Below, in pieces: positions 1 through 64,000 of a DNA stretch of 64,000 bases (within the stretch, counting starts at the first letter, position 1; the number at the start of each line of letters is the position of its first letter). Position numbers and translations under genes: made by a program. The stretch lies in IMG/VR virus record IMGVR_UViG_3300024268_000010; one strand, written 5' to 3'. Source of the stretch: a virus. Taxonomy: Duplodnaviria > Heunggongvirae > Uroviricota > Caudoviricetes. The notes under the pieces were generated by a model. The model did not search any database. It was not told where the DNA came from and saw nothing but the letters and a program-made list of their open reading frames with translations.

Positions 1-1000
1 TGAAGGTGCCGGTGGCGCCCTTGATAGGATGAATTCTTGGACAGAAGAAAATGGACCATTTGATATTTTTGCAAACAATGCAACCGAAGATCTGAAAAGT
101 CCATTTGTAAATGGCACAGATGCAGTATATTCATTTGGTCAAAGTGTAAGTGATGCGATGGACACGATGTACACTAATATTCATTCTAATGTCGCAAAAT
201 CACTAGCTGAAATACAAAAGCTTACAACAGAAAGTGAAAAAGTCTATGACACTAATATTCAACCAAATGTTGTTACAAATAACAAAGGTAATCAAACTCA
301 TAATGTAAACAATGTAAGCAAAAAGTACGGTAATATGACAAGTGATGATGTTATGGATTTACAAGATGTATTACGTACTGTATTTGGTGCAAAGATAGAC
401 AATGATGGCAAATATGGCCCAGCAACAAAATCGGCAGTAACTGCGGTGCAACAAAAACTTGGTGTTGAAGATGATGGTTTGTATGGCAAAAATACCAGAG
501 ACGCTATGGAAAAATATATTAAAAACACATGGTTAAAAGAATATGGTGGTTCGAGTATGTACGGAGAAGCAATTCGAGAGATGTTAAGAATACTTCCGTC
601 CTCTTACTATGCAAAGGGCACGATGGGTACAGATAAGAACGAATGGGCAATTACGGACGAACCTTGGCTTGGTGATGAACTTGTTCTTGTTCCAACGGCA
701 CAGGGCAATCTTTCGTATATGAGAAAGGGTACATCAGTAGTACCAGCCGCAATCACTAAAAATTTAGTTGAATGGGGTAAAATGAACCCACACACGATGA
801 ATGCTGGTATTTCTGGCGCAAATGTGAATATGATTAGCAATGCTGTTGTACAACCTAATTATGAATTTACTTTTGATAGTTTGGTACATGTTGATAACTG
901 CGCACAAGATACATTAAAAGATTTAGAAAAACTTGTTGACAACAAGATTAATCAGTTCAGTAGACAACTGAATTATAGTCTAAAGAAGTTTGCAAGATGA
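1..1000 (+). CDS. tail tape-measure protein, C-terminal part, truncated at the window start; contains a PG_binding_1-like peptidoglycan-binding repeat
   Basis: ORF runs to position 1000. A PG-binding-like motif (DVLRTVFGAKIDNDGKYGPATKSAVTAVQQKLGVEDDGLYG) lies just upstream of Dit/Tal-like genes. Confidence 0.5.
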   Translation, partial: EGAGGALDRMNSWTEENGPFDIFANNATEDLKSPFVNGTDAVYSFGQSVSDAMDTMYTNIHSNVAKSLAEIQKLTTESEKVYDTNIQPNVVTNNKGNQTHNVNNVSKKYGNMTSDDVMDLQDVLRTVFGAKIDNDGKYGPATKSAVTAVQQKLGVEDDGLYGKNTRDAMEKYIKNTWLKEYGGSSMYGEAIREMLRILPSSYYAKGTMGTDKNEWAITDEPWLGDELVLVPTAQGNLSYMRKGTSVVPAAITKNLVEWGKMNPHTMNAGISGANVNMISNAVVQPNYEFTFDSLVHVDNCAQDTLKDLEKLVDNKINQFSRQLNYSLKKFAR

Positions 1001-1005
1001 TTAAA

Positions 1006-1035
1006 CAAAGGGGAGTTAATCTCCCCTTTTTGTTA
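1006..1035 (+). terminator. rho-independent terminator
   Basis: aaggggag-ttaa-tctcccctt stem followed by ttttg. Confidence 0.5.
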
Positions 1036-1063
1036 TGTAAAATATTGAAGTAGTTAAGGAGGT

Positions 1064-2020
1064 GTGTGTATGATAAGCGTAAAAGCAATTAAATACAACA
1101 CTTTTAAAAATACAGACTTTGACCTTATTGTAGATGTGGCATTTGATAGCGACAATGGTGAGTCTGATAGTTTTTTAGATAGAGAATCAGTATTATCAGG
1201 AACTTATAATGGAAAATTAAGACATGTTCATAATTATAAATTTACAAATGTGTTTTCTCCAACATTTACATTTATCAAAAAAGATTTTAGCGATGTGACA
1301 GTTAAAGAACAAAAACGAATATTTGCATGGTTAACAAGCAAATCAACACCAAGTTTTTTAACAGCATATGAAGACGACAGTAAAACAATTGCGTTTGAAT
1401 GTCTAGGTGCATTTACCGATGTTAAGCCATATAAGCTTGCAAACAATAGAATAGTTGGATTTACTGCCGTTTTTGAATCCACAATGCCATGGGCACTGTC
1501 TCCTATACGAGAATATAACTATCCAGAAGATATAGAAATTACTATTGGTTCAGATGATTCAGATTCTCCGATTTATCCAAAACTAACAATTGCACAAAGT
1601 AACGTAACATCTGTTGTTGAACTAGATCATGCTTTAACAAACACTGATAAATGGCTTCCAAATACTGTTTATCATTATGGCACAAAGTATTATTGGTTAG
1701 ATTCAAACGGAGAAAAACACGAATCGGAAAAAAATGAATCTGGCATTGATACGACAAGTGTAGTTATTACAAATACAATATATGAAAACGGAATGTTAAA
1801 AACATATGAAACACAAGTTATCAACAATATCGTTGGAGAAACAGTTGTACTTGATGGGCAAAATAAAATTGTTTCAAGTTCCAGAGCAAGTGGTAGAATT
1901 TTTGGAGACGATTTTGATTGGAGTTGGCTGCCATTATTTAATGGATTAAATACTATTTCTGTAATTGGCAACTGTACAATTAAAATTGAGTTTAGAGAGC
2001 CTATAAAAATAGTATCTTAA
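1064..2020 (+). CDS. distal tail protein (Dit-like)
   Basis: 318 aa ORF directly between the tape-measure gene and the large Tal-like gene; RBS aggagg. The call rests on siphophage synteny. Confidence 0.5.
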   Translation: MCMISVKAIKYNTFKNTDFDLIVDVAFDSDNGESDSFLDRESVLSGTYNGKLRHVHNYKFTNVFSPTFTFIKKDFSDVTVKEQKRIFAWLTSKSTPSFLTAYEDDSKTIAFECLGAFTDVKPYKLANNRIVGFTAVFESTMPWALSPIREYNYPEDIEITIGSDDSDSPIYPKLTIAQSNVTSVVELDHALTNTDKWLPNTVYHYGTKYYWLDSNGEKHESEKNESGIDTTSVVITNTIYENGMLKTYETQVINNIVGETVVLDGQNKIVSSSRASGRIFGDDFDWSWLPLFNGLNTISVIGNCTIKIEFREPIKIVS

Positions 2021-2080
2021 TAAAAGGTGCAATATGTTAAAAGAAACAATTAATAATGTAGTAGTTATAAAGGAGGTAGC

Positions 2081-5000
2081 GTGATGTTACTTTCAATTCC
2101 AAAGGATTATTTTGATAATCCAACACCACCTCGCTTATTTTTGTGTACGACAAACGGTAAGCGAATACAAGAATTAAATTATTATGATGGTTCCATAAAT
2201 GCAAAATGGAATACATACAGTGAATTGCAATTTTCTATTGATAGAACGTATATTGATGTGCTTAATGGTATTATTAAAACTCACCCATCATTTGGTAAAG
2301 CAGAATCATTACGACTTATAGAGGTTGAAGGTTTAGGGTTCTTTATACTACAAGACAGTGATGATTCTTATTCAGATAAAGATTCTAAATCGTTGTCTGC
2401 TTTTAGTCTTGATTACTCTTTAAGTTCTAAATACATAGAGCATTTTTTAATTAACAAAGGTAGTGAAGATTCAAAAGAGGTTATTTATCTTTCTACGATT
2501 TATGGGGATGGATATACTATTGATACAAATAATCTTTATAAACTTGCAACTGGAGATTATAATGCATATCAAGATTATTATATGTGTACTATTGAGAATA
2601 TTAAAAAATATGAACAAGTACAAGTTCAAGAATCAGATTATAATGCCTATATTGAAAAGAACATCGATCCAACATCTCAACCGTATGAAAGACTTTATGT
2701 CAAATCTTATCCAAATGTTAGCTTTTATAATCCTGCAATTCCAGAACTCAGCCTTTTGCATTTAATTATGAATTATGCACCAGACTGGTCTATTGGAAAT
2801 GTTGATACGATTTTGTGGAGAAAAGAACGTTCGTTTGAAATAGATAGAATTGATGTATACTCAATACTAACAAACGATATCGTAGATACATTTAAGTGTG
2901 TTGTTGAATTCGATATCCGTAATAAAAAAGTCAATTTTTACGAAGAAGCAGATGATGGGCTTACAGATGACGGCAAAGTTTTAACACGATGGGATACTGA
3001 TATTTATATTTCTCGTGATAACCTTGCTAACGAAGTAAATATTAAAGTATCTGGCGATAACATTAAAACCAAACTTAAAATTAGTGGCGGTGATAATATT
3101 GATATTTCCGAAGTTAACCTAGGGAAAAGCTATATTATGAATCTTGATTATTATCATAACGCAGATTGGATGGAACAAGATTTAATTGAGGCTTATAATG
3201 ATTATCTTGAGGCACAAGAAAAATACTCACAACCTTATGAAGATGCAGTACAACATGTTCTGTCTGCGCAAGAAAAATATAATGATTTATTATATGGTGT
3301 CGCAGCAGAAACAAATGTATTATTGATAGATGATATATTTAAGAAACTATTTTGTCTATATGAACCAATCAACAATGCCTATTGCAACATTACAATTACA
3401 AATGACGTGAGCGTAGTTAATGATTTGTATTCTACAGAAAAATTTGAAACCAATGCTTATATTATAAATAAAAACAGTTTAAATGATAAACAAATTTTTT
3501 GTGTACAAGGATATTGTTTTGTATATGATAGCAAAAGTAAGCAATTTGTAAATCAAGGTTCAATGTTAACTTATAATGAAAAAGCATTGTTTAAAAAATT
3601 GGCACTATATCATGTAAATGAGGATACAGACGCAAATGCTGGTGATAATATTTTGCTTACCTTAAAACATCCAGAAGGACATGAGGTAACAATTCGTATT
3701 TATAATACATACGAGATATACGAAGAGGATGTATATAACGACAAATACAACTATTATATAAAAAATGACAATGATACATATACAGAGGTAACAATAACAG
3801 ATGACAATTTTGCCAGTTATGCTGAGTTGCATATTCCACATTACAAGATTAAATGTATAAAAATTGACGCTAGTTACGGCTCGCAAGCACCAGTTGATTA
3901 TGAAATGTCACAATGGATTAGTGGACAACTTACAGATGAAGTGATGGGCGTAAAAGATTATTCAGTTGCTTCCATTGGTACTATGGGAGCATATTTAGTG
4001 CTTGCAAAAGATGAGAAAAAAGAAGAAAATATTGAAGATTATGGAATCCAACAATTACAAGGAAAATATGATGTATATTTAGAATTATTTTTAACACAAA
4101 CTCAAAATATGTTGTCTGCTGATGGTAAATCTTGTATCGCCACAGATGAAGAGCCTACTGGTAATTATATTGACGGCACACGTTGGTTAGATACAAATAG
4201 TAAGCCAGTTGTTTTAAGAGAATATTCAAATGGCTCATGGCAAAATATCACTAGTGCTGATTATTCACAAAAAAAGAGCGACGCGGAGAATTATGCTCGC
4301 TATACCGATAATTACGACAAAATGATTGTAGCACAAGAAATGCTTGTAAAAAAAAAGAAAGAAGCAGAATACTTAAAGAGTGGATATTCGGTTTCTGGAT
4401 TTAATAATATATTAGATACAACAAACGGATCGTCATTAGAGGGCAATATGCACCGAGTTGCATATAAACATTTTAATACACCTGCAGCAACTTATTATAC
4501 ATTTGAGGAGTTAAAAGTCTCTTATCCAAACGGTGCAACAGATGGTGTATATAAAGTTGGTGATGATTTATATGTGTGGAATAAAACAAGCAATGCTTGG
4601 GTTAAGGGTGAATATACAATAGTTAGAACATCTCTTGATAGCGTGTTGCCATTATATACATTCACAACATCTTATGATCCAATTGCCTATACACCAAACC
4701 TTGATCCGTATAATTCAAAAACACAATATTATGTACAGGGAGATATTCCAACTGTATATACGCTTAAAGAAATAGCAGACATTAATGAGTTTAATGAATA
4801 TGACGCAAGTGATAGTTCTAAAGTTTTATATGTTCAGACCGGACATGAATATGCAGTATATTTGCGTGGCAATACACCGTATGTTGCATATAAAGATTCA
4901 GAGGGAGTATGGCAAACAAAAAGAGAATATATTAGCCAGCAAACAGACATCGAAGCATTTTTAAGCAAAGACCAAATGATTCGTCTTTCTCCGTTAATTA

Positions 5001-6208
5001 GAGAAGATGTATATGAAGACTCAAATTTCTTTTTTACAACTTATGAATCAAAAGAAGAGGAAATAAAAATTCTTAAAGAATTAATGGAAAATGCGACAAA
5101 AGAATTAAAAACACTTTCACAGCCTAGTTTTGAATTCTCAATGACAATGGCAAATATTTTGGCTTTACCAGAGTTTACGCCAATTGTTTCACAGTTTACT
5201 CTTGGCAATTTTATTCGTATTGAATTATTACCAGGTGTTGTTAAACGTTCTAGACTTCTTGAATGTAATATTGGATTGAATGATTTTTCTGATTTTTCAT
5301 GTACATTCGGTAATCTTGTAACTACAAAATCTGAAATTGATTTACATGCCGAATTATTAAAACAAGCAGTTACTGCCGGCAAACAAGTTGCTGCTGCAAA
5401 GGGTACATATCAAGCAACAGTAGATACCGTTAATAAACTTGAAAATAGCATTGCTAATGGGCTACAAGATATTACCTTGAGAGTTGGTGCTGGTACAGGA
5501 CAGGCTATATCGATGGATAGTTCTGGTATGCACTTTAGAAAATACAAGCCTGGTTCCACGACAGAGTATGAACCAGAAGAAATGGCGATTATTAACAATG
5601 CTCTTGTTGCTACTAATGACTCATGGAAAACATCAAAAGCAGCGTTTGGTAAATATACTGTTGATGGTGTTGAAAGATGGGGGCCAATTGCAGAATATGT
5701 CACAGCAAACATTCTTGAAGGTAAAATGATAAAAGGTGGCGCAATTCAAATTGGTGACGAAAATCTTGCCGGTGGAAATCTGTTTAAGGTTAAAGAGGAT
5801 GGTAGTGTTGAAATTATATCTAATGGTGTGGAAAAGTATGCATACAAATCAGGATTAGATGAAATTCAAGCCGCATATCAGTATTCAATTGAATTAGTAT
5901 ACAATGGCTCTACGGTATTCAGTTCTACTAATGCAAATACTATTGTTACAGCAGTAGTAAAAGATTATGGTGTTGATATTACGCATAAATTACCGGTTGG
6001 AACAACTTTTAAGTGGTTACGAGGTGGGGATGTATACAAAACAACGACAATAACAGATGGCAATAAACCATTAGAAGATACTGTTAATACAAATATAAAT
6101 GCTCTTACAGCAAATCAAATTAATATAACGCATACAGATATCGAAGGAAACTCATTTTTCTCATGTCAAGTTGACTTTGATGAAACACAAATTCAGAAAG
6201 GAGAGTGA
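2081..6208 (+). CDS. tail-associated large structural protein (Tal / minor structural protein)
   Basis: 1375 aa, follows Dit, RBS aggagg; typical size and position for a siphophage Tal. Confidence 0.55.
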   Translation: MMLLSIPKDYFDNPTPPRLFLCTTNGKRIQELNYYDGSINAKWNTYSELQFSIDRTYIDVLNGIIKTHPSFGKAESLRLIEVEGLGFFILQDSDDSYSDKDSKSLSAFSLDYSLSSKYIEHFLINKGSEDSKEVIYLSTIYGDGYTIDTNNLYKLATGDYNAYQDYYMCTIENIKKYEQVQVQESDYNAYIEKNIDPTSQPYERLYVKSYPNVSFYNPAIPELSLLHLIMNYAPDWSIGNVDTILWRKERSFEIDRIDVYSILTNDIVDTFKCVVEFDIRNKKVNFYEEADDGLTDDGKVLTRWDTDIYISRDNLANEVNIKVSGDNIKTKLKISGGDNIDISEVNLGKSYIMNLDYYHNADWMEQDLIEAYNDYLEAQEKYSQPYEDAVQHVLSAQEKYNDLLYGVAAETNVLLIDDIFKKLFCLYEPINNAYCNITITNDVSVVNDLYSTEKFETNAYIINKNSLNDKQIFCVQGYCFVYDSKSKQFVNQGSMLTYNEKALFKKLALYHVNEDTDANAGDNILLTLKHPEGHEVTIRIYNTYEIYEEDVYNDKYNYYIKNDNDTYTEVTITDDNFASYAELHIPHYKIKCIKIDASYGSQAPVDYEMSQWISGQLTDEVMGVKDYSVASIGTMGAYLVLAKDEKKEENIEDYGIQQLQGKYDVYLELFLTQTQNMLSADGKSCIATDEEPTGNYIDGTRWLDTNSKPVVLREYSNGSWQNITSADYSQKKSDAENYARYTDNYDKMIVAQEMLVKKKKEAEYLKSGYSVSGFNNILDTTNGSSLEGNMHRVAYKHFNTPAATYYTFEELKVSYPNGATDGVYKVGDDLYVWNKTSNAWVKGEYTIVRTSLDSVLPLYTFTTSYDPIAYTPNLDPYNSKTQYYVQGDIPTVYTLKEIADINEFNEYDASDSSKVLYVQTGHEYAVYLRGNTPYVAYKDSEGVWQTKREYISQQTDIEAFLSKDQMIRLSPLIREDVYEDSNFFFTTYESKEEEIKILKELMENATKELKTLSQPSFEFSMTMANILALPEFTPIVSQFTLGNFIRIELLPGVVKRSRLLECNIGLNDFSDFSCTFGNLVTTKSEIDLHAELLKQAVTAGKQVAAAKGTYQATVDTVNKLENSIANGLQDITLRVGAGTGQAISMDSSGMHFRKYKPGSTTEYEPEEMAIINNALVATNDSWKTSKAAFGKYTVDGVERWGPIAEYVTANILEGKMIKGGAIQIGDENLAGGNLFKVKEDGSVEIISNGVEKYAYKSGLDEIQAAYQYSIELVYNGSTVFSSTNANTIVTAVVKDYGVDITHKLPVGTTFKWLRGGDVYKTTTITDGNKPLEDTVNTNINALTANQINITHTDIEGNSFFSCQVDFDETQIQKGE

Positions 6209-9200
6209 TTATTGTGGCAAAAACAATACATTCTGGCCCATTAACATTTATAGATTTAACGGATACAAAAAAAGTAGACGTGCACATTTTAAGCAATTTA
6301 CCTACGATACAAATATATAATGCAAATACAAACCCAATAACATACTCTCCAGACTGGACGAAGACTCCATTAAAATTAACATTGACTGCATATGCAGATA
6401 GTACTAATATTACAAATATCTTAAGTTCTGACGATATTACATGGTATAAGCAAATTGGTAGTGACGAGCCTGCAAAGATGCAAAGCGGTGGAACAGAATT
6501 AACAATTTCATCAAATGCTCTGCAATTTAATGGTGTTATTTCATATATATGTCAGATTAAATATAATAATAAGACATTTGAAAATAAAATAACATTTGCT
6601 CGTACAGACACTGGATTAAATGGCACAGACGGTACATCAATTACAATTAAGGGCGTTGCTTATTTTTACAGTACATTAACTGATAATTATATTGGCTCAT
6701 TGATTAGTTTAAGATATGAAAACGGTAATATTCTTGATACGACAGGGTTGTCGGAAGGTGATTCATATGTGGTTCAAGGATATCTGTGTACATATAGTAA
6801 TAAAGACGGCAAATTTATTTGCGTTGGTAGACTTCAAGGTCAAAAAGGCGAAGACGCAAAAGGTATTATTTTAACTGGAACTTCTCAGGTTTTCAAGGTT
6901 ACAAATAATGCAATTTCTCCATCAGAAATCGTTATAGCTGCTTCAAAAATTAATTTTACTGAAGCAATAGAATGGTCATACAGATTTAGCGACGACAAAG
7001 AATTTACTATTCTTGATCAAAACAAAGATTATATTACAGCAGACACTGATACGAAAATTAGAATTATTGGCGAAAAATTACCATCGGATGTAATTACAAT
7101 TAAAGCAAAAGAAAAAAACGGTTCAATAGAAGATGTGTTTACGGTTTATAAAGCTATAGACGGAAATAATGGCGATAAAGGCGATTCTGCTTCTATAGCT
7201 TTTTTAACTAATGAAAATATCACTTTTGCAGCAAATTCAAACGGTGAAGTAACCGCAACCAAAGTTGACACGCATATTGTGGCTTATAATGGTACTAAAA
7301 AAGTCATGCCAGTTGTTGGGGCAATAGATAATAGTTTATTACCAAACGGAATGACAGTATCGGTTGATTCTACAACATATGCAGAATTAACACAAGAAGT
7401 TGTATTGACGGTAAATGTTGCAGCAAATAAAAATCTCGGATCTACGTCGAGCAACCATGGAACTATATCTATTCCCATCACTTATCCAGTAGAAACCTCA
7501 TTATTGTTAAGTTGGAGTAAAATCAATTCTGGTTCAGACGGGAAAGAGGGTGTTGGCATTGATTATGTTGAGATTAAATATGGCACCTCTCAAACAATTG
7601 ATTCACCTCCAATATCATGGGAAAATAATGTGTCTGATGTAGTAGTTCCAGATGGACATTATTTGTGGACTCGTACAAAAATTGATTACACTGATTCATC
7701 AAAAGAAGATACCATTACTTACACATATACAAAACAAGGAGAAAAAGGTAGCTCAGGCGATTCTATTAATGTTCAAAAAGTAGAATATTGTGCATATGAT
7801 AAGGCAACAGTGCCTCCTACTAACTGGTCTGATACAATAGTTGGAACCAGTGCTTCAAACCCATATTTATGGACAAAAACTACATTTTCAGATGGCGAAT
7901 ATGCATATAGTGTTGCTAGATATGGTTTAGACGGAGCCAAAGGTGATAAAGGAGACCAAGGCGATGACGGTGTTGGAATTGCTTCAACCACGGTTACCTA
8001 TGGTGTATCTGATTCTTCATCTACTCAACCAGCATCATGGCAGAACACAATACCTACAGTTGCCGACGGCAAATATCTATGGACTCGTACGGTTATAGAC
8101 TATACCGATACGACAAGAGCAGATACGGTTTCATACACATATGCGAAACAAGGAACCAAAGGCTCCACTGGTTCTGCTGGTAGCTCTGTAACCGTTTCTT
8201 CTATTCAATATCAAGCTGGCACTTCTGCTACAACTGCACCAACTGGCACATGGTCAAATAGTGTGGTTTCTGTGGCAGAAGGTAATTATCTTTGGACAAA
8301 AACTACATTTTCGGATGGCAAAACCGCTTATGGTGTTGCCAAGCAAGGAAAAAGTGGTTCTAGTGCATCACTTGTAGATATTACGCCATCGGCGCATTAT
8401 TTTAAGTCTACAACTGGTAAAGATGGTACATTTACACCAGATTATATTTATCTGTATCCAAGATTTCAAACTGTTACATTCAGTAAGTGGCAATATTCTG
8501 TAAATGGTGGTACAACATGGGTTGACGCTTCTGGGGCAAACGGTCTGAATGTAGGTGAGTATAGTTCTGTTAAAAACACATTACGCATATCAAAAACATC
8601 AACTTTGTATACCGACACAGTTACTTCTATTTCATTTAGATGTGTAAGTTCAAATACAGCGGTATATGACACTGTTACTATTGCAAAAATTTACGATGTT
8701 GTGGATTTGGAACTTGGTGTAACATTTCAATTGTATGCTCCAAAAGGATGTTTAATCACAAATGAAATTCCAGAAGTTACATTGCAGACATTTGCACATG
8801 AGGGCAGTAAAGAAATTGCCAATGCTACATTTAAGTGGTATAGTTGGTCTGGTGAAAATTGGACAGAAGTTAATAATTCCACAACCACTTCGTTAGTTGT
8901 TAACAAAAATCATGTTTTGAAATCTAATGTATACAAATGTGAAATGACTTATAACGGGAAGATTTATGAAGCAACTGCAACAGTAGAAGACAAAACAGAT
9001 GTGTATGAATCGTTAATAAGAGTAACAGCAAAGCACACATCAAATAATGGGATTTATTGGATACTTTATGCAACCGTATATTCTGAGGAAGGAGAAAGGG
9101 ATGCATTGCTTGGCCCAGTTAGTGAAACTGCCCCGGCAAGTCCTGTAACTGGTGCATATTGGTATCAAATTGACAAAAACAATTATTCGATTATTTTAAA

Positions 9201-10071
9201 AAAATATTCTGGTACAGCATGGGTTACATCCACAGACAAACAAGAATTATTGTATGATTGGTTGTTATTTAAGGACATAACAAATATGGTGTCACTTGGA
9301 GATAAAAGTAAAGTAAAAATTGTTAAGAGTGGTGACTTTGTAAACACATGCAATGTTCAATGCAACATATTTGATACAGAAAATAATGTATTATCACGCA
9401 ACAACCAGGTGCTAAATGATCCAACAGACCCTATTGTTTCAGAAACTGCACCTGAAAATCCTATTGATGGTCAAATATGGATTCAGATTAGTGAAAATAG
9501 TAGTTATATCCTTTCTGTTTGGAACGCTGGGCTTAATAAATGGATTTTGTCAAGTGCTGATACTCAGAACAAAGTGTATGTAACTAAACCGTCGCAATAC
9601 AATGTTGGTGACTTGTGGATTGTTGATAGCAATTATTCGCCAACTGCATATGAAAATGGTGTAATGAAAGACTACAAACATCCAGAAAAGACAATGCTTA
9701 AAGCAATCGCAACATCACAAATATATAGTGACGCACATTGGGTAGAGGCATTAAAATATCAAAAAGAATTAGACGGAGTTGTCGAAGATGTAGAGAAGTT
9801 TAAGCAATTCATTTCTATCGATGATACTGGTCTAATTCTGCAAGCAAAAGGTGCAAATAACACAATTAGTGACTTTAAGACTATATTAACCAATACAGAG
9901 CTTGGATTTTATCAAGGTTCTACCAGGGTGGCGTATATTAACAATAATCAGCTTAATATTTCCAAGGCAGAAATCACCAATGGTCTTACTGTCAGTGGTA
10001 CTACACCCACATTTAAAATTGGTAATTTTACATTTATACAAGAAAGTAATGGAAGCTTAAGTATCGGATAA
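6205..10071 (+). CDS. tail fibre / structural protein with collagen-like Gly-X-Y stretches
   Basis: 1288 aa; GDKGDQGDDG and GEKGSSG triplet repeats plus repeated 'YLWT(R/K)T...DYTD' modules; ATGA overlap with the upstream gene. Confidence 0.5.
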   Translation: MIIVAKTIHSGPLTFIDLTDTKKVDVHILSNLPTIQIYNANTNPITYSPDWTKTPLKLTLTAYADSTNITNILSSDDITWYKQIGSDEPAKMQSGGTELTISSNALQFNGVISYICQIKYNNKTFENKITFARTDTGLNGTDGTSITIKGVAYFYSTLTDNYIGSLISLRYENGNILDTTGLSEGDSYVVQGYLCTYSNKDGKFICVGRLQGQKGEDAKGIILTGTSQVFKVTNNAISPSEIVIAASKINFTEAIEWSYRFSDDKEFTILDQNKDYITADTDTKIRIIGEKLPSDVITIKAKEKNGSIEDVFTVYKAIDGNNGDKGDSASIAFLTNENITFAANSNGEVTATKVDTHIVAYNGTKKVMPVVGAIDNSLLPNGMTVSVDSTTYAELTQEVVLTVNVAANKNLGSTSSNHGTISIPITYPVETSLLLSWSKINSGSDGKEGVGIDYVEIKYGTSQTIDSPPISWENNVSDVVVPDGHYLWTRTKIDYTDSSKEDTITYTYTKQGEKGSSGDSINVQKVEYCAYDKATVPPTNWSDTIVGTSASNPYLWTKTTFSDGEYAYSVARYGLDGAKGDKGDQGDDGVGIASTTVTYGVSDSSSTQPASWQNTIPTVADGKYLWTRTVIDYTDTTRADTVSYTYAKQGTKGSTGSAGSSVTVSSIQYQAGTSATTAPTGTWSNSVVSVAEGNYLWTKTTFSDGKTAYGVAKQGKSGSSASLVDITPSAHYFKSTTGKDGTFTPDYIYLYPRFQTVTFSKWQYSVNGGTTWVDASGANGLNVGEYSSVKNTLRISKTSTLYTDTVTSISFRCVSSNTAVYDTVTIAKIYDVVDLELGVTFQLYAPKGCLITNEIPEVTLQTFAHEGSKEIANATFKWYSWSGENWTEVNNSTTTSLVVNKNHVLKSNVYKCEMTYNGKIYEATATVEDKTDVYESLIRVTAKHTSNNGIYWILYATVYSEEGERDALLGPVSETAPASPVTGAYWYQIDKNNYSIILKKYSGTAWVTSTDKQELLYDWLLFKDITNMVSLGDKSKVKIVKSGDFVNTCNVQCNIFDTENNVLSRNNQVLNDPTDPIVSETAPENPIDGQIWIQISENSSYILSVWNAGLNKWILSSADTQNKVYVTKPSQYNVGDLWIVDSNYSPTAYENGVMKDYKHPEKTMLKAIATSQIYSDAHWVEALKYQKELDGVVEDVEKFKQFISIDDTGLILQAKGANNTISDFKTILTNTELGFYQGSTRVAYINNNQLNISKAEITNGLTVSGTTPTFKIGNFTFIQESNGSLSIG

Positions 10072-10084
10072 GGAGGGATGACAC

Positions 10085-12307
10085 ATGGCTTCAGGAAGTT
10101 TTACAGGAACAACAGATAATCAATATATAACGCCTCGTATTTTGTGGTCATCTACCGCAAACCAAGAGGCAAATACATCAAATTTAACTGTAACACTACA
10201 GTTAAAGAAATCAAGTGCGTCATCTTCCGCCACTTCTGGTACAGGTGCGTGGACTGTTTTAATCAACGGAACTACATATGACTTTAGTGTGTATGTTACT
10301 ATTCCAGCAAACGGAACATATGTTACTGTATATACAAAAACTGTTAACAACATACCACATAATTCCGACGGTACAAAATCAGTTGTGTTGGGGTGGACTG
10401 GTGGAATTCCTGTAACATCTTATAAAACTACAAACATACCTAATACAACTGTAGAACTTGATACAATTGCTCGTGCTTCTACTGTGTCGAGTTTTAGTTT
10501 TACAAATGGATATATTGACCAAGGCATTGATATAACCATTGCCTCAAAAGTGTCTACATATTACCATGATATTCATTTATATTTGCCAGATACATCTGGA
10601 ACTGGCATTAATTTAGTTAGTGCAAATGATGGTAGAAAATCAGGCGGAACACATCATATTAATTTTCATGCAGATCAATTGGCGCTTATATATTCTGCAA
10701 TGCCTACAACGACAAGTAGTCAATTCACCGTCTATGTGAGGACATACACAGACTCTTCTGGTAACACTTCAATAGGAGATTGGCAGACTGCAATAGCATA
10801 TGGCAATATTAACGCAAATGTGAAACCATCTATTACAAATATTGGTGCAGCTATCAATAGCGGTTTAGGTGGACATTGTGTTCAGGGTAAGAGTTCCGCT
10901 ACGATTACATGTGAAGCAAAGGCTGGTGACGGAGCAACAATCTCTTCTTACAAGTTTAGTGGACATAACTTAAACAAAACTGTCACTAACAATAGTGCAA
11001 CAACTACAACACTTACAAATGCAGGCACACAAACATATACTGTTGTAGTTACTGATAGCCGTGGAAGACAAGCAACATCACAAGTCGATGTATATGTATA
11101 TCCATATTCTAAGCCTAGTTTTAAGTCTGCCACTGTGACGAGATCTGACTCTGCCGGAAATCCAAGTAATGATGGAACATATGCAAAATATGCTGTTGAG
11201 GGAACATACTCTGATATTGGTGGAAAAAATACATATTCAATCACTGCCGCACATAGTTCGAATAACGGAAGCACATATTCGGATGCAATAACCATTCGAG
11301 CAGCAACTAATATCAATTCTGTTGCTACTGGCACATATGGTGCTGGTGCTTTAAGTACAACAAATTCGTATTTGATTAGATTTACAATCAAGGATTCTTA
11401 TGGTGCAACAGATACAATTATTGTTACACTGTCCACTATATCTCGTACTTTTAATATAAAGGCGAATAAAAATGGTGTTGCGTTTGGTAAAATAGCCGAA
11501 GGTGACGGAATAGAAACCGCATGGGACATGACCTTTAAGGGTAGTGGTGAAAAATCTTTAATTTTTGAGAGTGGTTCTACAGATGCATGGAAAACAAAAA
11601 TTTACAAAGGTAGTTCTGCAAGCCCAACAGTATTAGGTGTATGGGATGATACAAACAATCGATCTGTATTTAGGTATGAAAACGATGGAGTGTTTCGTGT
11701 AGATAGACCTATTATATTTAACAATGGTGTTGAATATGTGTTGATAACTGAGAATACTGACTTAAATGCTATGCAAACACCTGGTTTTTATAACTGCCCA
11801 TATAGTGCCACAGCAGCAACATTAAAGCATTGCCCTACCATATATGCATTTAGTTTAGTCATTGAACGCCATGCAGGAGTCAAACAAACACTAACAATAT
11901 ATTCTGCTGACCCAAATCCTATAATGTATATTCGTAATTATTATAATGGAACTTGGGGCGCATGGAGTAGACTATGTTATGCCGGAGAGAACACGATTCT
12001 ATGGAGTGGCATTGCTAGTATAGGTTCAACTCTTACACTCAAAGAGGATTATAAAGGTTTTAAGTTTCTCACTTGCATCATTGGAACTACATCAGAACCA
12101 TACGGAATTGTTTTAGGTTCGTTTCTAGATTCTACGGTTGCAGAATTGCACTTTGGTGCATTGTTTACAACATCAGGCGGAACTGCTGGCAGCAATATAT
12201 ATGGTGCAAAATTTGCAACATCAAGTGGCACATCAATTACACTGGCAGGATGTGGCACAACGGGTTCTTCGAATTTGTCAGTGCGAAAGATTGTGGGGTG
12301 GAGATAA
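10085..12307 (+). CDS. tail fibre / receptor-binding protein
   Basis: 740 aa, Ser/Thr/Gly-rich; last large gene of the tail module. Confidence 0.45.
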   Translation: MASGSFTGTTDNQYITPRILWSSTANQEANTSNLTVTLQLKKSSASSSATSGTGAWTVLINGTTYDFSVYVTIPANGTYVTVYTKTVNNIPHNSDGTKSVVLGWTGGIPVTSYKTTNIPNTTVELDTIARASTVSSFSFTNGYIDQGIDITIASKVSTYYHDIHLYLPDTSGTGINLVSANDGRKSGGTHHINFHADQLALIYSAMPTTTSSQFTVYVRTYTDSSGNTSIGDWQTAIAYGNINANVKPSITNIGAAINSGLGGHCVQGKSSATITCEAKAGDGATISSYKFSGHNLNKTVTNNSATTTTLTNAGTQTYTVVVTDSRGRQATSQVDVYVYPYSKPSFKSATVTRSDSAGNPSNDGTYAKYAVEGTYSDIGGKNTYSITAAHSSNNGSTYSDAITIRAATNINSVATGTYGAGALSTTNSYLIRFTIKDSYGATDTIIVTLSTISRTFNIKANKNGVAFGKIAEGDGIETAWDMTFKGSGEKSLIFESGSTDAWKTKIYKGSSASPTVLGVWDDTNNRSVFRYENDGVFRVDRPIIFNNGVEYVLITENTDLNAMQTPGFYNCPYSATAATLKHCPTIYAFSLVIERHAGVKQTLTIYSADPNPIMYIRNYYNGTWGAWSRLCYAGENTILWSGIASIGSTLTLKEDYKGFKFLTCIIGTTSEPYGIVLGSFLDSTVAELHFGALFTTSGGTAGSNIYGAKFATSSGTSITLAGCGTTGSSNLSVRKIVGWR

Positions 12308-12588
12308 TGTTCTTAAAATTAGACGAAAATAATTACATTAAAGGATATGCTGTTATAGGCAGTATTGAAGGTGCAATTGAAGTTGATTTAAATGAAATTG
12401 ATATTCCATATCCGCATTACGAAGCATATCGATATCTTGATGGGCAAGTTGTGTTAGACGAGAATAAATTAAATGAATTAATTGAGGCTGAGAACCATCA
12501 GCAATTATCTGAAACAGACGAATTAAAACAGCGTATTGCCAAATTAGAAGCCATGGTGGAATCGCTCTTAAAAGAAAAACAAAGTTAA
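12307..12588 (+). CDS. small tail-fibre-associated protein (XkdW-like position), coiled-coil C-terminus
   Basis: ATG at 12307 overlaps the upstream stop; 93 aa beginning MFLKLDENNYIKGY. The ORF-track start at 12073 is an in-frame upstream extension. Confidence 0.4.
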   Translation: MFLKLDENNYIKGYAVIGSIEGAIEVDLNEIDIPYPHYEAYRYLDGQVVLDENKLNELIEAENHQQLSETDELKQRIAKLEAMVESLLKEKQS

Positions 12589-12610
12589 TCAGTTAGGAGG
12601 TGAGTTCGCA

Positions 12611-13252
12611 ATGGTGGATTTAATAGAATACATTGGAATTCCAGGAACCATAGCAGTTGGAATAATTGCCTTGTATGTAGCTATGCAACTTATTGGTGAA
12701 TTCGTAGAGCTTTGTGGCAAAGTCGTTCCAGAGTTCTTTAAGATTCGCAAATTCTTTGCACGTAAAAAGCAAGAAAAGGAAGACACAATAAAGACATTAA
12801 AAAAAGTTGAACAGTTATTGAATGAGGTCAACACACATTACAACGATGACAACATTGCACAACGTAACGAATGGATAAGAAACGTTGACAATAGAGCTGT
12901 TTCGTGCGGCAGTCAAATTACTGAAATTAAAAATACATTATCAGAAGTTACTAATGCATTAAACGTCAACACAAAAATGACAGAAGATATGTTTATTGAA
13001 AATAGTCGAGATAGAATAATTGATTTTGCTGAAAAAGCAGCCGACTATAACATCGTGTTATCAAAAGAACAATTTAGACGAATTAATAGAATACATGATG
13101 ATTACGAAAACTTTCTTAAAGAAAGAAACCGTCAGAATGGCGAAGTTGATACTGCATATGAGACAATACAAGATGGATATAAACATCGATTAAAAAATCA
13201 TTCATTTTTAGAAGACATAAAAGGAATAAGATTGGATAGCAATACAAAATGA
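12611..13252 (+). CDS. membrane-anchored hypothetical protein
   Basis: RBS aggaggtg; N-terminal hydrophobic helix (IGIPGTIAVGIIALYVAMQLIG). Confidence 0.45.
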   Translation: MVDLIEYIGIPGTIAVGIIALYVAMQLIGEFVELCGKVVPEFFKIRKFFARKKQEKEDTIKTLKKVEQLLNEVNTHYNDDNIAQRNEWIRNVDNRAVSCGSQITEIKNTLSEVTNALNVNTKMTEDMFIENSRDRIIDFAEKAADYNIVLSKEQFRRINRIHDDYENFLKERNRQNGEVDTAYETIQDGYKHRLKNHSFLEDIKGIRLDSNTK

Positions 13253-13272
13253 TTTGCAAAGGAGTAATAATT

Positions 13273-13587
13273 ATGGAAATTTTACATATTATTTTATCAA
13301 TCGTTACTGGATTAATCACAGCTATTCCGCTTATAATTCAACTAGTTAAAACAATTAAAGAATCTGCTAAATCTAAAAATTGGACAAGTCTTATGCATCT
13401 TGTGTTTCAATTGATGGTTGACGCAGAAAAGAACTTTGATACTGGTGCAGAGCGTAAACAATATGTAATTGATACTGTAAAGGCAATGGAAAAAACATTA
13501 AATTATGATATTGACGAAGATGTTATTAACGAAATGATTGACGCAATTATTCAAGCTACAAAACGCATAAACACAACAAGTAAATAA
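13273..13587 (+). CDS. holin-like small membrane protein (BhlA/UviB- or LLH-type; start at MEIL)
   Basis: RBS aaaggag placed 9 nt before the ATG at 13273; one N-terminal TM helix (ILHIILSIVTGLITAIPLIIQLV) followed by a charged tail. Confidence 0.4.
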   Translation: MEILHIILSIVTGLITAIPLIIQLVKTIKESAKSKNWTSLMHLVFQLMVDAEKNFDTGAERKQYVIDTVKAMEKTLNYDIDEDVINEMIDAIIQATKRINTTSK

Positions 13588-13602
13588 ATAATAGTTTAGG
13601 GA

Positions 13603-13635
13603 GTACAGATTAATTTCTGTACTCCCTATTTTTTT
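13603..13635 (+). terminator. rho-independent terminator
   Basis: gggagtacag-attaatttc-tgtactccc perfect stem followed by tattttttt. Confidence 0.6.
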
Positions 13636-13778
13636 CAATCTCAAAATATTCTCGCATAACCTTATTTACCCATGAGTTGATTGTTCTCCCGTCTTTGTTC
13701 GCTGCCATTTCAATTTGTAATTTTAAGCTTTGTGGAACTCTTAATGTTAATGTTTCAGTTGGCTCTTTTTTCTTCAAC
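13626..13778 (-). CDS. ribbon-helix-helix (Arc/MetJ/CopG-like) DNA-binding protein, 50 aa
   Basis: ORF below the track size cut-off: MLKKKEPTETLTLRVPQSLKLQIEMAANKDGRTINSWVNKVMREYFEIEKN; RBS aaggggg; has its own TTGACT-17-TATAAT promoter. Confidence 0.5.
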
Positions 13779-13799
13779 ATGTTAACCCCCTTCTAGCTT

Positions 13800-13828
13800 A
13801 TTATATCAATTTTGACTTTTATAGTCAA
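13800..13828 (-). promoter_or_regulatory. sigma-A-type promoter of the RHH gene, overlapping the TTGAC-N7-GTCAA inverted repeat
   Basis: On the - strand: TTGACT, 17-nt spacer, TATAAT, then the RBS. The inverted repeat is at 13812-13828. Confidence 0.45.
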
Positions 13829-13834
13829 AATATA

Positions 13835-13863
13835 TTGACGCACTTGTTCTCTTTTGATAGAAT
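13835..13863 (+). promoter_or_regulatory. sigma-A-type promoter of the tubR-like/tubZ-like operon
   Basis: TTGACG, 17-nt spacer, TAGAAT; divergent from the RHH promoter. Confidence 0.45.
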
Positions 13864-13872
13864 TAATATTGA

Positions 13873-13922
13873 AAATGAACACAAATGAGTGCAAATGAAA
13901 GAAGGGGAATTGAAATAAATGA
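13873..13922 (+). repeat. AAATGA iterons at 10-bp phasing (candidate TubR-binding centromere or autoregulation sites)
   Basis: AAATGA at 13873, 13883 and 13893 with exactly 10-bp spacing; a fourth copy at 13917 overlaps the start codon. Confidence 0.4.
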
Positions 13923-14170
13923 AACTGAATAGAATTCAATTAATTATGCTTTCTATTTTATCAAAAGTAGAAGCAAAAAGTCCTGCGACCAGTGTAAGCA
14001 TTGATGATATTATGAAATCCGTACCACTTGGGAAATCTTATTCAACCATTTATAGGGAAATTAATTCATTACATTATCAAAATTATATTTCTAATGGAGT
14101 GAAAGATGGAAAATTTAACACTTACTATATCAATCAAAATGGAATAGAAAAATTAAAGGAGATGTTATAA
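13919..14170 (+). CDS. small winged-helix DNA-binding protein (TubR-like by position)
   Basis: 83 aa with a wHTH-like pattern (IQLIMLSILSK...SIDDIMKSV...YSTIYREINSL); immediately upstream of the tubulin-like GTPase and overlapping its start. Confidence 0.4.
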   Translation: MKLNRIQLIMLSILSKVEAKSPATSVSIDDIMKSVPLGKSYSTIYREINSLHYQNYISNGVKDGKFNTYYINQNGIEKLKEML

Positions 14171-15189
14171 TGAGAGAGCAATTTGGAGTATTGGCACTCG
14201 GACAAGCGGGAGGAAATATAGGTATGGAGTTTGAGAAGCTAGGTTATTCTGTGGCATTCTTAAATACAAGTACAGAGGATCTTAACAGCATAAAAGGAAC
14301 ACATAAAATTGCAATTCCTAATGCAGAAGGTGCAGCTAAAGATAGAAAAAGAGTACTACAATTAGCTTCTGAACATATAGGTGATATCGTTGATAAAATT
14401 ACTAATATACTTCCACAAAAGTACATTATTTGTGTATTCAGTGCGGGTGGTGGAACAGGATCTGGTTTGAGCACTCCATTGATGACATACCTATCACAAG
14501 TACAAAAGGTGTGTATACCAGTCGTTGTTTTACCGGACGAGAAAATAGAATCTGCAAAAAGTTGTGAAAACACATGGAACTGCTGTGCAGAGTTAATGTC
14601 TATTCGAGGACTTGGTGCAACATTTTTACTCGACAACTCCAAATGCGATAAATTTGTTATTAATGGCAGATTTGTAAGAGAACTAGATGCTTTTATTAAT
14701 CTCAAAAATTTAAGTATGTACGGCAATATAGATATAGCAGAGAGAAAACAAATACTGTCTTGTTCTGGAGTTGCTGTTATCGGTAAACTTAGTAAATCAA
14801 AAAGCGCCGCTTCAGAGATCATTCAAAGCATGCATAACGGTATATATGCTGAAATTACTTCAAAAACAGCAATGTACTTAGGCATTTCTACTTCAAATCG
14901 TTCTTTGGAGATCAATTCTATTACCAAAGAATTTAATGGTGTGTATGATGTATTTTATGGGGTTTCTGAGGCCACAACACTAATAGCAGTTTCTGGATTA
15001 CAATTCCCATTAAAAAGACTAGAAATGTTTCGGAATAAATTTGAGCAAACTGTGCAAAATATAAATAACACAATTATCCAGCAACCTCCAACTATTCAAC
15101 CGTTACAAAGTCTATCGTTTGCACGGGAGGAGTTGAAGCCTACCACCCCAATTAACCCAAGAGATATTCTTTTGGGACTACTGAAATAA
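14170..15189 (+). CDS. tubZ: tubulin/FtsZ-superfamily GTPase (TubZ/PhuZ-like)
   Basis: T1 loop GVLALGQAGGNIG and the tubulin signature SAGGGTGSG; 339 aa. Confidence 0.7.
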   Translation: MREQFGVLALGQAGGNIGMEFEKLGYSVAFLNTSTEDLNSIKGTHKIAIPNAEGAAKDRKRVLQLASEHIGDIVDKITNILPQKYIICVFSAGGGTGSGLSTPLMTYLSQVQKVCIPVVVLPDEKIESAKSCENTWNCCAELMSIRGLGATFLLDNSKCDKFVINGRFVRELDAFINLKNLSMYGNIDIAERKQILSCSGVAVIGKLSKSKSAASEIIQSMHNGIYAEITSKTAMYLGISTSNRSLEINSITKEFNGVYDVFYGVSEATTLIAVSGLQFPLKRLEMFRNKFEQTVQNINNTIIQQPPTIQPLQSLSFAREELKPTTPINPRDILLGLLK

Positions 15190-15209
15190 GAGTCGCTTAT
15201 GCGGCTCTA

Positions 15210-15248
15210 TTTTTTTTACGAAAAAAAATAAGACTGCTAAACACAGTC
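15210..15248 (-). terminator. terminator for the recombinase gene (convergent with a weaker + strand hairpin at 15193-15220)
   Basis: On the - strand: aagactgtgtttagcagtctt followed by attttttttcg. Confidence 0.5.
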
Positions 15249-15251
15249 TTA

Positions 15252-17192
15252 TTATCCAACATGATTTGCCCATTTACATATCTGTAGTAGTTCCAAAAAA
15301 GATACATCAGAGGCACATCTATATCTGTCGATGTATTCTTCTGTGTAAAAATTGAACAACATATAAGCGTGATTTTTAGTACCATTGACATAATTCTTGT
15401 CACTATCTCTTGGAGTTCGAATAATTACGCCTGCACCTATCAATTGTTTGATAATTGGCATAAACTTATTATAATATCCCTCCTTATATCCCATTTTGGC
15501 AACCTCTCTGTGTAAATCTTGAAAATAAAACTCTTTCATTTCAAATGCCTTATCTATTATTGCTTTCTTATAGATGTCTACGGCGGTGAGGCTTATATCA
15601 ACATGACTTCTCATAACCTCATTTAAGTTGCCATGCATATACACATCAATTCCGGCACCATTCTTTACTACAATTCGATCTACAAGAATTTTCAGTTGTT
15701 TAACGGTCAAAGTATCACTAGCAAGAATTTCGTCAAAAACCAATAATGCCTTACTTAGACCTTGTTTTGCCTCCTTTGATGATGTTGATACCGATTCTTG
15801 CTCATCTATTTGTGATTTTAGATTTTGCAAATATGCCGATTTTTCATTAATAGCCTTTTGATAGGTTTGTTCTATAATATCTTTCATAGAGGGATTACTA
15901 ATTATGTCTTTAACCTTTTGCTCCATAAGACCCATCAGTTCTTGTGATGCCTTGCCATATTCTTTTTTTAGGGTTTCAAATGATTTAATAGATTTTTCAT
16001 TATATAATTGCTTGAGTTCACTCTCTATAATACCATCTAGATTTGCTATTGCGTCCTCCAAACTGTTTCTACATTGTCTTAAATATATTTTAATAAATTC
16101 TATTAGTTCATATTCATATACCCTGTTTTGTGAGCAGTAGTCTGATCCAAATGCATTATAAGTTGAGCATAAATAATATCTTCTCTTATTTATTCCACTT
16201 CTAGCAGTCATCAATTTTCCACATTCATTACAATATATCATGCCTGCAAATATATTGTTATTTTTTCTTATTCCTTTGTGTTGATGTTTTTCTGCCCTTT
16301 CCGTTTTTAATTTATTTGCCAGTACAAATGTTTCCTTGTCGATAATAGCCTCATGATTGTTTTCAAATTTAATATACTCTTCTTTGTCTCTTAAAATAGT
16401 TTTGCCATTAATGCCAACTGTTTTACATTTTCTTTGTACAAGAGTGCCAATATAAAATTCATTTGATATCATTCTTTTGACCACAGTGCTTGACCACATT
16501 GTAACAACTTGTCTTTTTGATGGTGGTATACCTTGTTCTTCTCTAATTCGCGCAGCCGCTTGTGTTGGTGTTGGAACTCCGTTGTCATTAAATATTTTTG
16601 CAATTGCGTTTGTGCCGTAGCCGTTGATATACATTTCGAATGCTTGTTTTACATATCCACAAGTTAGTTCGTCCACTTCAAAAGCGTGTTTCTTGCTAAA
16701 TATCTTTTTATATCCAAATGGTACTTCGGTAATCCATCTGCCTTCTTTTTGTTTTGAATGTATTACCGTTTTAATCTTCTTACTAATATCTTTTACGTAT
16801 CTTTCGTTGAACCATGTTTTAATACCTAGAATTGAATCTTCATCTTCCAAGTTGCTATAGTTGTCATTAATACTGATAACCTCTTTGTCTTCCATTGCCA
16901 AGTCTTCTAAGAGTATTTGCACACGAGGAGAGTTTCTTCCGAATCTTGAAAGATCTTTTACAATGACACCATCTATCGTGCCATCTTTTAAATCTTGCAA
17001 CATTCTATTAAATGCAGGTCTTTCCATTTTGTACCCTTTAAATCCGTCATCGATATAAAATTCTACTATATCATATTCATGCTCTTCTGCATACTGTTGT
17101 ATTATGCGGCGCTGATTTGCAATAGATAAAGATTCGTTATTTCCGTCCTCTTCGCTTAATCTCAAATATCCCGCCATTTTTCTTTTTATCAT
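15252..17192 (-). CDS. large serine recombinase (integrase/resolvase)
   Basis: N-terminal resolvase domain (YLRLSEEDG...S...DGVIVKDLSRFGRN), a recombinase domain, a Cys-rich zinc ribbon and a coiled coil; 646 aa; RBS aggaggt. Confidence 0.85.
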   Translation of the reverse strand: MIKRKMAGYLRLSEEDGNNESLSIANQRRIIQQYAEEHEYDIVEFYIDDGFKGYKMERPAFNRMLQDLKDGTIDGVIVKDLSRFGRNSPRVQILLEDLAMEDKEVISINDNYSNLEDEDSILGIKTWFNERYVKDISKKIKTVIHSKQKEGRWITEVPFGYKKIFSKKHAFEVDELTCGYVKQAFEMYINGYGTNAIAKIFNDNGVPTPTQAAARIREEQGIPPSKRQVVTMWSSTVVKRMISNEFYIGTLVQRKCKTVGINGKTILRDKEEYIKFENNHEAIIDKETFVLANKLKTERAEKHQHKGIRKNNNIFAGMIYCNECGKLMTARSGINKRRYYLCSTYNAFGSDYCSQNRVYEYELIEFIKIYLRQCRNSLEDAIANLDGIIESELKQLYNEKSIKSFETLKKEYGKASQELMGLMEQKVKDIISNPSMKDIIEQTYQKAINEKSAYLQNLKSQIDEQESVSTSSKEAKQGLSKALLVFDEILASDTLTVKQLKILVDRIVVKNGAGIDVYMHGNLNEVMRSHVDISLTAVDIYKKAIIDKAFEMKEFYFQDLHREVAKMGYKEGYYNKFMPIIKQLIGAGVIIRTPRDSDKNYVNGTKNHAYMLFNFYTEEYIDRYRCASDVSFLELLQICKWANHVG

Positions 17193-17270
17193 ATGCTTGT
17201 ACCTCCTATGTATTTTTCTTATACCTTAAATGTATTGTAACACGAGGTTTTCATATTGTAAATAAAATTA

Positions 17271-17438
17271 AGATTTATATTTATTTTTAATTAATTCTTT
17301 TATAATTTGCATAATATCTTTGTCACCATTTATAAATGTAACAAGCCTATCCTCTTGGTGCGTGTTATTATTTACTTCGTTTTTTTCTCTATGTATAAAG
17401 ATTGTTTTCTTTTCCATATAAATAACTCCAATCATTTT
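17271..17438 (-). CDS. small hypothetical protein (about 49-56 aa)
   Basis: RBS ggag; begins within the conserved AATGATTGG leader. Confidence 0.3.
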
Positions 17439-17441
17439 GTT

Positions 17442-17472
17442 TTGTATATAAAAAAATAAGCGGTGATATTGC
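17442..17472 (-). terminator. terminator after dut
   Basis: On the - strand: gcggtggtagcaatatcaccgc followed by ttattttttt. Confidence 0.5.
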
Positions 17473-17490
17473 TACCACCGCTATATTGTT

Positions 17491-17928
17491 TTAGTTTGCT
17501 CCAGTTGAACCAAACCCTCCAGTGCCACGCTCTGTTTCATCAAGTTCTTCAACTTCTTTGAATTGTGCCGTTAAATAAGGTAGAATGATAAGCTGCGCAA
17601 TACGCTCACCGGGTTCAACTATCTGTGTAACGCTAGAATCGTTGTGGAGTGCTACGATATATTCGCCTCTGTAATCGGAGTCGGCAACCCCCACGCAGTT
17701 CGATGGTCTTAAACCCTTTTTTGTAGCAAGACCACTTCTGGCGAAGATTGCACCGAAATAGCCATCTGGAACAGCAATTGCAAGTCCTGTGCCGATTTTT
17801 ACGGTTTCACCTGCTGAAATCGCAATTGGTTTATCAGTACAAGCATATAAATCACAGCCTGCCGCACTTGCAGATCCTCTAGTGGGTATCACTGCATTTT
17901 GATTTAATTTTTTAATTTTAATCTCCAT
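17491..17928 (-). CDS. dut: dUTP diphosphatase
   Basis: dUTPase motifs (AAGCDLYA, RSGLATKKGL); start taken at MEIKIKK, which has the RBS gaaagga; upstream in-frame ATG lies in the AATGATTGA motif. Confidence 0.85.
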   Translation of the reverse strand: MEIKIKKLNQNAVIPTRGSASAAGCDLYACTDKPIAISAGETVKIGTGLAIAVPDGYFGAIFARSGLATKKGLRPSNCVGVADSDYRGEYIVALHNDSSVTQIVEPGERIAQLIILPYLTAQFKEVEELDETERGTGGFGSTGAN

Positions 17929-17941
17929 ATTTATTATCCTT

Positions 17942-18463
17942 TCAATCATTTAGGAGTGTGATAATTTTGCCTTGTTTTATAGTTTCTTTCACATCAATTA
18001 GTCTTTGGTTTTTCGATCCGCGGAACGAGAGATGAACATCTCGTTGTTCATCGATGTATGGACCATCTACAATAACATCACACATACGATAAAGTCGATT
18101 TGTAATCACCAAGTCTAATGATTGATCAAAATCTCGCATAGATAATTTGTTTCCAGTATACAGCCAAATAACTTTCGATGGAAATTTTTCCTTGATGTCT
18201 TCAATTAATTCATACACTGCATAGAAGTTTTGATTTGCTATTGGCTCTCCACCTAAAATACTAACTCTTGTTATATATGGTCTATCAACAAGGCTTAAAA
18301 ATTGTTGTTTAATTTCATAAGTCCATTCTTTTCCACCATCAAAATCCCAAGTATTAGGATTAAAACAGTTGTAACAATGAAATGGACACCCTTGAACGAA
18401 GAGGGAAACTCCAATTCCCTCTCCGTTAGTAAGATCTAAATCTCTGATGCTTGCATAACGCAT
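17942..18463 (-). CDS. nrdG: anaerobic ribonucleotide reductase activating protein (radical SAM)
   Basis: CPFHCYNCFNP CxxxCxxC radical-SAM cluster; adjacent to nrdD. Confidence 0.85.
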   Translation of the reverse strand: MRYASIRDLDLTNGEGIGVSLFVQGCPFHCYNCFNPNTWDFDGGKEWTYEIKQQFLSLVDRPYITRVSILGGEPIANQNFYAVYELIEDIKEKFPSKVIWLYTGNKLSMRDFDQSLDLVITNRLYRMCDVIVDGPYIDEQRDVHLSFRGSKNQRLIDVKETIKQGKIITLLND

Positions 18464-18468
18464 AATGA

Positions 18469-20652
18469 TTATTCTCTTTCTTTAATATCATGATCATCCA
18501 TGTGTACGTATCTGTGCGCAATTTCATCTGTACGACCTTGATTCCAGAAGTTTGTGCCAATATATCCACATGTACGTCTTGCGACATTCATTTTGTCTTT
18601 ATCTCTATTACCACAGTTAGGACATTCCCAAACAAGAGAATTATTGTCATCGATAATTTTGATTTCTCCGTCATATCCACACACCTGACAATAGTCAAAT
18701 TTTGTATTAAGTTCTGCATACATAATATTGTTATATATAAAATCAAGTACTTCTAATACTGCGTCAATATTACGGCTTAAATCACATGTCTCAATATAAC
18801 TTATTGCCCCTCCGGGACTTAATTGTTGAAATTTACTTTCGATAGCCAGTTTTGCAAACGGATTTACTTGTTCAAATACTGCAATGTGATAAGAGTTTGT
18901 AATGTAATCTCTGTCTTCTCCGTCAAGTTTAACAAAGATATCATTTCCGAATCTTTTCTTTAGTGCCTTAGCGAATTTATAGGTACCAGACTCCATAGGT
19001 GTGCCGTAAAGAGAATAGTCGATGTTTTCTGCCGCTTTCCATTGTTTGCACTTATCATTTAGTTTCTGCATTACACTTAAACCGAATCGTTCACCAATAT
19101 CACCATCTGTATGTGATTTGCCAGTCATATACTTTACGCACTCATAGAGTCCTGCATAACCAAGAGAAATTGTAGAATAACCATTATGAAGCAATGCGTC
19201 AATTGGTTCTCCTTTCTTCAATCTTCCTAACGCACCATGTTGCCATAGAATAGGGGCGGCATCGGAAAGTGTGCCTGTGAGACGTTCATGTCGGCATTGG
19301 AGCGCTCTGTGGCAAAGCTCAGTTCGTTCCTCAAATAATTCCCAGAACTTATCAAAATCTCTATTAGATGAAAATGCAATATCTGGTAAGTTAATAGTAA
19401 CGACACCCTGATTGAATCTGCCGTAATATTTGGGCTTGCCTTCTTCATCGACATAGGGAGTCAGGAAGCTTCTGCAGCCCATGCAAGGATAACAATGACC
19501 GTCTCCGTTTTTGTCAATCTTATTCTGAAGCATGATTTTTTCGGAAATATAGTCGGGAACCATGCGCTTCGCCGTGCATTTGGCGGCAAGCTTGGTCAGA
19601 TAATAATATTTGCTGTCTTTGTTTATATTGTCTTCTTCGAGAACATAAAGTAGTTTAGGAAACGCTTGTGTGACATAAACGCCAACTTCATTCTTCATAG
19701 ATTTAATTCTTTGATTTAAAAATTCCTCTATGAGCATTGCAAGTTCTTCTTTGTATTCGTTTGTTTCTCCAAGATACATAAACACAGACAAGAATGGAGC
19801 TTGACCATTTGTTGTAGACATACTATTAATTTGATAATTAAATGTTTGAACACCATCAGCAACTTCTTGTGTTAAATCTTCTTTAGCAAATTTAATTGCT
19901 GTTTCATCAGAAAGTCCTCGTTTTGTATGAATATTCAAATATCTATTATAACTATCTCTTATAAATGGAGCCAAATGAGTCAATGAAATTGATACTCCGC
20001 CGTACTGACTTGACGCAACAGCAGTAATGATCTGTGTAGCAATAGTACAAGCGGTAATAAATCTATGAGGTTTTTCAATCATAACACCATTGATTACTGT
20101 TCCATTTTGTAGCATATCGTCCAAGTTAACCAAATCACAGTTGTGGATATGTTGAGCAAAATAATCAGCGTCATGAAAATGAATAATGCCATCGTTATGG
20201 GCTTTTACAACATCTTCTGGTAATAGGAATCTTTTTGTTATATCTGTACTTGTAATGCCGGCAAGATAATCTCTTTGCACTGTTACGGTTTTTGCGTCTT
20301 TATTAGAATTTTCATTATTCCAATAATCATTTGTTCCATCAAGTAATTCTAAAATATTTTTATCTGTAGTATTACTTTCTCTAACAAGTTTTCGTTTAAA
20401 TCGATATTCGACATAATGAGTAGCTACATCTTTTCTTGAACTTGCCATTAACTTATTAACAACAATATCTTGAATATCTTCGACATCCATATCTTTGTTC
20501 AATGACTCAACATAATTAGCAATCTCTCTTGCTTTTTCTTTTGCATAAGAAGTTTCTTCTCCATCAACTTCAATAAATGCCTTTAGTACAGCAATTTTAA
20601 TTTTGCTTTTTTCAAATGGGACTTTTCTACCGTCCCTTTTAATTACATTCAT
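18469..20652 (-). CDS. nrdD: anaerobic ribonucleoside-triphosphate reductase
   Basis: 727 aa; C-terminal glycyl-radical motif RRTCGYIG; Cys-rich zinc site CPNCG. Confidence 0.9.
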   Translation of the reverse strand: MNVIKRDGRKVPFEKSKIKIAVLKAFIEVDGEETSYAKEKAREIANYVESLNKDMDVEDIQDIVVNKLMASSRKDVATHYVEYRFKRKLVRESNTTDKNILELLDGTNDYWNNENSNKDAKTVTVQRDYLAGITSTDITKRFLLPEDVVKAHNDGIIHFHDADYFAQHIHNCDLVNLDDMLQNGTVINGVMIEKPHRFITACTIATQIITAVASSQYGGVSISLTHLAPFIRDSYNRYLNIHTKRGLSDETAIKFAKEDLTQEVADGVQTFNYQINSMSTTNGQAPFLSVFMYLGETNEYKEELAMLIEEFLNQRIKSMKNEVGVYVTQAFPKLLYVLEEDNINKDSKYYYLTKLAAKCTAKRMVPDYISEKIMLQNKIDKNGDGHCYPCMGCRSFLTPYVDEEGKPKYYGRFNQGVVTINLPDIAFSSNRDFDKFWELFEERTELCHRALQCRHERLTGTLSDAAPILWQHGALGRLKKGEPIDALLHNGYSTISLGYAGLYECVKYMTGKSHTDGDIGERFGLSVMQKLNDKCKQWKAAENIDYSLYGTPMESGTYKFAKALKKRFGNDIFVKLDGEDRDYITNSYHIAVFEQVNPFAKLAIESKFQQLSPGGAISYIETCDLSRNIDAVLEVLDFIYNNIMYAELNTKFDYCQVCGYDGEIKIIDDNNSLVWECPNCGNRDKDKMNVARRTCGYIGTNFWNQGRTDEIAHRYVHMDDHDIKERE

Positions 20653-20666
20653 AACATTACGCTCCT

Positions 20667-20894
20667 TTACATTCCATAATAATTATTGTCGATTAACCAC
20701 CTTAGCACATCGTGATAATTGTCAATAATTGTATCACCAACTTCTAAAGCAGGGGCATTTTCTATGTTTTTCTCTTTCATGAGCTCCCTGTCATCCATAA
20801 TTTCTGTATACATGACATTATGAGTGTCCAACATCATTCTAATGATTGGACATCTTCCACATTCAGATAATGTGTATAGTGTAATTGGTTTTTT
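20667..20894 (-). CDS. glutaredoxin-like protein (NrdH-like redoxin)
   Basis: CGRCP redox motif; start taken at MKKPITLY with the RBS aaagga; about 75 aa. Confidence 0.55.
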   Translation of the reverse strand, partial: KKPITLYTLSECGRCPIIRMMLDTHNVMYTEIMDDRELMKEKNIENAPALEVGDTIIDNYHDVLRWLIDNNYYGM

Positions 20895-20920
20895 CATTTC
20901 TTTATTCCTTTCAATAATAA

Positions 20921-21502
20921 TCATTCTGTCTCGTCCTCCAAACGATTCTTCCACAAACCTTCAAGGTCACATATCCATTTAATAACAGAATAGCTTTTTG
21001 CAAAATTAAAATTTTGAACACTGTAATCCCATTTCTCATCAATAATAAACTTTCTAAACTGCGCAGATTCTGAATAACTTCTTGCTCTAAAAGTTTGCTT
21101 ATTGTCGCCACGTATATTTACTGCTCTCTCCATTCTTATATCATCAGGGCAGGAGATATAAATAATAACTAGGTTTAAATTAGGCAAATTCATAGATAAT
21201 AATGAATCTAAGCCTTTCGGATCAAGTGTATAAAAATCCGCTTTATAAACTTGGTCTCTTGTGGCATAATAATAATAGCCATTGATTTTTGTTTCTGCAA
21301 CTATGTCACCGTTTAGTTTTGCTGCATAGTAGTCTTCTTCTGTAATAAATATATGGTCATTGTCATTTTCGTTACGACGAGGACGAGTCGTGTATGAAAT
21401 TAACTGTGTATATCCTTCACGCTCACAAAGTCTGTTGATAAGACTTGATTTGCCACTGCCGCTTTTTCCAACAAAGATAACAAGGGTGTGTTCAATTTTA
21501 CT
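20921..21502 (-). CDS. guanylate-kinase-like (deoxy)nucleoside monophosphate kinase
   Basis: P-loop GKSGSGKSS followed by YTTRPRRNENDNDHIF, which matches the guanylate kinase signature; start ATGAGT overlaps the upstream stop. Confidence 0.6.
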   Translation of the reverse strand, partial: SKIEHTLVIFVGKSGSGKSSLINRLCEREGYTQLISYTTRPRRNENDNDHIFITEEDYYAAKLNGDIVAETKINGYYYYATRDQVYKADFYTLDPKGLDSLLSMNLPNLNLVIIYISCPDDIRMERAVNIRGDNKQTFRARSYSESAQFRKFIIDEKWDYSVQNFNFAKSYSVIKWICDLEGLWKNRLEDETE

Positions 21503-22214
21503 CATGAGATTCACCGTCCAAACAGATTTTATTAAAGTATGGCAATGTTGTAATCCAATAACATAGGATGTGCCATTCGTTAAGTTTATGGTTACGTCTC
21601 GCATAATACATATTCATCAGATTTTCGTAATTCATCGTAACGGTACGAAGTTGATTATAGCTTGATGGCAGAAGTTGAATCATGTCATGCCAATACGCTG
21701 TGTCTTTTGTTTCAATAAACTTCTGTCTGCGATCTTCAAGGTCTGAAACAGTTCTTTTAAGTGACTCAATTGCAAAAGCCCCCATACGATCATGAGAAAA
21801 ATCGTCAATTGTAAACTCTTTTGTATGAATTTTGTGCATGGTGCTCGTGGAATTGGCGACTGTGCCGACCTTGTAGGTGTCGAACTCCTTCCACCAATAC
21901 AGCGGAGCCAGAATGTCAACGCTGACAAAGATCTGTCTCAAAAATTTTCTATGGTCACCTCCGGCTTTAACAAGTTTACGAGCAAGTTTCTTATCGTTTT
22001 GTCCAAGTATAAATGTACATCCATGTTCCTTTACCCAATTATCATCATAGATACATTCTTTTCCAATAGAACCATCTTTTTTTGCTTGTTCAAAGTCTTC
22101 CTCAAACATAAACCCGTTATAACTATCGCTTTTATCCCAACTGTTCATAGGATTTCTCATTCCTCTGATGGCATTTTCAAAGTTCATTATACTAGTGTTT
22201 TTAAATTCAATCAT
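21498..22214 (-). CDS. ThyX-family (flavin-dependent thymidylate synthase-like) protein; the canonical RHR motif is not evident
   Basis: A hand alignment shows ThyX-like blocks: APLYWWKEF... and NLMNMYYARRNHKLNEWHI against the ThyX blocks APIFVARQWFRHR and [21 protein letters not shown]. Confidence 0.4.
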   Translation of the reverse strand: MIEFKNTSIMNFENAIRGMRNPMNSWDKSDSYNGFMFEEDFEQAKKDGSIGKECIYDDNWVKEHGCTFILGQNDKKLARKLVKAGGDHRKFLRQIFVSVDILAPLYWWKEFDTYKVGTVANSTSTMHKIHTKEFTIDDFSHDRMGAFAIESLKRTVSDLEDRRQKFIETKDTAYWHDMIQLLPSSYNQLRTVTMNYENLMNMYYARRNHKLNEWHILCYWITTLPYFNKICLDGESHE

Positions 22215-22216
22215 CC

Positions 22217-22375
22217 TTAAATCTCCAATCTATGTATTCCATGATATATCATAGCGCACTCGTCGGAACAAAAATAATTGCCATCCTCGTCACAATAATA
22301 ATCTTCTACATCATCCATAATATCATTTTGGCATTCTGCGCAAACTCCTAAAACTCTAACTTCTTTTTCATCCAT
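22217..22375 (-). CDS. small zinc-ribbon protein
   Basis: CAECQ...C..DEDGNYFCSDEC; start taken at MDEKEV with the RBS ggtgg, which avoids an 80-nt overlap. Confidence 0.35.
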   Translation of the reverse strand: MDEKEVRVLGVCAECQNDIMDDVEDYYCDEDGNYFCSDECAMIYHGIHRLEI

Positions 22376-22712
22376 TACTACCACCACCTTTTGGTTCAAA
22401 TTTTTCCGCTTCGTATAAAATTCCATTTTTCGGTTGTTTGGTAATAACATCCATAGGCATTAATCTTGCACCACGAGGCATATCCTTGTATGCCTCGTTC
22501 ATAACAGAATCAAACTGAGGTTTGGTAAGTTCACAAACCACTTTGTCGTTATATACTGGTGTTGCATAAGGTAAAAACTGGTGGTCTGCAAAATTAAAGT
22601 TATATCTGCGTTTTTTAATTCGTTCTACGAGAGCTTTCTTTCTATCTTCTGTGAAATTCACAGCCGGATATATTCCAGAAAAGCAATCTGTCCAACCTAC
22701 AACCGAGCTCAT
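22368..22712 (-). CDS. hypothetical protein
   Basis: 114 aa ORF in operon context. Confidence 0.4.
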   Translation of the reverse strand: MSSVVGWTDCFSGIYPAVNFTEDRKKALVERIKKRRYNFNFADHQFLPYATPVYNDKVVCELTKPQFDSVMNEAYKDMPRGARLMPMDVITKQPKNGILYEAEKFEPKGGGSNG

Positions 22713-23029
22713 ACTGCTTCCTCCTGTTCTTCTGAACTATCAGGTGTGTCGTTATTTTCTTCTTCCAAATCATTCTTTTGTGTGAGAGGAACAGTAATAA
22801 TCTTACGAATGTCTTTCATACAACGCTCGTAGCTTCTTAAGCTTGGATTGGGAGCGTCCAGGTGCTTTTGAATTGCACCAAAAACACCGGCGGCAATATA
22901 TTTTGCACCAAGTATCATCCCACTAGTGCGAGTTTTTTCAAACCATCCTTCAATCACATTGCGCAACTCATCTTCAGTTGCATTTTTAATTTCGTCCACT
23001 ACCGCAGACATATTTTCTTTTTCTGCCAT
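22709..23029 (-). CDS. hypothetical protein (acidic C-terminus)
   Basis: 106 aa; conserved leader motif upstream. Confidence 0.4.
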   Translation of the reverse strand: MAEKENMSAVVDEIKNATEDELRNVIEGWFEKTRTSGMILGAKYIAAGVFGAIQKHLDAPNPSLRSYERCMKDIRKIITVPLTQKNDLEEENNDTPDSSEEQEEAV

Positions 23030-23073
23030 ATTGTTTCCTTTCTGATTATAATATAATCATTGTGTATTGTAAA

Positions 23074-24846
23074 TTAATTATTAAAATCAATTTTATATTT
23101 GCTCCAGACATCTGCCTTATGTCCATCTTTTATAAACAAAGAACTGAATAGCGCAACCAAACAACAAGTGCAGATACTATTGCCTGCTTGTTTGTATCTT
23201 GCACTTGCAGATGTGAATTTCGCAGCCCTATCGTGGTCGTTATCCGCGAACCCCATCAATCTCCAACACTCCTTGGGAGTTAACTTACGAATTCTCCACT
23301 TAATTTTGTCTTGAATCTCACCATTGGCAACTTCTAGTCCACCACAATTCTGCCTCAATGTAGGAGAATAGTTCTCGTAAATTCTTGCGTCTCTGCTACC
23401 AGGGAATTGATCTTCGATAATAACAGTCTTTTCAAGAATCTTTACACCATTGCGTTCTGCTGACGCTCCACAATTACAAGTCAGTGTATTAATGGCGTCT
23501 TGGTCAGAACTAATACGACTATTATAGTCATCATAAACAATTGGTTCTTTAACAATAAAACTTGATTGAGTAGTTGTGCCATTAAGTGCAGGGGCATAAC
23601 CATCAAATACTCTGTTAGCTTTATTGTATCCGTTAGGGAAACTAATGTCCGCACAATCACCTACATTAAATTCGTCAACCACATCACTATTAATGTATCG
23701 TTTAACATTACCGTCCTCGGTAATCATCTTCTTTTGTGTTTCAGTCCAAAGAGATTGAGGTTCTGCAACATAATTGTCTTTGAGCAGTGTAGTAATTGTA
23801 TTTGCAACACCATCTGTACGAGGCTTCATTTCTCTCATATTACCAATCTTCTCATTAACTTCACCTGCTTCATACTGTTTACGAATTGCCTTACCATATT
23901 CAGTTCTTTCGGCACGAAGCACTTGAGGTTCACAGATGTAATTGTCTTTTTGTACAGATGTTAGAGTGTTTGTACATCCGGTAAAGTTAGGTTCCAGTCT
24001 CTGCTCGGTAGGTGCACCAGTGGTTCTATCAGAAGGATTGTCTGGATTTCTTCCACGAGAAGCAACTATGAAAGGCTCTGGTTCAATGACCATCTGTCCT
24101 CTGTCACTCATAGGATTTGCAGGAATTGTATGAGCATAATCTCTAATAGAGTATTGACTAGTTCCTCTATCACCAAACTTTTGAATAATCACCGGCTCTT
24201 GTTCCTCTACAATTGGTAAAATTGCAGTTTTAAAACCATCTGGACGAGTGGTGATTGTAGGACAGATGCCAGTGTGATTAACCTTTTTATTAAATGCATC
24301 AACCATATCTCCCGGCTCACATGCATTTTCCATAATTGTTTCCATCACTTGACGGAAAAATCTTTCTTTAATATCTGTGGTTACAACCTGTTTGTTTTCT
24401 TCAATGACCATTGGTTCACGATTACCACCATCCATTTTAGTTAAAGTAGGGGCAATGCCGTTCACATCATAAACTCTTCCCTGATTGGGATTATCTCTTG
24501 TTTTTGTAGGGCAAACATTGCCAATCTGTTTAACTTCTGGTTCTTCTTCCACAGGAATACATTTCGGATCTTTATAATCTCTTGCAAGTAATGTATCACA
24601 CACATCGGTTGTTTGAATGCGTTTCTTTTCTTGCACAAATGTTGAGTTAAGAATCTTCTCGATACGGTCATCCGGAAGGTAGTATTTCTCATCAACCGAT
24701 TTTTCAAGGATATCTTTTAAACGAGTTGTGAGTGGAATCTGTTCAGGGAAGATGAAACCATGAGTATCTACATCTTTGCGAATTGATATAGCAAATACAC
24801 GTTCACGATTCTGCGGAATGCCATAGTTCTTTGCGTTGCAATTTGT
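23074..24846 (-). CDS. C5 cytosine DNA methyltransferase, C-terminal exon/segment (motifs VIII-X); upstream boundary approximate
   Basis: The reading frame stays open upstream of the ORF-track Met and encodes NCNAKNYGIPQNRERVF (motif VIII); motif X is YKQAGNSI. Confidence 0.6.
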   Translation of the reverse strand, partial: TNCNAKNYGIPQNRERVFAISIRKDVDTHGFIFPEQIPLTTRLKDILEKSVDEKYYLPDDRIEKILNSTFVQEKKRIQTTDVCDTLLARDYKDPKCIPVEEEPEVKQIGNVCPTKTRDNPNQGRVYDVNGIAPTLTKMDGGNREPMVIEENKQVVTTDIKERFFRQVMETIMENACEPGDMVDAFNKKVNHTGICPTITTRPDGFKTAILPIVEEQEPVIIQKFGDRGTSQYSIRDYAHTIPANPMSDRGQMVIEPEPFIVASRGRNPDNPSDRTTGAPTEQRLEPNFTGCTNTLTSVQKDNYICEPQVLRAERTEYGKAIRKQYEAGEVNEKIGNMREMKPRTDGVANTITTLLKDNYVAEPQSLWTETQKKMITEDGNVKRYINSDVVDEFNVGDCADISFPNGYNKANRVFDGYAPALNGTTTQSSFIVKEPIVYDDYNSRISSDQDAINTLTCNCGASAERNGVKILEKTVIIEDQFPGSRDARIYENYSPTLRQNCGGLEVANGEIQDKIKWRIRKLTPKECWRLMGFADNDHDRAAKFTSASARYKQAGNSICTCCLVALFSSLFIKDGHKADVWSKYKIDFNN

Positions 24847-25760
24847 TATCCTATGGGCTTTTTATCCCATAGTTCTTATAGTTTCCTATAAGTTCAGCAT
24901 ACTTTTTCACCCTCGTTTAACGTTAGGTTTGATATTATCTCAGAATAGACTATATCTATCCGTGTTGGTGCCTCTTGGAGAGGTTATATTCTATATGCAA
25001 TAGTTTCACTCTCTATGCGTTGCCCCTGACTACACTTTTAAATGTAGCCTTCGGTTCGAGTTAACTTATTATAAATAATAATTTCCAGTATTTTTGTCAA
25101 ATTTAATTACGCCTTGTTTGCACAACTCATATGATAATTTTTGCAACTGATCATGAAGTTGTTGGTGTTCTGTGTTATCTCGACACAAATACAAATTTTC
25201 CAAGTCGTCATTACTCTTATCACCATCAATATGATGTACAATTTCTTCTGAAGTTAATTTTCGACCAATTTGTTGTTCTATTTTTTCACGATGGGTAAAT
25301 ACTTTTTTATCATAATCAAACCAATATTTATACCCCGCTATGTCTCGATGCAATTGTTTTGGTTTGTCAATAAGCCCCAACTGCAATCTTTTTCTCATAA
25401 CAACATAGTGTCCAAATCCAAGTCTTCCAATATTTAAATCTTCCCATATTTCTTTGTCCGTCCTGGTCATCCAATGTGTTTTTAAGTATTCAATATCATC
25501 GTCTGACCACGGATAAATCTGACCCATAATACTTTTTTCTGTTATACCAAGTCTTTGATATTTGTTATTAATCGATGCCAAAGAAACATTGAAGATTTTG
25601 CAAAATTCTTTCTTAGATTTAGTTTTGTAATTATCTAAAATATACTGATTTTCCTCTTGCGTCCAATCATGAGCCATAACAATCACCTCTCATTCATGGA
25701 ATATTATTATTCATAACTTAGTTTTCTCGCTTAATTCACCAATCATAATCTTATTTATTT
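24847..25760 (-). other. intervening sequence splitting the methyltransferase gene (candidate group I intron) with an embedded HNH ORF; boundaries approximate
   Basis: About 0.9 kb lies between motif VI/VII and motif VIII of a single MTase. The 24850-25068 segment has no ORF and is rich in hairpins (ccttcgg, cctcttggagagg, ctacac...gtgtag) plus a GATATAGTC S-element-like string. Confidence 0.45.
25069..25686 (-). CDS. HNH homing endonuclease
   Basis: HNH motif VHHIDGDKSNDDLENLYLC...H; 205 aa inside the intervening sequence. Confidence 0.7.
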   Translation of the reverse strand: MIVMAHDWTQEENQYILDNYKTKSKKEFCKIFNVSLASINNKYQRLGITEKSIMGQIYPWSDDDIEYLKTHWMTRTDKEIWEDLNIGRLGFGHYVVMRKRLQLGLIDKPKQLHRDIAGYKYWFDYDKKVFTHREKIEQQIGRKLTSEEIVHHIDGDKSNDDLENLYLCRDNTEHQQLHDQLQKLSYELCKQGVIKFDKNTGNYYL

Positions 25761-26489
25761 CTAAACAAGACGCCCACTGAGCACCTTCCAATATGTGTTA
25801 TATCCAACACTATCAAGCCAACGAACCCATGCTTCAAACTGTCCAATAAACTTCTTCTGCACCAAATTCTTGACATTTTCAAGCATTAAATATTCAGGCA
25901 ACTCATTTTCCTCATATGCTACAGAAAGCAATCTCTGCACTTCTTGGAGCAAACCAGAAGTCGTGCTTTCAAGAGAAGCATTACCACATACTGGACACTT
26001 GTAATTGTAGTCGGGATTGCTAAAGTCGATATCCCATTTGTGACCACACTTAGTACAAGTCTTTGCCGCTCCAGCCAACTTTCCAGCAACAGAAAATGAC
26101 TGACATGGACTACTATATGTAACAAAATTTGCACGAGGCAAGCGTTCAACTTTTGATATGTCACCCAAATTCTTCAGGAGTTTGTCACTAATGTAATATT
26201 GTTTCAGTTTAGGGATGGGTGTTCTGTTTGTAATAGTATGTTTTGATTTCTCAAAATCATATCCTATATTCTTTTCTTGAAGTTCTTTTATCATAATTTC
26301 TGCACTAGGAAAATTATAACTTTCAATTTCCCTTTCAAGGTCAAATCTCATCGCAGCAGATGACACAAGAACATCTTTATCACAATCACATACGCCAACA
26401 CTTTCGTATGGAATATTTAATTGCCGAATTGCTCGTTCTTGGCTTTGAATTCCACTGAATAGTTCTAACAGTTTAATTGATTCTGTCAT
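25761..26489 (-). CDS. C5 cytosine DNA methyltransferase, N-terminal exon/segment (motifs I, IV, VI)
   Basis: LFSGIQ (motif I), SPCQSFSVAG (motif IV), ENVKNLV (motif VI); start taken at MTESIK with the RBS aaaggtga. Confidence 0.65.
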   Translation of the reverse strand: MTESIKLLELFSGIQSQERAIRQLNIPYESVGVCDCDKDVLVSSAAMRFDLEREIESYNFPSAEIMIKELQEKNIGYDFEKSKHTITNRTPIPKLKQYYISDKLLKNLGDISKVERLPRANFVTYSSPCQSFSVAGKLAGAAKTCTKCGHKWDIDFSNPDYNYKCPVCGNASLESTTSGLLQEVQRLLSVAYEENELPEYLMLENVKNLVQKKFIGQFEAWVRWLDSVGYNTYWKVLSGRLV

Positions 26490-26599
26490 TAAATAAATCA
26501 CCTTTCTGTAATCATTCTGTATTGTACAATGTTTAAATATATAGACAAAACTAGCATTTTTGTCTATAATTACAAACATAATCATTTTGTACTGTATAT

Positions 26600-26627
26600 A
26601 TTATAGCATATTATTACCAATTGTCAA
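26600..26627 (-). promoter_or_regulatory. canonical TTGACA-16-TATAAT promoter followed by the ACAGTACAAAATGATT leader
   Basis: On the - strand: TTGACAattggtaataatatgcTATAATatatACAGTACAAAATGATTATG. Confidence 0.55.
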
Positions 26628-26635
26628 TAAATAAA

Positions 26636-26673
26636 AATGGTAGTTTACAATTTGTTTACAATTGCAACTACCA
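26636..26673 (-). terminator. terminator hairpin whose loop carries two tandem GTTTACAATT boxes
   Basis: ATGGTAGTT ... AACTACCAT 9-bp inverted repeat followed by ttttatttat on the - strand; the loop holds two GTTTACAATT copies 11 bp apart. Confidence 0.45.
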
Positions 26674-26678
26674 TTTTA

Positions 26679-26848
26679 ATGTTTTATTCTTTTGTCATGC
26701 TATCAATACGTTGAATTTCTTTTCTGATTTCATCCAAGATGTTTTCATAGTGTCCTCTGGATACAATCCATTGACCATTTATATAAAGGTCATATACACC
26801 ATCTGCTCTTTGTTTTACTTTTGCTTCAAATACAGTTGCATTGCTCAT
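26679..26848 (-). CDS. small hypothetical protein (56 aa)
   Basis: MSNATVFEAKVKQRADGVYDLYINGQWIVSRGHYENILDEIRKEIQRIDSMTKE; the ligase stop provides the ggag RBS. Confidence 0.35.
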
Positions 26849-26852
26849 CGTA

Positions 26853-28781
26853 TTAATCTCCAATCATCATTAAAAATTCATTTTCTGTAATAATAGGTAT
26901 ATTTAACTCAATCGCTTTTTTATATTTACTGCTACCACTTTGTTCGTTTGTGATTAAATAATTTGTATTTTTACTGACTGATCCGGTTGTTTTTGCGCCG
27001 AGTTCAACAATTTTTGTGTTAATACTATCTCTTGTAAAATGGGTAAGTTTTCCTGTCACGCATAGTATTTTTCCACTGAATGGATTCTGTTTCGTCACAG
27101 TCTTCGTCGGCACAACAAACTTCATCTCCGACGCTAAATCAACGATTTCTGCCTCATTGTCAATGAAATACTTAGTAATATTTGCACACGTCTTATCACC
27201 AATATCCTGTAAGTCTGACCAATTGTATCCGTTCTTAAAAGCACTAAGTAATTGCTCAAAATCACCGTTAAATGCTTCCGCAATAGTTTTGGAAGCAGAT
27301 TTACCTACTCCGTCAATAGACAAAGCACATATAAAGTTTTCAAGTTTTACATCCCTGCTCTTTTCAATTGATTCAAGCAATTTATTTACTGACTTGTCTC
27401 CAAATCCATCAAGCTTAATCATATCTGCTTTGTTGACATCCAAATAGTAAATGTCAACAAACTTAGTCAGCCAACCAAGTTCGATAAACTTTTCAAGAGT
27501 CGCCTCGCTTAACCCTTCGATATCCATTGCGGGCTTGGATACAAAGAACTTCAATCTACCCAATAATTTGCCTAAGCAGTTGATGTTTTTGCACATAAGT
27601 ACTTCGGACTCATTCTCTTTCACGACTTCAGTTTTACCACCACAAACTGGGCATTGCTTAGGATAAGTTATAGGAGAATCGCCATCCTGGAGGCAAGAAT
27701 CAATCTGAGGAATGATTTGGTTGGCTTTATACACTTTCACGGTACAATTATTCGTGAGTCCTAACTTCTTAATAATAGAAATGTTATGGAGGGAAGCTTT
27801 ACTAACATCAGTACCGTCAATATTAACTGTTTCAAAAATTGCCGTAGGAGTAAGAGTGTTTGTTTTGCCCATTGTCCATTCAATATCAAGCAGTTTCGTT
27901 TCGTAAAGTTCGTCGTAGAATTTATAAGCTAATCCTCCGCAGAAGTGGTGATCCGTTCTACCCATTAATTCATATTCAACAGGGTTATCTAACTTAAACA
28001 CCAGTCCGTCAATTGGATAACTATAATCTTCTGCAACCTGTTTTAGGCACATTGTATCCTCAACAACATGATATAAACCTCTTAAAAGCGGAACGACAGT
28101 AAAGGAAAGATTTCTGAGCCAAGCCAATACTGCACGCAGACTATTTGACTTAGGGTTTCCAATCACATCCCACGCCACAAATGTCAATTTTCTCTTGGCG
28201 CATTCGTTGCTATCAAGAAGTCTAATGCTTCCAGAAGCGAAGTTTCTAGCATTCTTATATTCGCTTTCAAATTCCTTAAAGTCGTCAAGTTTACAAATGA
28301 TTTCGCCGTCAACTACAAGCCTATCAGTATACGGAATTTTCTTTGGAATCGAAGGAATAACCATTGCATTGTGAGTAATATCCTCACCAATCTCACCATC
28401 CCCTCGTGTTTCTGCTCTTACCAGCCTACCATTTTCATACAAAAGCGAACATGTTAAACCGTCCATCTTTAACATAGCAATCCAATCTTTGTCTCCAACA
28501 AAAGATTTGATCTCTTCAATATCCTTTGTCTTGTCCAGAGATAGCATAGAATGGTTGTGCTTAACCTTCGGCAGTTCATTAACGACAGTATAGTTTACTT
28601 TTTGAGTTGGTGAGTCAGGCATAGTATATCCCCATGTGTGTTCCAATTCGACAAGTTCAAAATACTTATCGTCCCATTCTTTATCAGAGATTTCTGGAAT
28701 ACCTTTGTCATACAATTCTGTATGTCTATTGAGTTCTTTAGTAAGAAATTTAATGCGTGCATATGCGTCAAGTTTTTCCAT
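26853..28781 (-). CDS. ligA: NAD+-dependent DNA ligase
   Basis: KxDG adenylation motif (LKMDGLTCSL), zinc finger CPVCG, C-terminal BRCT-like region; start taken at MEKLD with the RBS aaggag. Confidence 0.9.
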   Translation of the reverse strand: MEKLDAYARIKFLTKELNRHTELYDKGIPEISDKEWDDKYFELVELEHTWGYTMPDSPTQKVNYTVVNELPKVKHNHSMLSLDKTKDIEEIKSFVGDKDWIAMLKMDGLTCSLLYENGRLVRAETRGDGEIGEDITHNAMVIPSIPKKIPYTDRLVVDGEIICKLDDFKEFESEYKNARNFASGSIRLLDSNECAKRKLTFVAWDVIGNPKSNSLRAVLAWLRNLSFTVVPLLRGLYHVVEDTMCLKQVAEDYSYPIDGLVFKLDNPVEYELMGRTDHHFCGGLAYKFYDELYETKLLDIEWTMGKTNTLTPTAIFETVNIDGTDVSKASLHNISIIKKLGLTNNCTVKVYKANQIIPQIDSCLQDGDSPITYPKQCPVCGGKTEVVKENESEVLMCKNINCLGKLLGRLKFFVSKPAMDIEGLSEATLEKFIELGWLTKFVDIYYLDVNKADMIKLDGFGDKSVNKLLESIEKSRDVKLENFICALSIDGVGKSASKTIAEAFNGDFEQLLSAFKNGYNWSDLQDIGDKTCANITKYFIDNEAEIVDLASEMKFVVPTKTVTKQNPFSGKILCVTGKLTHFTRDSINTKIVELGAKTTGSVSKNTNYLITNEQSGSSKYKKAIELNIPIITENEFLMMIGD

Positions 28782-28924
28782 TTTCAAGCTCCTTAATAAA
28801 ATCTGCAATTAAAACAACAACTTCTGTAAAATCTGCAGCCAAATTATCAAAACCAAGTCGTTTAAAATAATCTGCTTTTTCTTGATATTTTTCTTTTTGT
28901 TCTTTCAAATACTCTGGCGTCATA

Positions 28925-29443
28925 TTATTCTCCAATCACATTAATCTGACACATTTTCATGACTTCGAGTGCGTGTCTATGACTCTCTGGAGTTACACAA
29001 GCACAGCAACTTGCGTCTACAGTGATGTTTGCGTCTGGGAACTGTGCTTTAAGCATAATCGCGTTTGATACTACGCAGATGCTTGTACAAGTACCCACGA
29101 GCTCAATGTTTTCAAAATCGCCCTCATACTCCCAATAACGATAACCGAAGGTGGTTTTGTTAATATGGCGACATTCTGGGTGCGACAATTCATCCACAAC
29201 AAGCCAGCCATATGTTCCGTGTACACAATGTTCAATCGGAAGGTGTTTGCCCTCGTTAGTTTCTAAATAATTAAATTTATGCGTGTCTCTTGTAAAAATT
29301 ACTTCATCACCACGAGCTAAATATTCATCAATCTTCTTTTTGACATTTGGAATGATTGCTTGTGCGTATGGATTTGCAAGTGTACCTGTCAAGAAATCAT
29401 TCTGCATATCTATTACAATTAAAGTTTTCATATTATTCTCCAA
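28925..29443 (-). CDS. isochorismatase-family hydrolase, PncA-like nicotinamidase
   Basis: IVIDMQNDF (Asp), a conserved Lys, and catalytic Cys in GTCTSICV; 172 aa. Confidence 0.6.
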   Translation of the reverse strand: MENNMKTLIVIDMQNDFLTGTLANPYAQAIIPNVKKKIDEYLARGDEVIFTRDTHKFNYLETNEGKHLPIEHCVHGTYGWLVVDELSHPECRHINKTTFGYRYWEYEGDFENIELVGTCTSICVVSNAIMLKAQFPDANITVDASCCACVTPESHRHALEVMKMCQINVIGE

Positions 29444-29675
29444 TCTTGATATTTTTTATCTGCACCTCAGTAAGTTCAGTAACCTTAAACGGGTCTCTCT
29501 GGTCTTCTCGTTCAACTTCTTTTATAACAAAAGTTATGTCTTGATGACTAACGTTCTTTATATTATTTGCGCTTAAATAATTGCAAATGATTTCCATAAC
29601 TTGCACTGGCGTTAGACTTATAGTTGCATTTAATTTCATATCAAATACCTTCCTTGATTCTATAATCAACTGCAT
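29433..29675 (-). CDS. hypothetical protein
   Basis: 80 aa ORF between the PncA-like and pncB genes. Confidence 0.4.
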   Translation of the reverse strand: MQLIIESRKVFDMKLNATISLTPVQVMEIICNYLSANNIKNVSHQDITFVIKEVEREDQRDPFKVTELTEVQIKNIKIGE

Positions 29676-30834
29676 TTTTCAAATATGTGATGTAGTCATT
29701 GTTTTGGCACATGGTTTTGCCGGGCACATCACTCAATTTTGCAACTGGATGTCCATTAACATATTGCAATTTAATAACAATATTGATAGGGTTGACATTA
29801 GTATCGTTACTTAAATAAGTACCAATCCCAAAACTTACATTGATTCTGTCTTTAAGTACATCATAAATACTCTGTGCCTTGTCAAAATCCAGACCGTCGC
29901 TAAACAGTAATGTTTTCGTTTTAGGATCGATTCCAAGTTTTTCGTAATGAGCAATCAATTTTTCTCCCCACTCAATCGGATCACCACTATCATGTCTTAC
30001 ACCAGTATAACAAGTTGCTTGAAGTCTATTAAAGTCCATAAGAAACAAGTCTGTGCCAAGTGTGTCAGTAAGTGCAGTGCCGAGATCTCCTTGATATTCA
30101 TCGAACCATTCATCCATTGCCATCTTATTTGTATATGCAAGAGTTACACCAGGAATACCTTGAAACATTTGTACATATTCGTGAGCATATGTACCAATAG
30201 GCTTGCACCCATACTTCATTGCAAGATATACATTAGAAGTACCAACACACTTGCCCGTTAAAAGAAGACGTTCGACCGCAAAATCTTGGAACTCTCTACT
30301 TAATCTTCTACGGCAACCAAATTCCGCAAAATTAAATGTATATTTTCCTGTGTTAATATTATGCATTTTATGAAAGAGTTTTATAACCGCAGAATCCAGA
30401 AGTTCATCATAATCATATTTCATTCTAAAATATACTTCATTCACAATTTCAAGAAGATAGATTTCAAACTGCATTACGGAAAACAGTGGTCCATCAACTT
30501 GAAGATTGAGCGTGCCGTCTGGGTTGCCGTGACAAGTGACATATCTACGAAGAGGGCGCCAGAGACGAAGGAATTCCACATAGTCAGATTTAATAAACCG
30601 AAGTGAATTTAGATAATCAAGTTCTTCGTCGGTAAATGTAAGTGTACAAAAGTGGTCAATCTGTGCATTGATTTCATCAACCATTTCAGGAGTAAATTCA
30701 ACATCTTTATTACGACATTTGAAAAGATAAACACCATTTAAATTAGTATGTTTATGAAACATTACCTGTCCCATTGTAAACTTATATAAATCTGTATCCG
30801 TCAAATGCGTAATAATAGGGCTAAGTTTCATCAT
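29641..30834 (-). CDS. pncB: nicotinate phosphoribosyltransferase
   Basis: Strong similarity to E. coli PncB along its length: DTDLYKFTM, GVRHDSGDPIEWGEKLIAHYEKLGIDPKTKTLLFSD, NIVIKLQYVNGHPVAKLSDVPGKTMC. Confidence 0.85.
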   Translation of the reverse strand: MMKLSPIITHLTDTDLYKFTMGQVMFHKHTNLNGVYLFKCRNKDVEFTPEMVDEINAQIDHFCTLTFTDEELDYLNSLRFIKSDYVEFLRLWRPLRRYVTCHGNPDGTLNLQVDGPLFSVMQFEIYLLEIVNEVYFRMKYDYDELLDSAVIKLFHKMHNINTGKYTFNFAEFGCRRRLSREFQDFAVERLLLTGKCVGTSNVYLAMKYGCKPIGTYAHEYVQMFQGIPGVTLAYTNKMAMDEWFDEYQGDLGTALTDTLGTDLFLMDFNRLQATCYTGVRHDSGDPIEWGEKLIAHYEKLGIDPKTKTLLFSDGLDFDKAQSIYDVLKDRINVSFGIGTYLSNDTNVNPINIVIKLQYVNGHPVAKLSDVPGKTMCQNNDYITYLKNAVDYRIKEGI

Positions 30835-30849
30835 TTTTTCTTTTTCCTT

Positions 30850-31398
30850 TCATTTCTTTTGATGTTGGCAAATATTCTTAAACATTGTCTTAAAACCGCA
30901 TTCTTCGTCAACTTTTAAGCAATAAAGAATAATTTCAATATAGTCTTTATCGTTTTCGTGCATTGCACGAGGAAGTTTTATTTTATTAGTCCACCACTTA
31001 TATTCTGCATCATATGAAAAATTCTTTCCCATATAGGCTCTTGCTGCACCAAGATAATCACAAAGCATTTCTACTTTATATTTCCAAGGCATTTCAACTG
31101 GATGCCCACCTTTGTCAAAGTTATCTTGCCAATATTCATAGTGATGCGGATTACGACCCTTATGGTGCATCCAAGCCATAGACACTCCATTTTCTTCCTT
31201 ACATGCGTCAATGGGTGATCGAGTTCCACTATAATATTTTACACCTTCCCAGAATTCAACTGGAGAAAATTTAGACATATCATGCCACAAACCTTGCCAA
31301 CCACGACCACATTTGCACATATAATACCAAACCCAAAATTTGTGTTTGATGATTGTTTTAAGATGTCCAAAGAATCTCTTAAAAAAATTCATAACCAA
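30850..31398 (-). CDS. hypothetical His/Trp-rich protein
   Basis: 182 aa, MHHKGRNPHHYEYW; no family recognised. Confidence 0.45.
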   Translation of the reverse strand: MVMNFFKRFFGHLKTIIKHKFWVWYYMCKCGRGWQGLWHDMSKFSPVEFWEGVKYYSGTRSPIDACKEENGVSMAWMHHKGRNPHHYEYWQDNFDKGGHPVEMPWKYKVEMLCDYLGAARAYMGKNFSYDAEYKWWTNKIKLPRAMHENDKDYIEIILYCLKVDEECGFKTMFKNICQHQKK

Positions 31399-31469
31399 AC
31401 TCCTCTTTCTTTTACCTTACTACATTATCATTATGCCCTCACGAAAATCGCAAGGGCATAAATTTCATT

Positions 31470-32396
31470 TTAACCGATTCCTTTAAGAATGGTTGTGTCA
31501 CTACCAACAACCTCCGGCAATTTGCCATCCCAGTTATCGGCATATGTTTTTTCAATAAGTTTGTCTGTAATCGACTCAGAAATCTTCTTGTTAGCTTCTG
31601 CCTCTGCTTCAGCAGCAATTCTCTTTGCCTCTGCTTCAGCTTCTGCTTTGATAATCGCCTGTTCTGCATTAATGCGAGCGACTTCTTTTTCAGCCTCTGC
31701 TTGTTTCAAAGCAACTTCTTTGTCTTTCTGAGCCTGAATCAAAGCAGTTTTCGCCTCAATCTCTGCAAGTTCAAGTTCCTGTTGTGCCGTAACTTTTTTC
31801 TGAATCGCCTGTGCGGTTTCCTCGTCCACAGAAATGTTAGTAAAGTTAACAGTATCAATAATAATTCCATAAGCAGCAAACTTTTCTCGGAGATATACAT
31901 CAAGTTCTGCATTAATTTGTGTTCGTTTATCGCCAAAAATATCTGTTACGGGATAATTCGCAGATACTTCCTGTGTCCATGCAACCACCTTGGGTTTGAT
32001 AAAAGTATTTTTAATTTCCTCTCCTGAACGACCCTTAAATAACGTAAATGTTTCTGTTAGTCTTTCAGCATCAAATTTATACGAAAACTCAAGATCCACT
32101 TTCACTGTTTTGCCATCAGATGTAGGAATGCTAAAACTTTCATCTGTCTTTGAGTCGCCTTTGTTATCTGCTGTTAAATAAGATTGTTCAAGCCCAATGG
32201 AATATGTAGTTACTTTTTTTGTAGGGGAAACCACATGCCAACCCTGTGACAATGTTTTTTCTTCAATGCCACCTCGCATATTGTAGACAACACCTGCATA
32301 ACCAGCGTCTATTTTTGCAGTGCACATAAACACCATTACAATTGCCAAAACAAGAATTACCGCCAAGACAATACCACCAACCAAACCTTTTTTCAT
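31470..32396 (-). CDS. SPFH/band-7 (prohibitin/flotillin-like) membrane protein
   Basis: N-terminal TM helix followed by an SPFH core and an Ala/Glu-rich coiled coil; start taken at MKKGLVGG with the RBS ggag. Confidence 0.75.
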   Translation of the reverse strand: MKKGLVGGIVLAVILVLAIVMVFMCTAKIDAGYAGVVYNMRGGIEEKTLSQGWHVVSPTKKVTTYSIGLEQSYLTADNKGDSKTDESFSIPTSDGKTVKVDLEFSYKFDAERLTETFTLFKGRSGEEIKNTFIKPKVVAWTQEVSANYPVTDIFGDKRTQINAELDVYLREKFAAYGIIIDTVNFTNISVDEETAQAIQKKVTAQQELELAEIEAKTALIQAQKDKEVALKQAEAEKEVARINAEQAIIKAEAEAEAKRIAAEAEAEANKKISESITDKLIEKTYADNWDGKLPEVVGSDTTILKGIG

Positions 32397-32397
32397 A

Positions 32398-32553
32398 TTA
32401 TTGCTCCTTTTCTTTATTCTCTTCAAACATTGCTTCTTTTGCATCAATAAATAATCTGCTGAAAAATTTACCAATTGGTCTGTACAAAAATGCACACAAA
32501 AACCACAGCAGACATACACCAAGAAAAACTAATAATAAAAATACGGGATTCAT
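32398..32553 (-). CDS. small membrane protein (51 aa)
   Basis: MNPVFLLLVFLGVCLLWFLCAFLYRP...; RBS aggaga. Confidence 0.3.
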   Translation of the reverse strand: MNPVFLLLVFLGVCLLWFLCAFLYRPIGKFFSRLFIDAKEAMFEENKEKEQ

Positions 32554-32658
32554 TTACATCTCTCCTATCTTATCGTTTGCGTCTTCTTGACGCCACAACC
32601 ACACCAAGAACAAAAACAATCACAAGAGTAATAGCAAACGATGTTAAACTCAAATATA

Positions 32659-33411
32659 TCATTTGTTACCTCTTTGTCTCTTTAGTTCGTCAACAACACG
32701 TTGTGCTTCTCTGTTTTGCTCCGACTGTCTCATTCTGTTCTCTGCGGCCTGAGCACTCGTATCATATGCGATCTTACTACCCTTTGCTCTTTCTCTTGTT
32801 TTCTTTGCACCTTCACGAACACGTTCCAGCATTCGATCGCTTTCACTGTTAAGTGCAAGATTGTCAAGAGATTGGTGAAGTTCAATCATTTGGTGATCTG
32901 CCTCAAGCTGAAATACAACTTGTTCTTTTTCTTCTCGAAGTTTTCTCAACTCCACTGCCGCCTGATCTCTCACTTCTTTTTGATGCTTCTGCGCTTCTTT
33001 CATTTCGGCAATTGTGTCCTGAAGAACTTCAATTTTGCTTTCCAGTGTCACCAATCTATTTGCATAATACAGTGCGTCTTCATCATTACTACCATCAACA
33101 CACAAGTTTAATTGCTGTTTGGTCTTCATAACATCTTTTTTTACTTGATACAAATCTTTTTCAGTGGTATCCACTTTACCAGAAATATCAGCATAAGTAG
33201 CAGACGCTCTGTTGTAAAATTCTTCTTTCTCACGAATGGCCGCATTATAATAATCTTTCGCACCCTCTGGCGTTGAGGCATCTTGCCTCATAATTTCATC
33301 TGTTCTTCCTCTAAATTTAACAAGCAACTGTTGCAAAAACGGCTTATTAAAAATCAAAAGAAAAACAAGTACAATGAGTAAAACTCCAATTAAAATTCCA
33401 ACAACAGTCAT
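32659..33411 (-). CDS. membrane-anchored coiled-coil protein (PspA/LemA/TelA-like stress protein)
   Basis: N-terminal TM helix (VVGILIGVLLIVLVFLLIF) followed by a long charged coiled coil; sits next to the TerD genes. Confidence 0.45.
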   Translation of the reverse strand: MTVVGILIGVLLIVLVFLLIFNKPFLQQLLVKFRGRTDEIMRQDASTPEGAKDYYNAAIREKEEFYNRASATYADISGKVDTTEKDLYQVKKDVMKTKQQLNLCVDGSNDEDALYYANRLVTLESKIEVLQDTIAEMKEAQKHQKEVRDQAAVELRKLREEKEQVVFQLEADHQMIELHQSLDNLALNSESDRMLERVREGAKKTRERAKGSKIAYDTSAQAAENRMRQSEQNREAQRVVDELKRQRGNK

Positions 33412-33422
33412 ACATTTACTCC

Positions 33423-34004
33423 TTATTCTGCGTCAATTCCATATGTGGCACACAGTTTTGCTAAGCCACCATTATATCCACTGCCAATTGCTTTGAATTG
33501 CCACTGACTATTGTGCTTATAAATTTCTCCAACGACCAATGCTGTTTGTGTGGAGAAATCCTCACTCAAATCATAGCGCAAAATTTCTTCGTTGTTATTC
33601 TCGTCAACAAGTCGAATATAGGCATTAGAAATCATTCCGAAGTTTTGAAGTCTATGCTCTGCGTCATAAATTGTAATAACTGCAACCAATCGTTCATAAC
33701 CATCAGGAATTTTTGACAATTCGATTTTGATCACCTCGTCGTCTCCGTCACCTTCGCCAGTACGATTATCTCCGGTGTGAATCACACTTTTGCTCGGATG
33801 TGTTAAATTACCATAAAAGACAAAATCATTATCATTGCCTACCTTGCCATTGTGCTTAAGCATGAAAATTGACGCGTCCAAATCAAAATTTGCTTCGCCG
33901 TCATAGTGATTAATATCCCAACCCAAACCAATAAGAACCTTATCAAGAGAGGGGTTGCCTTTTGTAAGGCTCACCCTCTGACCTTTGTTTAAACTTACAG
34001 ACAT
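33423..34004 (-). CDS. TerD-domain protein (paralogue 1)
   Basis: TerD hallmarks: GLGWD, the acidic Ca-binding GDNRTGEGDGDDE loop, FGMI. Confidence 0.85.
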   Translation of the reverse strand: MSVSLNKGQRVSLTKGNPSLDKVLIGLGWDINHYDGEANFDLDASIFMLKHNGKVGNDNDFVFYGNLTHPSKSVIHTGDNRTGEGDGDDEVIKIELSKIPDGYERLVAVITIYDAEHRLQNFGMISNAYIRLVDENNNEEILRYDLSEDFSTQTALVVGEIYKHNSQWQFKAIGSGYNGGLAKLCATYGIDAE

Positions 34005-34014
34005 TTTATTCTCC

Positions 34015-34587
34015 TTATCTATATTTTCTTGTCATCGAGGAAATACTAGTATCAGTCGTACCTTGACCGACAGCGTTGAATTTCCATTCATTATTATGAT
34101 TGTATACTTCTGCAAAAATCATTGCTGTTTTACCATCATAATTATCTGATAGATTGTACTTACAAATTTCTTTGTGTGTAGAAGCATCAACCAAACGAAT
34201 GAATGCATTCTTAATCATGCCAAAATCCTGTTTTCTTGATTCACAAGCATAAATATTAACGACAAACACAATCTTTTTTACTTTGGACGGCATATCGGAA
34301 AGGCTGACAATAATCTGTTCGTCATCCCCATCTCCATCTCCCGTGAGATTGTCTCCAGTATGACGAACCTTACCATCCAGAGAATAAGTGTGTCCGTAAT
34401 ACACACAATCTATCAACTTTTCATTTTCATCAAGAATAATTGCCGAAGCGTCACAGTCAATGTTAGGCTGATAACCGAAGATTCCTCTTTTTACAGCATC
34501 CCAACCAAGACCAACGACGACTTTGCTCAGCCCATTCACTTCTTTAGACAAACTGATTTTCTGACCCTTTGATAAACTAATAGACAT
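34015..34587 (-). CDS. TerD-domain protein (paralogue 2)
   Basis: GLGWDAV, GDNLTGDGDGDDE, FGMIKNAFIRL. Confidence 0.85.
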   Translation of the reverse strand: MSISLSKGQKISLSKEVNGLSKVVVGLGWDAVKRGIFGYQPNIDCDASAIILDENEKLIDCVYYGHTYSLDGKVRHTGDNLTGDGDGDDEQIIVSLSDMPSKVKKIVFVVNIYACESRKQDFGMIKNAFIRLVDASTHKEICKYNLSDNYDGKTAMIFAEVYNHNNEWKFNAVGQGTTDTSISSMTRKYR

Positions 34588-34603
34588 ATTTACTTCCTCC
34601 CTA

Positions 34604-35182
34604 TTAAATATTCAAACCAAAATTACGACCAATGGTGCTCAAGCCACCTGCATAACCAGAACCAACAGCAGCAAACTTCCATTCACCATTATGTCTGTAC
34701 AGTTCGCCAGCAACAATGCCAGTTTCCAGCGAAAAATCTTCATTCAACTCATACTTAAACAGTTCTTCGTTTGTGGTAATGTTATATGCTCGAATATAAG
34801 AATTGTCCACCATGCCAAAATTCTGAAGTCTTGTTTCTGCGTCATAAATCGTTGCTGCAAAACTAATCTTTGAGATATTGGTTGGCACTTTAGACAAATC
34901 AACCTTAATGGTTTCATCATCACCGTCACCAACACCACTTCTGTTGTCACCAGAATAATCGACTGCACCACTAGGATGTGTGGGCTGATTATAGAAAATG
35001 AAATCGTGTTCGCCGGTCACTTTGCCTGACGCATCGGTAAGAAATACCGATACATCCAAATCAAATTCATTGTTGCCATCATACTTATTGGTGTCCCAAC
35101 CAAGCCCAAATGCAACATTAACCAAGCCGCTGTTTCCTTTCGTCAGATCAATCTTCTGACCTTTTACCAAGCTAATAGACAT
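34604..35182 (-). CDS. TerD-domain protein (paralogue 3)
   Basis: GLGWD, GDNRSGVGDGDDE, FGMVDNSYIR. Confidence 0.85.
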   Translation of the reverse strand: MSISLVKGQKIDLTKGNSGLVNVAFGLGWDTNKYDGNNEFDLDVSVFLTDASGKVTGEHDFIFYNQPTHPSGAVDYSGDNRSGVGDGDDETIKVDLSKVPTNISKISFAATIYDAETRLQNFGMVDNSYIRAYNITTNEELFKYELNEDFSLETGIVAGELYRHNGEWKFAAVGSGYAGGLSTIGRNFGLNI

Positions 35183-35188
35183 ATTCTT

Positions 35189-37819
35189 TTATCTCCTTTT
35201 ATTAATTAAAATTTTTCTCATAATATCAATCGGGATTACGATGAACGACAATCCGATAACTACTGCCCACTGCATGGGGGTAAGGGCACAAACTTTCATA
35301 AAATCACCAGCAAGAGTACATACAAAGACTACGCCAAGCATGATACCAATTGCGATCTTGCTAAACAGTTTGTTTTTGCTAAGACCTGTAAACAGGTTAA
35401 TATGTTCGGTTCTAATATTAAAACCATTAAGCACTGCCATGAAACAGAGCAAAGCAAAGCGAGCGGTAAGTTTACTTGTTTCATCAGTAAACAATGTATT
35501 AGGAATTGCGAAAATTAAGATGGAGTATGCGATAAGAAAAGCAATGGCACTGCATGCAATTTTACATTTCGCACCACGGATGAAGAGTCCAGAACCTTTT
35601 TTGATAGGTTGTTCGTGCATATATTCTTCTTTGGGAGGCTCGCCACCAAATGACAGTGAGTTAAGAGAGTCCATAATAATGTTGACAAGAAGGATTTGTA
35701 CCGAAGCCAACACTGCCAAACCACCTGTCAGCATTGGGAAAATCATACTGAGTACAAGAAGAGAAATATTGATAGGCAACTGAAATTCAAGGAACATCAT
35801 GATATTGTGCATAAATGTTCTACCAAGCTCCACAGCTTTTACAACGGATGCGAAGTTATCATCGGTAAGAATGATATCGGATGCTTCTTTCGCAACATCA
35901 CTACCACTCTGCATACCAAATCCAACATCTGCTCTCTTCAAGGCGGGGGAGTCATTTACACCGTCACCAGTCATTGCGACCGACATACCAAGTTCTTGAG
36001 CCAAAGTAACCAATCTTAACTTTGTATTAGGGGAACATCTGGAAATTACTCTGAGACGAGGAATGATTTCTTTGACTTCGTCGTCTGACATTTTTTCAAA
36101 CTCATCGTTTGTCAATGCAACATCTCCATCTTTGTAAATTCCACATTCTTTTGCAACCGCAATTGCTGTTTCAATGCAGTCACCGGTGATTTCAATTACC
36201 TGAATACCCGCTTCGTGTGCAACACGAACTGCCTCAGGAACTTCTTTTCTTACAGGGTCAACCACACCAATGATACCCAAGAAAGTCATATCATTAGGAA
36301 GTTCATTTTCAACGAGCTTTCCGTTTGCAATACCAAGTGCAATGCATCTGATTGAGTTTGTCGTAAACTCTTTGATTTTTGCATTAAGTTCGTCTTTGTT
36401 TGCAAAACTTACAATGGAACCGTCACTTGTCATTGCAGAACTGCAAGCAGTGATAATCTTTTCTGGAGCACCTTTGTAATATGTAACTTCTTCCTCGTTG
36501 GTGCAAGCAGAATATTTGTTGACACTATTGAATACCTGTTTATCAAGTATGCCATATTCTGCAACAATATCATGTGCCTCTTTGGATGTTACCAATGATA
36601 GCACTGCTCTATCGATTGAGTTGCCACCAGTGATACAGTCATTTGAATCAAAGACGGCGCTATTGTTAAGAATAATATTGATTTTTAGAAAATCAAGCAA
36701 CATGGTGTTTTGTTCAATTTCGTTTCCGTTATAATCAACGATTGTTTTCGGAGACATAATACCAGTTGTCAGTGTGCCAGTTTTATCAGTGCAAATCAAA
36801 TTAACATATGCAAGTTCGGGAATTTTGCCGGGGTTTTTAGCAAGAATATTAAACTTTTCCATTGTTTTAACGTTCTGCTTTGTAACAAGCTTAACAATCA
36901 ACGGCAGTCCTTCTGGTACTGCGGCAACGACAATCGTAAGCGCGACAGAGAAATTTGAAGCGAACTTCTGAATAAGTTCCAGAACATTTCCTGTAAAATA
37001 CTGAGAAAATCCAACTTCCAAAATGCCCGTGATTGTCAATACAAAAAATGTAATGACTGCTGCAATTGTTCCCCATTTCGAAATGAATTCACTCAGCTTA
37101 TCGAGCGCAATGGTGAGTGCAGTCTTTGGAGCTTCCAATGTCTGCATTTTAACAAGTGTGTCACCGTTTACAGTATTAACGCCAACATCCGTGACTATCA
37201 TTTTACCTTCACCGGACATTACACTTGTTCCTGCAAACAAACAGTTCTGATTCGTGTATGCGTCAGTTGAAGTTGTTTTTGTGTGTATATAGTCTTTGAC
37301 AGGAGTTTTACGGCATTCTTTCGTTTCACCGTTAATGGCTGCGTTGTTTACACTAACCTTTCCTTCGACGATGTAACCATCTGCAAAAATTTCCTGACCC
37401 ATACCGATACAAACAACATCTCCAACTACAAGGTCGTCTTTGTTGATCGTTTGTACTTTTCCATCTCGAATAACATCACAATATCTTACCGATGTCTTGA
37501 GTCGCAATTCTGTGGCTGATTTTTGTACACCAAGACCTGTTCTGATTGCAATACCTGTGACAATTGCCAGAACCAGCATAATCATCAGAGGTTCAGAACA
37601 TTCCATTACACCGAGCGCCGCTAGTGCTAACTGCAGTACCGTGATTGCGATTAGAATTAGTGTAATCTTTTCGCTCAGTGCTTCTTTGGCAAAATCGTAC
37701 CACTTCTTTTGTTTTGGTTCAGGCAATTTGTTGCTACCATGCTTCCATCTGCTTTCAACTACCTGTTTTTGTGTCAATCCGTTCATCTTTTTTGTTTCTC
37801 CTTTTTTTGTTTCATTCAA
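35189..37819 (-). CDS. P-type cation-transporting ATPase (type II, Ca2+-ATPase-like)
   Basis: DKTGTLT phosphorylation site, TGDGVNDSPALKRADVGFGM hinge, about 10 TM segments, 876 aa. Confidence 0.85.
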   Translation of the reverse strand: MNETKKGETKKMNGLTQKQVVESRWKHGSNKLPEPKQKKWYDFAKEALSEKITLILIAITVLQLALAALGVMECSEPLMIMLVLAIVTGIAIRTGLGVQKSATELRLKTSVRYCDVIRDGKVQTINKDDLVVGDVVCIGMGQEIFADGYIVEGKVSVNNAAINGETKECRKTPVKDYIHTKTTSTDAYTNQNCLFAGTSVMSGEGKMIVTDVGVNTVNGDTLVKMQTLEAPKTALTIALDKLSEFISKWGTIAAVITFFVLTITGILEVGFSQYFTGNVLELIQKFASNFSVALTIVVAAVPEGLPLIVKLVTKQNVKTMEKFNILAKNPGKIPELAYVNLICTDKTGTLTTGIMSPKTIVDYNGNEIEQNTMLLDFLKINIILNNSAVFDSNDCITGGNSIDRAVLSLVTSKEAHDIVAEYGILDKQVFNSVNKYSACTNEEEVTYYKGAPEKIITACSSAMTSDGSIVSFANKDELNAKIKEFTTNSIRCIALGIANGKLVENELPNDMTFLGIIGVVDPVRKEVPEAVRVAHEAGIQVIEITGDCIETAIAVAKECGIYKDGDVALTNDEFEKMSDDEVKEIIPRLRVISRCSPNTKLRLVTLAQELGMSVAMTGDGVNDSPALKRADVGFGMQSGSDVAKEASDIILTDDNFASVVKAVELGRTFMHNIMMFLEFQLPINISLLVLSMIFPMLTGGLAVLASVQILLVNIIMDSLNSLSFGGEPPKEEYMHEQPIKKGSGLFIRGAKCKIACSAIAFLIAYSILIFAIPNTLFTDETSKLTARFALLCFMAVLNGFNIRTEHINLFTGLSKNKLFSKIAIGIMLGVVFVCTLAGDFMKVCALTPMQWAVVIGLSFIVIPIDIMRKILINKRR

Positions 37820-37839
37820 TCATTTTGGATTGTAATTCT

Positions 37840-37867
37840 ATTATACTGATATTTTCAAATTTGTCAA
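37840..37867 (-). promoter_or_regulatory. canonical TTGACA-16-TATAAT promoter followed by the TACAATCCAAAATGATTGA leader
   Basis: On the - strand: TTGACAaatttgaaaatatcagTATAATagaatTACAATCCAAAATGATTGAATG; an AATTGTAAAT box lies about 20 nt upstream of the -35. Confidence 0.55.
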
Positions 37868-37901
37868 TATATTACTGAAGTTATTTACAATTTGTTAATA
37901 A

Positions 37902-38930
37902 TTATATCTCACCTTTAACAATTCTCTCATTAACAGACGCCACGAACTCGTTAATTTTGTTGTAATCCGGGTTATCTGGTAACTCTGTTGTCTGCTTTGC
38001 CTTGTCGAGTCTTGCTTCTAGCTCATCTACAATCTCAAAAAATTCTGGGATTGGTTGTCTATTTTCGTCAAGATATTTACCATTACGAATATCCATAAGG
38101 AAATCATGATCTTTTTCTCTGTATGTAATAATTTCTCCATTGTTAAGAATATCAAGGCACATCAGATAAAGACGAACCAAATGCATCATGTGCTTCGACA
38201 GCTTGCCGTGTTCGATGGCATTCTGATTGCGTTTACCAATCTTGCCGTATTCTTTGACAATATTGTTCATTACAGACCACATACACTTATAATCTCTAAG
38301 AGGATAATGCTTGAGATTGACATCCATAAAGATTTCACTCTCGTACTCTTCCGACTCAGACTTGTCGATATAGAGTTTAATTGCGTCGTCATCGTATGTG
38401 AAGTATCTGGTCTTGAAATCATAGGATGCGTTTTCAATGCTATTCAGAATATGACGTTCCTGCTCCGTTTGAGATACCAATCTTGCAGCCTTATTGTCGA
38501 GACGACGTAATTGAGCATTAGCATAACCTCCAAATGAATGAACACAACGCTTTGAAAGGAATAAATGACGATGATCAAGTAATTCCTTACCTATCGGAGA
38601 GAGGTAGATATAATGTTCTGGCTTGCAACCTAATAGTTCAATTGTATTTGGATTCACATTTGTCAGAAGGGAAATCAATTTATTAAAACTATAAATTGTA
38701 GTATCAGTATCCTCGTTGACGAACTGCTCAAAATTCTTATTTGTTAAGATTTCATCTTTTGCATTTAATGCACAGCCACGGATATCAACATCAGACCCTT
38801 CCACATTAGTTCCATATGCATGACTTCCACCAAGAGTAAGAAGAATGATATTGGGACCGAGATGCTCGTTGGTTCTAAGGAAATTATATTCCGGCGTTTG
38901 TATTAGAGTTTTAATTTCATTAATTGTCAT
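37902..38930 (-). CDS. Pol-beta-superfamily nucleotidyltransferase (paralogue A)
   Basis: GGSHAYGTNVEGSDVDIRG, a GS...DxD nucleotidyltransferase motif. Confidence 0.5.
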   Translation of the reverse strand: MTINEIKTLIQTPEYNFLRTNEHLGPNIILLTLGGSHAYGTNVEGSDVDIRGCALNAKDEILTNKNFEQFVNEDTDTTIYSFNKLISLLTNVNPNTIELLGCKPEHYIYLSPIGKELLDHRHLFLSKRCVHSFGGYANAQLRRLDNKAARLVSQTEQERHILNSIENASYDFKTRYFTYDDDAIKLYIDKSESEEYESEIFMDVNLKHYPLRDYKCMWSVMNNIVKEYGKIGKRNQNAIEHGKLSKHMMHLVRLYLMCLDILNNGEIITYREKDHDFLMDIRNGKYLDENRQPIPEFFEIVDELEARLDKAKQTTELPDNPDYNKINEFVASVNERIVKGEI

Positions 38931-38957
38931 TTTATCACCTCAATCATTTTGTATGGT

Positions 38958-39836
38958 TTAATGAGCGTTTAAATCTGCTTCGTGAAGCAAATCTATCTGT
39001 TTCTTCAAGCACGGAGGTAGATTGTTGTAATACTTGGTGTTCATAAAAGGATCCATATGTGTGCTAATAAGCCAAGCAATATACGGAGTAACATATTGCA
39101 TACCATACGACACCCATGCTCCTACACATTGATGCTGATAATAATGTGCAGTTTCACAAGGATTGCCTTTATTATCTACGAATGCCTTGACATATGGTTT
39201 ACCAACATCATGATAGAATGCCGCAAACCCAATATCACTAGAATACACACCAATCTTATTAACAATATATTTGTTTGCCTCCAAACAATGGTCAAATACA
39301 TTTAATGTATGGTGAGGATTATCATGGGAAATCTGCATACTCGAACAAGTGGAATTTGCATAGTCATATGCATTAAAATCTTTTGGTTTAACAATCTGAA
39401 TTTCGTCAATACCTTCATCATAATAAGGGGCATGGAATCGTTTAAGCATTCGGTCAATAACTTCCTTGCCAACAGTACGTTCTCTCTCAGAGTCCCTTTC
39501 AATACAAACCTCAATAGGTGCCCAAGCAATATGACACTCAATCTTAGCAAACTTTGGACACGCTCCAATAATACCCATTCTATCCTTTCGGGTGACATTG
39601 GTTGCGTCATACAACACATCATGACCGTCATTAAGCGCCACGATAGCTCTATTTTGCATCAAAGAGAACACATCAACTGGATTTCCCTGTACGCTTTCAT
39701 CACCGTAAAGTTCTTTACGAATTTCGTCCGAACTTAAATGGACAGCATTTGAATTGTGTTGAATGTAATTTTTTGCATATGTGGTCTTTCCAGAACCCGG
39801 AATTCCACACAAAATTATCAGTTTTGGTCTATTCAT
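38958..39836 (-). CDS. P-loop polynucleotide-kinase-like domain fused to an HD phosphohydrolase domain
   Basis: Walker A (ILCGIPGSGKTTYAKNY) at the N-terminus; HD motifs at the C-terminus (HDNPHHTLNVFDH, FYHDVGKPY). Confidence 0.55.
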   Translation of the reverse strand: MNRPKLIILCGIPGSGKTTYAKNYIQHNSNAVHLSSDEIRKELYGDESVQGNPVDVFSLMQNRAIVALNDGHDVLYDATNVTRKDRMGIIGACPKFAKIECHIAWAPIEVCIERDSERERTVGKEVIDRMLKRFHAPYYDEGIDEIQIVKPKDFNAYDYANSTCSSMQISHDNPHHTLNVFDHCLEANKYIVNKIGVYSSDIGFAAFYHDVGKPYVKAFVDNKGNPCETAHYYQHQCVGAWVSYGMQYVTPYIAWLISTHMDPFMNTKYYNNLPPCLKKQIDLLHEADLNAH

Positions 39837-40672
39837 TTGTTAATCTCCAATTCTTTTGTAATTCCTATTTTGATAATGTTATATGCCACTTCTTCAAAAA
39901 GTGCATATACGGTTTCGTCAACAGTGTTGTTGCAGGTTTTAAGATAGTCATTGTACATTTTTTGAATATTGTCCATAGTTTCCTTACCCAGGCATCTTGC
40001 GTCATCAAGATTATATTTGCCCTTCTTAACATCGATAAGCCAGTCTGGTTCAGCAGAAATTAGGCAATCGCCAAAAGAACAACCATTTACCCATCTATGC
40101 ATAAATTCTTTAATTCTAAACAGATGGTGCAATTGTTTTACGTCATAGCCCCATTTGTCAATTACATGCATTCTCGAAGGGTACTTATGCTCCATCGCGT
40201 GATACTTTTCACCCGCAATACCCTTCATTGATTTAATCAAAGACGGCAAATTCATCGAAACAATGGAATCCCTTGCCTCAACAAGTTTATTCCATTCCTC
40301 TTCATAGATGGGATTGATAATATAATATTTTGTATATAGGATTTCAAGAAAATTAAGATTTGACTTCTTGAATGTTTCAAGTAAAATTCTAATATCCTTA
40401 AAGTCGATATGTTCATCATTCTCTCTGACGTATGTGGTACTAGTCATCTTGCTTTCTGCAAGTTCTTTAAGAGATGGTGCTAATACGCACTTTGTATCGA
40501 CGTCTGACTCATTATAATCGAGGCCATAGTTGCCTGCCCCTTGGCAGTACACGCCGACAATTCTCTCTTTGGGATATTGTGTGATAGCGTCATTGTAATG
40601 ATCCCACATTCGCTTCATTATCCAGTCATAACTATGAAAATTCATGTTAATCTCCTTAATTTCCAATTTCAA
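39833..40672 (-). CDS. Pol-beta-superfamily nucleotidyltransferase (paralogue B)
   Basis: GAGNYGLDYNESDVDTK motif, paralogous to 37902-38930. Confidence 0.5.
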   Translation of the reverse strand: MKLEIKEINMNFHSYDWIMKRMWDHYNDAITQYPKERIVGVYCQGAGNYGLDYNESDVDTKCVLAPSLKELAESKMTSTTYVRENDEHIDFKDIRILLETFKKSNLNFLEILYTKYYIINPIYEEEWNKLVEARDSIVSMNLPSLIKSMKGIAGEKYHAMEHKYPSRMHVIDKWGYDVKQLHHLFRIKEFMHRWVNGCSFGDCLISAEPDWLIDVKKGKYNLDDARCLGKETMDNIQKMYNDYLKTCNNTVDETVYALFEEVAYNIIKIGITKELEINK

Positions 40673-41873
40673 TCAGATACTTAATAGTCATTTGGTCATT
40701 TCTATAAAATACAATCTCGTCATTTCTCAACATACCCTTGTCTGCTTTTGCATGCAAACAATTACATTTGGGTGTTTTCTTCTGAAGCACATCATAATTC
40801 AAGTGATAACAACTACTGTCGTGCTGATAAATAACATAAGGTGTTCCATATGCAACTTCAAACAACGCCATGTAGGCCGTGTTATTACCACCATGTGTCC
40901 AATACGCTCCTGACAAAGATGTATATCCAATGGATTTTTGACACTTAGGGGCGAAATAGATGCCATCGCTAAACATCGATCCTGTGTATACGGCATTACT
41001 AGGACGAATCATAAGCCCGGTTTTGATAATTGAAAACCAGTTCTCGCTACGGCTACCGTGGAATAACAGTCTAGTGTCCTTGATATCGTTTTCATTAACA
41101 AACTTATCAAAGCGCTCTTGGGTCTTGAGGTTAGTAACTCTCCAAGCCTTTCTAAACTTATCAACAGACTCGTTCATTAGTGTCTTAATCAGAGCTACAT
41201 CATCTTTCGTCGCCTCTTCCATCACAAGGCTAAGTTCCTCCAAGATAGTCTGTTGTTTCTTTTCATTCGTTTCAACAGGTTCAATATCCGGCTTGACATA
41301 AATCTGTCCACGCATTACATCGAGCAGATCCTGCTCCTTAGTAATAATCTTCGAAAAGTCATCCGTATTACTAGCCAAATAACACCGTACATCACCCATT
41401 CTACGAGGAATAACTGTAAACAACTTAAGTAGATTGGCATTAAACTCTTCCACAGTCGCACTATTATTAGCAAGTTCGTCGATAATTTTCTGTGCGGCGT
41501 CAACCATATCCTTGGTTACAGCAGACGCCTTAACAGTATAGTTCTTGCGAACCGTCTCACGAGCAAGACTTTGCAACTTTTCAACGATTAGTCTTACGGC
41601 TTCGTTTTCAATTTCTCTATAAGGACTTTCGGGATTGGTAGAAGAAATTTCCTCTACCAAGTCTTTCCGAAGATCTGTTACATCCACGTATCCTTTTTTT
41701 AACTTTGCTTTGATTTGTGATTCGAATTTAGAGATTGGATAGTATACCGTTGTTTTAGTTGCGTCAATGCGTCCATACTCCACTCTACATCTATCGCCTT
41801 CCGGAAAAATGTTGTAATATTTATTGTTATTTTGTGCCGTTGTCATAACGAGATAAGTGGGCCGTACTTCCAT
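40656..41873 (-). CDS. WGR-domain poly/mono-ADP-ribose polymerase (PARP catalytic domain)
   Basis: N-terminal WGR (RVEYGRIDA); C-terminal PARP core LLFHGSRSENWFSIIKTGLMIRP...YTGSMFSDGIYFAP, matching the human PARP1 block LWHGSRTTNFAGILSQGL...GYMFGKGIYFA. Confidence 0.75.
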   Translation of the reverse strand: MEVRPTYLVMTTAQNNNKYYNIFPEGDRCRVEYGRIDATKTTVYYPISKFESQIKAKLKKGYVDVTDLRKDLVEEISSTNPESPYREIENEAVRLIVEKLQSLARETVRKNYTVKASAVTKDMVDAAQKIIDELANNSATVEEFNANLLKLFTVIPRRMGDVRCYLASNTDDFSKIITKEQDLLDVMRGQIYVKPDIEPVETNEKKQQTILEELSLVMEEATKDDVALIKTLMNESVDKFRKAWRVTNLKTQERFDKFVNENDIKDTRLLFHGSRSENWFSIIKTGLMIRPSNAVYTGSMFSDGIYFAPKCQKSIGYTSLSGAYWTHGGNNTAYMALFEVAYGTPYVIYQHDSSCYHLNYDVLQKKTPKCNCLHAKADKGMLRNDEIVFYRNDQMTIKYLIEIGN

Positions 41874-41885
41874 GATGTCCTCCTA

Positions 41886-42311
41886 TTAAAGTTCACAAAT
41901 CAAAATCTCAACGTCTGTATCTTCGAACACTTCACAAATAATATCGTAAACATCGTCCCACTGAAGGCGATCAAGACCACAACCGATTTTCGGCATTGCC
42001 AACTTAGTTGCGTCAAGGTTTACCATAATTTCTTTCATCACTTCAAGTGCTTCTCTTACGGCTTCATATCTAGGTTTATGATAACACTTCGGCTTCGTGA
42101 CAAGATTGAACACATTATCAATCGGAAGTGCGTCTCCACCCTCGTATGCATAATTATCATAGTTCTTAAAGAGCTTAAATCTCATGTTGTAAACTTCATC
42201 AAACTTCTTCGCAATACCGGCACCGAGAGCAAAGTCGGCACTAATGCAGTGTGCCAGATAATAGCCCTGAGGCACCGTAAACAAGTCTCTTTTTTCAATT
42301 GTAATATTCAT
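41886..42311 (-). CDS. macro-domain protein (ADP-ribose binding/hydrolase)
   Basis: 141 aa; ALGAGIAKKF glycine-rich macro motif, IGCGLDRL. Confidence 0.7.
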   Translation of the reverse strand: MNITIEKRDLFTVPQGYYLAHCISADFALGAGIAKKFDEVYNMRFKLFKNYDNYAYEGGDALPIDNVFNLVTKPKCYHKPRYEAVREALEVMKEIMVNLDATKLAMPKIGCGLDRLQWDDVYDIICEVFEDTDVEILICEL

Positions 42312-42326
42312 AATTCTGTTCTCCTA

Positions 42327-43499
42327 TTATTTAAAAATTGTTACTGACTCTCTGTCTCGTCTATCAGACAAATAAATATTGTTTATAAAACCTCTTTGCA
42401 ATACCGAATAATCAAACTGCTTTTCGTTTGTGTGAGTAATTGCAATAGATGTAATGGCATTAAATTTTTTCAAATCACTCTTATTGATATCATTGTGTAC
42501 ACGATTCAGCAATTGTTCTGGAATGAGCTCACCATAACGCAAGTTGCCTTGAAACTCATTAGTAGGGTTGCTTTCATCAATCATCATTGAATTAATGCAG
42601 TCCTTGCCACATTCTGTTTCAAATCTGCCGGCACCATGCCTTGTCATATAAGTTCGACTTACATAACACACCTCAAGATTCGCCTTATCAAATACACCAT
42701 TAATCACCTTAAGAGGATTTGTAATGCCCGTGTTGCTTGGAGTGGTATTATCTCCATAGAACGTCATATTTTGGTCGAGAAGAAGTCCTTGACCATTTTC
42801 GAACACAACATTGTTAAATTTCTTTAAGAACGCATATGGAGCAGTCGCCGTATGCAAACACATATATTTAACATCTGCAATAAAATTATCGATCAGAACT
42901 TTAGAGTATACAATTTCCTTCCATTCACACGGAATGCTTGTAATCCCGTGTTCTTTAAGTCTGTCCATCATATAAGAATCCCTAAGGCTTTTCAAATACG
43001 ATACTTGTGTATCGTAAGATAGGTTTGCAAACTCATTCAATGTGAATACGCACGGTTTTTGCGCATATCTATATACAGTCTCCCATATACCCATTCCACA
43101 ACTGCCATGCTTTTTATTGTCTCGAACTTCTTCTCCAATCTGATTAATAAACATGTCATAAGGAGTAGTCCATCTGCAATTTGGATGAATATACATAAAT
43201 GGCTTGTAACCAATGCTCCACAATTCGTTGTACTCTTTGACAAAACTCATAGGGTTAAGTATATAATCTTCCATGCAGTATGTGCTTGCTCCGGCTAATG
43301 TTCCAGAACTAAAATGCTTAAATATAAATTTTTCACCGTTTGGTGTTGTAACAGTATGGCCTCTTTGTGCTCCACCATTACTCATAACAACTATACAATT
43401 TTTCCCTTGTGAAGTTGATTGATGACAGAAATAATCCGTCATCAATCCCTTACCTTCATCGCCAAAATTAGCACCGATTACAACCTTTATGTTTGTCAT
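42327..43499 (-). CDS. adenylosuccinate-synthetase (PurA) family enzyme, divergent (PurZ-like candidate)
   Basis: P-loop GDEGKG, GHTV, VFENGQGLLLD, TRHGAG and TTPSNTG blocks match the PurA family, but overall identity is low. Confidence 0.7.
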   Translation of the reverse strand: MTNIKVVIGANFGDEGKGLMTDYFCHQSTSQGKNCIVVMSNGGAQRGHTVTTPNGEKFIFKHFSSGTLAGASTYCMEDYILNPMSFVKEYNELWSIGYKPFMYIHPNCRWTTPYDMFINQIGEEVRDNKKHGSCGMGIWETVYRYAQKPCVFTLNEFANLSYDTQVSYLKSLRDSYMMDRLKEHGITSIPCEWKEIVYSKVLIDNFIADVKYMCLHTATAPYAFLKKFNNVVFENGQGLLLDQNMTFYGDNTTPSNTGITNPLKVINGVFDKANLEVCYVSRTYMTRHGAGRFETECGKDCINSMMIDESNPTNEFQGNLRYGELIPEQLLNRVHNDINKSDLKKFNAITSIAITHTNEKQFDYSVLQRGFINNIYLSDRRDRESVTIFK

Positions 43500-43500
43500 A

Positions 43501-44373
43501 TTACCAGCAAATTTCTCCGTTATTATTTATTGACACAACGACATCACTCATAGATTCAGACGCCTTTACAATGATATCTACAATCGTGTCTGCAATAGTT
43601 TCAAGCGTTACCTTTTTGTAATGTTCCGTATCCAAAATAGACTGCCAAGAAGCGTCAATTCCAGAATCCCATCTATAACCATGGTCAACATCCAAGTGAT
43701 AAATATCGTACTTCTCACTTACTTCATCAAACAGAGATTTCGAATCGATATCTGCTTGTATTCTATCTCCAGTTACAGAATTGAGCCGTTCGTGGGGCAG
43801 ATAGGGGTTAATGCGTTCGTCACCCATTGTGATGATAATGCCCTTCTTGCCTCTATTCCAACAATCCAATTTAGTATGTCTTGCCCCCATATACCATGCC
43901 GCTGTATATGATTCATATGCGTTGCCGCCGCCACCGTATTCAAAATATACTTTGTCCATCTGCTCAGCAATGCGAATATCAGATTCAAACTGTGAAATTT
44001 GAACCGGACATCTATCACAAGCTAAATCACCAATGCCCATAATCAAAAACTCAACATCAGTAACCTTGTCATACAAGTTCGTCATCACCACATTGAGCTT
44101 TTTAGCCACTTCAACCGCTGCTTTGCCCATACTACCAGTAACATCAAGCGCAAGAATTACAGGAATTGTATTAGGGTGCTCTTCCGTATCAATACATTCT
44201 CTCATGATATTATACGGGTTCAGAGCGTTATCAATGGTTTTTGCTTTGAACATTTCCTGCGAAGACATTGTTGCCGTAATGCTTCCATCAAGGGAAATGG
44301 CACTTTTATCAATACCTCTTGTTGTTGTGCAATAACTTGTAAAACTTGACGTTGTCCAACTTCCGCCACCCAT
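43501..44373 (-). CDS. von Willebrand factor A (vWA) domain protein
   Basis: MIDAS DVTGSMG with downstream T and D residues; 290 aa. Confidence 0.55.
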   Translation of the reverse strand: MGGGSWTTSSFTSYCTTTRGIDKSAISLDGSITATMSSQEMFKAKTIDNALNPYNIMRECIDTEEHPNTIPVILALDVTGSMGKAAVEVAKKLNVVMTNLYDKVTDVEFLIMGIGDLACDRCPVQISQFESDIRIAEQMDKVYFEYGGGGNAYESYTAAWYMGARHTKLDCWNRGKKGIIITMGDERINPYLPHERLNSVTGDRIQADIDSKSLFDEVSEKYDIYHLDVDHGYRWDSGIDASWQSILDTEHYKKVTLETIADTIVDIIVKASESMSDVVVSINNNGEICW

Positions 44374-44981
44374 TACTCATCATCCTCCGTTTCATCAATG
44401 TCTTCAACAACTACTTCAGCAGAATCTTCATCGTCATCAAAGTTGAAAAGACCACCGAACATATCACTTGTTCCACCATTCATCATCATAAGAGGAAGCA
44501 TAGCTCCGAATCCACCACTGTGAGCACCATTACTACCTTTCATCATTTCATACATCATCATATACTTCATAATTTTGTTCATGCCTTTTTTGCCATTAAA
44601 GATATCCTGACCAAACATAGATACGATTTTGCCATAGAAATAGGTATTGCCCATAAAGACGTGTCTTTCAGGGAGAATAGTGTCTACCGTAGAGTCTTCA
44701 TAGTTAATTACGGTAATCTTGTTCTTGCCAGTCTCAATGACGCACTTAGGTTTTCCACCTACGAGAATAATGTCACCAATTTCGACCTTGTTAGTGGGAA
44801 TGACAAAGAAGAAATCCTCGCCAATGTCGAATACGAAATTTGAGCAGTTAGTAAGTCTGCCCGTTTTTACATTGTAAGACTTGTAGCCTCCAGAGGTCTT
44901 TACTGCGATACCCCCGTTCATTGAGAGTCTGCACATGCCGGGTGCGACTTTACCAAACATTCCATTCAAGTTGTTAATCAT
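44373..44981 (-). CDS. hypothetical Gly/Met-rich protein with an acidic tail
   Basis: 202 aa; ATGA overlap with the vWA gene. Confidence 0.45.
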   Translation of the reverse strand: MINNLNGMFGKVAPGMCRLSMNGGIAVKTSGGYKSYNVKTGRLTNCSNFVFDIGEDFFFVIPTNKVEIGDIILVGGKPKCVIETGKNKITVINYEDSTVDTILPERHVFMGNTYFYGKIVSMFGQDIFNGKKGMNKIMKYMMMYEMMKGSNGAHSGGFGAMLPLMMMNGGTSDMFGGLFNFDDDEDSAEVVVEDIDETEDDE

Positions 44982-45014
44982 TTGTTTTTTCTCCTTTTAT
45001 ATATATAAATTTTA

Positions 45015-45923
45015 TTAATAATCATTCTGTATCGTTTCCAATATTCTTTCTAATATTTGATCAACATTATCAAGTTCCCAATATGGAATTTCATATAGAG
45101 GGATATTTAACCTCTTACAACCCTCTCTGCGTTCTTCATCGCGTCTTACGGTTTGTTTGAAATTTTCTTCATTGTCCCATCCATATCCACTATAACTATA
45201 GTGTTGTGGTCCTTGATATTCTATAAGGCACAATAGATTATCACAGTTATCAAAAATTGCAAAATCAAAAAATGGTCTTCTTCCGCTAGATAAAAATATA
45301 TCGTTATGAGAATACTGTGGTATAAAATTAATTTTATGGCTTGTTAACCATTGATTAATTTTCATTTCGCCTTTTGATTTAATGCAACCACAAGAAGTTG
45401 TATTTCCGTTTTTTAAATTGGTTGAATCAACTATTGTTCCTCCGCCACAATCACACTTGCACCGATAACATACGTGGTCAAATCTATTATTTGCAACTCG
45501 TTCTACTACTACCAATTTGCCAAACCGTTGTCCTACTAGCGACTTAAAAGTTGCTTCACTAACTCTTTGTTTTTGATAACATCCACAAGACTGAGTGTTA
45601 TTGTTTGTTAAATTCGATGTTTTAACAACAACTTCGTTACCACAATCACATATACATTTTTGATAAATTGGTGGAATCGATTCAATTACAGTTAATTTGC
45701 CAAACTTTTGACCAGTCAAATCAAGTTTATAAAAATGTTGATCTTTAATGTGTCCACAGCTAGTTGTGTGCCCACTAGTTAGGTAATCGGTTCTGACTTC
45801 TGTCATTCTTCCACAAGAACATTGGCAAACCCATCTAGTATATTTGTCATTTCTTTTTTCTGCTGGTATCAATGCGATAAGTTCGCCAAATTGTATCCCT
45901 GTCAAATTTAATTTTTTAGCCAT
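45015..45923 (-). CDS. Cys-rich triple-repeat zinc-ribbon protein with a C-terminal endonuclease-like (PD-(D/E)xK / Vsr-DUF559-like) domain
   Basis: Three repeats of GxxFGxLxV...CxCxCG...TxSCGC; C-terminal FDFAIF...LCLIEYQGPQHY. Confidence 0.4.
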   Translation of the reverse strand: MAKKLNLTGIQFGELIALIPAEKRNDKYTRWVCQCSCGRMTEVRTDYLTSGHTTSCGHIKDQHFYKLDLTGQKFGKLTVIESIPPIYQKCICDCGNEVVVKTSNLTNNNTQSCGCYQKQRVSEATFKSLVGQRFGKLVVVERVANNRFDHVCYRCKCDCGGGTIVDSTNLKNGNTTSCGCIKSKGEMKINQWLTSHKINFIPQYSHNDIFLSSGRRPFFDFAIFDNCDNLLCLIEYQGPQHYSYSGYGWDNEENFKQTVRRDEERREGCKRLNIPLYEIPYWELDNVDQILERILETIQNDY

Positions 45924-45932
45924 AATATTTTA

Positions 45933-47438
45933 TTACATTTCAGAAAGAATGTCATCGCTTACATTATCGACTCCGCCTTCTTCAACTTGTGCCACTGCAA
46001 TTCCGGACAACGCCTTAAAGAACCAGTTCTTGTGCTTATATGCACAGAACTTAGGACGGTTGATAATACGCACTACAACTCCCTCACGAATGTGCGTCTT
46101 ACCGACAGGATCGGGACCATCGTAGAACTGTTCAGCAATATCTTTTACTGCTTCGCCAATATGAGCTTCCTCATATTTAGCAACAAAGCGCTCTTCTCCT
46201 TCTGGAGTGGTATAGTACAATATAGAGCCATTGTTGTTCAAAATTGCTTTTGCAAAAACAGGGACAGTCTTTACACCAATCTGCTCACAACGGTAACGCA
46301 TAAAGTCGGGGCTATACTCAACAGTGAAGCCGTCTTCGTTGGTCATGGTCATACGATATACATAGATGTCTGACTGAGGCGTTTTTTCATTATAAACATT
46401 AACACCTTCAATCATATCCTCTGTCTCAACCAACCGAAGACCATCAGGTTCGCATCCATAAGAGAACACTGTGGTCTGTCCATACTGTTTAACAAAATCT
46501 TTATCGTTGAGTTTCTTATTGTCTCCACTTGCCATAATAGGGGCACCAGTATGAGTGTATCCCACTACTTCGTAGAAAATTTCCTCACCCTTATTCAACT
46601 TGCCCTCAAAGAACTTTGAATGTGCTTCACGGAATTCATTACTTCCATAATATCCACCCTCAAAATTCTCAAGTACGGTACGACGAGTACCAGATACGTA
46701 GCCCCAATCATAAATTGGCTCGCCGTGCTTAAGGCTATGATATAGCGCATTACGTCCATCCGAACCCCAATTCTTTTTTGCCTTGACTGCCATTATAAGC
46801 TTGTTGATGAATCTACGATAAGAAGAATCTTTATAACCAACAAGAACAGGAAGATAGCCAGTTCTCTGTGAAGTGCCATGCATCTTGAGTGTAATCTCAA
46901 TCTCATCACCGGGCTTAAATGCGCCAAGATTGTACGCAAGCTGTTCAGTATCTGCGTGTTCTGAAAACAAAGGTGCTACGGGCACTTTCTTCTTTCGAGT
47001 CTTGTTACCAGAAGAATAATGTCCTCTTCTATTCTGAGCGCGAGGTACATATTTGCAACAAATCTCGTGTCCGTTAAAACTATTAATTGCTCCCTCACGA
47101 AGAGTGGTAATATCACCAAAAGATTCAAGTGCCTTCAGAGGAAGGAAGAGGCCATCCGATTTCTCACCCCGAAGCTTAATAGCAGTTACATTTCTCTTGT
47201 CGGGATCCATATAACCACCGATATTATTACCGTTCTCATCCTTCTTGCGAAGCAGGTTGTTTGCCTCTGCGAATTCTACGGAAAGCTGACCGTCCGAAGG
47301 GAAATAAATTCCTAACTGATTATCCTGATACTCCATCGATACGATTACGGCATTGCCAAAGCATTCACCAATCTGTAGTCGATCTGCATTTGGATGTTTG
47401 TGTAGGTTTTTGATTCTTGTAATGTAAGCGTTGTACAT
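45933..47438 (-). CDS. RNA ligase (Rnl2-like nucleotidyltransferase motif I KMHGT) with an N-terminal tRNA-binding (Myf/CsaA-like) domain
   Basis: N-terminal NLHKHPNADRLQIGE, a tRNA-binding-domain signature; TLKMHGTSQRTGY resembles the KxHGT(N) motif I of the T4 Rnl2 family. Confidence 0.5.
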   Translation of the reverse strand: MYNAYITRIKNLHKHPNADRLQIGECFGNAVIVSMEYQDNQLGIYFPSDGQLSVEFAEANNLLRKKDENGNNIGGYMDPDKRNVTAIKLRGEKSDGLFLPLKALESFGDITTLREGAINSFNGHEICCKYVPRAQNRRGHYSSGNKTRKKKVPVAPLFSEHADTEQLAYNLGAFKPGDEIEITLKMHGTSQRTGYLPVLVGYKDSSYRRFINKLIMAVKAKKNWGSDGRNALYHSLKHGEPIYDWGYVSGTRRTVLENFEGGYYGSNEFREAHSKFFEGKLNKGEEIFYEVVGYTHTGAPIMASGDNKKLNDKDFVKQYGQTTVFSYGCEPDGLRLVETEDMIEGVNVYNEKTPQSDIYVYRMTMTNEDGFTVEYSPDFMRYRCEQIGVKTVPVFAKAILNNNGSILYYTTPEGEERFVAKYEEAHIGEAVKDIAEQFYDGPDPVGKTHIREGVVVRIINRPKFCAYKHKNWFFKALSGIAVAQVEEGGVDNVSDDILSEM

Positions 47439-47462
47439 TTGTTGTTTCTCCTTTATATATTA

Positions 47463-48074
47463 TTAATTAATAAGACTTTTATAAGTGTCAAGCATTTCTT
47501 TTAACTCAGGACTCTTTGTTGCCATCATTTCAAACAAAGTGAGTTCTTGTATTTCCTTAACTTTTTTGTCCATCTCTGCTTTCAATTTTGCAGCCTGTTC
47601 TCTTTTTGCTACACGCTTATTATAGGTTGTCATATCAATATTACAAACGATTTCACGACCTTCGTGGCAAGAATCAAGCATATATTGTTCAGCTTCATTT
47701 CTTGCAATAATATCGTCAAGAATTGCAAGTGCCATATCATGATGTGCCGGTTTAACCACAACCATGTCTCCAATAGCACACATTGTATCATCATACAAAG
47801 CGTAATAGTATGTTTTGTTTGTATTACTGCCGTTCAGAAAGCGAATTTTTGCTACATCATATTTGCCAATCATCATTTGTTTCTCCTCTTTTTGTTCTGT
47901 ATTATTCTTAACATGTTTTAAATTCATATTATTATAAGTCAACACATGATCATATTCTTTAAATTTCACCCGTGTTGAACGACATGTTGAGTCTGTTACA
48001 TAGCCCATTTTTTGATAAGTTTTAAGCATAGAATTGGCCACTGTGACCCAATCGCCTTTATTAAATTGTCTCAT
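47463..48074 (-). CDS. hypothetical protein
   Basis: 203 aa ORF. Confidence 0.45.
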   Translation of the reverse strand: MRQFNKGDWVTVANSMLKTYQKMGYVTDSTCRSTRVKFKEYDHVLTYNNMNLKHVKNNTEQKEEKQMMIGKYDVAKIRFLNGSNTNKTYYYALYDDTMCAIGDMVVVKPAHHDMALAILDDIIARNEAEQYMLDSCHEGREIVCNIDMTTYNKRVAKREQAAKLKAEMDKKVKEIQELTLFEMMATKSPELKEMLDTYKSLIN

Positions 48075-48238
48075 TGTGACCTCCTTCTTTTATCCACCGA
48101 TTATAAGCTTCAACAAAAATCTCTTTTGAAATAAGCAGTTTATACAATGGGGCTTCACTTTCATATTGATATCGATAAACTGGAACATAAATCCCATCAT
48201 CTGCAACATAAGGCTGATGTTGAATTAACTGTTTTTCC
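48065..48238 (-). CDS. small hypothetical protein (57 aa)
   Basis: RBS gaggagaa; stop overlaps the downstream start (ATGA). Confidence 0.3.
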
Positions 48239-48243
48239 ATCTG

Positions 48244-48489
48244 CTACTTCTCCTCTTCGAGTGTTACATGATAACAACAATTTTGGCAAAACCGTTGTCC
48301 ACCATCTGTTGTAAAATAATCGTCTACGATCCATTTACCACAGTCATCACATCTGTGTGTTGCAACAAAAGAACCACCACACTCTGGACATCCATCAAAT
48401 TCTTCATATGGTGGTGTATCAAGACCATGTGTTTCTACATAATGTGCTGGATGTTCAAATAAATGCTGACATTCAAGACATACAAACAT
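48244..48489 (-). CDS. zinc-ribbon protein
   Basis: CLEC...CPECGG...CDDCG...CQNCC; start taken at MFVC with the RBS ggagga. Confidence 0.4.
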   Translation of the reverse strand: MFVCLECQHLFEHPAHYVETHGLDTPPYEEFDGCPECGGSFVATHRCDDCGKWIVDDYFTTDGGQRFCQNCCYHVTLEEEK

Positions 48490-48524
48490 ATAAGTTTTTC
48501 CTCCAATCATTCTGCTGTGTTTAT

Positions 48525-48552
48525 ATTATAGCATATATTTTTAAAATGTCAA
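48525..48552 (-). promoter_or_regulatory. canonical TTGACA-16-TATAAT promoter followed by the ACACAGCAGAATGATTGGAGG leader
   Basis: On the - strand: TTGACAttttaaaaatatatgcTATAATataaACACAGCAGAATGATTGGAGG; an AAATGTAAAT box lies upstream. Confidence 0.55.
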
Positions 48553-48582
48553 TAATTACATTGATTTATTTACATTTTGTTA

Positions 48583-48608
48583 ATAAAAAAGGAGAGATTA
48601 CTCTCTCC
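48583..48608 (-). terminator. terminator after the endolysin gene
   Basis: On the - strand: ggagagagtaatctctcc followed by ttttttatta. Confidence 0.5.
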
Positions 48609-48615
48609 ATTACAA

Positions 48616-49359
48616 TTATTTAATACCTAATAGTGTTTTCCATGTATTAAGTCCACAGCATCCATCGACCACAAGCCCATTTCTCTGTTGAAAATTTTTT
48701 ATTGCGGTTTCTGTTTCCTTGCCGGCAAGACCGTCTGGCTTTATTCCAAGCAATCTTTGTACAAGCATTGTTGAGTTTTTATATTTGTAAAATAATCTTC
48801 TTTTAACAATACACTTCGTCGCAACGCTTTCGGTTTCATTTCCCCATTTGCCATCTAAGCCATATGAGTTAAATTTAAAACCATCTGCTGATGCTGCTCT
48901 TTGAAAAGATAATACAAGATTTTCATCTTCGTTGGTTGTAAACTTTTCTAGTGGAAATAGACTCCCTGGGCAATTAGTTGTCATTAAATCTTTATGACCT
49001 TTGACATTCTTTATATTGTATTTCTTTTTCAAGTGCTCCACAAGCTCTAATCCAGATTCGACTTGTACTTGTGTTGGCATTTCTTTTTCGAAATCTCCTT
49101 CAAAACATATTCCAATGCTTGTTGAATTATACCCTTTTGCATGAGATCCAATAACATCATCTTGTCTACCTCTAAATATTCTGCCCTCTTTGTTTATGAA
49201 GTAATGGTATCCACAACCACTCCATTGATTAGACAAATGCCAATTATGAATATTGTATATACTACAATGACTTGATGCTGCATGGTGTAATACTATCATA
49301 TCAATCTTGCTTCTTTTAGCTAATGCACCTGCCCAATTTAGGTTTGTTTCAATAATGTT
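48616..49359 (-). CDS. N-acetylmuramoyl-L-alanine amidase (Amidase_2/PGRP) with a C-terminal PG_binding_1 domain (endolysin)
   Basis: Amidase_2 Zn ligands (LHHAAS...H...C) and a C-terminal LVQRLLGIKPDGLAGKETETAIKNFQQRNGLVVDG; start taken at ATGAAC. Confidence 0.8.
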   Translation of the reverse strand, partial: NIIETNLNWAGALAKRSKIDMIVLHHAASSHCSIYNIHNWHLSNQWSGCGYHYFINKEGRIFRGRQDDVIGSHAKGYNSTSIGICFEGDFEKEMPTQVQVESGLELVEHLKKKYNIKNVKGHKDLMTTNCPGSLFPLEKFTTNEDENLVLSFQRAASADGFKFNSYGLDGKWGNETESVATKCIVKRRLFYKYKNSTMLVQRLLGIKPDGLAGKETETAIKNFQQRNGLVVDGCCGLNTWKTLLGIK

Positions 49360-49460
49360 CATAAGATAAACCACATCCTTGCTATAATCATTTTGTTGTG
49401 TTAAATCGTCGGCTATTTAACGCAACTTAATTATATCATAAGATGTGGTTTAGTTCAATC

Positions 49461-49577
49461 ATTTTGCATTGTGAAGTGCTCTGAGTTTGCGCTCCAATTT
49501 CGCAATAATACGGTCGTTATTGCTCGGTCTGGTTTTTAAAAGTGCAATACGTGCTTTAATTGCTGTTTCGTTCATTG
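49461..49577 (-). CDS. tiny ORF (38 aa), speculative
   Basis: MNETAIKARIALLKTRPSNNDRIIAKLERKLRALHNAK; ends inside the conserved AAATGATTG motif. Confidence 0.2.
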
Positions 49578-49605
49578 GTTGTGTTCTCCTTATTTGTTTT
49601 TAGTA

Positions 49606-49680
49606 TGGCTGGGATGGAAGGGATCGAACCTTCGAATACAGGAGTCAAAGTCCTGTGCCTTACCACTTGGCGACATCCCA
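49606..49680 (-). tRNA. tRNA-Gln (anticodon TTG)
   Basis: Hand-folded cloverleaf: acceptor TGGGATG/CATCCCA, anticodon loop CUUUGAC, T-loop TTCGATC, CCA encoded. Confidence 0.7.
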
Positions 49681-49769
49681 ATATATTGCGCTTTTAACTT
49701 CGATAGGAGCGCTAACCTATCAAGCAATCACCTTCATCCACTTTGGAGTCATACCAAGGTTGCTCGTAT

Positions 49770-50845
49770 GATATGATTTTTGTTGACAAAAGCACACGAG
49801 TGTGTACGATTATCTGTGTAGCATGGCGCCACATTGAGGTGTCGATCCCCATACCTTTCACAGTACCTTTCGTTTTCAAGACGAAGTGCGAAGCCGTCCG
49901 CATTAATGTGGCATTTGGCGGAAAGCGTAGTATTCGAAACTAATACACTAAACATGTACGCATCCCTTAGCAGGGGAGCCGCAATCCTCTTGCGTTCACT
50001 TTCCATATTAAGAGCCGAGTATTCTATTATCCATGGAAGCCCCTCGGCTGGGCTACTCTGTTATCCTGAGTAAGGTGTGTCCTTATCGGACTAAATGCAT
50101 CAACCGCCGAAACGATTGAAGGAACCTTTTCTACTGCTAGTAGATAGGCACAATTTGGTTAACCAAAAGACAGTAACGATATGGACAAAGCCGGCTTCGA
50201 ACCAACCTCACCAACAGCATCGTCCCTCACAATGCTTAGTGCCCAGTATCTACATCTTTTGGTATACGATTTCTATCTAAGCATCGCAACGACACGTTCT
50301 CGTCTTCCGCCGCTGGCAGTTCATTAGCTTCCCACTTATCCCTCAATTCAATCCGTCCCCAGCACGCATGCTGTCGAGGGGGCCAACTACTTTTCGATAG
50401 TATTGTTGTTTATAGGCTGTTCATCTCACATCCATTTACCACAGCTGCTAGACCTCACCTTTATAATAGTATCGACCTATTTCCTGGATGTTTACTCGGG
50501 TTAACAGCCCGTCCCAGGCTTCGTGGCACCTATAATTAACTTTCTTGTTCTGGCGCCCTCAAGAGAAAGGGTTCGTTAATGTGCCATAACGATAGGCTCC
50601 CTCACAAAAACTATCTGGAGAATAACACCAAACAATCGCGGCTTGTAGCTGCCCGTTATGCCCAGCTTCTATATTCCCACTATGCCCTTCGCTACAAATT
50701 AAAGCGAGTTTTTTATAAACAAGTACTCACCCTCCCGATTCTCCAAGTGAGACATCTGCACGATTGACCCATAATATTCAACCCTTTTCGGTGTAACAAA
50801 CAGATGTGACTATTTTATTGATCGTTCTTTTATCACAATACTTGT
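49770..50845. other. about 1.1 kb of GC-rich, ORF-poor sequence between tRNA-Gln and tRNA-Trp; probably a structured ncRNA of unknown identity
   Basis: Markedly higher GC than its surroundings, many local hairpins, and no plausible ORF with an RBS. Confidence 0.3.
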
Positions 50846-50849
50846 TCTT

Positions 50850-50924
50850 TGGCAGGAGTGGATTGAAATCGAACAATCGTCAACAGTTTTGGAGACTGTT
50901 GTGCTACCATTGCACCACACTCCT
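50850..50924 (-). tRNA. tRNA-Trp (anticodon CCA)
   Basis: Acceptor AGGAGTG/CACTCCT, anticodon loop CUCCAAA, CCA encoded. Confidence 0.6.
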
Positions 50925-50935
50925 ATATAACTAGC

Positions 50936-51018
50936 CACCTTTATAAGACGGGATTCGAACCCGCGTCTTCAGCTTTTCACGGCTGACGCTCTAACCTCTA
51001 AGCTACACTGGCAATGAT
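50936..51018 (-). pseudogene. tRNA-like element (D-, anticodon- and T-arms; GUGAAAA Phe-like loop) with no pairable acceptor stem
   Basis: GCGGGTTCGAATCCCGT T-arm and CAGCC-GTGAAAA-GCTG arm; the 3' flank TTATAAAGG has no 5' partner. Confidence 0.25.
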
Positions 51019-51053
51019 GAAGCCAATAGAATTAAAGTTGCTGTAGGTGACTA

Positions 51054-51129
51054 TGGAGCGAGATACCAGATTCGAACTGGCGCTTACTGCTTGGAAGGCA
51101 GTCGTGCTAGCCGCTAACACTAATCCCGC
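51054..51129 (-). tRNA. tRNA-Gly (anticodon TCC)
   Basis: Acceptor GCGGGAT/ATCTCGC, anticodon loop CUUCCAA, CCA encoded. Confidence 0.7.
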
Positions 51130-51187
51130 ATATGTTGCCTTTTTACAGAAGGCTAACTGTTTCTGGAGGTATAGAATGAAAAGTGGT

Positions 51188-51259
51188 TGGCCCTTAGGGA
51201 CTTGAACCCTAGACCGCCTCGTTATGAGCGAGATGCTCTAACCAACTGAGCTAAAGGCC
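51188..51259 (-). tRNA. tRNA-Met/fMet/Ile2 (anticodon CAT)
   Basis: Acceptor GGCCTTT/AAGGGCC, D-arm GCTCAGTTGGTTAGAGC, anticodon loop CUCAUAA. Confidence 0.65.
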
Positions 51260-51296
51260 AATATAGCATGGCTTTCGCCATACTTAGTTGTGGCAT

Positions 51297-51386
51297 TGGT
51301 GCCGGAGAACGGGCTCGAACCGTCACGGAGTGTTTAGTTCCACGGGATTTTAAGTCCCGGGTGTCTGCCAATTCCACCACTCCGGC
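51297..51386 (-). tRNA. tRNA-Leu (anticodon TAA), class II
   Basis: Acceptor GCCGGAG/CTCCGGC, anticodon loop CUUAAAA, long variable arm, CCA encoded. Confidence 0.7.
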
Positions 51387-51390
51387 ATGT

Positions 51391-51465
51391 TGGTCGGGAT
51401 GACAGGGATCGAACCTGCGTAAACCAGTCCCCAAAGCTGGTGGGCAACCACTGCCCCACATCCCG
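51391..51465 (-). tRNA. tRNA-Pro (anticodon TGG)
   Basis: Acceptor CGGGATG/CATCCCG, D-stem GGGC/GCCC, anticodon loop UUUGGGG, CCA encoded. Confidence 0.65.
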
Positions 51466-51469
51466 ATAT

Positions 51470-51551
51470 TGGTGCTCGTAACAGGACTTGAACCTGCACG
51501 AATTAACATATGATCCTAAGTCATACGCGTCTTCCATTCCGCCATACGAGC
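51470..51551 (-). tRNA. tRNA-Leu (anticodon TAG), class II
   Basis: Acceptor GCTCGTA/TACGAGC, anticodon stem TATGA/TCATA, loop CUUAGGA, long variable arm, CCA encoded. Confidence 0.65.
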
Positions 51552-51626
51552 ATATTACAGTCCTCAATTAGCTACTTCAAGAACTGCAACACTTTGTACA
51601 AAACTCGTGAGTGTATACCTCACTTG

Positions 51627-51715
51627 TTGCCAGCGACAGGATTTGAACCTGCTCTAAGCCATAACTGGCATATTCGTTGATTGAGCCATAGGATTTTCAC
51701 CTATGGGAGCAAGCG
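51627..51715 (-). pseudogene. tRNA-like element (T-arm GCAGGTTCAAATCCTGT plus a 7-bp hairpin with a UGAAAAU loop); 5' acceptor unresolved
   Basis: Canonical T-arm and CGCTGGC-A 3' end, but no matching 5' acceptor strand could be found by hand. Confidence 0.2.
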
Positions 51716-51818
51716 TTATTAGGCGGCTAGCATACCTAATAACAGGCTTTACTAATTCTATCCCCACTTACCATTTTCTTGCTTTTTCACATCTTGTATT
51801 TTTAAGAGATTTTCTTTT

Positions 51819-51895
51819 TGGTCGCCCTCAGGAGATTCGAACTCCATCGCTGCACACCTGTGCCGCCGCTCTTACCCTTAAGCTATCGTTAGACT
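51819..51895 (-). pseudogene. tRNA-like element (GGAGTTCGAATCTCC T-arm, CCA end) with degenerate anticodon and acceptor pairing
   Basis: Its D-arm GCTT-AAGGGTAA-GAGC is paralogous to the element at 50936-51018. Confidence 0.25.
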
Positions 51896-52000
51896 AATCT
51901 CTGCAACCCTATCCTAGAGTTGTACGGACTCCTATGGATAGGTCGTACTTGTTGCATACTTAATGTGGCTTTATACTCACTACTCAATCATTTTGTTTTG

Positions 52001-53560
52001 TTAAACAATGTCCTTAACTGCGTCCTCGATAGCTTGATATCTTTCGACATTAAGCACATCGAGCAAACATTCGTAAGGATCAAGTTTGTTAGACATCACC
52101 ATTTTGACAATGTTAACACTAAATCCACTAACAAGGGCAACGCCGAGGCCATTTTCTTTGACAGGAATGGTACCGGTGCGAGAATTTACATTCCAGAACA
52201 CAAGTCTAGGGAGCTTGTATCCATGTGCTTCGTACTTCTTAGCAATCGTCTCAAAGAGTGTTGCCGTAGGAGCTTCACGATATGAATACCAGCCACTAGA
52301 GCGAGTGGAATTTGTGGTGGCACAAGAGTCAAATTCCATATCAGACACGATAAGAATATTAGTAGGAATATCCTCCTGGGCCATATGGTTATTCACTGCC
52401 GTCTGAAGAATCAAATCAAATACTGCCTCAATATTAGTGTTTGCACACTCATTGTGTCTCAGAGCAATACCCAACTTATCATGAAGAGTCTTGGCGTTGC
52501 TAAAGTCAACAAACTGTGGTCTTTCACTAAAGGTGATATACTTATCCTTAAACTCACCAGAAGCTCTTTCAGCAAAATAAATAGCAAGAGCATTGGCAAC
52601 ATCAAGAGCAGTAACACTAGTCTGACCACCAACATTGACAGTCATGCTGCCGGAACCGTCTGCGACAACAAGTGTATTGCCATTGCCATTCACTGTGTCG
52701 GGCAGAGCTTTCCACATACCCTCAAGTGCGGCGTCATGTAATCTAACGGACTGACTCCACATACCACCAGACATGTACTTATGCACAATATCATGAGGAA
52801 ACAAAACAGAAGCATTAATCTTAGCCTCGCCTTTTTCAAGCGCACCAAGATATGCTCTACGACGCTCCTCATCGTTGCAAAGGAATGCATTGTTGTAAAT
52901 AAGATTTGCACGAGAAGGAACGGCCTCATAATTGATTCTACCCCATTCTCTTGCAGACATCTTACATTCAACCACGTCAATATACTTACGGAGTTTAGAG
53001 AGCATCTTACGATAGTTCTTTGATGTCATGCCAAGCCCATTGCGAATGATAGTTGCATATCTCTTTGTTTCCTTGGAAGACGCATTCTCTGAAGGAAGCC
53101 ACTTTCCAATAAGAGAGATAGATTTATTGTTCTCCATGTTAATTCTGTCTTCACCAAGCTGTTCTGCGACACCAGCAATGATGTTCTGCTTCAAATCTGT
53201 ATCAAGAAGACACCACATATCGTCGTATCTACCATATTCAGATGTAAACTTCAGCACTGCCTTGATTACCTCAGGCTTATTCTGAGCAAGGTGCTTAAGC
53301 ACGATTCTAAACAGTCTTCTTTCGCCAAGACCCTCACGGCAGTCTCTAGTGTAAAAGAGCCACTTGATTGCCACAATAGGATCTTCCCAATAAGCGTCCA
53401 TAAACTTATCGATAATCGTCTGTTCCAAAGCGCCTCTGAGAGAAGCAACGGAGAAGTTAAGATCAAGCAGTTTCTTGCCTGTGCTTTTAAATCCAACAGC
53501 ACCATTTTCGGTCAACTGCTTTTCGTTGTTAAGTTCATTTTTCATTGCATTCATAAACAT
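52001..53560 (-). CDS. vWA-domain protein (about 519 aa; DUF2828/TROVE-like architecture)
   Basis: MIDAS LVVADGSGSMT; start taken at MFMNAMK with the RBS ggagga. Confidence 0.5.
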   Translation of the reverse strand: MFMNAMKNELNNEKQLTENGAVGFKSTGKKLLDLNFSVASLRGALEQTIIDKFMDAYWEDPIVAIKWLFYTRDCREGLGERRLFRIVLKHLAQNKPEVIKAVLKFTSEYGRYDDMWCLLDTDLKQNIIAGVAEQLGEDRINMENNKSISLIGKWLPSENASSKETKRYATIIRNGLGMTSKNYRKMLSKLRKYIDVVECKMSAREWGRINYEAVPSRANLIYNNAFLCNDEERRRAYLGALEKGEAKINASVLFPHDIVHKYMSGGMWSQSVRLHDAALEGMWKALPDTVNGNGNTLVVADGSGSMTVNVGGQTSVTALDVANALAIYFAERASGEFKDKYITFSERPQFVDFSNAKTLHDKLGIALRHNECANTNIEAVFDLILQTAVNNHMAQEDIPTNILIVSDMEFDSCATTNSTRSSGWYSYREAPTATLFETIAKKYEAHGYKLPRLVFWNVNSRTGTIPVKENGLGVALVSGFSVNIVKMVMSNKLDPYECLLDVLNVERYQAIEDAVKDIV

Positions 53561-53899
53561 TTGATTGTCCTCCAAAATTGAATTTTTATAAAACAATCCA
53601 AGACACATTTGGTTATATAGATTAAAAGTCTATTCCAGTTAAGATTGCTGTCTGTGTCTTAAGATATCGTTTACATACGAGATACCATAATTGTAATTAA
53701 TTTAAACTAGGTTTAAATTGGCTATTGTCAGTCAATGCCTAAAACACAAGTATATTCCGCTTGGCATAACCGCGAATTAATTTCATCACTTACTATAATG
53801 TTATTAAAATTGCTGTAGGTATCTCTTTGTTAAGCAAGACGCATTTAACTTCAATCCCACTTTGAATTATATAAAATTGCTGTGTGCGTCTTTAAATTA

Positions 53900-54028
53900 T
53901 GGTTGAGAGGGTTGGATTCGAACCAACGAGGCACAATGCCGATGGATTTACAGTCCAGAACATTGCTGCGTAGTCTCTATCAAGACTAACATAAGGCTCC
54001 ATTGCGTTTACCACTTCGCCACCTCTCA
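53900..54028 (-). tRNA. tRNA-Tyr (GTA)-like gene carrying an insertion of about 43 nt between the D-arm and the anticodon loop
   Basis: Perfect acceptor TGAGAGG/CCTCTCA, D-arm GCGAAGTGGTAAACGC, anticodon CUGUAAA with TCCAT, Tyr-type variable arm, T-arm and CCA. The inserted block is flanked by a TGGA direct repeat and holds its own hairpin TAGTCT/AGACTA. Confidence 0.45.
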
Positions 54029-54036
54029 TTATTTGT

Positions 54037-54154
54037 TGCACGGAGTAGGATTCGAACCTACGGCACCAGGCACCCGAACGCATTGTAAATTTGCAGTTTA
54101 GGTTTATGTCTAAACCCAATTATTACTGTGCTCTACCAGCTGAGCTATCCGTGC
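54037..54154 (-). tRNA. tRNA-like gene with an expanded central region of about 45 nt; anticodon unresolved
   Basis: Perfect acceptor GCACGGA/TCCGTGC, D-arm GCTCAGCTGGTAGAGC, T-arm GTAGG-TTCGAAT-CCTAC; the insert contains the hairpin GGTTTA/TAAACC and a TTTACAAT box. Confidence 0.4.
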
Positions 54155-54162
54155 ATATTAGG

Positions 54163-54290
54163 CGGGAAGGGCAAGATTCGAACTTGCGACCAACGGCTTA
54201 GCAGGCATTATCGTTAACATTGCTGTGTACGGCTTTACCAAGTCGCATTGGTTGATGTTTACGTTGCTCTACCAACTGAGCTACCTTCCC
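54163..54290 (-). tRNA. tRNA-like gene with an expanded central region of about 55 nt; anticodon unresolved
   Basis: Perfect acceptor GGGAAGG/CCTTCCC, D-arm GCTCAGTTGGTAGAGC, T-arm GCAAG-TTCGAAT-CTTGC; the insert has an AAGCCGT direct repeat. Confidence 0.4.
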
Positions 54291-54338
54291 AGGTCTCGAT
54301 GAATCAATCATTTTGTTGTGTATCATCATCGTGAATTT

Positions 54339-54367
54339 ATTGTACCATACTTTATTTGATTTGTCAA
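54339..54367 (-). promoter_or_regulatory. promoter P2 (TTGACA-17-TACAAT) immediately upstream of the 54.3-53.9 kb tRNA cluster
   Basis: On the - strand: TTGACAaatcaaataaagtatggTACAAT, then the ACACAACAAAATGATTGATTC leader, which runs straight into the tRNA. Confidence 0.5.
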
Positions 54368-54382
54368 TAGTTCTTTCAATCT

Positions 54383-54410
54383 GTTTACAAATCGTTTACA
54401 TTTGTTTATA
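54383..54410 (+). repeat. three direct GTTTACA/GTTTATA repeats at 10-11 bp phasing (iteron-like)
   Basis: GTTTACAAatcGTTTACAtttGTTTATA lies between tandem promoters P1 and P2. Confidence 0.45.
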
Positions 54411-54438
54411 TTTTGGATTGATTTCCTATTGTGTTATC

Positions 54439-54467
54439 ATTATAGCACAATCATTTTGTTTTGTCAA
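54439..54467 (-). promoter_or_regulatory. promoter P1 (TTGACA-17-TATAAT) with the AACAAAATGATTG box inside its spacer
   Basis: On the - strand: TTGACAaaacaaaatgattgtgcTATAAT; an AATTGTAAAC box lies about 20 nt upstream. Confidence 0.5.
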
Positions 54468-54503
54468 GTACTATTTGTAAGCGTTAACATTTTGTTTACA
54501 ATT

Positions 54504-54746
54504 TTACTCTTCGTCATTAGGACTCTGATCTACAATGAAGTCTTTAATGCACATATAAATGTCTTTTGAACAACTTACATACAAATCTGCCCAACACATT
54601 CTTGCCGTAGCAGTAAACATCAAAGACTTCGCCGTAACTCTGCTTCCAAGTCCGTCCTCGATAAATACATCTTCCGGCACGGTCGATACATTTTTAACAA
54701 ACTGAGCAATGTCATTCATTGTTTCTAAGTAAATTTTCTGTCTCAT
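54504..54746 (-). CDS. small hypothetical protein (possibly HPr-like fold; weak)
   Basis: Start taken at MRQKIY with the RBS aaaggag; a ...AKSLMFTATA... block is reminiscent of HPr, but no phospho-His is evident. Confidence 0.35.
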   Translation of the reverse strand: MRQKIYLETMNDIAQFVKNVSTVPEDVFIEDGLGSRVTAKSLMFTATARMCWADLYVSCSKDIYMCIKDFIVDQSPNDEE

Positions 54747-54786
54747 GCTGTTCACTCCTTTCTCAATCATTTTTGATTGTATGTTC

Positions 54787-54814
54787 ATTATATCATATAT
54801 TTTCCAATTGTCAA
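54787..54814 (-). promoter_or_regulatory. canonical TTGACA-16-TATAAT promoter followed by the ACAATCAAAAATGATTGAGAAAGGAG leader
   Basis: On the - strand: two AATTGTAAAC boxes, then TTGACAattggaaaatatatgaTATAAT, then the leader. Confidence 0.55.
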
Positions 54815-54829
54815 TATGTTTTTGTTATC

Positions 54830-54850
54830 GTTTACAATTCGTTTACAATT
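54830..54850 (+). repeat. tandem GTTTACAATT boxes (11-bp period) upstream of the promoter
   Basis: gtttacaattcgtttacaatt. Confidence 0.5.
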
Positions 54851-54910
54851 ATACCCCAAAGGGTGTGTTCCAATGGGGTATAATAGGTAATTATCACCGA
54901 TAGGGTGTAA

Positions 54911-57900
54911 TTATAGAGTGGTTTTTCGAAGAGATTTCGTATCGTGCAGCCACTGTTGATAAGTCTTTAACTTTTCTACAAACAAATGGTTATCTTCTTT
55001 TCTTCCAAGAATACATAAACAACTGCCTTTAACAACAAAATCAGAATACTCTTTCAGCTGTCTACTCCAAATTGTACCCTCAACAATTTGATTGTTGATA
55101 CACAAGTCGATATATGCAAATGGATTGTTATTTTTATCTTTTTTTCGCTTAATGTCAACAATAACACATGGCACTATCGCTTTATCTCCATCGGGAATGT
55201 CATCCCATTCAATACCAATACGCGCATATGCTTCTTGTAAAGGGTTATCAGTAATAAACATAGACAAACTTTGAAATTCCCACAAAAACTCATCCTGTGC
55301 ATATTGCTCCTTAAAGTCTTGCATGTGCTTAGTGTACTTTTCTTTTTGTTGTTTTTCAAATAAGTCTTTCTTCTTCTGATTATAGATTGCCAAAACTGCG
55401 GTCTTATCTGTCTTTTTGCCAACTCGATAATCGTTAACATCAATTTCCCACTCGGTAAGTAACTTCAGCTTTGTCGGCAAAGAAGACACAGGAGTATATT
55501 CCTTAAATGTAAAGAGTGACTTAGCATATCTCTGCATCAATTTCATTTTATCACTAACTGGGAATGCCCCCGCTTTAATCAAAGCAATTGTGGCGGTTTT
55601 ATCTTGAACCTTTGCTAAAAAATCATTAAAACTAGAATACGGCTGATTCTCAATAATTTTAGCAATTACAGACGATCCAATACCTTTAACTGCACCAAAC
55701 CCAAACAGGATTTCTTTTTTGTCTGGATGTGCAGTAAAGCTATCACTAGATTCATTAATCTTTGGAGGAAGTACATTAACTTCTAGTCTGTGACAATCAT
55801 TAATAATTGAACTCAACTTTTCAGTTCTATCTGATTTTGCCGTCAATAGTGCAGTCATAAATTCAACAGGATAATAAACCTTCAGCCACGCCGTCAAATA
55901 AGACAACAAACTGTACGCGACAGCGTGCCCACGATTAAAACTGTACTCTGCTTGCTTCGATATTAAAGCCCACACATCTTCAATCTGTTGTTCTGTCCAC
56001 TGTTTACTGTCTAAACCATCCTTAAATTCTGTATATAAGGACGCCATCACATCTTTCTTCTTTTTTCCAATTGCACGTCTTGCGGTATCTTGCTTTTCTT
56101 CTGGAAACCCTGCATAGGCAAACAGATGGAGTGCGTCTTCCTGGTATAAGAGAATTGAGTGTGTTTTCTTGAACAACTCATCTAAGTCTGGATGAATACT
56201 CTTTATCTCCTCTGGATGTAATTTGTTCTTGCAATAATCGGGAAAACTATCTTTTGTGCCTGGTCTATTACTTGCATTAACAGCGATAACATCTTCTATG
56301 TTATCAACATGTGCATTAATACTCATTGTCCTTGCTTCTTGTGATTCAAACTGGAAAATACCAATTGTGTTACCAGAACTATAAACCTCATCGAATACTT
56401 TTTTATCATCAAGATTTAAGTGGTTAATATCAACATCTTTCCAAGTCAAACCAGTCAACCTCAAAGTGTCATCAACAATGTCCAAATTCTCCAATCCCAG
56501 ATAGTCCATCTTACAATACCCAAGAGAATCCATCGCTGCATGCATTTCCAATTGTGCCATTACATTTTTGTCGTTGTCAAGACACAGAGGCATATGTTCT
56601 ATGACCGGGTGTGGTGTAATTAAAGTAGCACTTGCGTGTCTACCTCTCGACTTAGGAAGCCCCTCAAGTTCCATAACATACTTAAACCACAAAGGAAACT
56701 GCTTATATATCTTGTCGAGCTTTTCATTTTTACCAACCAACTCTTTAAGCAACACTTCTTTTTCTTCTTCTTCACCAAGGTCACTTAAAGTTTTAACGGT
56801 AGGTATCATCTTGGCAACTTCATCCCTCATAGAATAAGAAATCTGCCCAAAATAAGGACTACTCTCTTTCTCGTTAAGAACCTTGCCAATATCTTTAATG
56901 GCCACTTTGGTACTCAAAGTATTAAATGTAGCAATTGGTGCGACATTCTCCTTACCAAACAATTCCTCAGTTAGCTCAATTATTTCTTTTCTTCTTCGTT
57001 TACTAATATCCCAGTCGAAGTCTGCAAGGCTACCAATACGACCCATGTTTGCAAAACGAGAAAAGTCCAAATCCCAACGCACACTATCAATCTGAGTAAC
57101 GCCAAGCAAAAATAAACATAAGCAATTTGCTCCTGATCCTCTAGAGTAACCCCTTGGCAACTCTCTTTTATCTGCTTCTTGAGCAATCATATACAACATG
57201 ATAAAATAGTCCGTATAATCTAAAGCATTAATGACCGGTAACTCCCGCTCAAGTCTATCTCGTCTAATTTTCTGATCCTTTGTAGACATCCAACCAAACT
57301 TTTCATCAAAAGATTTAAAAACCAAGTAATGAAGATATTCTTCGTGAGATGAGTATTCTGCTGGTACATCTACAACTGGTGTAATACTACCATGCCCAAC
57401 ACCATAATCAATGTTATCATCAACCATGTTGGCAATTTTTACAGTTTCGTCAATGCCTTTCTGAATAACCTCTTGAGAATTCCATCCACTCAAATATTGA
57501 TATACATCTTTTTCGGTTTGCAAATGACATCCTGCATAAATTTCTCCTGCTTCACGACCCTCTCCAATTTCAACAAAAATAGAATGAGTATCAAGTTGGT
57601 CTGCATTTAACATATGTGCGTCAGTAGTAATAACATATGGAAGTCCATTATCTTTTGCAAAATTATAAATTGCAGTATTGCATGACAACTGTTCCTCGGT
57701 AGGATGTGATTGAATCTCAAGTGATACATAATCAAATGTATCTTTAAGTAAATCAACATACTCTTTCGTTTCTTGAACTTTTCCATTCTCAAGATATCTA
57801 CTCACACGCCCTGCTTGACAAGCAGTAAGACAAATAATACCCTCTCCAAGATTATTGTTATTAATCCAAGAGATAGATACCCTTGGCTTTCCATAGAATC

Positions 57901-58240
57901 CAGTTGTTGCAGCCTCACTTACAATCTTGAATAAATTTTTAAGACCTTGTTGTGTTTTAACAATTAACAATAGGTGATATCTTGGCTGTTTATACTCTTT
58001 AGTGTCTTGCTTTTCTAGGTAGTTGTCTACCTCATAAATCTCACAAGCCACAATGGGTTTAACTCCATGTTTGTTACACAACTCTACTTGATTGACAAAC
58101 CCATGCATAGTCCCATGGTCTGAAACTGCAATAGCCGGCTGATTGTTGTCAGCAGCATATTTAACAATTTGCTCTACTGTTAAAATAGAGTCTAACAATG
58201 ACCCAAGTGCTGAGTGCACATGCAAATTAACAAAACTCAC
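54911..58240 (-). CDS. dnaE: DNA polymerase III alpha subunit (DnaE-type, N-terminal PHP domain)
   Basis: 1109 aa from a GTG start (SFVNLHVHSALGSLLDS PHP motif); polymerase core and OB region; RBS aggagg. Confidence 0.85.
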   Translation of the reverse strand: MSFVNLHVHSALGSLLDSILTVEQIVKYAADNNQPAIAVSDHGTMHGFVNQVELCNKHGVKPIVACEIYEVDNYLEKQDTKEYKQPRYHLLLIVKTQQGLKNLFKIVSEAATTGFYGKPRVSISWINNNNLGEGIICLTACQAGRVSRYLENGKVQETKEYVDLLKDTFDYVSLEIQSHPTEEQLSCNTAIYNFAKDNGLPYVITTDAHMLNADQLDTHSIFVEIGEGREAGEIYAGCHLQTEKDVYQYLSGWNSQEVIQKGIDETVKIANMVDDNIDYGVGHGSITPVVDVPAEYSSHEEYLHYLVFKSFDEKFGWMSTKDQKIRRDRLERELPVINALDYTDYFIMLYMIAQEADKRELPRGYSRGSGANCLCLFLLGVTQIDSVRWDLDFSRFANMGRIGSLADFDWDISKRRRKEIIELTEELFGKENVAPIATFNTLSTKVAIKDIGKVLNEKESSPYFGQISYSMRDEVAKMIPTVKTLSDLGEEEEKEVLLKELVGKNEKLDKIYKQFPLWFKYVMELEGLPKSRGRHASATLITPHPVIEHMPLCLDNDKNVMAQLEMHAAMDSLGYCKMDYLGLENLDIVDDTLRLTGLTWKDVDINHLNLDDKKVFDEVYSSGNTIGIFQFESQEARTMSINAHVDNIEDVIAVNASNRPGTKDSFPDYCKNKLHPEEIKSIHPDLDELFKKTHSILLYQEDALHLFAYAGFPEEKQDTARRAIGKKKKDVMASLYTEFKDGLDSKQWTEQQIEDVWALISKQAEYSFNRGHAVAYSLLSYLTAWLKVYYPVEFMTALLTAKSDRTEKLSSIINDCHRLEVNVLPPKINESSDSFTAHPDKKEILFGFGAVKGIGSSVIAKIIENQPYSSFNDFLAKVQDKTATIALIKAGAFPVSDKMKLMQRYAKSLFTFKEYTPVSSLPTKLKLLTEWEIDVNDYRVGKKTDKTAVLAIYNQKKKDLFEKQQKEKYTKHMQDFKEQYAQDEFLWEFQSLSMFITDNPLQEAYARIGIEWDDIPDGDKAIVPCVIVDIKRKKDKNNNPFAYIDLCINNQIVEGTIWSRQLKEYSDFVVKGSCLCILGRKEDNHLFVEKLKTYQQWLHDTKSLRKTTL

Positions 58241-58275
58241 TACTTTTATCCTCCTAATCATTGTGTTGCGTAATT

Positions 58276-58305
58276 ATGATAATACCAAAGTACCTAATTT
58301 GTCAA
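58276..58305 (-). promoter_or_regulatory. promoter (TTGACA-18-TATCAT) followed by the ACACAATGATTAGGAGG leader, for dnaE
   Basis: An AATTGTAAAT box lies upstream of the -35. Confidence 0.4.
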
Positions 58306-58339
58306 GATACTTTGGTATTAATTCACATTTTATTTACAA

Positions 58340-59467
58340 TTACATTGCTATAACCAATTTTTCACTGGCACGTGTCATACCTGTGTATAGCCAACGCAAA
58401 TATTGCTCTCGATCATTGCCTAAATATTCATTGAAAAGAACAACTTTTTCATACTGGCTGCCTTGGCTTTTGTGAACAGTGGTACAATACGCATAATCAA
58501 ATTCCATCGGTCTGATTTCCTTTGGATACATCTTCCAATTATCCTGATTTACCGTTGGTTTACCATCTACAAACAACTTGTAGTCCATACTCAAGTCCAC
58601 AAACCAATCATTATAATCTGTATCAAAATTGGCAACCATTTTTGGCTTTAAATAAAAAGTATCTTCCTTTCTAATATTGCTAATCGTTCCAATTGATCCA
58701 TTAACCAAATCACCAACAGCCCACTGGTTTTTAAGACAAATGCATTTATCTCCATTAATCGGTTCGTCAACATATCGATTTCCCCAATGAGCACGTCTAA
58801 TACGATTATTTAATGAAAATCTTGTTACATTCTTCCCACACAAAACCATATCTGCCGTCACAAGCAACTTATCAGCAATATTATCCTTGGGTACAATGCG
58901 TACATCCTTACCCTTGAAGTAATTTAAGTACTTACCTTCTCGTACATCCATAGATAACCGAATAATTTCACTATCTTGAGCTTGTCGCATAATTTCATCG
59001 AGAAAGATGTGAGGATGTTGCAAAACTCCATTGTCCTCTGCGATAGGAGGTAATTGAAATGGATCTCCTAGGCATATGATATGAATACCCCACTTCATCA
59101 AGATGTCCCATTGAGATTTTTCTAACATCGAAACTTCATCTATTACGATTAGTTTAAGTGCTTTTTCTGGCTTCTCTCTTGGAGTATGTACGAAGGTACC
59201 ATCTGGTAATTCGGTTGTGTGATACAAAAGTTTGTGTGCTGTTGTTGCATCTGGACAACCTTTGTTTTTTAAAACTAACGCTGCCCTACCAGTATATGCT
59301 ACATACGCTATTTTGTTTTTTGGAATATTAAGTTCTTGGATAATAAATTGCACAAGAGTAGACTTTCCAGTGCCTGCAAACCCGGCTATTACTGTAAATG
59401 GTTCCTTATTCTTATATCTAGAAATTGCCAATCTAAGACCTTTTTCTTGCTTGTCAGTTAATATCAC
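58340..59467 (-). CDS. SF1 DNA helicase (Dda/RecD-like)
   Basis: Walker A AGFAGTGKST; DEVSM Walker B; a C-terminal RecD-like SH3/2B region; 375 aa. Confidence 0.75.
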   Translation of the reverse strand: MILTDKQEKGLRLAISRYKNKEPFTVIAGFAGTGKSTLVQFIIQELNIPKNKIAYVAYTGRAALVLKNKGCPDATTAHKLLYHTTELPDGTFVHTPREKPEKALKLIVIDEVSMLEKSQWDILMKWGIHIICLGDPFQLPPIAEDNGVLQHPHIFLDEIMRQAQDSEIIRLSMDVREGKYLNYFKGKDVRIVPKDNIADKLLVTADMVLCGKNVTRFSLNNRIRRAHWGNRYVDEPINGDKCICLKNQWAVGDLVNGSIGTISNIRKEDTFYLKPKMVANFDTDYNDWFVDLSMDYKLFVDGKPTVNQDNWKMYPKEIRPMEFDYAYCTTVHKSQGSQYEKVVLFNEYLGNDREQYLRWLYTGMTRASEKLVIAM

Positions 59468-59470
59468 AGT

Positions 59471-60325
59471 TTACTTTCTCTCTTTCTGTTGTATATCAAC
59501 ATTACTCTTATCATTTGTTATTACTTCATAATCTTCTTTATATACCCAACGAAAGCCTCCGGCTGTTTTGCGCTCACCACGGCAACAAGCCGTTATTGAA
59601 GTTCCAAAAGTATTTAATGTCTGTGCCGCACAAGTCGCACTACAAAAACTATCAACAAACTCGCCATCCTTTGTGAGTTGTACAACTTGTTTTGCCACTG
59701 GACTTTTTTCACCCCTTTTGGAATCACCAATTCTCTTACAAGTTTCTTTAGAAAAATGTTTTCCGTAATTATGTGACTTCTCTCCCTTTTGTGCCTCACT
59801 CATTTTCTTACGAGTTTCTTCGGATAACCGTTTCCCTTTATGCGATTCACTCATTCTCTTGCGAGTTTCTTCGGAGATATTTTTGTTAGCTTCACTAATT
59901 TTCTGACGGGTTTCTTGGGTGTGACATTTCCCATACATTGGATTGTTCTCACCAGCAAGTTTGTGGTTGCCATAATTAGGATTATTTTTTCCAGTGCGCA
60001 ATTGTGCTACTTTACTCAAATGCACTTTTATTTCCTCGTACTCTTCAGGACTTAGTTCATATCTTTGATGTGTATTAGATCTAAGAAGTGCCATGCAAGT
60101 ATATGCGTACACTAAACTATTATTGTTTGGATTTTCTTGTGCTAATAATTTGTGTGCAATAAAATGTTCTCTTGCAAATAAATCAATTAAATTATCTGTG
60201 GCATTATCACCACCCATACATCTTGGAGTAATATGATGTTGTTCATGATATTCATCCCCACATCCAAACCTACCCCTAGTGTCTATAATATTTTGTATAT
60301 ATTCTTTATATGTCATATCGTTCAA
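59471..60325 (-). CDS. HNH homing endonuclease with repeated NUMOD3-like DNA-binding modules
   Basis: HHITPRCMGGDNATDNLIDL...H, followed by several ...TRKKMSEAQKG... NUMOD3-like repeats. Confidence 0.65.
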   Translation of the reverse strand: MNDMTYKEYIQNIIDTRGRFGCGDEYHEQHHITPRCMGGDNATDNLIDLFAREHFIAHKLLAQENPNNNSLVYAYTCMALLRSNTHQRYELSPEEYEEIKVHLSKVAQLRTGKNNPNYGNHKLAGENNPMYGKCHTQETRQKISEANKNISEETRKRMSESHKGKRLSEETRKKMSEAQKGEKSHNYGKHFSKETCKRIGDSKRGEKSPVAKQVVQLTKDGEFVDSFCSATCAAQTLNTFGTSITACCRGERKTAGGFRWVYKEDYEVITNDKSNVDIQQKERK

Positions 60326-60347
60326 AACTTAATCCTTTTATTTTCTT

Positions 60348-62093
60348 TTATCTCACAATCTCTAAATCTTTAATATTAACCTGCCCAGTAGTTATGTTAT
60401 TAAAATTACTCACTTCCAAGGTTCCAACAACATTAATCTCTACAGTAGCATTTTCATCCCAATTATTCATAAGCCAATCATATAATTCATTGCTGTTATC
60501 AACCTTAAATTGTACATATTTTACAGGGTGGTCTTCCCATGTGATTTGAATCGTATCACTGTTTTTCCCACATATTCTTGCGCTTTTATTGTCAACAACC
60601 AAGCCTTTAATAGCAAACAATGGTTCTTCAACTTCTTTGGCCCATAATGTTTTGTATTCATCTACGGCTTTACACAAGAAAAAGTCCACATTATTCGCGT
60701 CAATCTCAAAATCCACCGCATAAACTTTTCTGAAATCCATATCTGCAAGTTGCCGATTAAACCATTCTTGTGCCTTAGATATATTCTCTTCGGCAATCTC
60801 AATTCCGAAAGCACTATTATGACCCTGTGCCAAAGCCACATACGGACAACTCTCAGTGAATCCTCTAAAGTCTTCAATCGGACAATAATCAAATGCTCTG
60901 CCTGATCCACCAAACACACTTGGATTGTCTGCTCGTCTTCTGAGCAATAATATAGGCTTGTTAAACACCTCTGCCGTCTTGATTGCAACCAGACCAGTTA
61001 ATGCTTGTTCCAACTCTTCGGTACAATCACACACAATCACTTTGTCGTGTAATGACTGTGCTTCAATTTTATCTTTCAGTGCCTTAAATCCTTTCTCTTT
61101 TTGTCTATCCTGTTTGCCTTTGTAAGACTTCATTATTCTCACACAATGCTGATAAATATTCTCTTGGATGGGAGTTGATTCACCTCGTTTGGTATACTCA
61201 AACATTTCTGACTCATCCTCACAAAACGCCCTCAGTAACAATTTCTTATCTTCTGCTGTACCCATGCGAATATATGAGTTAATTAACGGTGCTACATAAA
61301 AAGCCACAGTAAAGGGAGAAATAATACCTTTTGTGCTAAAACTTTGGGCGTCAAAAATTTCTAACATCATTTTATTACGAATATTTGAAAGTCCAAATGC
61401 AACTTCTCTACGAGTTGCAATATCTTTTAATGACATAACATCTGCAATATTTGCAATTGCAACAAGATCATCATAATTGCTGGCATAATCAGTCCAATAA
61501 AAGTCATCAAGTGCTCTACATAGTTCTCTTGTAATAGCACACCCACAATATGATTTGTTTGGATAATTTTCAGAAGTTTGATTGTTAATAACAACTGCAC
61601 CACTTTCGATGTTTTTATAGCCATCTTCGGAGCATTCATGGTGGTCAGTAATAATCACATCAATGCCTCGTGTCTTTAATTCCAAGCATTGCTTAAAATC
61701 ATTTGAGGCAGCATCTGGAATCCACAACAATCTTGTGTCATTGGGCAACTCAAAATCTCCAGACAATCCGTGGCTTTTTGGATTGTCATGCACTACAATT
61801 TCGACTGGATAATTTTTATCCAAATCCTTAATATACTGACGCGCCACTGTAGCAGAGCATAATCCGTCTGTATCATTGTCAGCAAGAATTGCAATCTTGT
61901 TTCTACTTGAAAAATGTTTGTCAAATAAATCTACTGCTTTATCAATGTGATCTAGCAATCTCCAGTCTTCCGACCCTTGTGTTTTTGTGCAATTCAAATA
62001 TTCTTTCGGATTTTCAATCCCTCTATTTCTTAGCACAGTGCCAACTATATCTGTAGTGTCATTTGCGCTGTTGTTAATAAGTTTATATCGCAA
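60348..62093 (-). CDS. DHH-family phosphoesterase (RecJ-like ssDNA exonuclease)
   Basis: DNDTDG and VIITDHHE DHH motifs; DHHA1-like GHNSAFG; 581 aa. Confidence 0.65.
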   Translation of the reverse strand: MRYKLINNSANDTTDIVGTVLRNRGIENPKEYLNCTKTQGSEDWRLLDHIDKAVDLFDKHFSSRNKIAILADNDTDGLCSATVARQYIKDLDKNYPVEIVVHDNPKSHGLSGDFELPNDTRLLWIPDAASNDFKQCLELKTRGIDVIITDHHECSEDGYKNIESGAVVINNQTSENYPNKSYCGCAITRELCRALDDFYWTDYASNYDDLVAIANIADVMSLKDIATRREVAFGLSNIRNKMMLEIFDAQSFSTKGIISPFTVAFYVAPLINSYIRMGTAEDKKLLLRAFCEDESEMFEYTKRGESTPIQENIYQHCVRIMKSYKGKQDRQKEKGFKALKDKIEAQSLHDKVIVCDCTEELEQALTGLVAIKTAEVFNKPILLLRRRADNPSVFGGSGRAFDYCPIEDFRGFTESCPYVALAQGHNSAFGIEIAEENISKAQEWFNRQLADMDFRKVYAVDFEIDANNVDFFLCKAVDEYKTLWAKEVEEPLFAIKGLVVDNKSARICGKNSDTIQITWEDHPVKYVQFKVDNSNELYDWLMNNWDENATVEINVVGTLEVSNFNNITTGQVNIKDLEIVR

Positions 62094-62096
62094 CTT

Positions 62097-62534
62097 TTAT
62101 CCCTCCAGTTCATTTAACCTTTTTTCAATCTCATTAAGTTGCTCTTCTGTGTCTCTGTCCTTGCAACTAATCGACCAATAAGTTGTACTTTGCCAGGTGG
62201 TATATTTGTAATACCATTTATTATCCTTTAACTTGTAAATGCAATCACTTCCTTGTATTTCTGTTACACCAAGCTGATTTGCCTTGTCTCGCAGTTCATT
62301 ATATTTTTGCAATTTCTGATTAAATTTAAGAATTCTCTTGGCTGCCGGAACACCACCCTTCTTGCTTTCTTGCTCAAACTCTGCACACACGGTTTCGCGT
62401 GTAATATAACAACAGTGCTTATAGCACCATCTTTCAGTCTTAGCGACATCATAATGAGCCGCATGTTGTTCTGGTCTTTTAGGCTTATTTGAGTGCACAC
62501 AATTACCACAACAATTTGCAAATGTTAAATTCAT
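62097..62534 (-). CDS. Cys-rich hypothetical protein
   Basis: 145 aa; CCGNC...C..HCC cluster at the N-terminus. Confidence 0.4.
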   Translation of the reverse strand: MNLTFANCCGNCVHSNKPKRPEQHAAHYDVAKTERWCYKHCCYITRETVCAEFEQESKKGGVPAAKRILKFNQKLQKYNELRDKANQLGVTEIQGSDCIYKLKDNKWYYKYTTWQSTTYWSISCKDRDTEEQLNEIEKRLNELEG

Positions 62535-62737
62535 TCTTGTACCTCAACTTCCTCATAAACAAGTCTTGGATAAACATCATGTAAATCAACCATTTTCTTA
62601 CACTTGTTGCATGTATGATAATACATAGTAGGATATATAGCAACGCTAAAACCGCTACCGTTATACTTAAACTCGCCACCACATTCACAATACATATGTT
62701 CGGTATATACTTTTGTTTCTACTCGTTTCGTTTTCAT
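62531..62737 (-). CDS. small zinc-ribbon protein
   Basis: CEC...C..C pairs; 68 aa. Confidence 0.4.
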   Translation of the reverse strand: MKTKRVETKVYTEHMYCECGGEFKYNGSGFSVAIYPTMYYHTCNKCKKMVDLHDVYPRLVYEEVEVQE

Positions 62738-62784
62738 TTCGTTTCCTCCTAAAAATTTCGTATAAATTTCGTATTTATTGCGTT

Positions 62785-63810
62785 TTACTTTATTCTATAT
62801 ATATGATTCCGAACAAGACGCACCCATTTGTTTACATCATCACTCGGACTCTCTTTTTCGTTCAAAATATTGTCTTTGTCGAGAATTGCATACACTGGCA
62901 CACCGTCCACAAATCTTGCAGCAATCTCTTTTAATTGATCTTCTTGAATATCTTTATCATACGCAAAAACTATTTGCACCCCCATACGAGTTAGCATATT
63001 GATTTGATATTTTGATATTTTGGAACCACCAGTAGCCACTCCATAATACCCCATATCATATAACTGCATAACACCTTTTTCGCTCTCAGTAACATACACC
63101 TTGCCATGCTCCAAAATCATATTCAAGTTTTTATCAAGACCGTACAAAATTTTTCCCTTGTTGCAATTAAAAAGATATAAATATTTGTTCTGCCACTCTT
63201 CAATTTCTTCTTGAAACAGACGTCCTTTTACGCCTACTAAATCTGCGATTTCAGAGTATATTGGTATGGTCAGTCTATTCGTCTGTGGATCATATCCAAC
63301 CTCAAAAAATCGCTGAGTACTTAGTGAAATTCCATCCCTTTCGAAGAGAATATTGCCAACTGGAAGATAATAATTAAGCACTTGTGGGTTCAGTGGTTTT
63401 AATGGTGAACTGTCTTGCTCTTCTGCAACACACTCTTTGTTCATATCATTTATGCATTGCAAAATCTGCAAACTTTCCGGCACTTCTTCATCTGTGTGAT
63501 AATAATCCAAGCCACACAAGTCACAAAGCCATTTAATCGCTTCAAAAAAAGAACATTCAATAATATAACTTACCAAATCATATAAATCCGTACTTCTTGT
63601 TTGCCCTTTTGGGAGTATTTGCCTTGTGTAATTTATGGTAGTTAAATTATCATTAAGATAAACACAAATTGCTGTTGCATTATCACCATCTGGGTTGGCT
63701 GCTTGCACCATATCACTACGAATTTTAATATGATGACAACCAAGTTCTTCCAAAACATTAGGGACTAAATTGTTGTCCAAAATGTGCCCTTTTAACTTTT
63801 GTGCGTCCAA
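62785..63810 (-). CDS. DnaG-like DNA primase (zinc-binding domain + TOPRIM)
   Basis: N-terminal CHH...C zinc motif; TOPRIM VYVTESEKGVMQLYDMGYYGVATGG...DKD; RBS aaggaggga. Confidence 0.65.
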   Translation of the reverse strand: MDAQKLKGHILDNNLVPNVLEELGCHHIKIRSDMVQAANPDGDNATAICVYLNDNLTTINYTRQILPKGQTRSTDLYDLVSYIIECSFFEAIKWLCDLCGLDYYHTDEEVPESLQILQCINDMNKECVAEEQDSSPLKPLNPQVLNYYLPVGNILFERDGISLSTQRFFEVGYDPQTNRLTIPIYSEIADLVGVKGRLFQEEIEEWQNKYLYLFNCNKGKILYGLDKNLNMILEHGKVYVTESEKGVMQLYDMGYYGVATGGSKISKYQINMLTRMGVQIVFAYDKDIQEDQLKEIAARFVDGVPVYAILDKDNILNEKESPSDDVNKWVRLVRNHIYRIK

Positions 63811-63834
63811 TTTAATCCCTCCTTTTTATATTAT

Positions 63835-64000
63835 GCTTTTTTAAATTTGTTAACATTTCTACTGCTTTTTACAATCAGTTCTCCGTTGATTTGATTCCAT
63901 ACATTGGTATCAAGATTGGTTTCCATTACAAAAATAGAACCCTTGTTACCTCGTCTGTTCTTTAAAATTTTTAAGCCAGTGTATTGCTTTTTAGGATCAA
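63835..64000 (-). CDS. C-terminal fragment of a gene that continues beyond the window
   Basis: Open frame ...NLDTNVWNQINGELIVKSSRNVNKFKKA, with a stop at about 63835. Confidence 0.3.

What the first reader, a model, noticed from the sequence alone, without database searches (positions are those of the whole stretch)
37902..47438. Candidate RNA (tRNA) repair toolkit: two paralogous Pol-beta nucleotidyltransferases flanking a kinase-HD fusion, plus an RNA ligase with a tRNA-binding domain
A P-loop polynucleotide-kinase-like domain is fused to an HD phosphohydrolase. It is bracketed by two paralogous minimal nucleotidyltransferases (GS...SDVD motifs). Further along the operon lies an Rnl2-like ligase (KMHGT motif I) whose N-terminus has the HPNADRL signature of the Myf/CsaA tRNA-binding fold. 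That set supplies 5' kinase, 2',3'-phosphoesterase and ligase activities, and possibly 3'-end (CCA-type) nucleotide addition. It is the same enzymology T4 uses (Pnk + Rnl1) to heal anticodon-nuclease damage. Here it sits beside a large tRNA gene cluster, some of whose members have insertions that would themselves need processing.
Basis: inference. Interest (0 to 1): 0.65.

Follow-up and report, generated by a model that had tools for sequence, protein, structure and literature searches.

The report
Phage RNA break-repair operon
A large phage carries a gene set that should mend cut RNAs such as tRNAs (an end-cleaning kinase-phosphatase, two enzymes that add back lost nucleotides, and an RNA ligase); the set is real and well conserved, but it is a new example of an already described kind of phage counter-defence.

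Summary
On the minus strand, 37902-47438 holds:
- an RlaP nucleotidyltransferase (37902-38930);
- a polynucleotide-kinase/HD-phosphoesterase fusion (38958-39836);
- a second, divergent RlaP (39833-40645);
- an ATP-dependent RNA ligase (45933-47438).

Catalytic motifs are intact in all four. All lie in one apparent operon (promoter ~48525, next promoter ~37867).

In 29 of 29 informative related phage loci, an RNA ligase sits within 3 kb upstream of the kinase-HD gene. The ligase type varies: long Rnl5, short Rnl5 or T4 Rnl1-type. An RlaP often lies between them and a Thg1-like enzyme often follows. In this window about 5.2 kb of cargo (HNH, vWA-like, PurA-like, Macro, PARP) has split the ancestral ligase-RlaP-kinase-HD block.

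This is the heal-and-seal RNA repair system predicted by Burroughs and Aravind, with RlaP now shown to add 1-2 nt to broken RNA 3' ends. CCA addition is not supported.

The nearby 'tRNAs with insertions' are conserved tRNA-shaped RNAs next to a Ro-like gene. They are more likely Y-RNA-like partners than intron-bearing tRNAs.

Verdict: new member of a known kind; modest interest.

The parts
48525..48552 (-). Likely operon promoter: perfect TTGACA-16-TATAAT with extended TG. It sits just after a terminator-like hairpin at 48591-48608.
45933..47438 (-). ATP-dependent RNA ligase of the Rnl5 type, 501 aa. It has an N-terminal OB domain (about residues 1-130, HPNADRL) and a C-terminal nucleotidyltransferase domain. 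The motifs are I K185-x-H187-G188, III E290/G293, IV E452-G453 and V K468-x-K470. Three variable insertions lie at about residues 205-240, 330-355 and 400-430.
40656..45923 (-). Six co-transcribed 'cargo' genes that split the ancestral ligase-RlaP-kinase-HD block. They are not shown to take part in repair. The genes are HNH/homing-endonuclease-like (45015-45923), orf202 (44373-44981), a phrog_2971 protein of unknown function, called vWA-like in this report from reading alone (43501-44373), adenylosuccinate-synthetase-like (42327-43499), a DarG-like Macro domain (41886-42311) and a WGR-like plus PARP catalytic domain protein (40656-41873).
   Evidence: In relative L006 the three repair genes are contiguous. 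The Macro+PARP pair sits elsewhere in L003, L021 and L026.
39833..40645 (-). RlaP2, a divergent RlaP-family Pol-beta nucleotidyltransferase of 270 aa counted from the ATG at 40645. It carries G-A-G...S-D-V-D plus the conserved E78/D81/D84 region. Its stop codon overlaps the kinase-HD start by 4 nt.
   Evidence: phrog_388, 6e-17. (homologues, invariant residues). (hhalign against RlaP1, E 7e-4). (25/28 homologues hit PF10127). (lies between ligase and kinase-HD in 13 related loci).
38958..39836 (-). Pnk-HD, a bifunctional end-healing enzyme. The N-terminal P-loop 5'-OH polynucleotide kinase has G11..S15-G16-K17-x-T19, D37, R40, D77, R118 and R120. The C-terminal HD phosphoesterase has H176, H183, H209-D210, H235, H260 and D288.
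   Evidence: AAA_33, HD. (Pnkp1 5.8e-12, C. thermocellum Pnkp kinase domain, PSTK, T4 Pnk). (TIGR04075 bacterial Pnkp 3.6e-15; HDIG; HD of the CCA enzyme). (invariant residues in 15 homologues).
37902..38930 (-). RlaP1, a canonical RlaP nucleotidyltransferase of 342 aa with G-G-S...S-D-V-D. It is homologous to T4 NrdC.11. It is the last gene before the next perfect promoter at 37840-37867.
   Evidence: PF10127, 67.5 bits. (phrog_388, 1.7e-59). (T4 nrdC.11: 24% identity over 87% of the length, 2e-8; 826 phage records). (promoter).

Best explanation
This is a phage-encoded RNA heal-and-seal repair operon. Its most likely use is to restore tRNAs, or other translation RNAs, that host anticodon nucleases or ribotoxins cut during infection.

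Proposed steps:
1. A host nuclease leaves a 2',3'-cyclic phosphate (or 3'-phosphate) end and a 5'-OH end.
2. The HD domain of Pnk-HD removes the 3' phosphate to give a 3'-OH. Its P-loop domain phosphorylates the 5'-OH.
3. [quoted passage not shown]
4. The Rnl5-type ligase self-adenylylates on K185, with help from its N-terminal OB domain. It transfers AMP to the 5'-phosphate and seals the break.

What is shown here: gene content, intact catalytic motifs, the fold of the ligase, a single apparent transcription unit, and conserved linkage of the genes.

What is inferred from characterised relatives: every enzymatic step and the identity of the substrate.
For: - Domain assignments and catalytic residues are intact in all four proteins.
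- In 29/29 informative loci chosen only by kinase-HD homology, an RNA ligase gene lies within 3 kb upstream on the same strand. The ligase family varies: 7 long Rnl5, 14 short Rnl5, 8 T4 Rnl1-type. This non-orthologous replacement argues for a functional pairing.
- RlaP2 lies between the ligase and the kinase-HD gene in 13 loci. A Thg1-like 5'-end tRNA repair enzyme follows in 14 loci.
- The ligase-to-Pnk-HD pair is also adjacent in the Bacillus phages PBC2 and Kirov and in Cytobacillus/Priestia genomes.
- RlaP enzymes add 1-2 NMP to RNA 3'-OH ends, prefer broken-tRNA mimics, and are needed to restore aminoacylation of over-damaged tRNA (PMC12776372).
- Phage RNA repair sets of ligase, polynucleotide kinase, phosphoesterase (HAD, and occasionally HD-like) and RlaP are already described (PMC7824862).
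- The operon sits beside 8-9 phage tRNA genes.
Against: - No activity was measured.
- Characterised Rnl5 enzymes (DraRnl, NgrRnl) seal nicks in duplexes with an RNA 3'-OH strand. They have not been shown to seal broken anticodon loops, and loss of DraRnl sensitises Deinococcus to radiation (PMC4408790, PMC5397189).
- Runella HD-Pnk heals both DNA and RNA ends, and its partner ligase had no identified substrate (PMC6097658).
- The ligase scores below the TIGR02306 cut-off (54 against 151 bits) and carries about 160 extra residues.
- The window's own RlaP2 misses the Pfam threshold and has GA instead of GS.
- The host and its nucleases are unknown.
- Six unrelated genes sit inside the operon.
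Confidence: 0.72

Rival explanations
1. The enzymes repair nicks in duplex nucleic acid that carry ribonucleotides at the 3' side, rather than broken tRNAs. Such nicks arise at RNA-DNA junctions during phage replication, recombination or DNA damage.
For: - Rnl5 enzymes are template-directed nick sealers that need an RNA 3'-OH strand (PMC4408790).
- A DraRnl knockout is radiation-sensitive (PMC5397189).
- Runella HD-Pnk is described as a DNA/RNA end-healing enzyme (PMC6097658).
- The window is rich in replication genes: Pol III alpha, NAD ligase, RecJ-like and a helicase.
Against: - The ligase is freely exchanged with the T4 Rnl1 type, the classic tRNA anticodon-loop ligase, in related loci.
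- RlaP does not act on DNA (PMC12776372).
- Thg1-like tRNA 5'-end repair enzymes join the same cluster in relatives.
- The phage has a separate NAD-dependent DNA ligase.
Confidence: 0.12
2. The toolkit matures phage-encoded RNAs. It would heal and seal after excision of the 25-56 nt insertions in the three tRNA-shaped genes at 53900-54290, which would amount to protein-catalysed tRNA splicing in a phage.
For: - Three tandem tRNA-like genes carry insertions in or near the anticodon arm.
- For one of them, removing 44 nt leaves a perfect class II tRNA-Tyr(GUA) cloverleaf.
- Relatives keep such genes in phages that also carry the Pnk-HD gene.
Against: - Orthologous elements in related phages keep the acceptor, D and T arms and a covarying hairpin followed by an invariant ACWGCAA motif. 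The 'anticodon' and what follows are not conserved.
- The same motif occurs in three stem-closed elements with no tRNA body.
- The elements always sit directly upstream of a DUF2828 gene that depositors annotate as 'Ro-like RNA-binding protein'. This matches Ro/Y-RNA loci, where Y RNAs mimic tRNA (PMC4201824).
- No splicing endonuclease was found.
Confidence: 0.08
3. The genes are functionally unrelated neighbours. The transferases would modify small molecules or proteins, like antibiotic or MNT-type nucleotidyltransferases, and the kinase-HD would act on nucleotides.
For: - Minimal Pol-beta transferases and P-loop kinases are functionally diverse.
- The kinase domain also gives weak hits to adenylate and other nucleotide kinases.
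- The operon holds unrelated cargo genes.
Against: - The best matches are specifically RNA-repair families: RlaP, Pnkp1, bacterial Pnkp and PSTK.
- Linkage to an RNA ligase is conserved in every informative locus despite ligase-type replacement.
- RlaP substrates were shown to be RNA, not protein or DNA.
Confidence: 0.05

Closest known systems
RlaP-containing RNA repair systems. These were predicted by Burroughs and Aravind (2016) and surveyed in jumbo phages by Iyer et al. 2021 (PMC7824862). RlaP biochemistry is in Carruthers, Fatma and Huang 2025 (PMC12776372).
   Same: The component logic is the same: an ATP-dependent RNA ligase, a polynucleotide kinase, a 3'-phosphoesterase and an RlaP nucleotidyltransferase in one neighbourhood, in a phage that also carries many tRNA genes. 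RlaP1 is a clear PF10127 member and a homologue of T4 NrdC.11.
   Different: There are two very divergent RlaP genes in one operon. The phosphoesterase is HD rather than the usual HAD. The biochemically studied RlaPs come from RtcB operons of Pseudomonas, not from an Rnl5 operon.
Bacteriophage T4 Pnkp + Rnl1 tRNA repair, which counters the PrrC anticodon nuclease
   Same: It is a two-step heal-and-seal system: 5' kinase plus 3' phosphatase, then an ATP-dependent ligase. T4 also encodes an RlaP (NrdC.11). In related loci the ligase is actually of the T4 Rnl1 type.
   Different: The phosphatase here is an HD domain, not the DxDxT/HAD domain of T4 Pnkp. The ligase here is Rnl5, not Rnl1. Here the genes are clustered. 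In my recollection the T4 genes are scattered; I did not check that.
Runella slithyformis HD-Pnk with its adjacent ligase (Munir and Shuman 2017; described in PMC6097658)
   Same: It is a fusion of an HD 2',3'-phosphoesterase with a P-loop 5'-OH polynucleotide kinase, and it is encoded next to an ATP-dependent ligase.
   Different: The domain order is reversed: the kinase is N-terminal and HD is C-terminal here. The Runella cluster also has Tpt1 and a methyltransferase-HIT protein.
Rnl5 RNA ligases: Naegleria gruberi NgrRnl and Deinococcus radiodurans DraRnl
   Different: It is 501 aa against about 340 aa, with three insertions. Motif I has His (KMHG, as in T4 Rnl2) where NgrRnl has Asp172. 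The TIGR02306 score is below its cut-off. Sequence identity is about 14-19%.
Bacterial Ro60 (Rsr) / Y RNA (YrlA) loci, often linked to RtcB repair operons. This is the comparison for the neighbouring RNA genes.
   Same: A Ro-like protein gene is flanked by several small structured RNAs, some of which mimic tRNA. It lies near RNA repair genes.
   Different: The protein is DUF2828/DUF7788 and showed no sequence-level match to solved Ro60. The RNAs keep the normal tRNA strand order, with the anticodon arm replaced by a hairpin plus an ACWGCAA module. They are not the permuted YrlA layout with its GNCGAA motif. The Rfam YrlA score is far below threshold.

Membership tests
RlaP (PF10127) - RlaP1, 37902-38930 | Match to the family profile above the curated cut-off | tested here: met
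   67.5 bits against a cut-off of 23, covering profile positions 12-247 of 249.
RlaP (PF10127) - RlaP1, 37902-38930 | Pol-beta catalytic signature: hG[GS], then [DE]x[DE] | tested here: met
   G-G-S-H-A-Y-G...S-D-V-D, read directly from the sequence.
RlaP (PF10127) - RlaP2, 39833-40645 | Match to the family profile | tested here: inconclusive
   The window protein itself has no hit at E<=0.01. However, 25 of 28 homologues (54-81% identical) hit PF10127, with a best E of 8e-7. It also scores phrog_388 at 6e-17 and hhalign against RlaP1 at E 7e-4.
RlaP | Genomic association with an RNA ligase | tested here: met
   Both RlaPs share an operon with the ligase. RlaP2 homologues lie directly between a ligase and the kinase-HD gene in 13 related loci.
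RlaP | Adds 1-2 NMP to the 3'-OH of RNA | not testable with these tools
   This is a biochemical property, shown for the Pseudomonas enzymes only (PMC12776372).
Rnl5 RNA ligase (NgrRnl/DraRnl) | N-terminal OB domain joined to a C-terminal nucleotidyltransferase domain, with no C-terminal appendage | tested here: met
Rnl5 RNA ligase (NgrRnl/DraRnl) | Covalent nucleotidyltransferase motifs I, III, IV and V, including the motif I lysine | tested here: met
   K185, H187, G188, E290, G293, E452, G453, K468 and K470 are invariant in 60 sequences that are 33-83% identical to the window protein.
Rnl5 RNA ligase (NgrRnl/DraRnl) | Equivalog-level match to TIGR02306 (DRB0094 family) | tested here: not met
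   54 bits against a cut-off of 151, and only residues 6-195 align. It is a divergent branch, not an equivalog.
Rnl2 RNA ligase (T4 Rnl2) | N-terminal NTase domain followed by the Rnl2-specific C-terminal domain | tested here: not met
tRNA_bind (PF01588: Myf/CsaA/Trbp111/EMAPII OB domain) | Profile match above the cut-off | tested here: not met
   15 bits against a cut-off of 27, E 0.027, and only residues 83-103 align.
tRNA_bind (PF01588: Myf/CsaA/Trbp111/EMAPII OB domain) | Same three-dimensional fold | tested here: met
HD-Pnk (Runella type) | HD phosphoesterase fused to a P-loop 5'-OH polynucleotide kinase, next to a ligase gene | tested here: met
HD-Pnk (Runella type) | Domain order: HD N-terminal, kinase C-terminal | tested here: not met
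   The kinase is residues 1-150 and HD is residues 170-292.
T4-type Pnkp | Kinase fused to a DxDxT (HAD) 3'-phosphatase | tested here: not met
   Only the kinase region aligns to T4 Pnk (residues 5-47, E 0.003-0.01). The C-terminal domain is HD.
CCA-adding enzyme | Match to a CCA-adding / poly(A) polymerase-type nucleotidyltransferase profile | tested here: not met
   Neither transferase hit any nucleotidyltransferase family other than RlaP above its cut-off in Pfam or NCBIfam (RlaP1 also gave a sub-threshold NTP_transf_2 hit, 19.5 bits against 21). The only CCA-enzyme similarity is the HD domain of Pnk-HD to the HD region of TIGR02692.

The most novel reading that the evidence does not exclude
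The repair enzymes may be one half of a larger phage RNA-surveillance island. The other half would be a previously undescribed family of tRNA-shaped RNAs. In these RNAs the anticodon arm is replaced by a covarying hairpin plus an invariant ACWGCAA motif. They are arrayed beside a Ro-like (DUF2828) protein gene. These RNAs could be scaffolds or decoys that recruit the Rnl5/RlaP/Pnk-HD enzymes to damaged tRNAs. In the boldest form they would be substrates that are cut and re-ligated, giving protein-only tRNA splicing in a phage and, for example, a functional tRNA-Tyr.
Probability: 0.12. Interest if true: 0.75.

Novelty: new member of a known kind. Interest (0 to 1): 0.32.

Why it matters
If the prediction holds, this phage lineage offers a compact four-enzyme RNA repair pathway that could be rebuilt in vitro. 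The lineage consists of abundant, roughly 150-175 kb phages from anaerobic microbiomes.

Three features make it useful for experiments:
- It combines an uncharacterised kinase-HD end-healing enzyme with the reverse domain order of Runella HD-Pnk.
- It has two very different RlaP enzymes in one operon, which allows a direct test of whether they have distinct specificities.
- It has an Rnl5 ligase, a class whose natural substrate is still unknown.

The free exchange of Rnl5 and Rnl1-type ligases at the same locus suggests that Rnl5 enzymes can serve in tRNA repair. That would address an open question about the family. The concept itself is already published, so the finding extends known biology rather than changing it.

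Tried and rejected
- Megablast of the region against 50,697 phage records found nothing, so there is no close cultured relative.
- phmmer of the ligase against PDB sequences gave only noise. A family profile gave only weak NgrRnl hits, E 0.37.
- The first AlphaFold run used 39 close homologues and failed (pLDDT 40). It was discarded. A second run with 60 diverse representatives succeeded.
- phmmer of RlaP1 against PDB sequences found no hit.
- BLASTP of the two transferases against each other was barely significant, so 'paralogous' holds only at family level.
- The Burroughs and Aravind 2016 and Munir and Shuman 2017 papers could not be retrieved. What I say about them comes from papers that cite them.
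- The DUF2828 protein and its family profile gave no sequence match to solved Ro60 structures. 'Ro-like' therefore rests on depositors' annotation.
- The weak Rfam YrlA hit (25.7 bits against 69) was rejected as the known tandem-tRNA artefact (PMC4201824).
- An exact-match search for the tRNA-Tyr-like anticodon region in viral contigs found nothing.
- ARAGORN's 'intron' models for the Val- and Cys-like elements were rejected as forced fits.
- PurZ (a 2-aminoadenine genome) was considered for 42327-43499. It is not favoured, because PurA models score much better and the GDEGKG motif is intact.
- A Prevotella host is suggested by one MAG label, but I did not adopt it. The promoters are of the TTGACA/TATAAT type and the closest isolates are Bacillus phages.

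Full report
**Setting.** The window is part of a phage genome of about 175 kb. Contigs of 174.8 kb carrying identical genes occur in several metagenomes. The genome encodes a serine recombinase, anaerobic ribonucleotide reductase, Pol III alpha, NAD-dependent DNA ligase, NAD salvage enzymes, three TerD proteins and a P-type ATPase. It has no close cultured relative at the DNA level. All genes of the finding are on the minus strand.

**The observation.** Domain searches confirm each part.
- 37902-38930 is a clear member of Pfam RlaP, 'RNA repair pathway DNA polymerase beta family' (67.5 bits against a cut-off of 23), and of phrog_388. It is homologous over 87% of its length to T4 NrdC.11, which a recent preprint lists as the T4 RlaP.
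- 38958-39836 has an N-terminal AAA_33 P-loop kinase. Its best solved relative is Pnkp1 of the bacterial Pnkp1-Rnl-Hen1 RNA repair complex. The next best are seryl-tRNA(Sec) kinase, the Clostridium thermocellum Pnkp kinase domain and T4 Pnk. NCBIfam's best models are bacterial Pnkp and PSTK.
- Its C-terminal third is an HD domain. It passes the Pfam cut-off when scanned alone and resembles the HD region of CCA-adding enzymes.
- Across 15 homologues that are 30-71% identical, the kinase residues are invariant: G11, S15, G16, K17, T19, D37, R40, D77, R118 and R120. The HD residues H176, H183, H209-D210, H235 and H260 are also invariant. D288 is kept in at least 90% of the sequences.
- 39833-40672 has no Pfam hit of its own but matches phrog_388 at 6e-17. 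Of 28 homologues, 25 hit PF10127. A profile of the family aligns to the catalytic core of RlaP1. Homologues start at the ATG at 40645. In this phage the glycine-serine motif reads GA, while the DVD motif and a conserved acidic cluster are kept.
- The two transferases are about 22% identical. They are two distant members of one family.

**The ligase.** 45933-47438 matches phrog_968 'RNA ligase' (7e-59), the PHA02142 OB domain and, weakly, Pfam RNA_ligase. It matches TIGR02306, the Deinococcus DRB0094 RNA ligase family, at 1.2e-14, which is below the equivalog cut-off.

The family is large: 2087 clusters at 50% identity have E<=1e-3. A first structure prediction with close homologues failed. A second prediction with 60 diverse sequences gave pLDDT 87.8 and pTM 0.85.

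- Foldseek's first 13 PDB hits are all Naegleria gruberi RNA ligase (about 1e-15). T4 Rnl2 follows at 7.6e-6.
- K185/H187/G188 (motif I), E290/G293 (III), E452/G453 (IV) and K468/K470 (V) are invariant.

The enzyme is therefore Rnl5-type: an N-terminal OB domain plus a C-terminal nucleotidyltransferase domain (PMC4408790, PMC7261155). Motif I looks like that of Rnl2, and there are about 160 extra residues in three insertions.

**Operon structure.** A perfect extended promoter lies at 48552-48525, just after a terminator-like hairpin. The next perfect promoter is at 37867-37840, immediately after RlaP1. Gene spacing is tight, and RlaP2 and Pnk-HD overlap by 4 nt. The unit therefore probably runs from about 48525 to 37902. 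It contains three small unknown genes, the ligase, six other genes, RlaP2, Pnk-HD and RlaP1.

**Comparative evidence.** I fetched 28 viral loci by Pnk-HD homology alone, plus the Bacillus phages PBC2 and Kirov.
- In every locus not truncated upstream (29/29), an RNA ligase gene lies within 3 kb upstream on the same strand.
- The ligase is of three kinds: the long Rnl5-like form found in this window (7 loci), a shorter Rnl5-like form of about 390 aa with strong PHA02142 and RNA_ligase hits (14 loci), or a T4 Rnl1-type ligase (8 loci).
- RlaP2 homologues lie between the ligase and Pnk-HD in 13 loci. Thg1-like enzymes follow Pnk-HD within 6 kb in 14 loci. RlaP1 occurs in none of them, so it is particular to this phage. 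The window has no Thg1 and no second ligase.
- One relative (L006) has the three genes contiguous. The 5.2 kb between the ligase and RlaP2 here is therefore inserted cargo. The PARP-Macro pair in it sits at other positions in relatives.
- In bacterial assemblies, full-length Pnk-HD genes of Cytobacillus and Priestia are directly preceded by Rnl1-type ligase genes.

Replacement of the ligase by an unrelated ligase family, with linkage retained, is the strongest computational sign that the ligase and Pnk-HD work together.

**Mechanism.** By homology, Pnk-HD should convert 2',3'-cyclic-phosphate/5'-OH breaks into 3'-OH/5'-phosphate ends. The ligase should then seal them. RlaP enzymes should add back one or two nucleotides when the break has been trimmed, as shown for the Pseudomonas RlaPs. 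None of this was measured for these proteins.

The main alternative is sealing of ribonucleotide-containing nicks in duplexes, which is the only activity shown for Rnl5 enzymes. The interchange with Rnl1-type ligases, the RNA-only specificity of RlaP and the recruitment of Thg1 in relatives favour tRNA or RNA repair.

**Comparison with known systems.** The concept is published. RlaP was named for its association with RNA ligases, as recounted in PMC12776372. The jumbo-phage survey describes ligase plus polynucleotide kinase plus phosphoesterase plus RlaP sets, and notes occasional HD-like phosphatases. Runella HD-Pnk is the characterised kinase/HD fusion, but with the opposite domain order.

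What is particular here is the kinase-then-HD order, two divergent RlaPs in one operon, and an enlarged Rnl5 ligase. I rate it a new member of a known kind.

**The neighbouring RNA genes.** Eight or nine ordinary tRNA genes lie at 49606-51551. The 'tRNAs with insertions' are three tandem elements at 53900-54290.
- Related phages keep one to three such elements of 113-133 nt directly upstream of their homologue of the 52001-53608 gene. That gene carries DUF2828+DUF7788 and is annotated in many phage records as 'Ro-like RNA-binding protein'.
- Alignments show covarying acceptor and T stems.
- They also show a hairpin that, by my reading of the alignment, covaries, followed by an invariant ACWGCAA motif. 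There is no conserved anticodon.
- The motif recurs in three stem-closed elements that lack a tRNA body. Six of its nine occurrences in the window fall in this RNA-gene region.

These features fit Y-RNA-like partners of the Ro-like protein better than intron-bearing tRNAs (compare PMC4201824). Only one element would yield a perfect tRNA-Tyr if 44 nt were removed. That keeps a small probability alive for a processing role.

Noticed in passing
window 53600-54290 (minus strand); also L008, L014, L035-L047 just upstream of their DUF2828 genes: This is a conserved family of tRNA-shaped RNAs of 113-133 nt. The anticodon arm is replaced by a covarying hairpin followed by an invariant ACWGCAA motif. 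Here there are three tandem copies, plus three stem-closed elements that have the same motif but no tRNA body. All lie directly upstream of a DUF2828/DUF7788 gene (52001-53608) annotated elsewhere as a Ro-like RNA-binding protein. They are possibly a new, non-permuted kind of Y-RNA-like tRNA mimic. No Rfam family matches.
   Followed up: partly
window 50947-51006 and 51034-51044 (minus strand): ARAGORN misses this tRNA-like gene. Rfam scores it at 45.9 bits but aligns only model positions 7-64, with one extra base in the anticodon loop. The ACAGCAACTTT motif lies just upstream, between it and tRNA-Gly.
   Followed up: no
window 40656-42311 (minus strand): A PARP-type ADP-ribosyltransferase sits next to a DarG-like Macro domain (8e-11). 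The PARP protein has a weak WGR-like N-terminus (E 0.003) and a PARP catalytic domain (1.9e-22); by eye its H-Y-E residues appear to be present. The pair sits at different positions in relatives (L003, L021, L026), as if it were a mobile two-gene cassette. Its target is unknown. Here it lies inside the RNA repair operon.
   Followed up: partly
window 42327-43499 (minus strand): This is an adenylosuccinate-synthetase-like gene in the PHROG family named after PurZ. It scores much better against PurA models (9e-27) than against PurZ (3e-9), and it keeps the GDEGKG motif. It is adjacent to a protein of phrog_2971 (unknown function; I call it vWA-like from reading alone). Whether the phage modifies its adenines was not examined.
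   Followed up: partly
L028 6994-7062 and 10001-10549; L029 10001-10881; L027 8613-9730: In related phages the Pnk-HD gene is split by about 2.9 kb of inserted DNA (L028) or frameshifted (L029). An Rnl1-type ligase gene is split in L027. These are possible intron or homing-endonuclease insertions, or decay of the repair genes.
   Followed up: no
L010, L013, L030 at 7725-9998; representatives P0243, P0250, P0253, P0258, P0260, P0379: Some ligase homologues are about 760-810 aa, roughly twice the usual length. This indicates fusion to, or insertion of, an extra module, possibly an HNH domain as reported for some phage ligases.
   Followed up: no
window 23074-26585 (minus strand): A C5 cytosine DNA methylase appears to be split into two ORFs (25761-26585 and 23074-24636). 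An HNH endonuclease ORF (25069-25686) lies between them. This suggests an intron or homing-endonuclease interruption.
   Followed up: no
window 26853-37819 (minus strand): Directly downstream of the repair operon is a stress and NAD block. It holds a P-type cation ATPase, three TerD paralogues, PspA-like and SPFH proteins, DUF5662, nicotinate phosphoribosyltransferase, an isochorismatase-type (nicotinamidase-like) enzyme and an NAD-dependent DNA ligase.
   Followed up: no
L003 10851-11747; L009 10885-11709 and 12 other related loci: Thg1-like enzymes (tRNA-His guanylyltransferase, a 3'-5' polymerase) occupy the position downstream of Pnk-HD in relatives. This window has RlaP1 there instead. 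The position looks like a variable 'nucleotide restoration' slot in the operon.
   Followed up: partly

Follow-up and report, generated by a model that had tools for sequence, protein, structure and literature searches.

Two adjacent genes on the minus strand of a 64-kb stretch of phage DNA (64,000 nucleotides, hereafter the window) are predicted to form a co-transcribed, reversible ADP-ribosylation module of a phage of ~175 kb. The first encodes a predicted TARG1/OARD1-type macrodomain ADP-ribosyl hydrolase of 141 amino acids (41886..42311, minus strand) and the second a predicted PARP-family ADP-ribosyltransferase of 405 amino acids (40656..41873, minus strand), giving a compact system in which a writer is genetically coupled to an eraser. 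We infer, at a probability of roughly one half, that the pair acts as a nick- or break-activated module of reversible ADP-ribosylation in phage DNA replication and repair. The macro-PARP family bears on what PARPs do in prokaryotes and phages, and on how PARP signalling arose in eukaryotes. The genomic setting of the pair leads to a concrete hypothesis centred on nicks and their ligation during phage DNA replication, and the two proteins may be of use as a convenient minimal model of PARP allostery and as a source of robust TARG1-type enzymes.

Both open reading frames have exactly the sizes and coordinates given in an earlier note on this DNA. The same note had the PARP gene followed by the macro gene, which holds for their adjacency in plus-strand coordinates but not for transcription, where the macro gene comes first and the PARP gene second, after 12 nt. 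A strong Shine-Dalgarno sequence, read directly from the DNA, stands ahead of each gene: AGGAG at 42321..42325 (minus strand) lies 10 nt before the macro ATG and 15 nt past the upstream PurA-like gene, and AGGAGG at 41879..41884 (minus strand) falls within the 12 nt that separate the macro stop codon from the PARP ATG, 6 nt before the latter. A scan for promoters and terminators around the pair returned counts not above those of shuffled sequence, and the operon call therefore rests on spacing and ribosome-binding sites.

The 405-residue protein is a minimal, PARP2/PARP3-like PARP with a complete H-Y-E active site and, by family profile and structure model, a full WGR-helical-ART layout, of which the helical part is probable. 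Its ART catalytic domain (approximately residues 241-405; 40659..41153, minus strand) was delimited by Pfam and by alignment with PARP1; the Pfam PARP model (PF00644) matches residues 243-403 with 80.2 bits against a cut-off of 26.7 (E 1.9e-22), and the PARP1 catalytic fragment aligns at E 4e-12, with the alignment reaching into the helical domain. These scores bear out the C-terminal ADP-ribosyltransferase core that had been recognized by its likeness to PARP1 in two sequence blocks, LLFHGSRSENWFSIIKTGLMIRP (residues 269-291) and YTGSMFSDGIYFAP (residues 296-309). The catalytic triad is H272/Y306/E386, and the catalytic glutamate, whose presence had been left for a full alignment to settle, is found within LRNDEIVFY, opposite the Glu of PARP1 LLYNEYIVY. 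In a residue-by-residue alignment with PARP1, G273, M300, K313, S314 and Y317 occupy the donor and acceptor sites, where we take the PARP1 counterparts to be G863, M890, K903, S904 and Y907. The triad is invariant among 92 phage-clade sequences, as are K313, S314 and Y317. The position of PARP1 Tyr986 is taken by Asn384 in the phage protein, and the long loop ahead of the catalytic Glu in PARP1 and PARP2 (~22-28 residues) is absent from the phage PARP family; both features bear on whether the product is a polymer or a single unit.

A probable helical (HD, regulatory-like) domain (approximately residues 88-240; 41154..41612, minus strand) aligns with the HD of PARP1 and PARP2 catalytic fragments, and an AlphaFold model is all-helical at residues 91-190, with moderate confidence in that region. 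Pfam PARP_reg matches one of 81 relatives and is not detected in the phage PARP itself. The WGR domain (approximately residues 5-66; 41676..41861, minus strand) is basic, with a pI of 9.4, and carries the motifs NNNKYY and Y33-G34-R35. The N-terminal WGR motif claimed earlier thus stands as a domain assigned at family level only, whereas the literal tripeptide is Y-G-R, with no W-G-R: the single sequence scores 16 bits against the Pfam WGR threshold of 22 (E 0.014), and 61 of the 81 relatives match the model. As Pfam WGR and PARP_reg fail on the single sequence, a family profile and the structure model were brought in, which establish the WGR domain for the family and make the helical domain probable. 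The profile aligns end to end with the WGR-HD-ART of PARP2 (E 1.4e-36), sets the phage YGRVG against PARP2 WGRVG, and pairs K18 and R35 with K130 and R153, through which human PARP2 contacts DNA; K18, G34 and R35 are invariant in the 92 phage-clade sequences. When the AlphaFold model (pLDDT 73, moderate confidence) was searched with Foldseek, the top PDB matches were PARP1 and PARP2 WGR-CAT chains on DNA breaks (E ~4e-16).

The phage PARP shares with human PARP2 and PARP3 the order of WGR and ART domains, with a probable helical domain between them and no zinc fingers, the H-Y-E triad and the donor-site residues, but identity in structural alignment is only ~18-20%, and the phage protein has no N-terminal extension, a shorter WGR domain and Tyr for Trp in the motif. 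We know of no HPF1 partner in prokaryotes. The PARPs of Herpetosiphon aurantiacus and Clostridioides difficile CD160 are likewise short WGR-(helical)-ART proteins of the same broad family; both automodify with PAR in vitro, the Clostridioides enzyme producing PAR and the Herpetosiphon enzyme requiring DNA for its activity (PMC8120803, PMC5966428). These bacterial enzymes are chromosomal and have as functional partner a PARG encoded elsewhere, whereas the partner of the phage PARP is a TARG1-type macro of the same operon. The bacterial PARP plus PARG scheme, with a PARG/ARH3 hydrolase, was not found in the window, where Pfam scans of ORFs of at least ~100 aa detected no PARG or ARH domain in these 64 kb of a ~175-kb phage genome.

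The 141-residue protein barely passes the Pfam Macro model (22.5 against 22), so that of the profile searches proposed in the earlier note PARP passes well above its cut-off, Macro marginally, and WGR falls below threshold. The stand-alone macro domain described there can nevertheless be affirmed and narrowed. In a structure-sequence search, residues 3-139 aligned with residues 8-144 of human TARG1 (4j5r/2eee), that is, over the full length, at E 3.2e-27; the DarG macro 5m31 ranked second at E 3e-4, and structures of the MacroD or PARG class gave zero matches at E ≤1. Identity with human TARG1 is roughly 40%. K73 and D114 correspond to TARG1 K84 and D125, the Lys/Asp catalytic dyad whose role has been described (PMC9411070; PMC6397177), and the GAGIA and GCGLDRLQW motifs of human TARG1/OARD1 (C6orf130) and Fusobacterium FmTARG1 are kept along with it. 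Judged by its sequence, the protein is a TARG1/OARD1-type hydrolase with a Lys/Asp dyad, neither a generic macro nor a PARG. Among 70 unique orthologues, 67 retain the Lys and 45 the Asp; Asn or Gly stands in for the Asp in between a quarter and a third of related phage lineages, which leaves a DarG-like, Lys-only state. A bacterial TARG1 strips both mono- and poly-ADP-ribose off proteins (PMC6397177), and in humans this type of eraser reverses ester-linked and DNA-linked ADP-ribose made by PARP1. Most of the phage macros are acidic (median pI 4.76; 4.7 for the macro of this window, which adjoins its presumed writer gene), as against a calculated pI of 8.55 for TARG1 and a positively charged active-site surface in DarG, which is a mild argument against a DNA-bound substrate for the eraser.

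Since the macro falls in the TARG1/DarG class, the alternative raised earlier, that it reverses modifications made by DarT, is viable. The macro would then clear ADP-ribose placed on phage nucleic acid by host ARTs, such as DarT acting on thymidine or ARTs that modify ends or mRNA, and the PARP would be separate or auxiliary. DarTG defends against phages (cited in PMC9503650), TARG1 also removes phosphate-linked ADP-ribose at DNA and RNA ends (PMC11833690), and the DarG macro is the nearest defence-related relative of the phage macro, which matches DarG models in their macro part alone (E 2e-13 and 8e-11). Such a counter-defence role nevertheless seems distinctly unlikely to us, as it leaves unexplained the coupling of macro and PARP in 52 of 57 phage lineages (see below) and fits poorly with acidic macros that differ in charge from the DarG surface (PMC6397177).

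DarT-DarG and the phage pair have in common a two-gene plan of an ART plus a TARG1-like macro and the logic of writer and eraser, whereas the phage ART is of the PARP family, with a WGR and a probable helical domain, and the eraser gene comes first, the reverse of the DarT-DarG order. Membership of DarTG was considered and rejected: the partner is not DarT, and the macro scores 41.7 bits against a DarG cut-off of 250, covering positions 27-146 of 338. An eraser-first arrangement of two tightly coupled genes does recall antitoxin-toxin operons as well as DarT/DarG, and the PARP could be pictured as a break-triggered NAD+ consumer or toxin, checked by the co-translated macro, that stabilizes a prophage or plasmid state or aborts superinfection. 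Phage genes for TubZ, a segregation protein, and for a serine recombinase suggest a temperate or plasmid-like state. An exclusion module of this kind appears improbable, given that the PARP matches no catalogued defence system in PADLOC, that the 141-aa macro is without the C-terminal DarT-binding part of DarG, and that a replication-module context is atypical for accessory exclusion cassettes.

The pairing of writer and eraser, suggested earlier from this one locus, proved to be conserved, close-spaced and co-directional among phages, and both proteins of this locus keep their catalytic residues. Of 97 related phage loci, 92 have the macro on the strand of the PARP and upstream of it, and in 75 of the 92 the gap is ≤120 nt. 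Dereplication at 90% PARP identity left 57 lineages, 52 of which have the macro, 42 within 150 nt of the PARP, and the divergence of PARP and macro is correlated (r 0.37, a value reached in 0 of 2000 Mantel permutations). A DNA ligase is encoded within 5 kb in 19 of the 57 lineages and immediately upstream of the macro in 15; seven of these 15 ligases are NAD-dependent and eight ATP-dependent, and hence two ligase types occupy one slot. Twenty-four lineages have DnaE close by, and 11 an ERCC4 nuclease. Relatedness was corrected in the adjacency counts by dereplication alone, and some of the proximity to ligase and DnaE genes may stem from a replication module inherited as a block, without a functional tie. 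Taken across the family, the surroundings of the pair favour DNA replication and ligation over host takeover.

In the databases searched, clustering at 90% identity gives >4,000 PARP clusters and >3,000 for the macro. The partnership is not universal: among the relatives examined, chromosomal PARPs of Bacteroidota (35-40% identity) have varied neighbours and no adjacent macro. The annotated phage PARPs of Cellulophaga phi4:1 (gp031), Xanthomonas XacN1 (ORF414), Klebsiella FBKp34 (gp111) and Aeromonas Aeh1, reported by Perina et al. 2014 (PMC4245714) and Iyer et al. 2021 (PMC7824862), are full-length homologues with 24-33% identity, and neither they nor the PARP of the huge phage LR756500 have an adjacent TARG1-type macro. 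FBKp34 has a weak macro ~2.5 kb upstream of its PARP, and phi4:1 an ATP-dependent ligase one gene downstream; phi4:1 gp030, which lies between PARP and ligase, was considered as a hidden macro and found no support in a PDB search. Phage PARPs and viral TARG1-like macros are already annotated and are mentioned in the literature that we searched, in which the conserved macro-PARP operon and its ligase linkage were not described; the arrangement is apparently new.

Under the favoured reading of a nick- or break-activated module, the basic WGR domain would bind a strand break in phage DNA that is being replicated or has been damaged, the likeliest being a 5'-phosphorylated nick, which is the substrate of DNA ligase. 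Binding would lift the inhibition by the helical domain, and the ART domain would then use NAD+ to attach ADP-ribose to the PARP itself, to Glu/Asp of proteins close by and/or to the end of the DNA. The ADP-ribose mark would flag or shield the break and cause the PARP to dissociate, and the TARG1-like hydrolase would remove the ADP-ribose, including the target-attached unit, resetting the system and leaving the nick sealable. Made first on the shared transcript, the eraser would hold the writer in check, and phage-encoded nicotinamide salvage would compensate for the cost in NAD+. The zinc-finger-less PARP2 and PARP3 are most strongly activated by 5'-phosphorylated nicks, the intermediate just before ligation (PMC4081085), and at unligated Okazaki fragments in human cells DNA-linked ADP-ribose is written by PARP1 and erased by TARG1 (PMC11102865). 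The 5'-phosphate contacts of PARP2 (PMC8150716) are not clearly kept in the profile alignment, where K183 stands opposite V65 and the equivalent of Y201 is uncertain.

In this window the ligase is LigA, an NAD-dependent DNA ligase with a BRCT domain by Pfam (26853..28808, minus strand), which lies outside the operon; its distance of 12 kb from the pair counts against the nick reading. In phages that carry LigA, this one included, the ligase might be recruited through binding of PAR by its BRCT domain. As a general rule it was rejected, because the eight ATP-dependent enzymes among the 15 upstream ligases contain, by Pfam, ligase and OB domains only. A bolder proposal, which we put forward tentatively and with considerable doubt, is that the pair and the preceding ligase make up a self-contained viral circuit of nick surveillance, in which the PARP2/3-like sensor would tag nicks or ends of Okazaki fragments on phage DNA that await ligation, and the TARG1-type eraser would take the tag off before they are ligated. 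Such a circuit, which thousands of phages of anaerobic Firmicutes would carry, would be the counterpart in prokaryotic viruses of eukaryotic PARP/TARG1 signalling at unligated Okazaki fragments and possibly its evolutionary source.

The earlier note had also placed the pair near genes for NAD salvage and nucleic-acid repair, and both are there. A nicotinamidase-like isochorismatase (28925-29443, minus strand; a weak assignment as nicotinamidase) and an NAPRTase (29641-30834, minus strand; 483 bits, over its cut-off) are encoded ~10 kb from the pair, and the two would recover the nicotinamide that a PARP releases. RNA- and DNA-end repair genes adjoin the pair itself: it is flanked upstream by the gene of a PurA-like enzyme and downstream by those of an NTase, PNK-HD and RlaP, enzymes of RNA-repair type. 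The upstream gene was also considered as PurZ, which would point to a diaminopurine genome, but this was not supported, at 36 bits against a PurZ cut-off of 300 and with PurA models scoring higher.

With an adjacent RNA-repair set (RNA ligase-like, PNK-HD and RlaP-type NTase genes), the pair might instead carry out reversible ADP-ribosylation of RNA termini during the repair of host-cut tRNAs. The RNA-repair genes directly adjoin it both here and in an 80%-identical relative, in phi4:1 an NTase of the CCA-adding or poly(A)-polymerase type is encoded just ahead of the PARP, and on phosphate-linked ADP-ribose TARG1 is more efficient with RNA than with DNA (PMC11833690). Across the 57 lineages, however, these neighbours are rare (PNK-HD in 6, RlaP in 5 and the RNA ligase-like gene in 3 of the full set of 80 viral loci), whereas DNA ligases and DnaE are common, and we consider an RNA-end function very improbable.

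Phage-encoded NAD+-dependent ADP-ribosyltransferases are also known from T4, in which Alt, ModA and ModB are R-S-E (cholera-toxin-like) mono-ARTs that act on host proteins and have neither sensor domains nor a dedicated eraser (PMC8120803). The phage PARP differs from this type in its H-Y-E active site and in a replication and repair context, as against R-S-E enzymes often associated with head packaging. By analogy with the T4 enzymes, the PARP could (poly)ADP-ribosylate host proteins, for example RNA polymerase or the translation machinery, with the macro merely limiting collateral modification of phage proteins. Host takeover is the published prediction for jumbo-phage PARPs (PMC7824862), phage ARTs often target host proteins (PMC9503650), and an acidic macro suits protein-linked substrates. 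We judge this explanation unlikely, since the pair sits in a block of replication and nucleotide-metabolism genes, by DnaE, ligases and nucleases, rather than in the head-packaging context of injected ARTs, and since the strictly conserved break-sensor architecture, a WGR plus a probable autoinhibitory helical domain, would be superfluous in a constitutive host-modifying toxin.

The assignment of the DNA to a phage agrees with the content of the window, which includes tail, holin, endolysin, tRNA and DnaE genes, and with the existence of IMG/VR relatives. A search for near-identical DNA among GenBank phages gave no match, and the phage is known from metagenomes only. It appears to be a large phage of anaerobic gut-type bacteria, and the same PARP protein is present on 174,765-bp contigs from several samples.

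The two genes were called as ORFs of 405 aa (40656..41873), a predicted WGR-helical-ART ADP-ribosyltransferase and putative writer (hereafter the PARP), and of 141 aa (41886..42311), a macrodomain and putative eraser (the macro), in agreement with the coordinates of the earlier note. That note had the macro following the PARP, which holds in plus-strand coordinates; because both ORFs lie on the minus strand, the macro is transcribed before the PARP. The intergenic gap is 12 nt, a strong ribosome-binding site precedes each gene (AGGAG for the macro, AGGAGG for the PARP), and the region is a dense co-directional gene run. Scanning around the pair for promoters and terminators yielded no excess of sites over shuffled sequence. 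We regard a toxin-antitoxin or exclusion module as an improbable explanation of the two genes.

The Pfam PARP catalytic model matched residues 243-403 of the 405-aa protein with 80.2 bits (cut-off 26.7), placing it in the PARP family as had been proposed from the sequence alone. A search of PDB sequences matched PARP1 catalytic fragments at E 4e-12, in an alignment that begins at residue 118, within the helical regulatory domain, and spans the HGS and GIYFA blocks. The H-Y-E triad is complete (H272, Y306, E386), the alignments identifying E386 as the catalytic Glu that the earlier note had left to be checked. The N-terminal WGR motif claimed there in fact reads Y33-G34-R35, and the single sequence scored 16 bits with Pfam WGR, under the threshold of 22; we therefore gathered PARP relatives. 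In a library of 50%-identity representatives, E<=1e-3 was reached by 2857 relatives and E<=1e-30 by 628, and most of the best 150 listed are ~400 aa long. When 81 diverse relatives (34-48% identity) were aligned, H272 and Y306 were invariant and E386 was kept in at least 90%; 61 of the 81 match Pfam WGR, so the WGR assignment stands at the family level. The family profile (positions 10-399) aligned end to end with the WGR-HD-ART region of PARP2 at E 1.4e-36, superimposing YGRVG of the phage family on WGRVG of PARP2. From 64 sequences AlphaFold gave a model (mean pLDDT 73, pTM 0.61) whose top PDB matches were DNA-break-bound WGR-CAT chains of PARP1 and PARP2 (E ~4e-16, probability 1.0).

Compared with human PARPs, the phage protein has a shorter WGR domain and Pfam PARP_reg went undetected; it also lacks the ~22-residue loop ahead of the catalytic Glu in PARP2, and has Asn384 at the position of Tyr986 in PARP1. 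The product may be a polymer or a single unit. K130, K183, Y201 and R153 of PARP2 have been reported to hold 5'-phosphorylated DNA (PMC8150716); K130 and R153 correspond to K18 and R35 of the phage PARP, both invariant, whereas K183 aligns with V65 and the counterpart of Y201 is uncertain. The triad, K313, S314, Y317, K18, G34 and R35 are identical in 92/92 PARPs.

The macro passed Pfam Macro marginally (22.5 versus 22 bits). Its residues 3-139 matched human TARG1/OARD1 (4j5r, 2eee, 2l8r) at E 3e-27 in the PDB search, the next match, the DarG macro (5m31), being far weaker (E 3e-4). K73 and D114 are the counterparts of the TARG1 catalytic dyad Lys84/Asp125 (PMC9411070, PMC6397177), and PADLOC and NCBIfam matched the protein to the macro portion of DarG alone, far under the full-length cut-off. 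Because the TARG1 match is strong, the dyad is kept and the DarG match is confined to the macro portion, the eraser is predicted to be a TARG1-type hydrolase, and the stand-alone macro domain described earlier is borne out with a more specific class. Identity as MacroD, PARG or DarG was rejected on the same matches. Among 70 unique macro sequences, 67 retain the catalytic Lys and 45 the Asp, which is Asn in 12 and Gly in 10, so that 22/70 show a DarG-like Lys-only state. Human TARG1 has a calculated pI of 8.55, whereas the phage macros (loci L011-L107) are mostly acidic (65/70 below pI 8). Counter-defence, with the macro acting against DarT-like host ARTs, is an unlikely role. The rival readings do not all exclude one another; resetting of the PARP and removal of marks made by the host could both be tasks of the macro.

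To survey the pair, 80 IMG/VR and 80 genome loci with PARP relatives were fetched. A TARG1-like macro lies just upstream of the PARP on the same strand in 76/80 viral loci and downstream in a 77th; two of the four loci without an upstream macro have hardly any upstream sequence. Over L011-L107 the macro is upstream in 92/97 loci, with a gap of at most 120 nt in 75 of the 92 (typically 15-25 nt). After dereplication at 90% PARP identity, the macro is present in 52 of 57 lineages and within 150 nt in 42. Gaps of ~0.8 kb contain an inserted small ORF, several of these being homologous to a protein whose AP2 DNA-binding match is weak, as seen in L017, L019, L040, L052 and L082; the insertions resemble that of the homing endonuclease at 59471-60325 of the window. 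Macro and PARP divergence are correlated (r 0.37, reached in 0/2000 permutations). The association ends at the edge of this phage clade. An adjacent macro is absent at the chromosomal PARPs of Saprospiraceae, Cytophagales and other Bacteroidota (35-40% identity), which have unrelated neighbours, and at those of huge phage LR756500, Cellulophaga phi4:1 and XacN1; Klebsiella FBKp34 has only a weak macro 2.5 kb upstream. Three PARP-homologue contigs of 157-425 kb sit in MAGs labelled Pacearchaeota, Treponema or Absconditabacterales and may be mis-binned phage contigs: L091 and L093 carry the pair and a DNA ligase, and L110 (JBBACR010000001.1) the PARP alone.

Every ORF of the 57 representative loci was then assigned to a cluster, and the most frequent clusters were annotated. 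DNA polymerase III alpha (DnaE) is near the pair in 24/57 lineages, a DNA ligase within 5 kb in 19 and an ERCC4-type nuclease in 11. In 15 lineages the ligase is immediately upstream of the macro, and this one slot is filled by two unrelated types (7 NAD-dependent LigA, 8 ATP-dependent). Cellulophaga phi4:1 independently has the PARP, one small gene and then an ATP-dependent ligase. Also recurrent are a PD-(D/E)XK nuclease, ThyX, guanylate kinase, a nucleoside deoxyribosyltransferase-like protein and a DNA methylase.

The earlier note had set the pair beside NAD salvage and nucleic-acid repair genes. The second part holds, since an RNA-repair-like set flanks the pair in the window; the salvage genes instead adjoin LigA, itself 12 kb off. 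With LigA they make up an NAD+ economy block (26853-30834, minus strand) that has the look of nicotinamide salvage encoded by the phage: LigA with BRCT (26853-28808), NAPRTase and a 172-aa isochorismatase of nicotinamidase-like type. The latter two could recycle nicotinamide freed by the PARP. The RNA-repair-like set (37902-40672, 45933-47438 and 52001-53608, minus strand) comprises an RlaP NTase, a second RlaP-related NTase, a PNK kinase-HD phosphohydrolase fusion and a weak DRB0094-type RNA ligase bearing a PHA02142 OB domain, with a DUF2828/DUF7788 protein further upstream. RNA-end chemistry tied to these adjoining genes is a very unlikely function for the pair. An 80%-identical relative retains macro-PARP-NTase-PNK/HD and is without the PurA-like and TerD genes. 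The former, a divergent adenylosuccinate-synthetase-like gene immediately upstream of the macro (42327-43499, minus strand; PHROGs family name PurZ-like), scored 94 against the PurA cut-off of 402 bits and 36 against the PurZ cut-off of 300, and keeps the GDEGKG Asp; together with phrog_2971 and a 202-aa protein it also precedes macro-PARP in L015 and L058. In the window the pair has this gene on one side and the NTase, PNK-HD and RlaP genes on the other. A stress/tellurite-type cluster (31470-37819, minus strand) holds three tandem TerD genes, a P-type cation ATPase (876 aa), a PspA/IM30-like protein, an SPFH/Band-7 protein and DUF5662.

PARPs working without HPF1 modify Glu and Asp, and thymidine-linked ADP-ribose is among the linkages that TARG1 can remove. 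TARG1 also cleaves Glu/Asp-linked (ester) ADP-ribose via a Lys/Asp mechanism (PMC9411070), whole chains (PMC6397177) and phosphate-linked ADP-ribose on DNA or RNA ends (PMC11833690). The zinc-finger-less WGR-HD-ART enzymes PARP2 and PARP3 are best activated by a 5'-phosphorylated nick, the pre-ligation intermediate (PMC4081085), and PARP3-modified DNA remains ligatable (PMC5843604). Bacterial PARP relatives automodify, the Herpetosiphon enzyme being DNA-dependent (PMC8120803, PMC5966428), and on unligated Okazaki fragments in human cells DNA-linked ADP-ribose is written by PARP1 and erased by TARG1 (PMC11102865). The pair itself has a defined domain architecture, intact and strongly conserved catalytic sites, an operon structure and a place within a replication module. 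Architecture, conservation and replication context, combined with this literature, suggest as the likeliest role (probability about 0.5) a self-limiting ADP-ribosylation in phage DNA replication and repair, in which a break or nick in phage DNA would trigger modification and the eraser, produced first, would reset the mark. Against this role stand the 12-kb distance of the ligase in the window genome and the acidity of the macros (median pI 4.76), and the ligase/DnaE synteny may reflect shared descent, not selection. Modification of host proteins by the PARP, as conjectured in print for the PARPs of jumbo phages (PMC7824862), is possible, though doubtful.

The protein families and their occurrence in phages are not new, since phage PARP homologues have been listed since 2014 (Aeh1, phi4:1; PMC4245714), jumbo-phage PARPs have been discussed (PMC7824862, PMC9503650), TARG1-like macros have been noted in many viral genomes (PMC4245714), and relatives already carry the names PARP or NAD+ ADP-ribosyltransferase in GenBank and UniProt. 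In the literature searched, we found no description of the eraser-first TARG1-PARP operon as a conserved unit, of its confinement to one large phage clade or of its recurrent position behind DNA ligase and DnaE, which as far as this search shows are the new elements here. The phage TARG1-like macro family counts >3,000 clusters at 90% identity, in contrast to the 33 sequences of canonical TARG1-type macros reported for bacteria, where they are scarce (PMC6397177).

The window codes for tail proteins, a holin, an amidase endolysin, seven tRNAs, DnaE, helicase, RecJ, an anaerobic ribonucleotide reductase, dUTPase, a serine recombinase and TubZ. An identical PARP protein occurs on the 22 contigs read; tallied by the length of the longest contig, 19 of the 22 entries are in the 50-200 kb class. 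Two of these contigs, both of 174,765 bp and from different samples, carry the PARP gene at differing coordinates, which suggests a complete, circularly permuted genome. No DNA-level similarity to any GenBank phage was found. Relatives of 45-54% identity come from Clostridia, both isolate genomes and MAGs (Lachnospiraceae, Ruminococcus, Lacrimispora, Oscillospiraceae, Clostridium sp. AM45-5); Ruminococcus sp. YE282 and Lacrimispora amygdalina are among the isolates with homologues. Hosts of this kind are consistent with the anaerobic reductase; NrdD, its activase and dUTPase (17491-20652, minus strand) indicate an anaerobic host. At 14170-17192, a TubZ tubulin-like segregation gene (plus strand) adjoins a large serine recombinase gene (minus strand), a hint that the ~175-kb phage may live as a temperate or plasmid-like prophage. 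The tRNA array (49606-51551, minus strand; Gln, Trp, Gly, Met, Leu, Pro, Leu) has a local GC of 0.46 versus ~0.36. A C5 cytosine methyltransferase (23074-26585, minus strand) is apparently split, with N-terminal motifs at 25761-26585, C-terminal motifs at 23074-24636 and an HNH endonuclease ORF (25069-25686) between them, and an insertion coding for a NUMOD3/I-HmuI-like homing endonuclease (59471-60325, minus strand) separates the SF1 helicase from RecJ.
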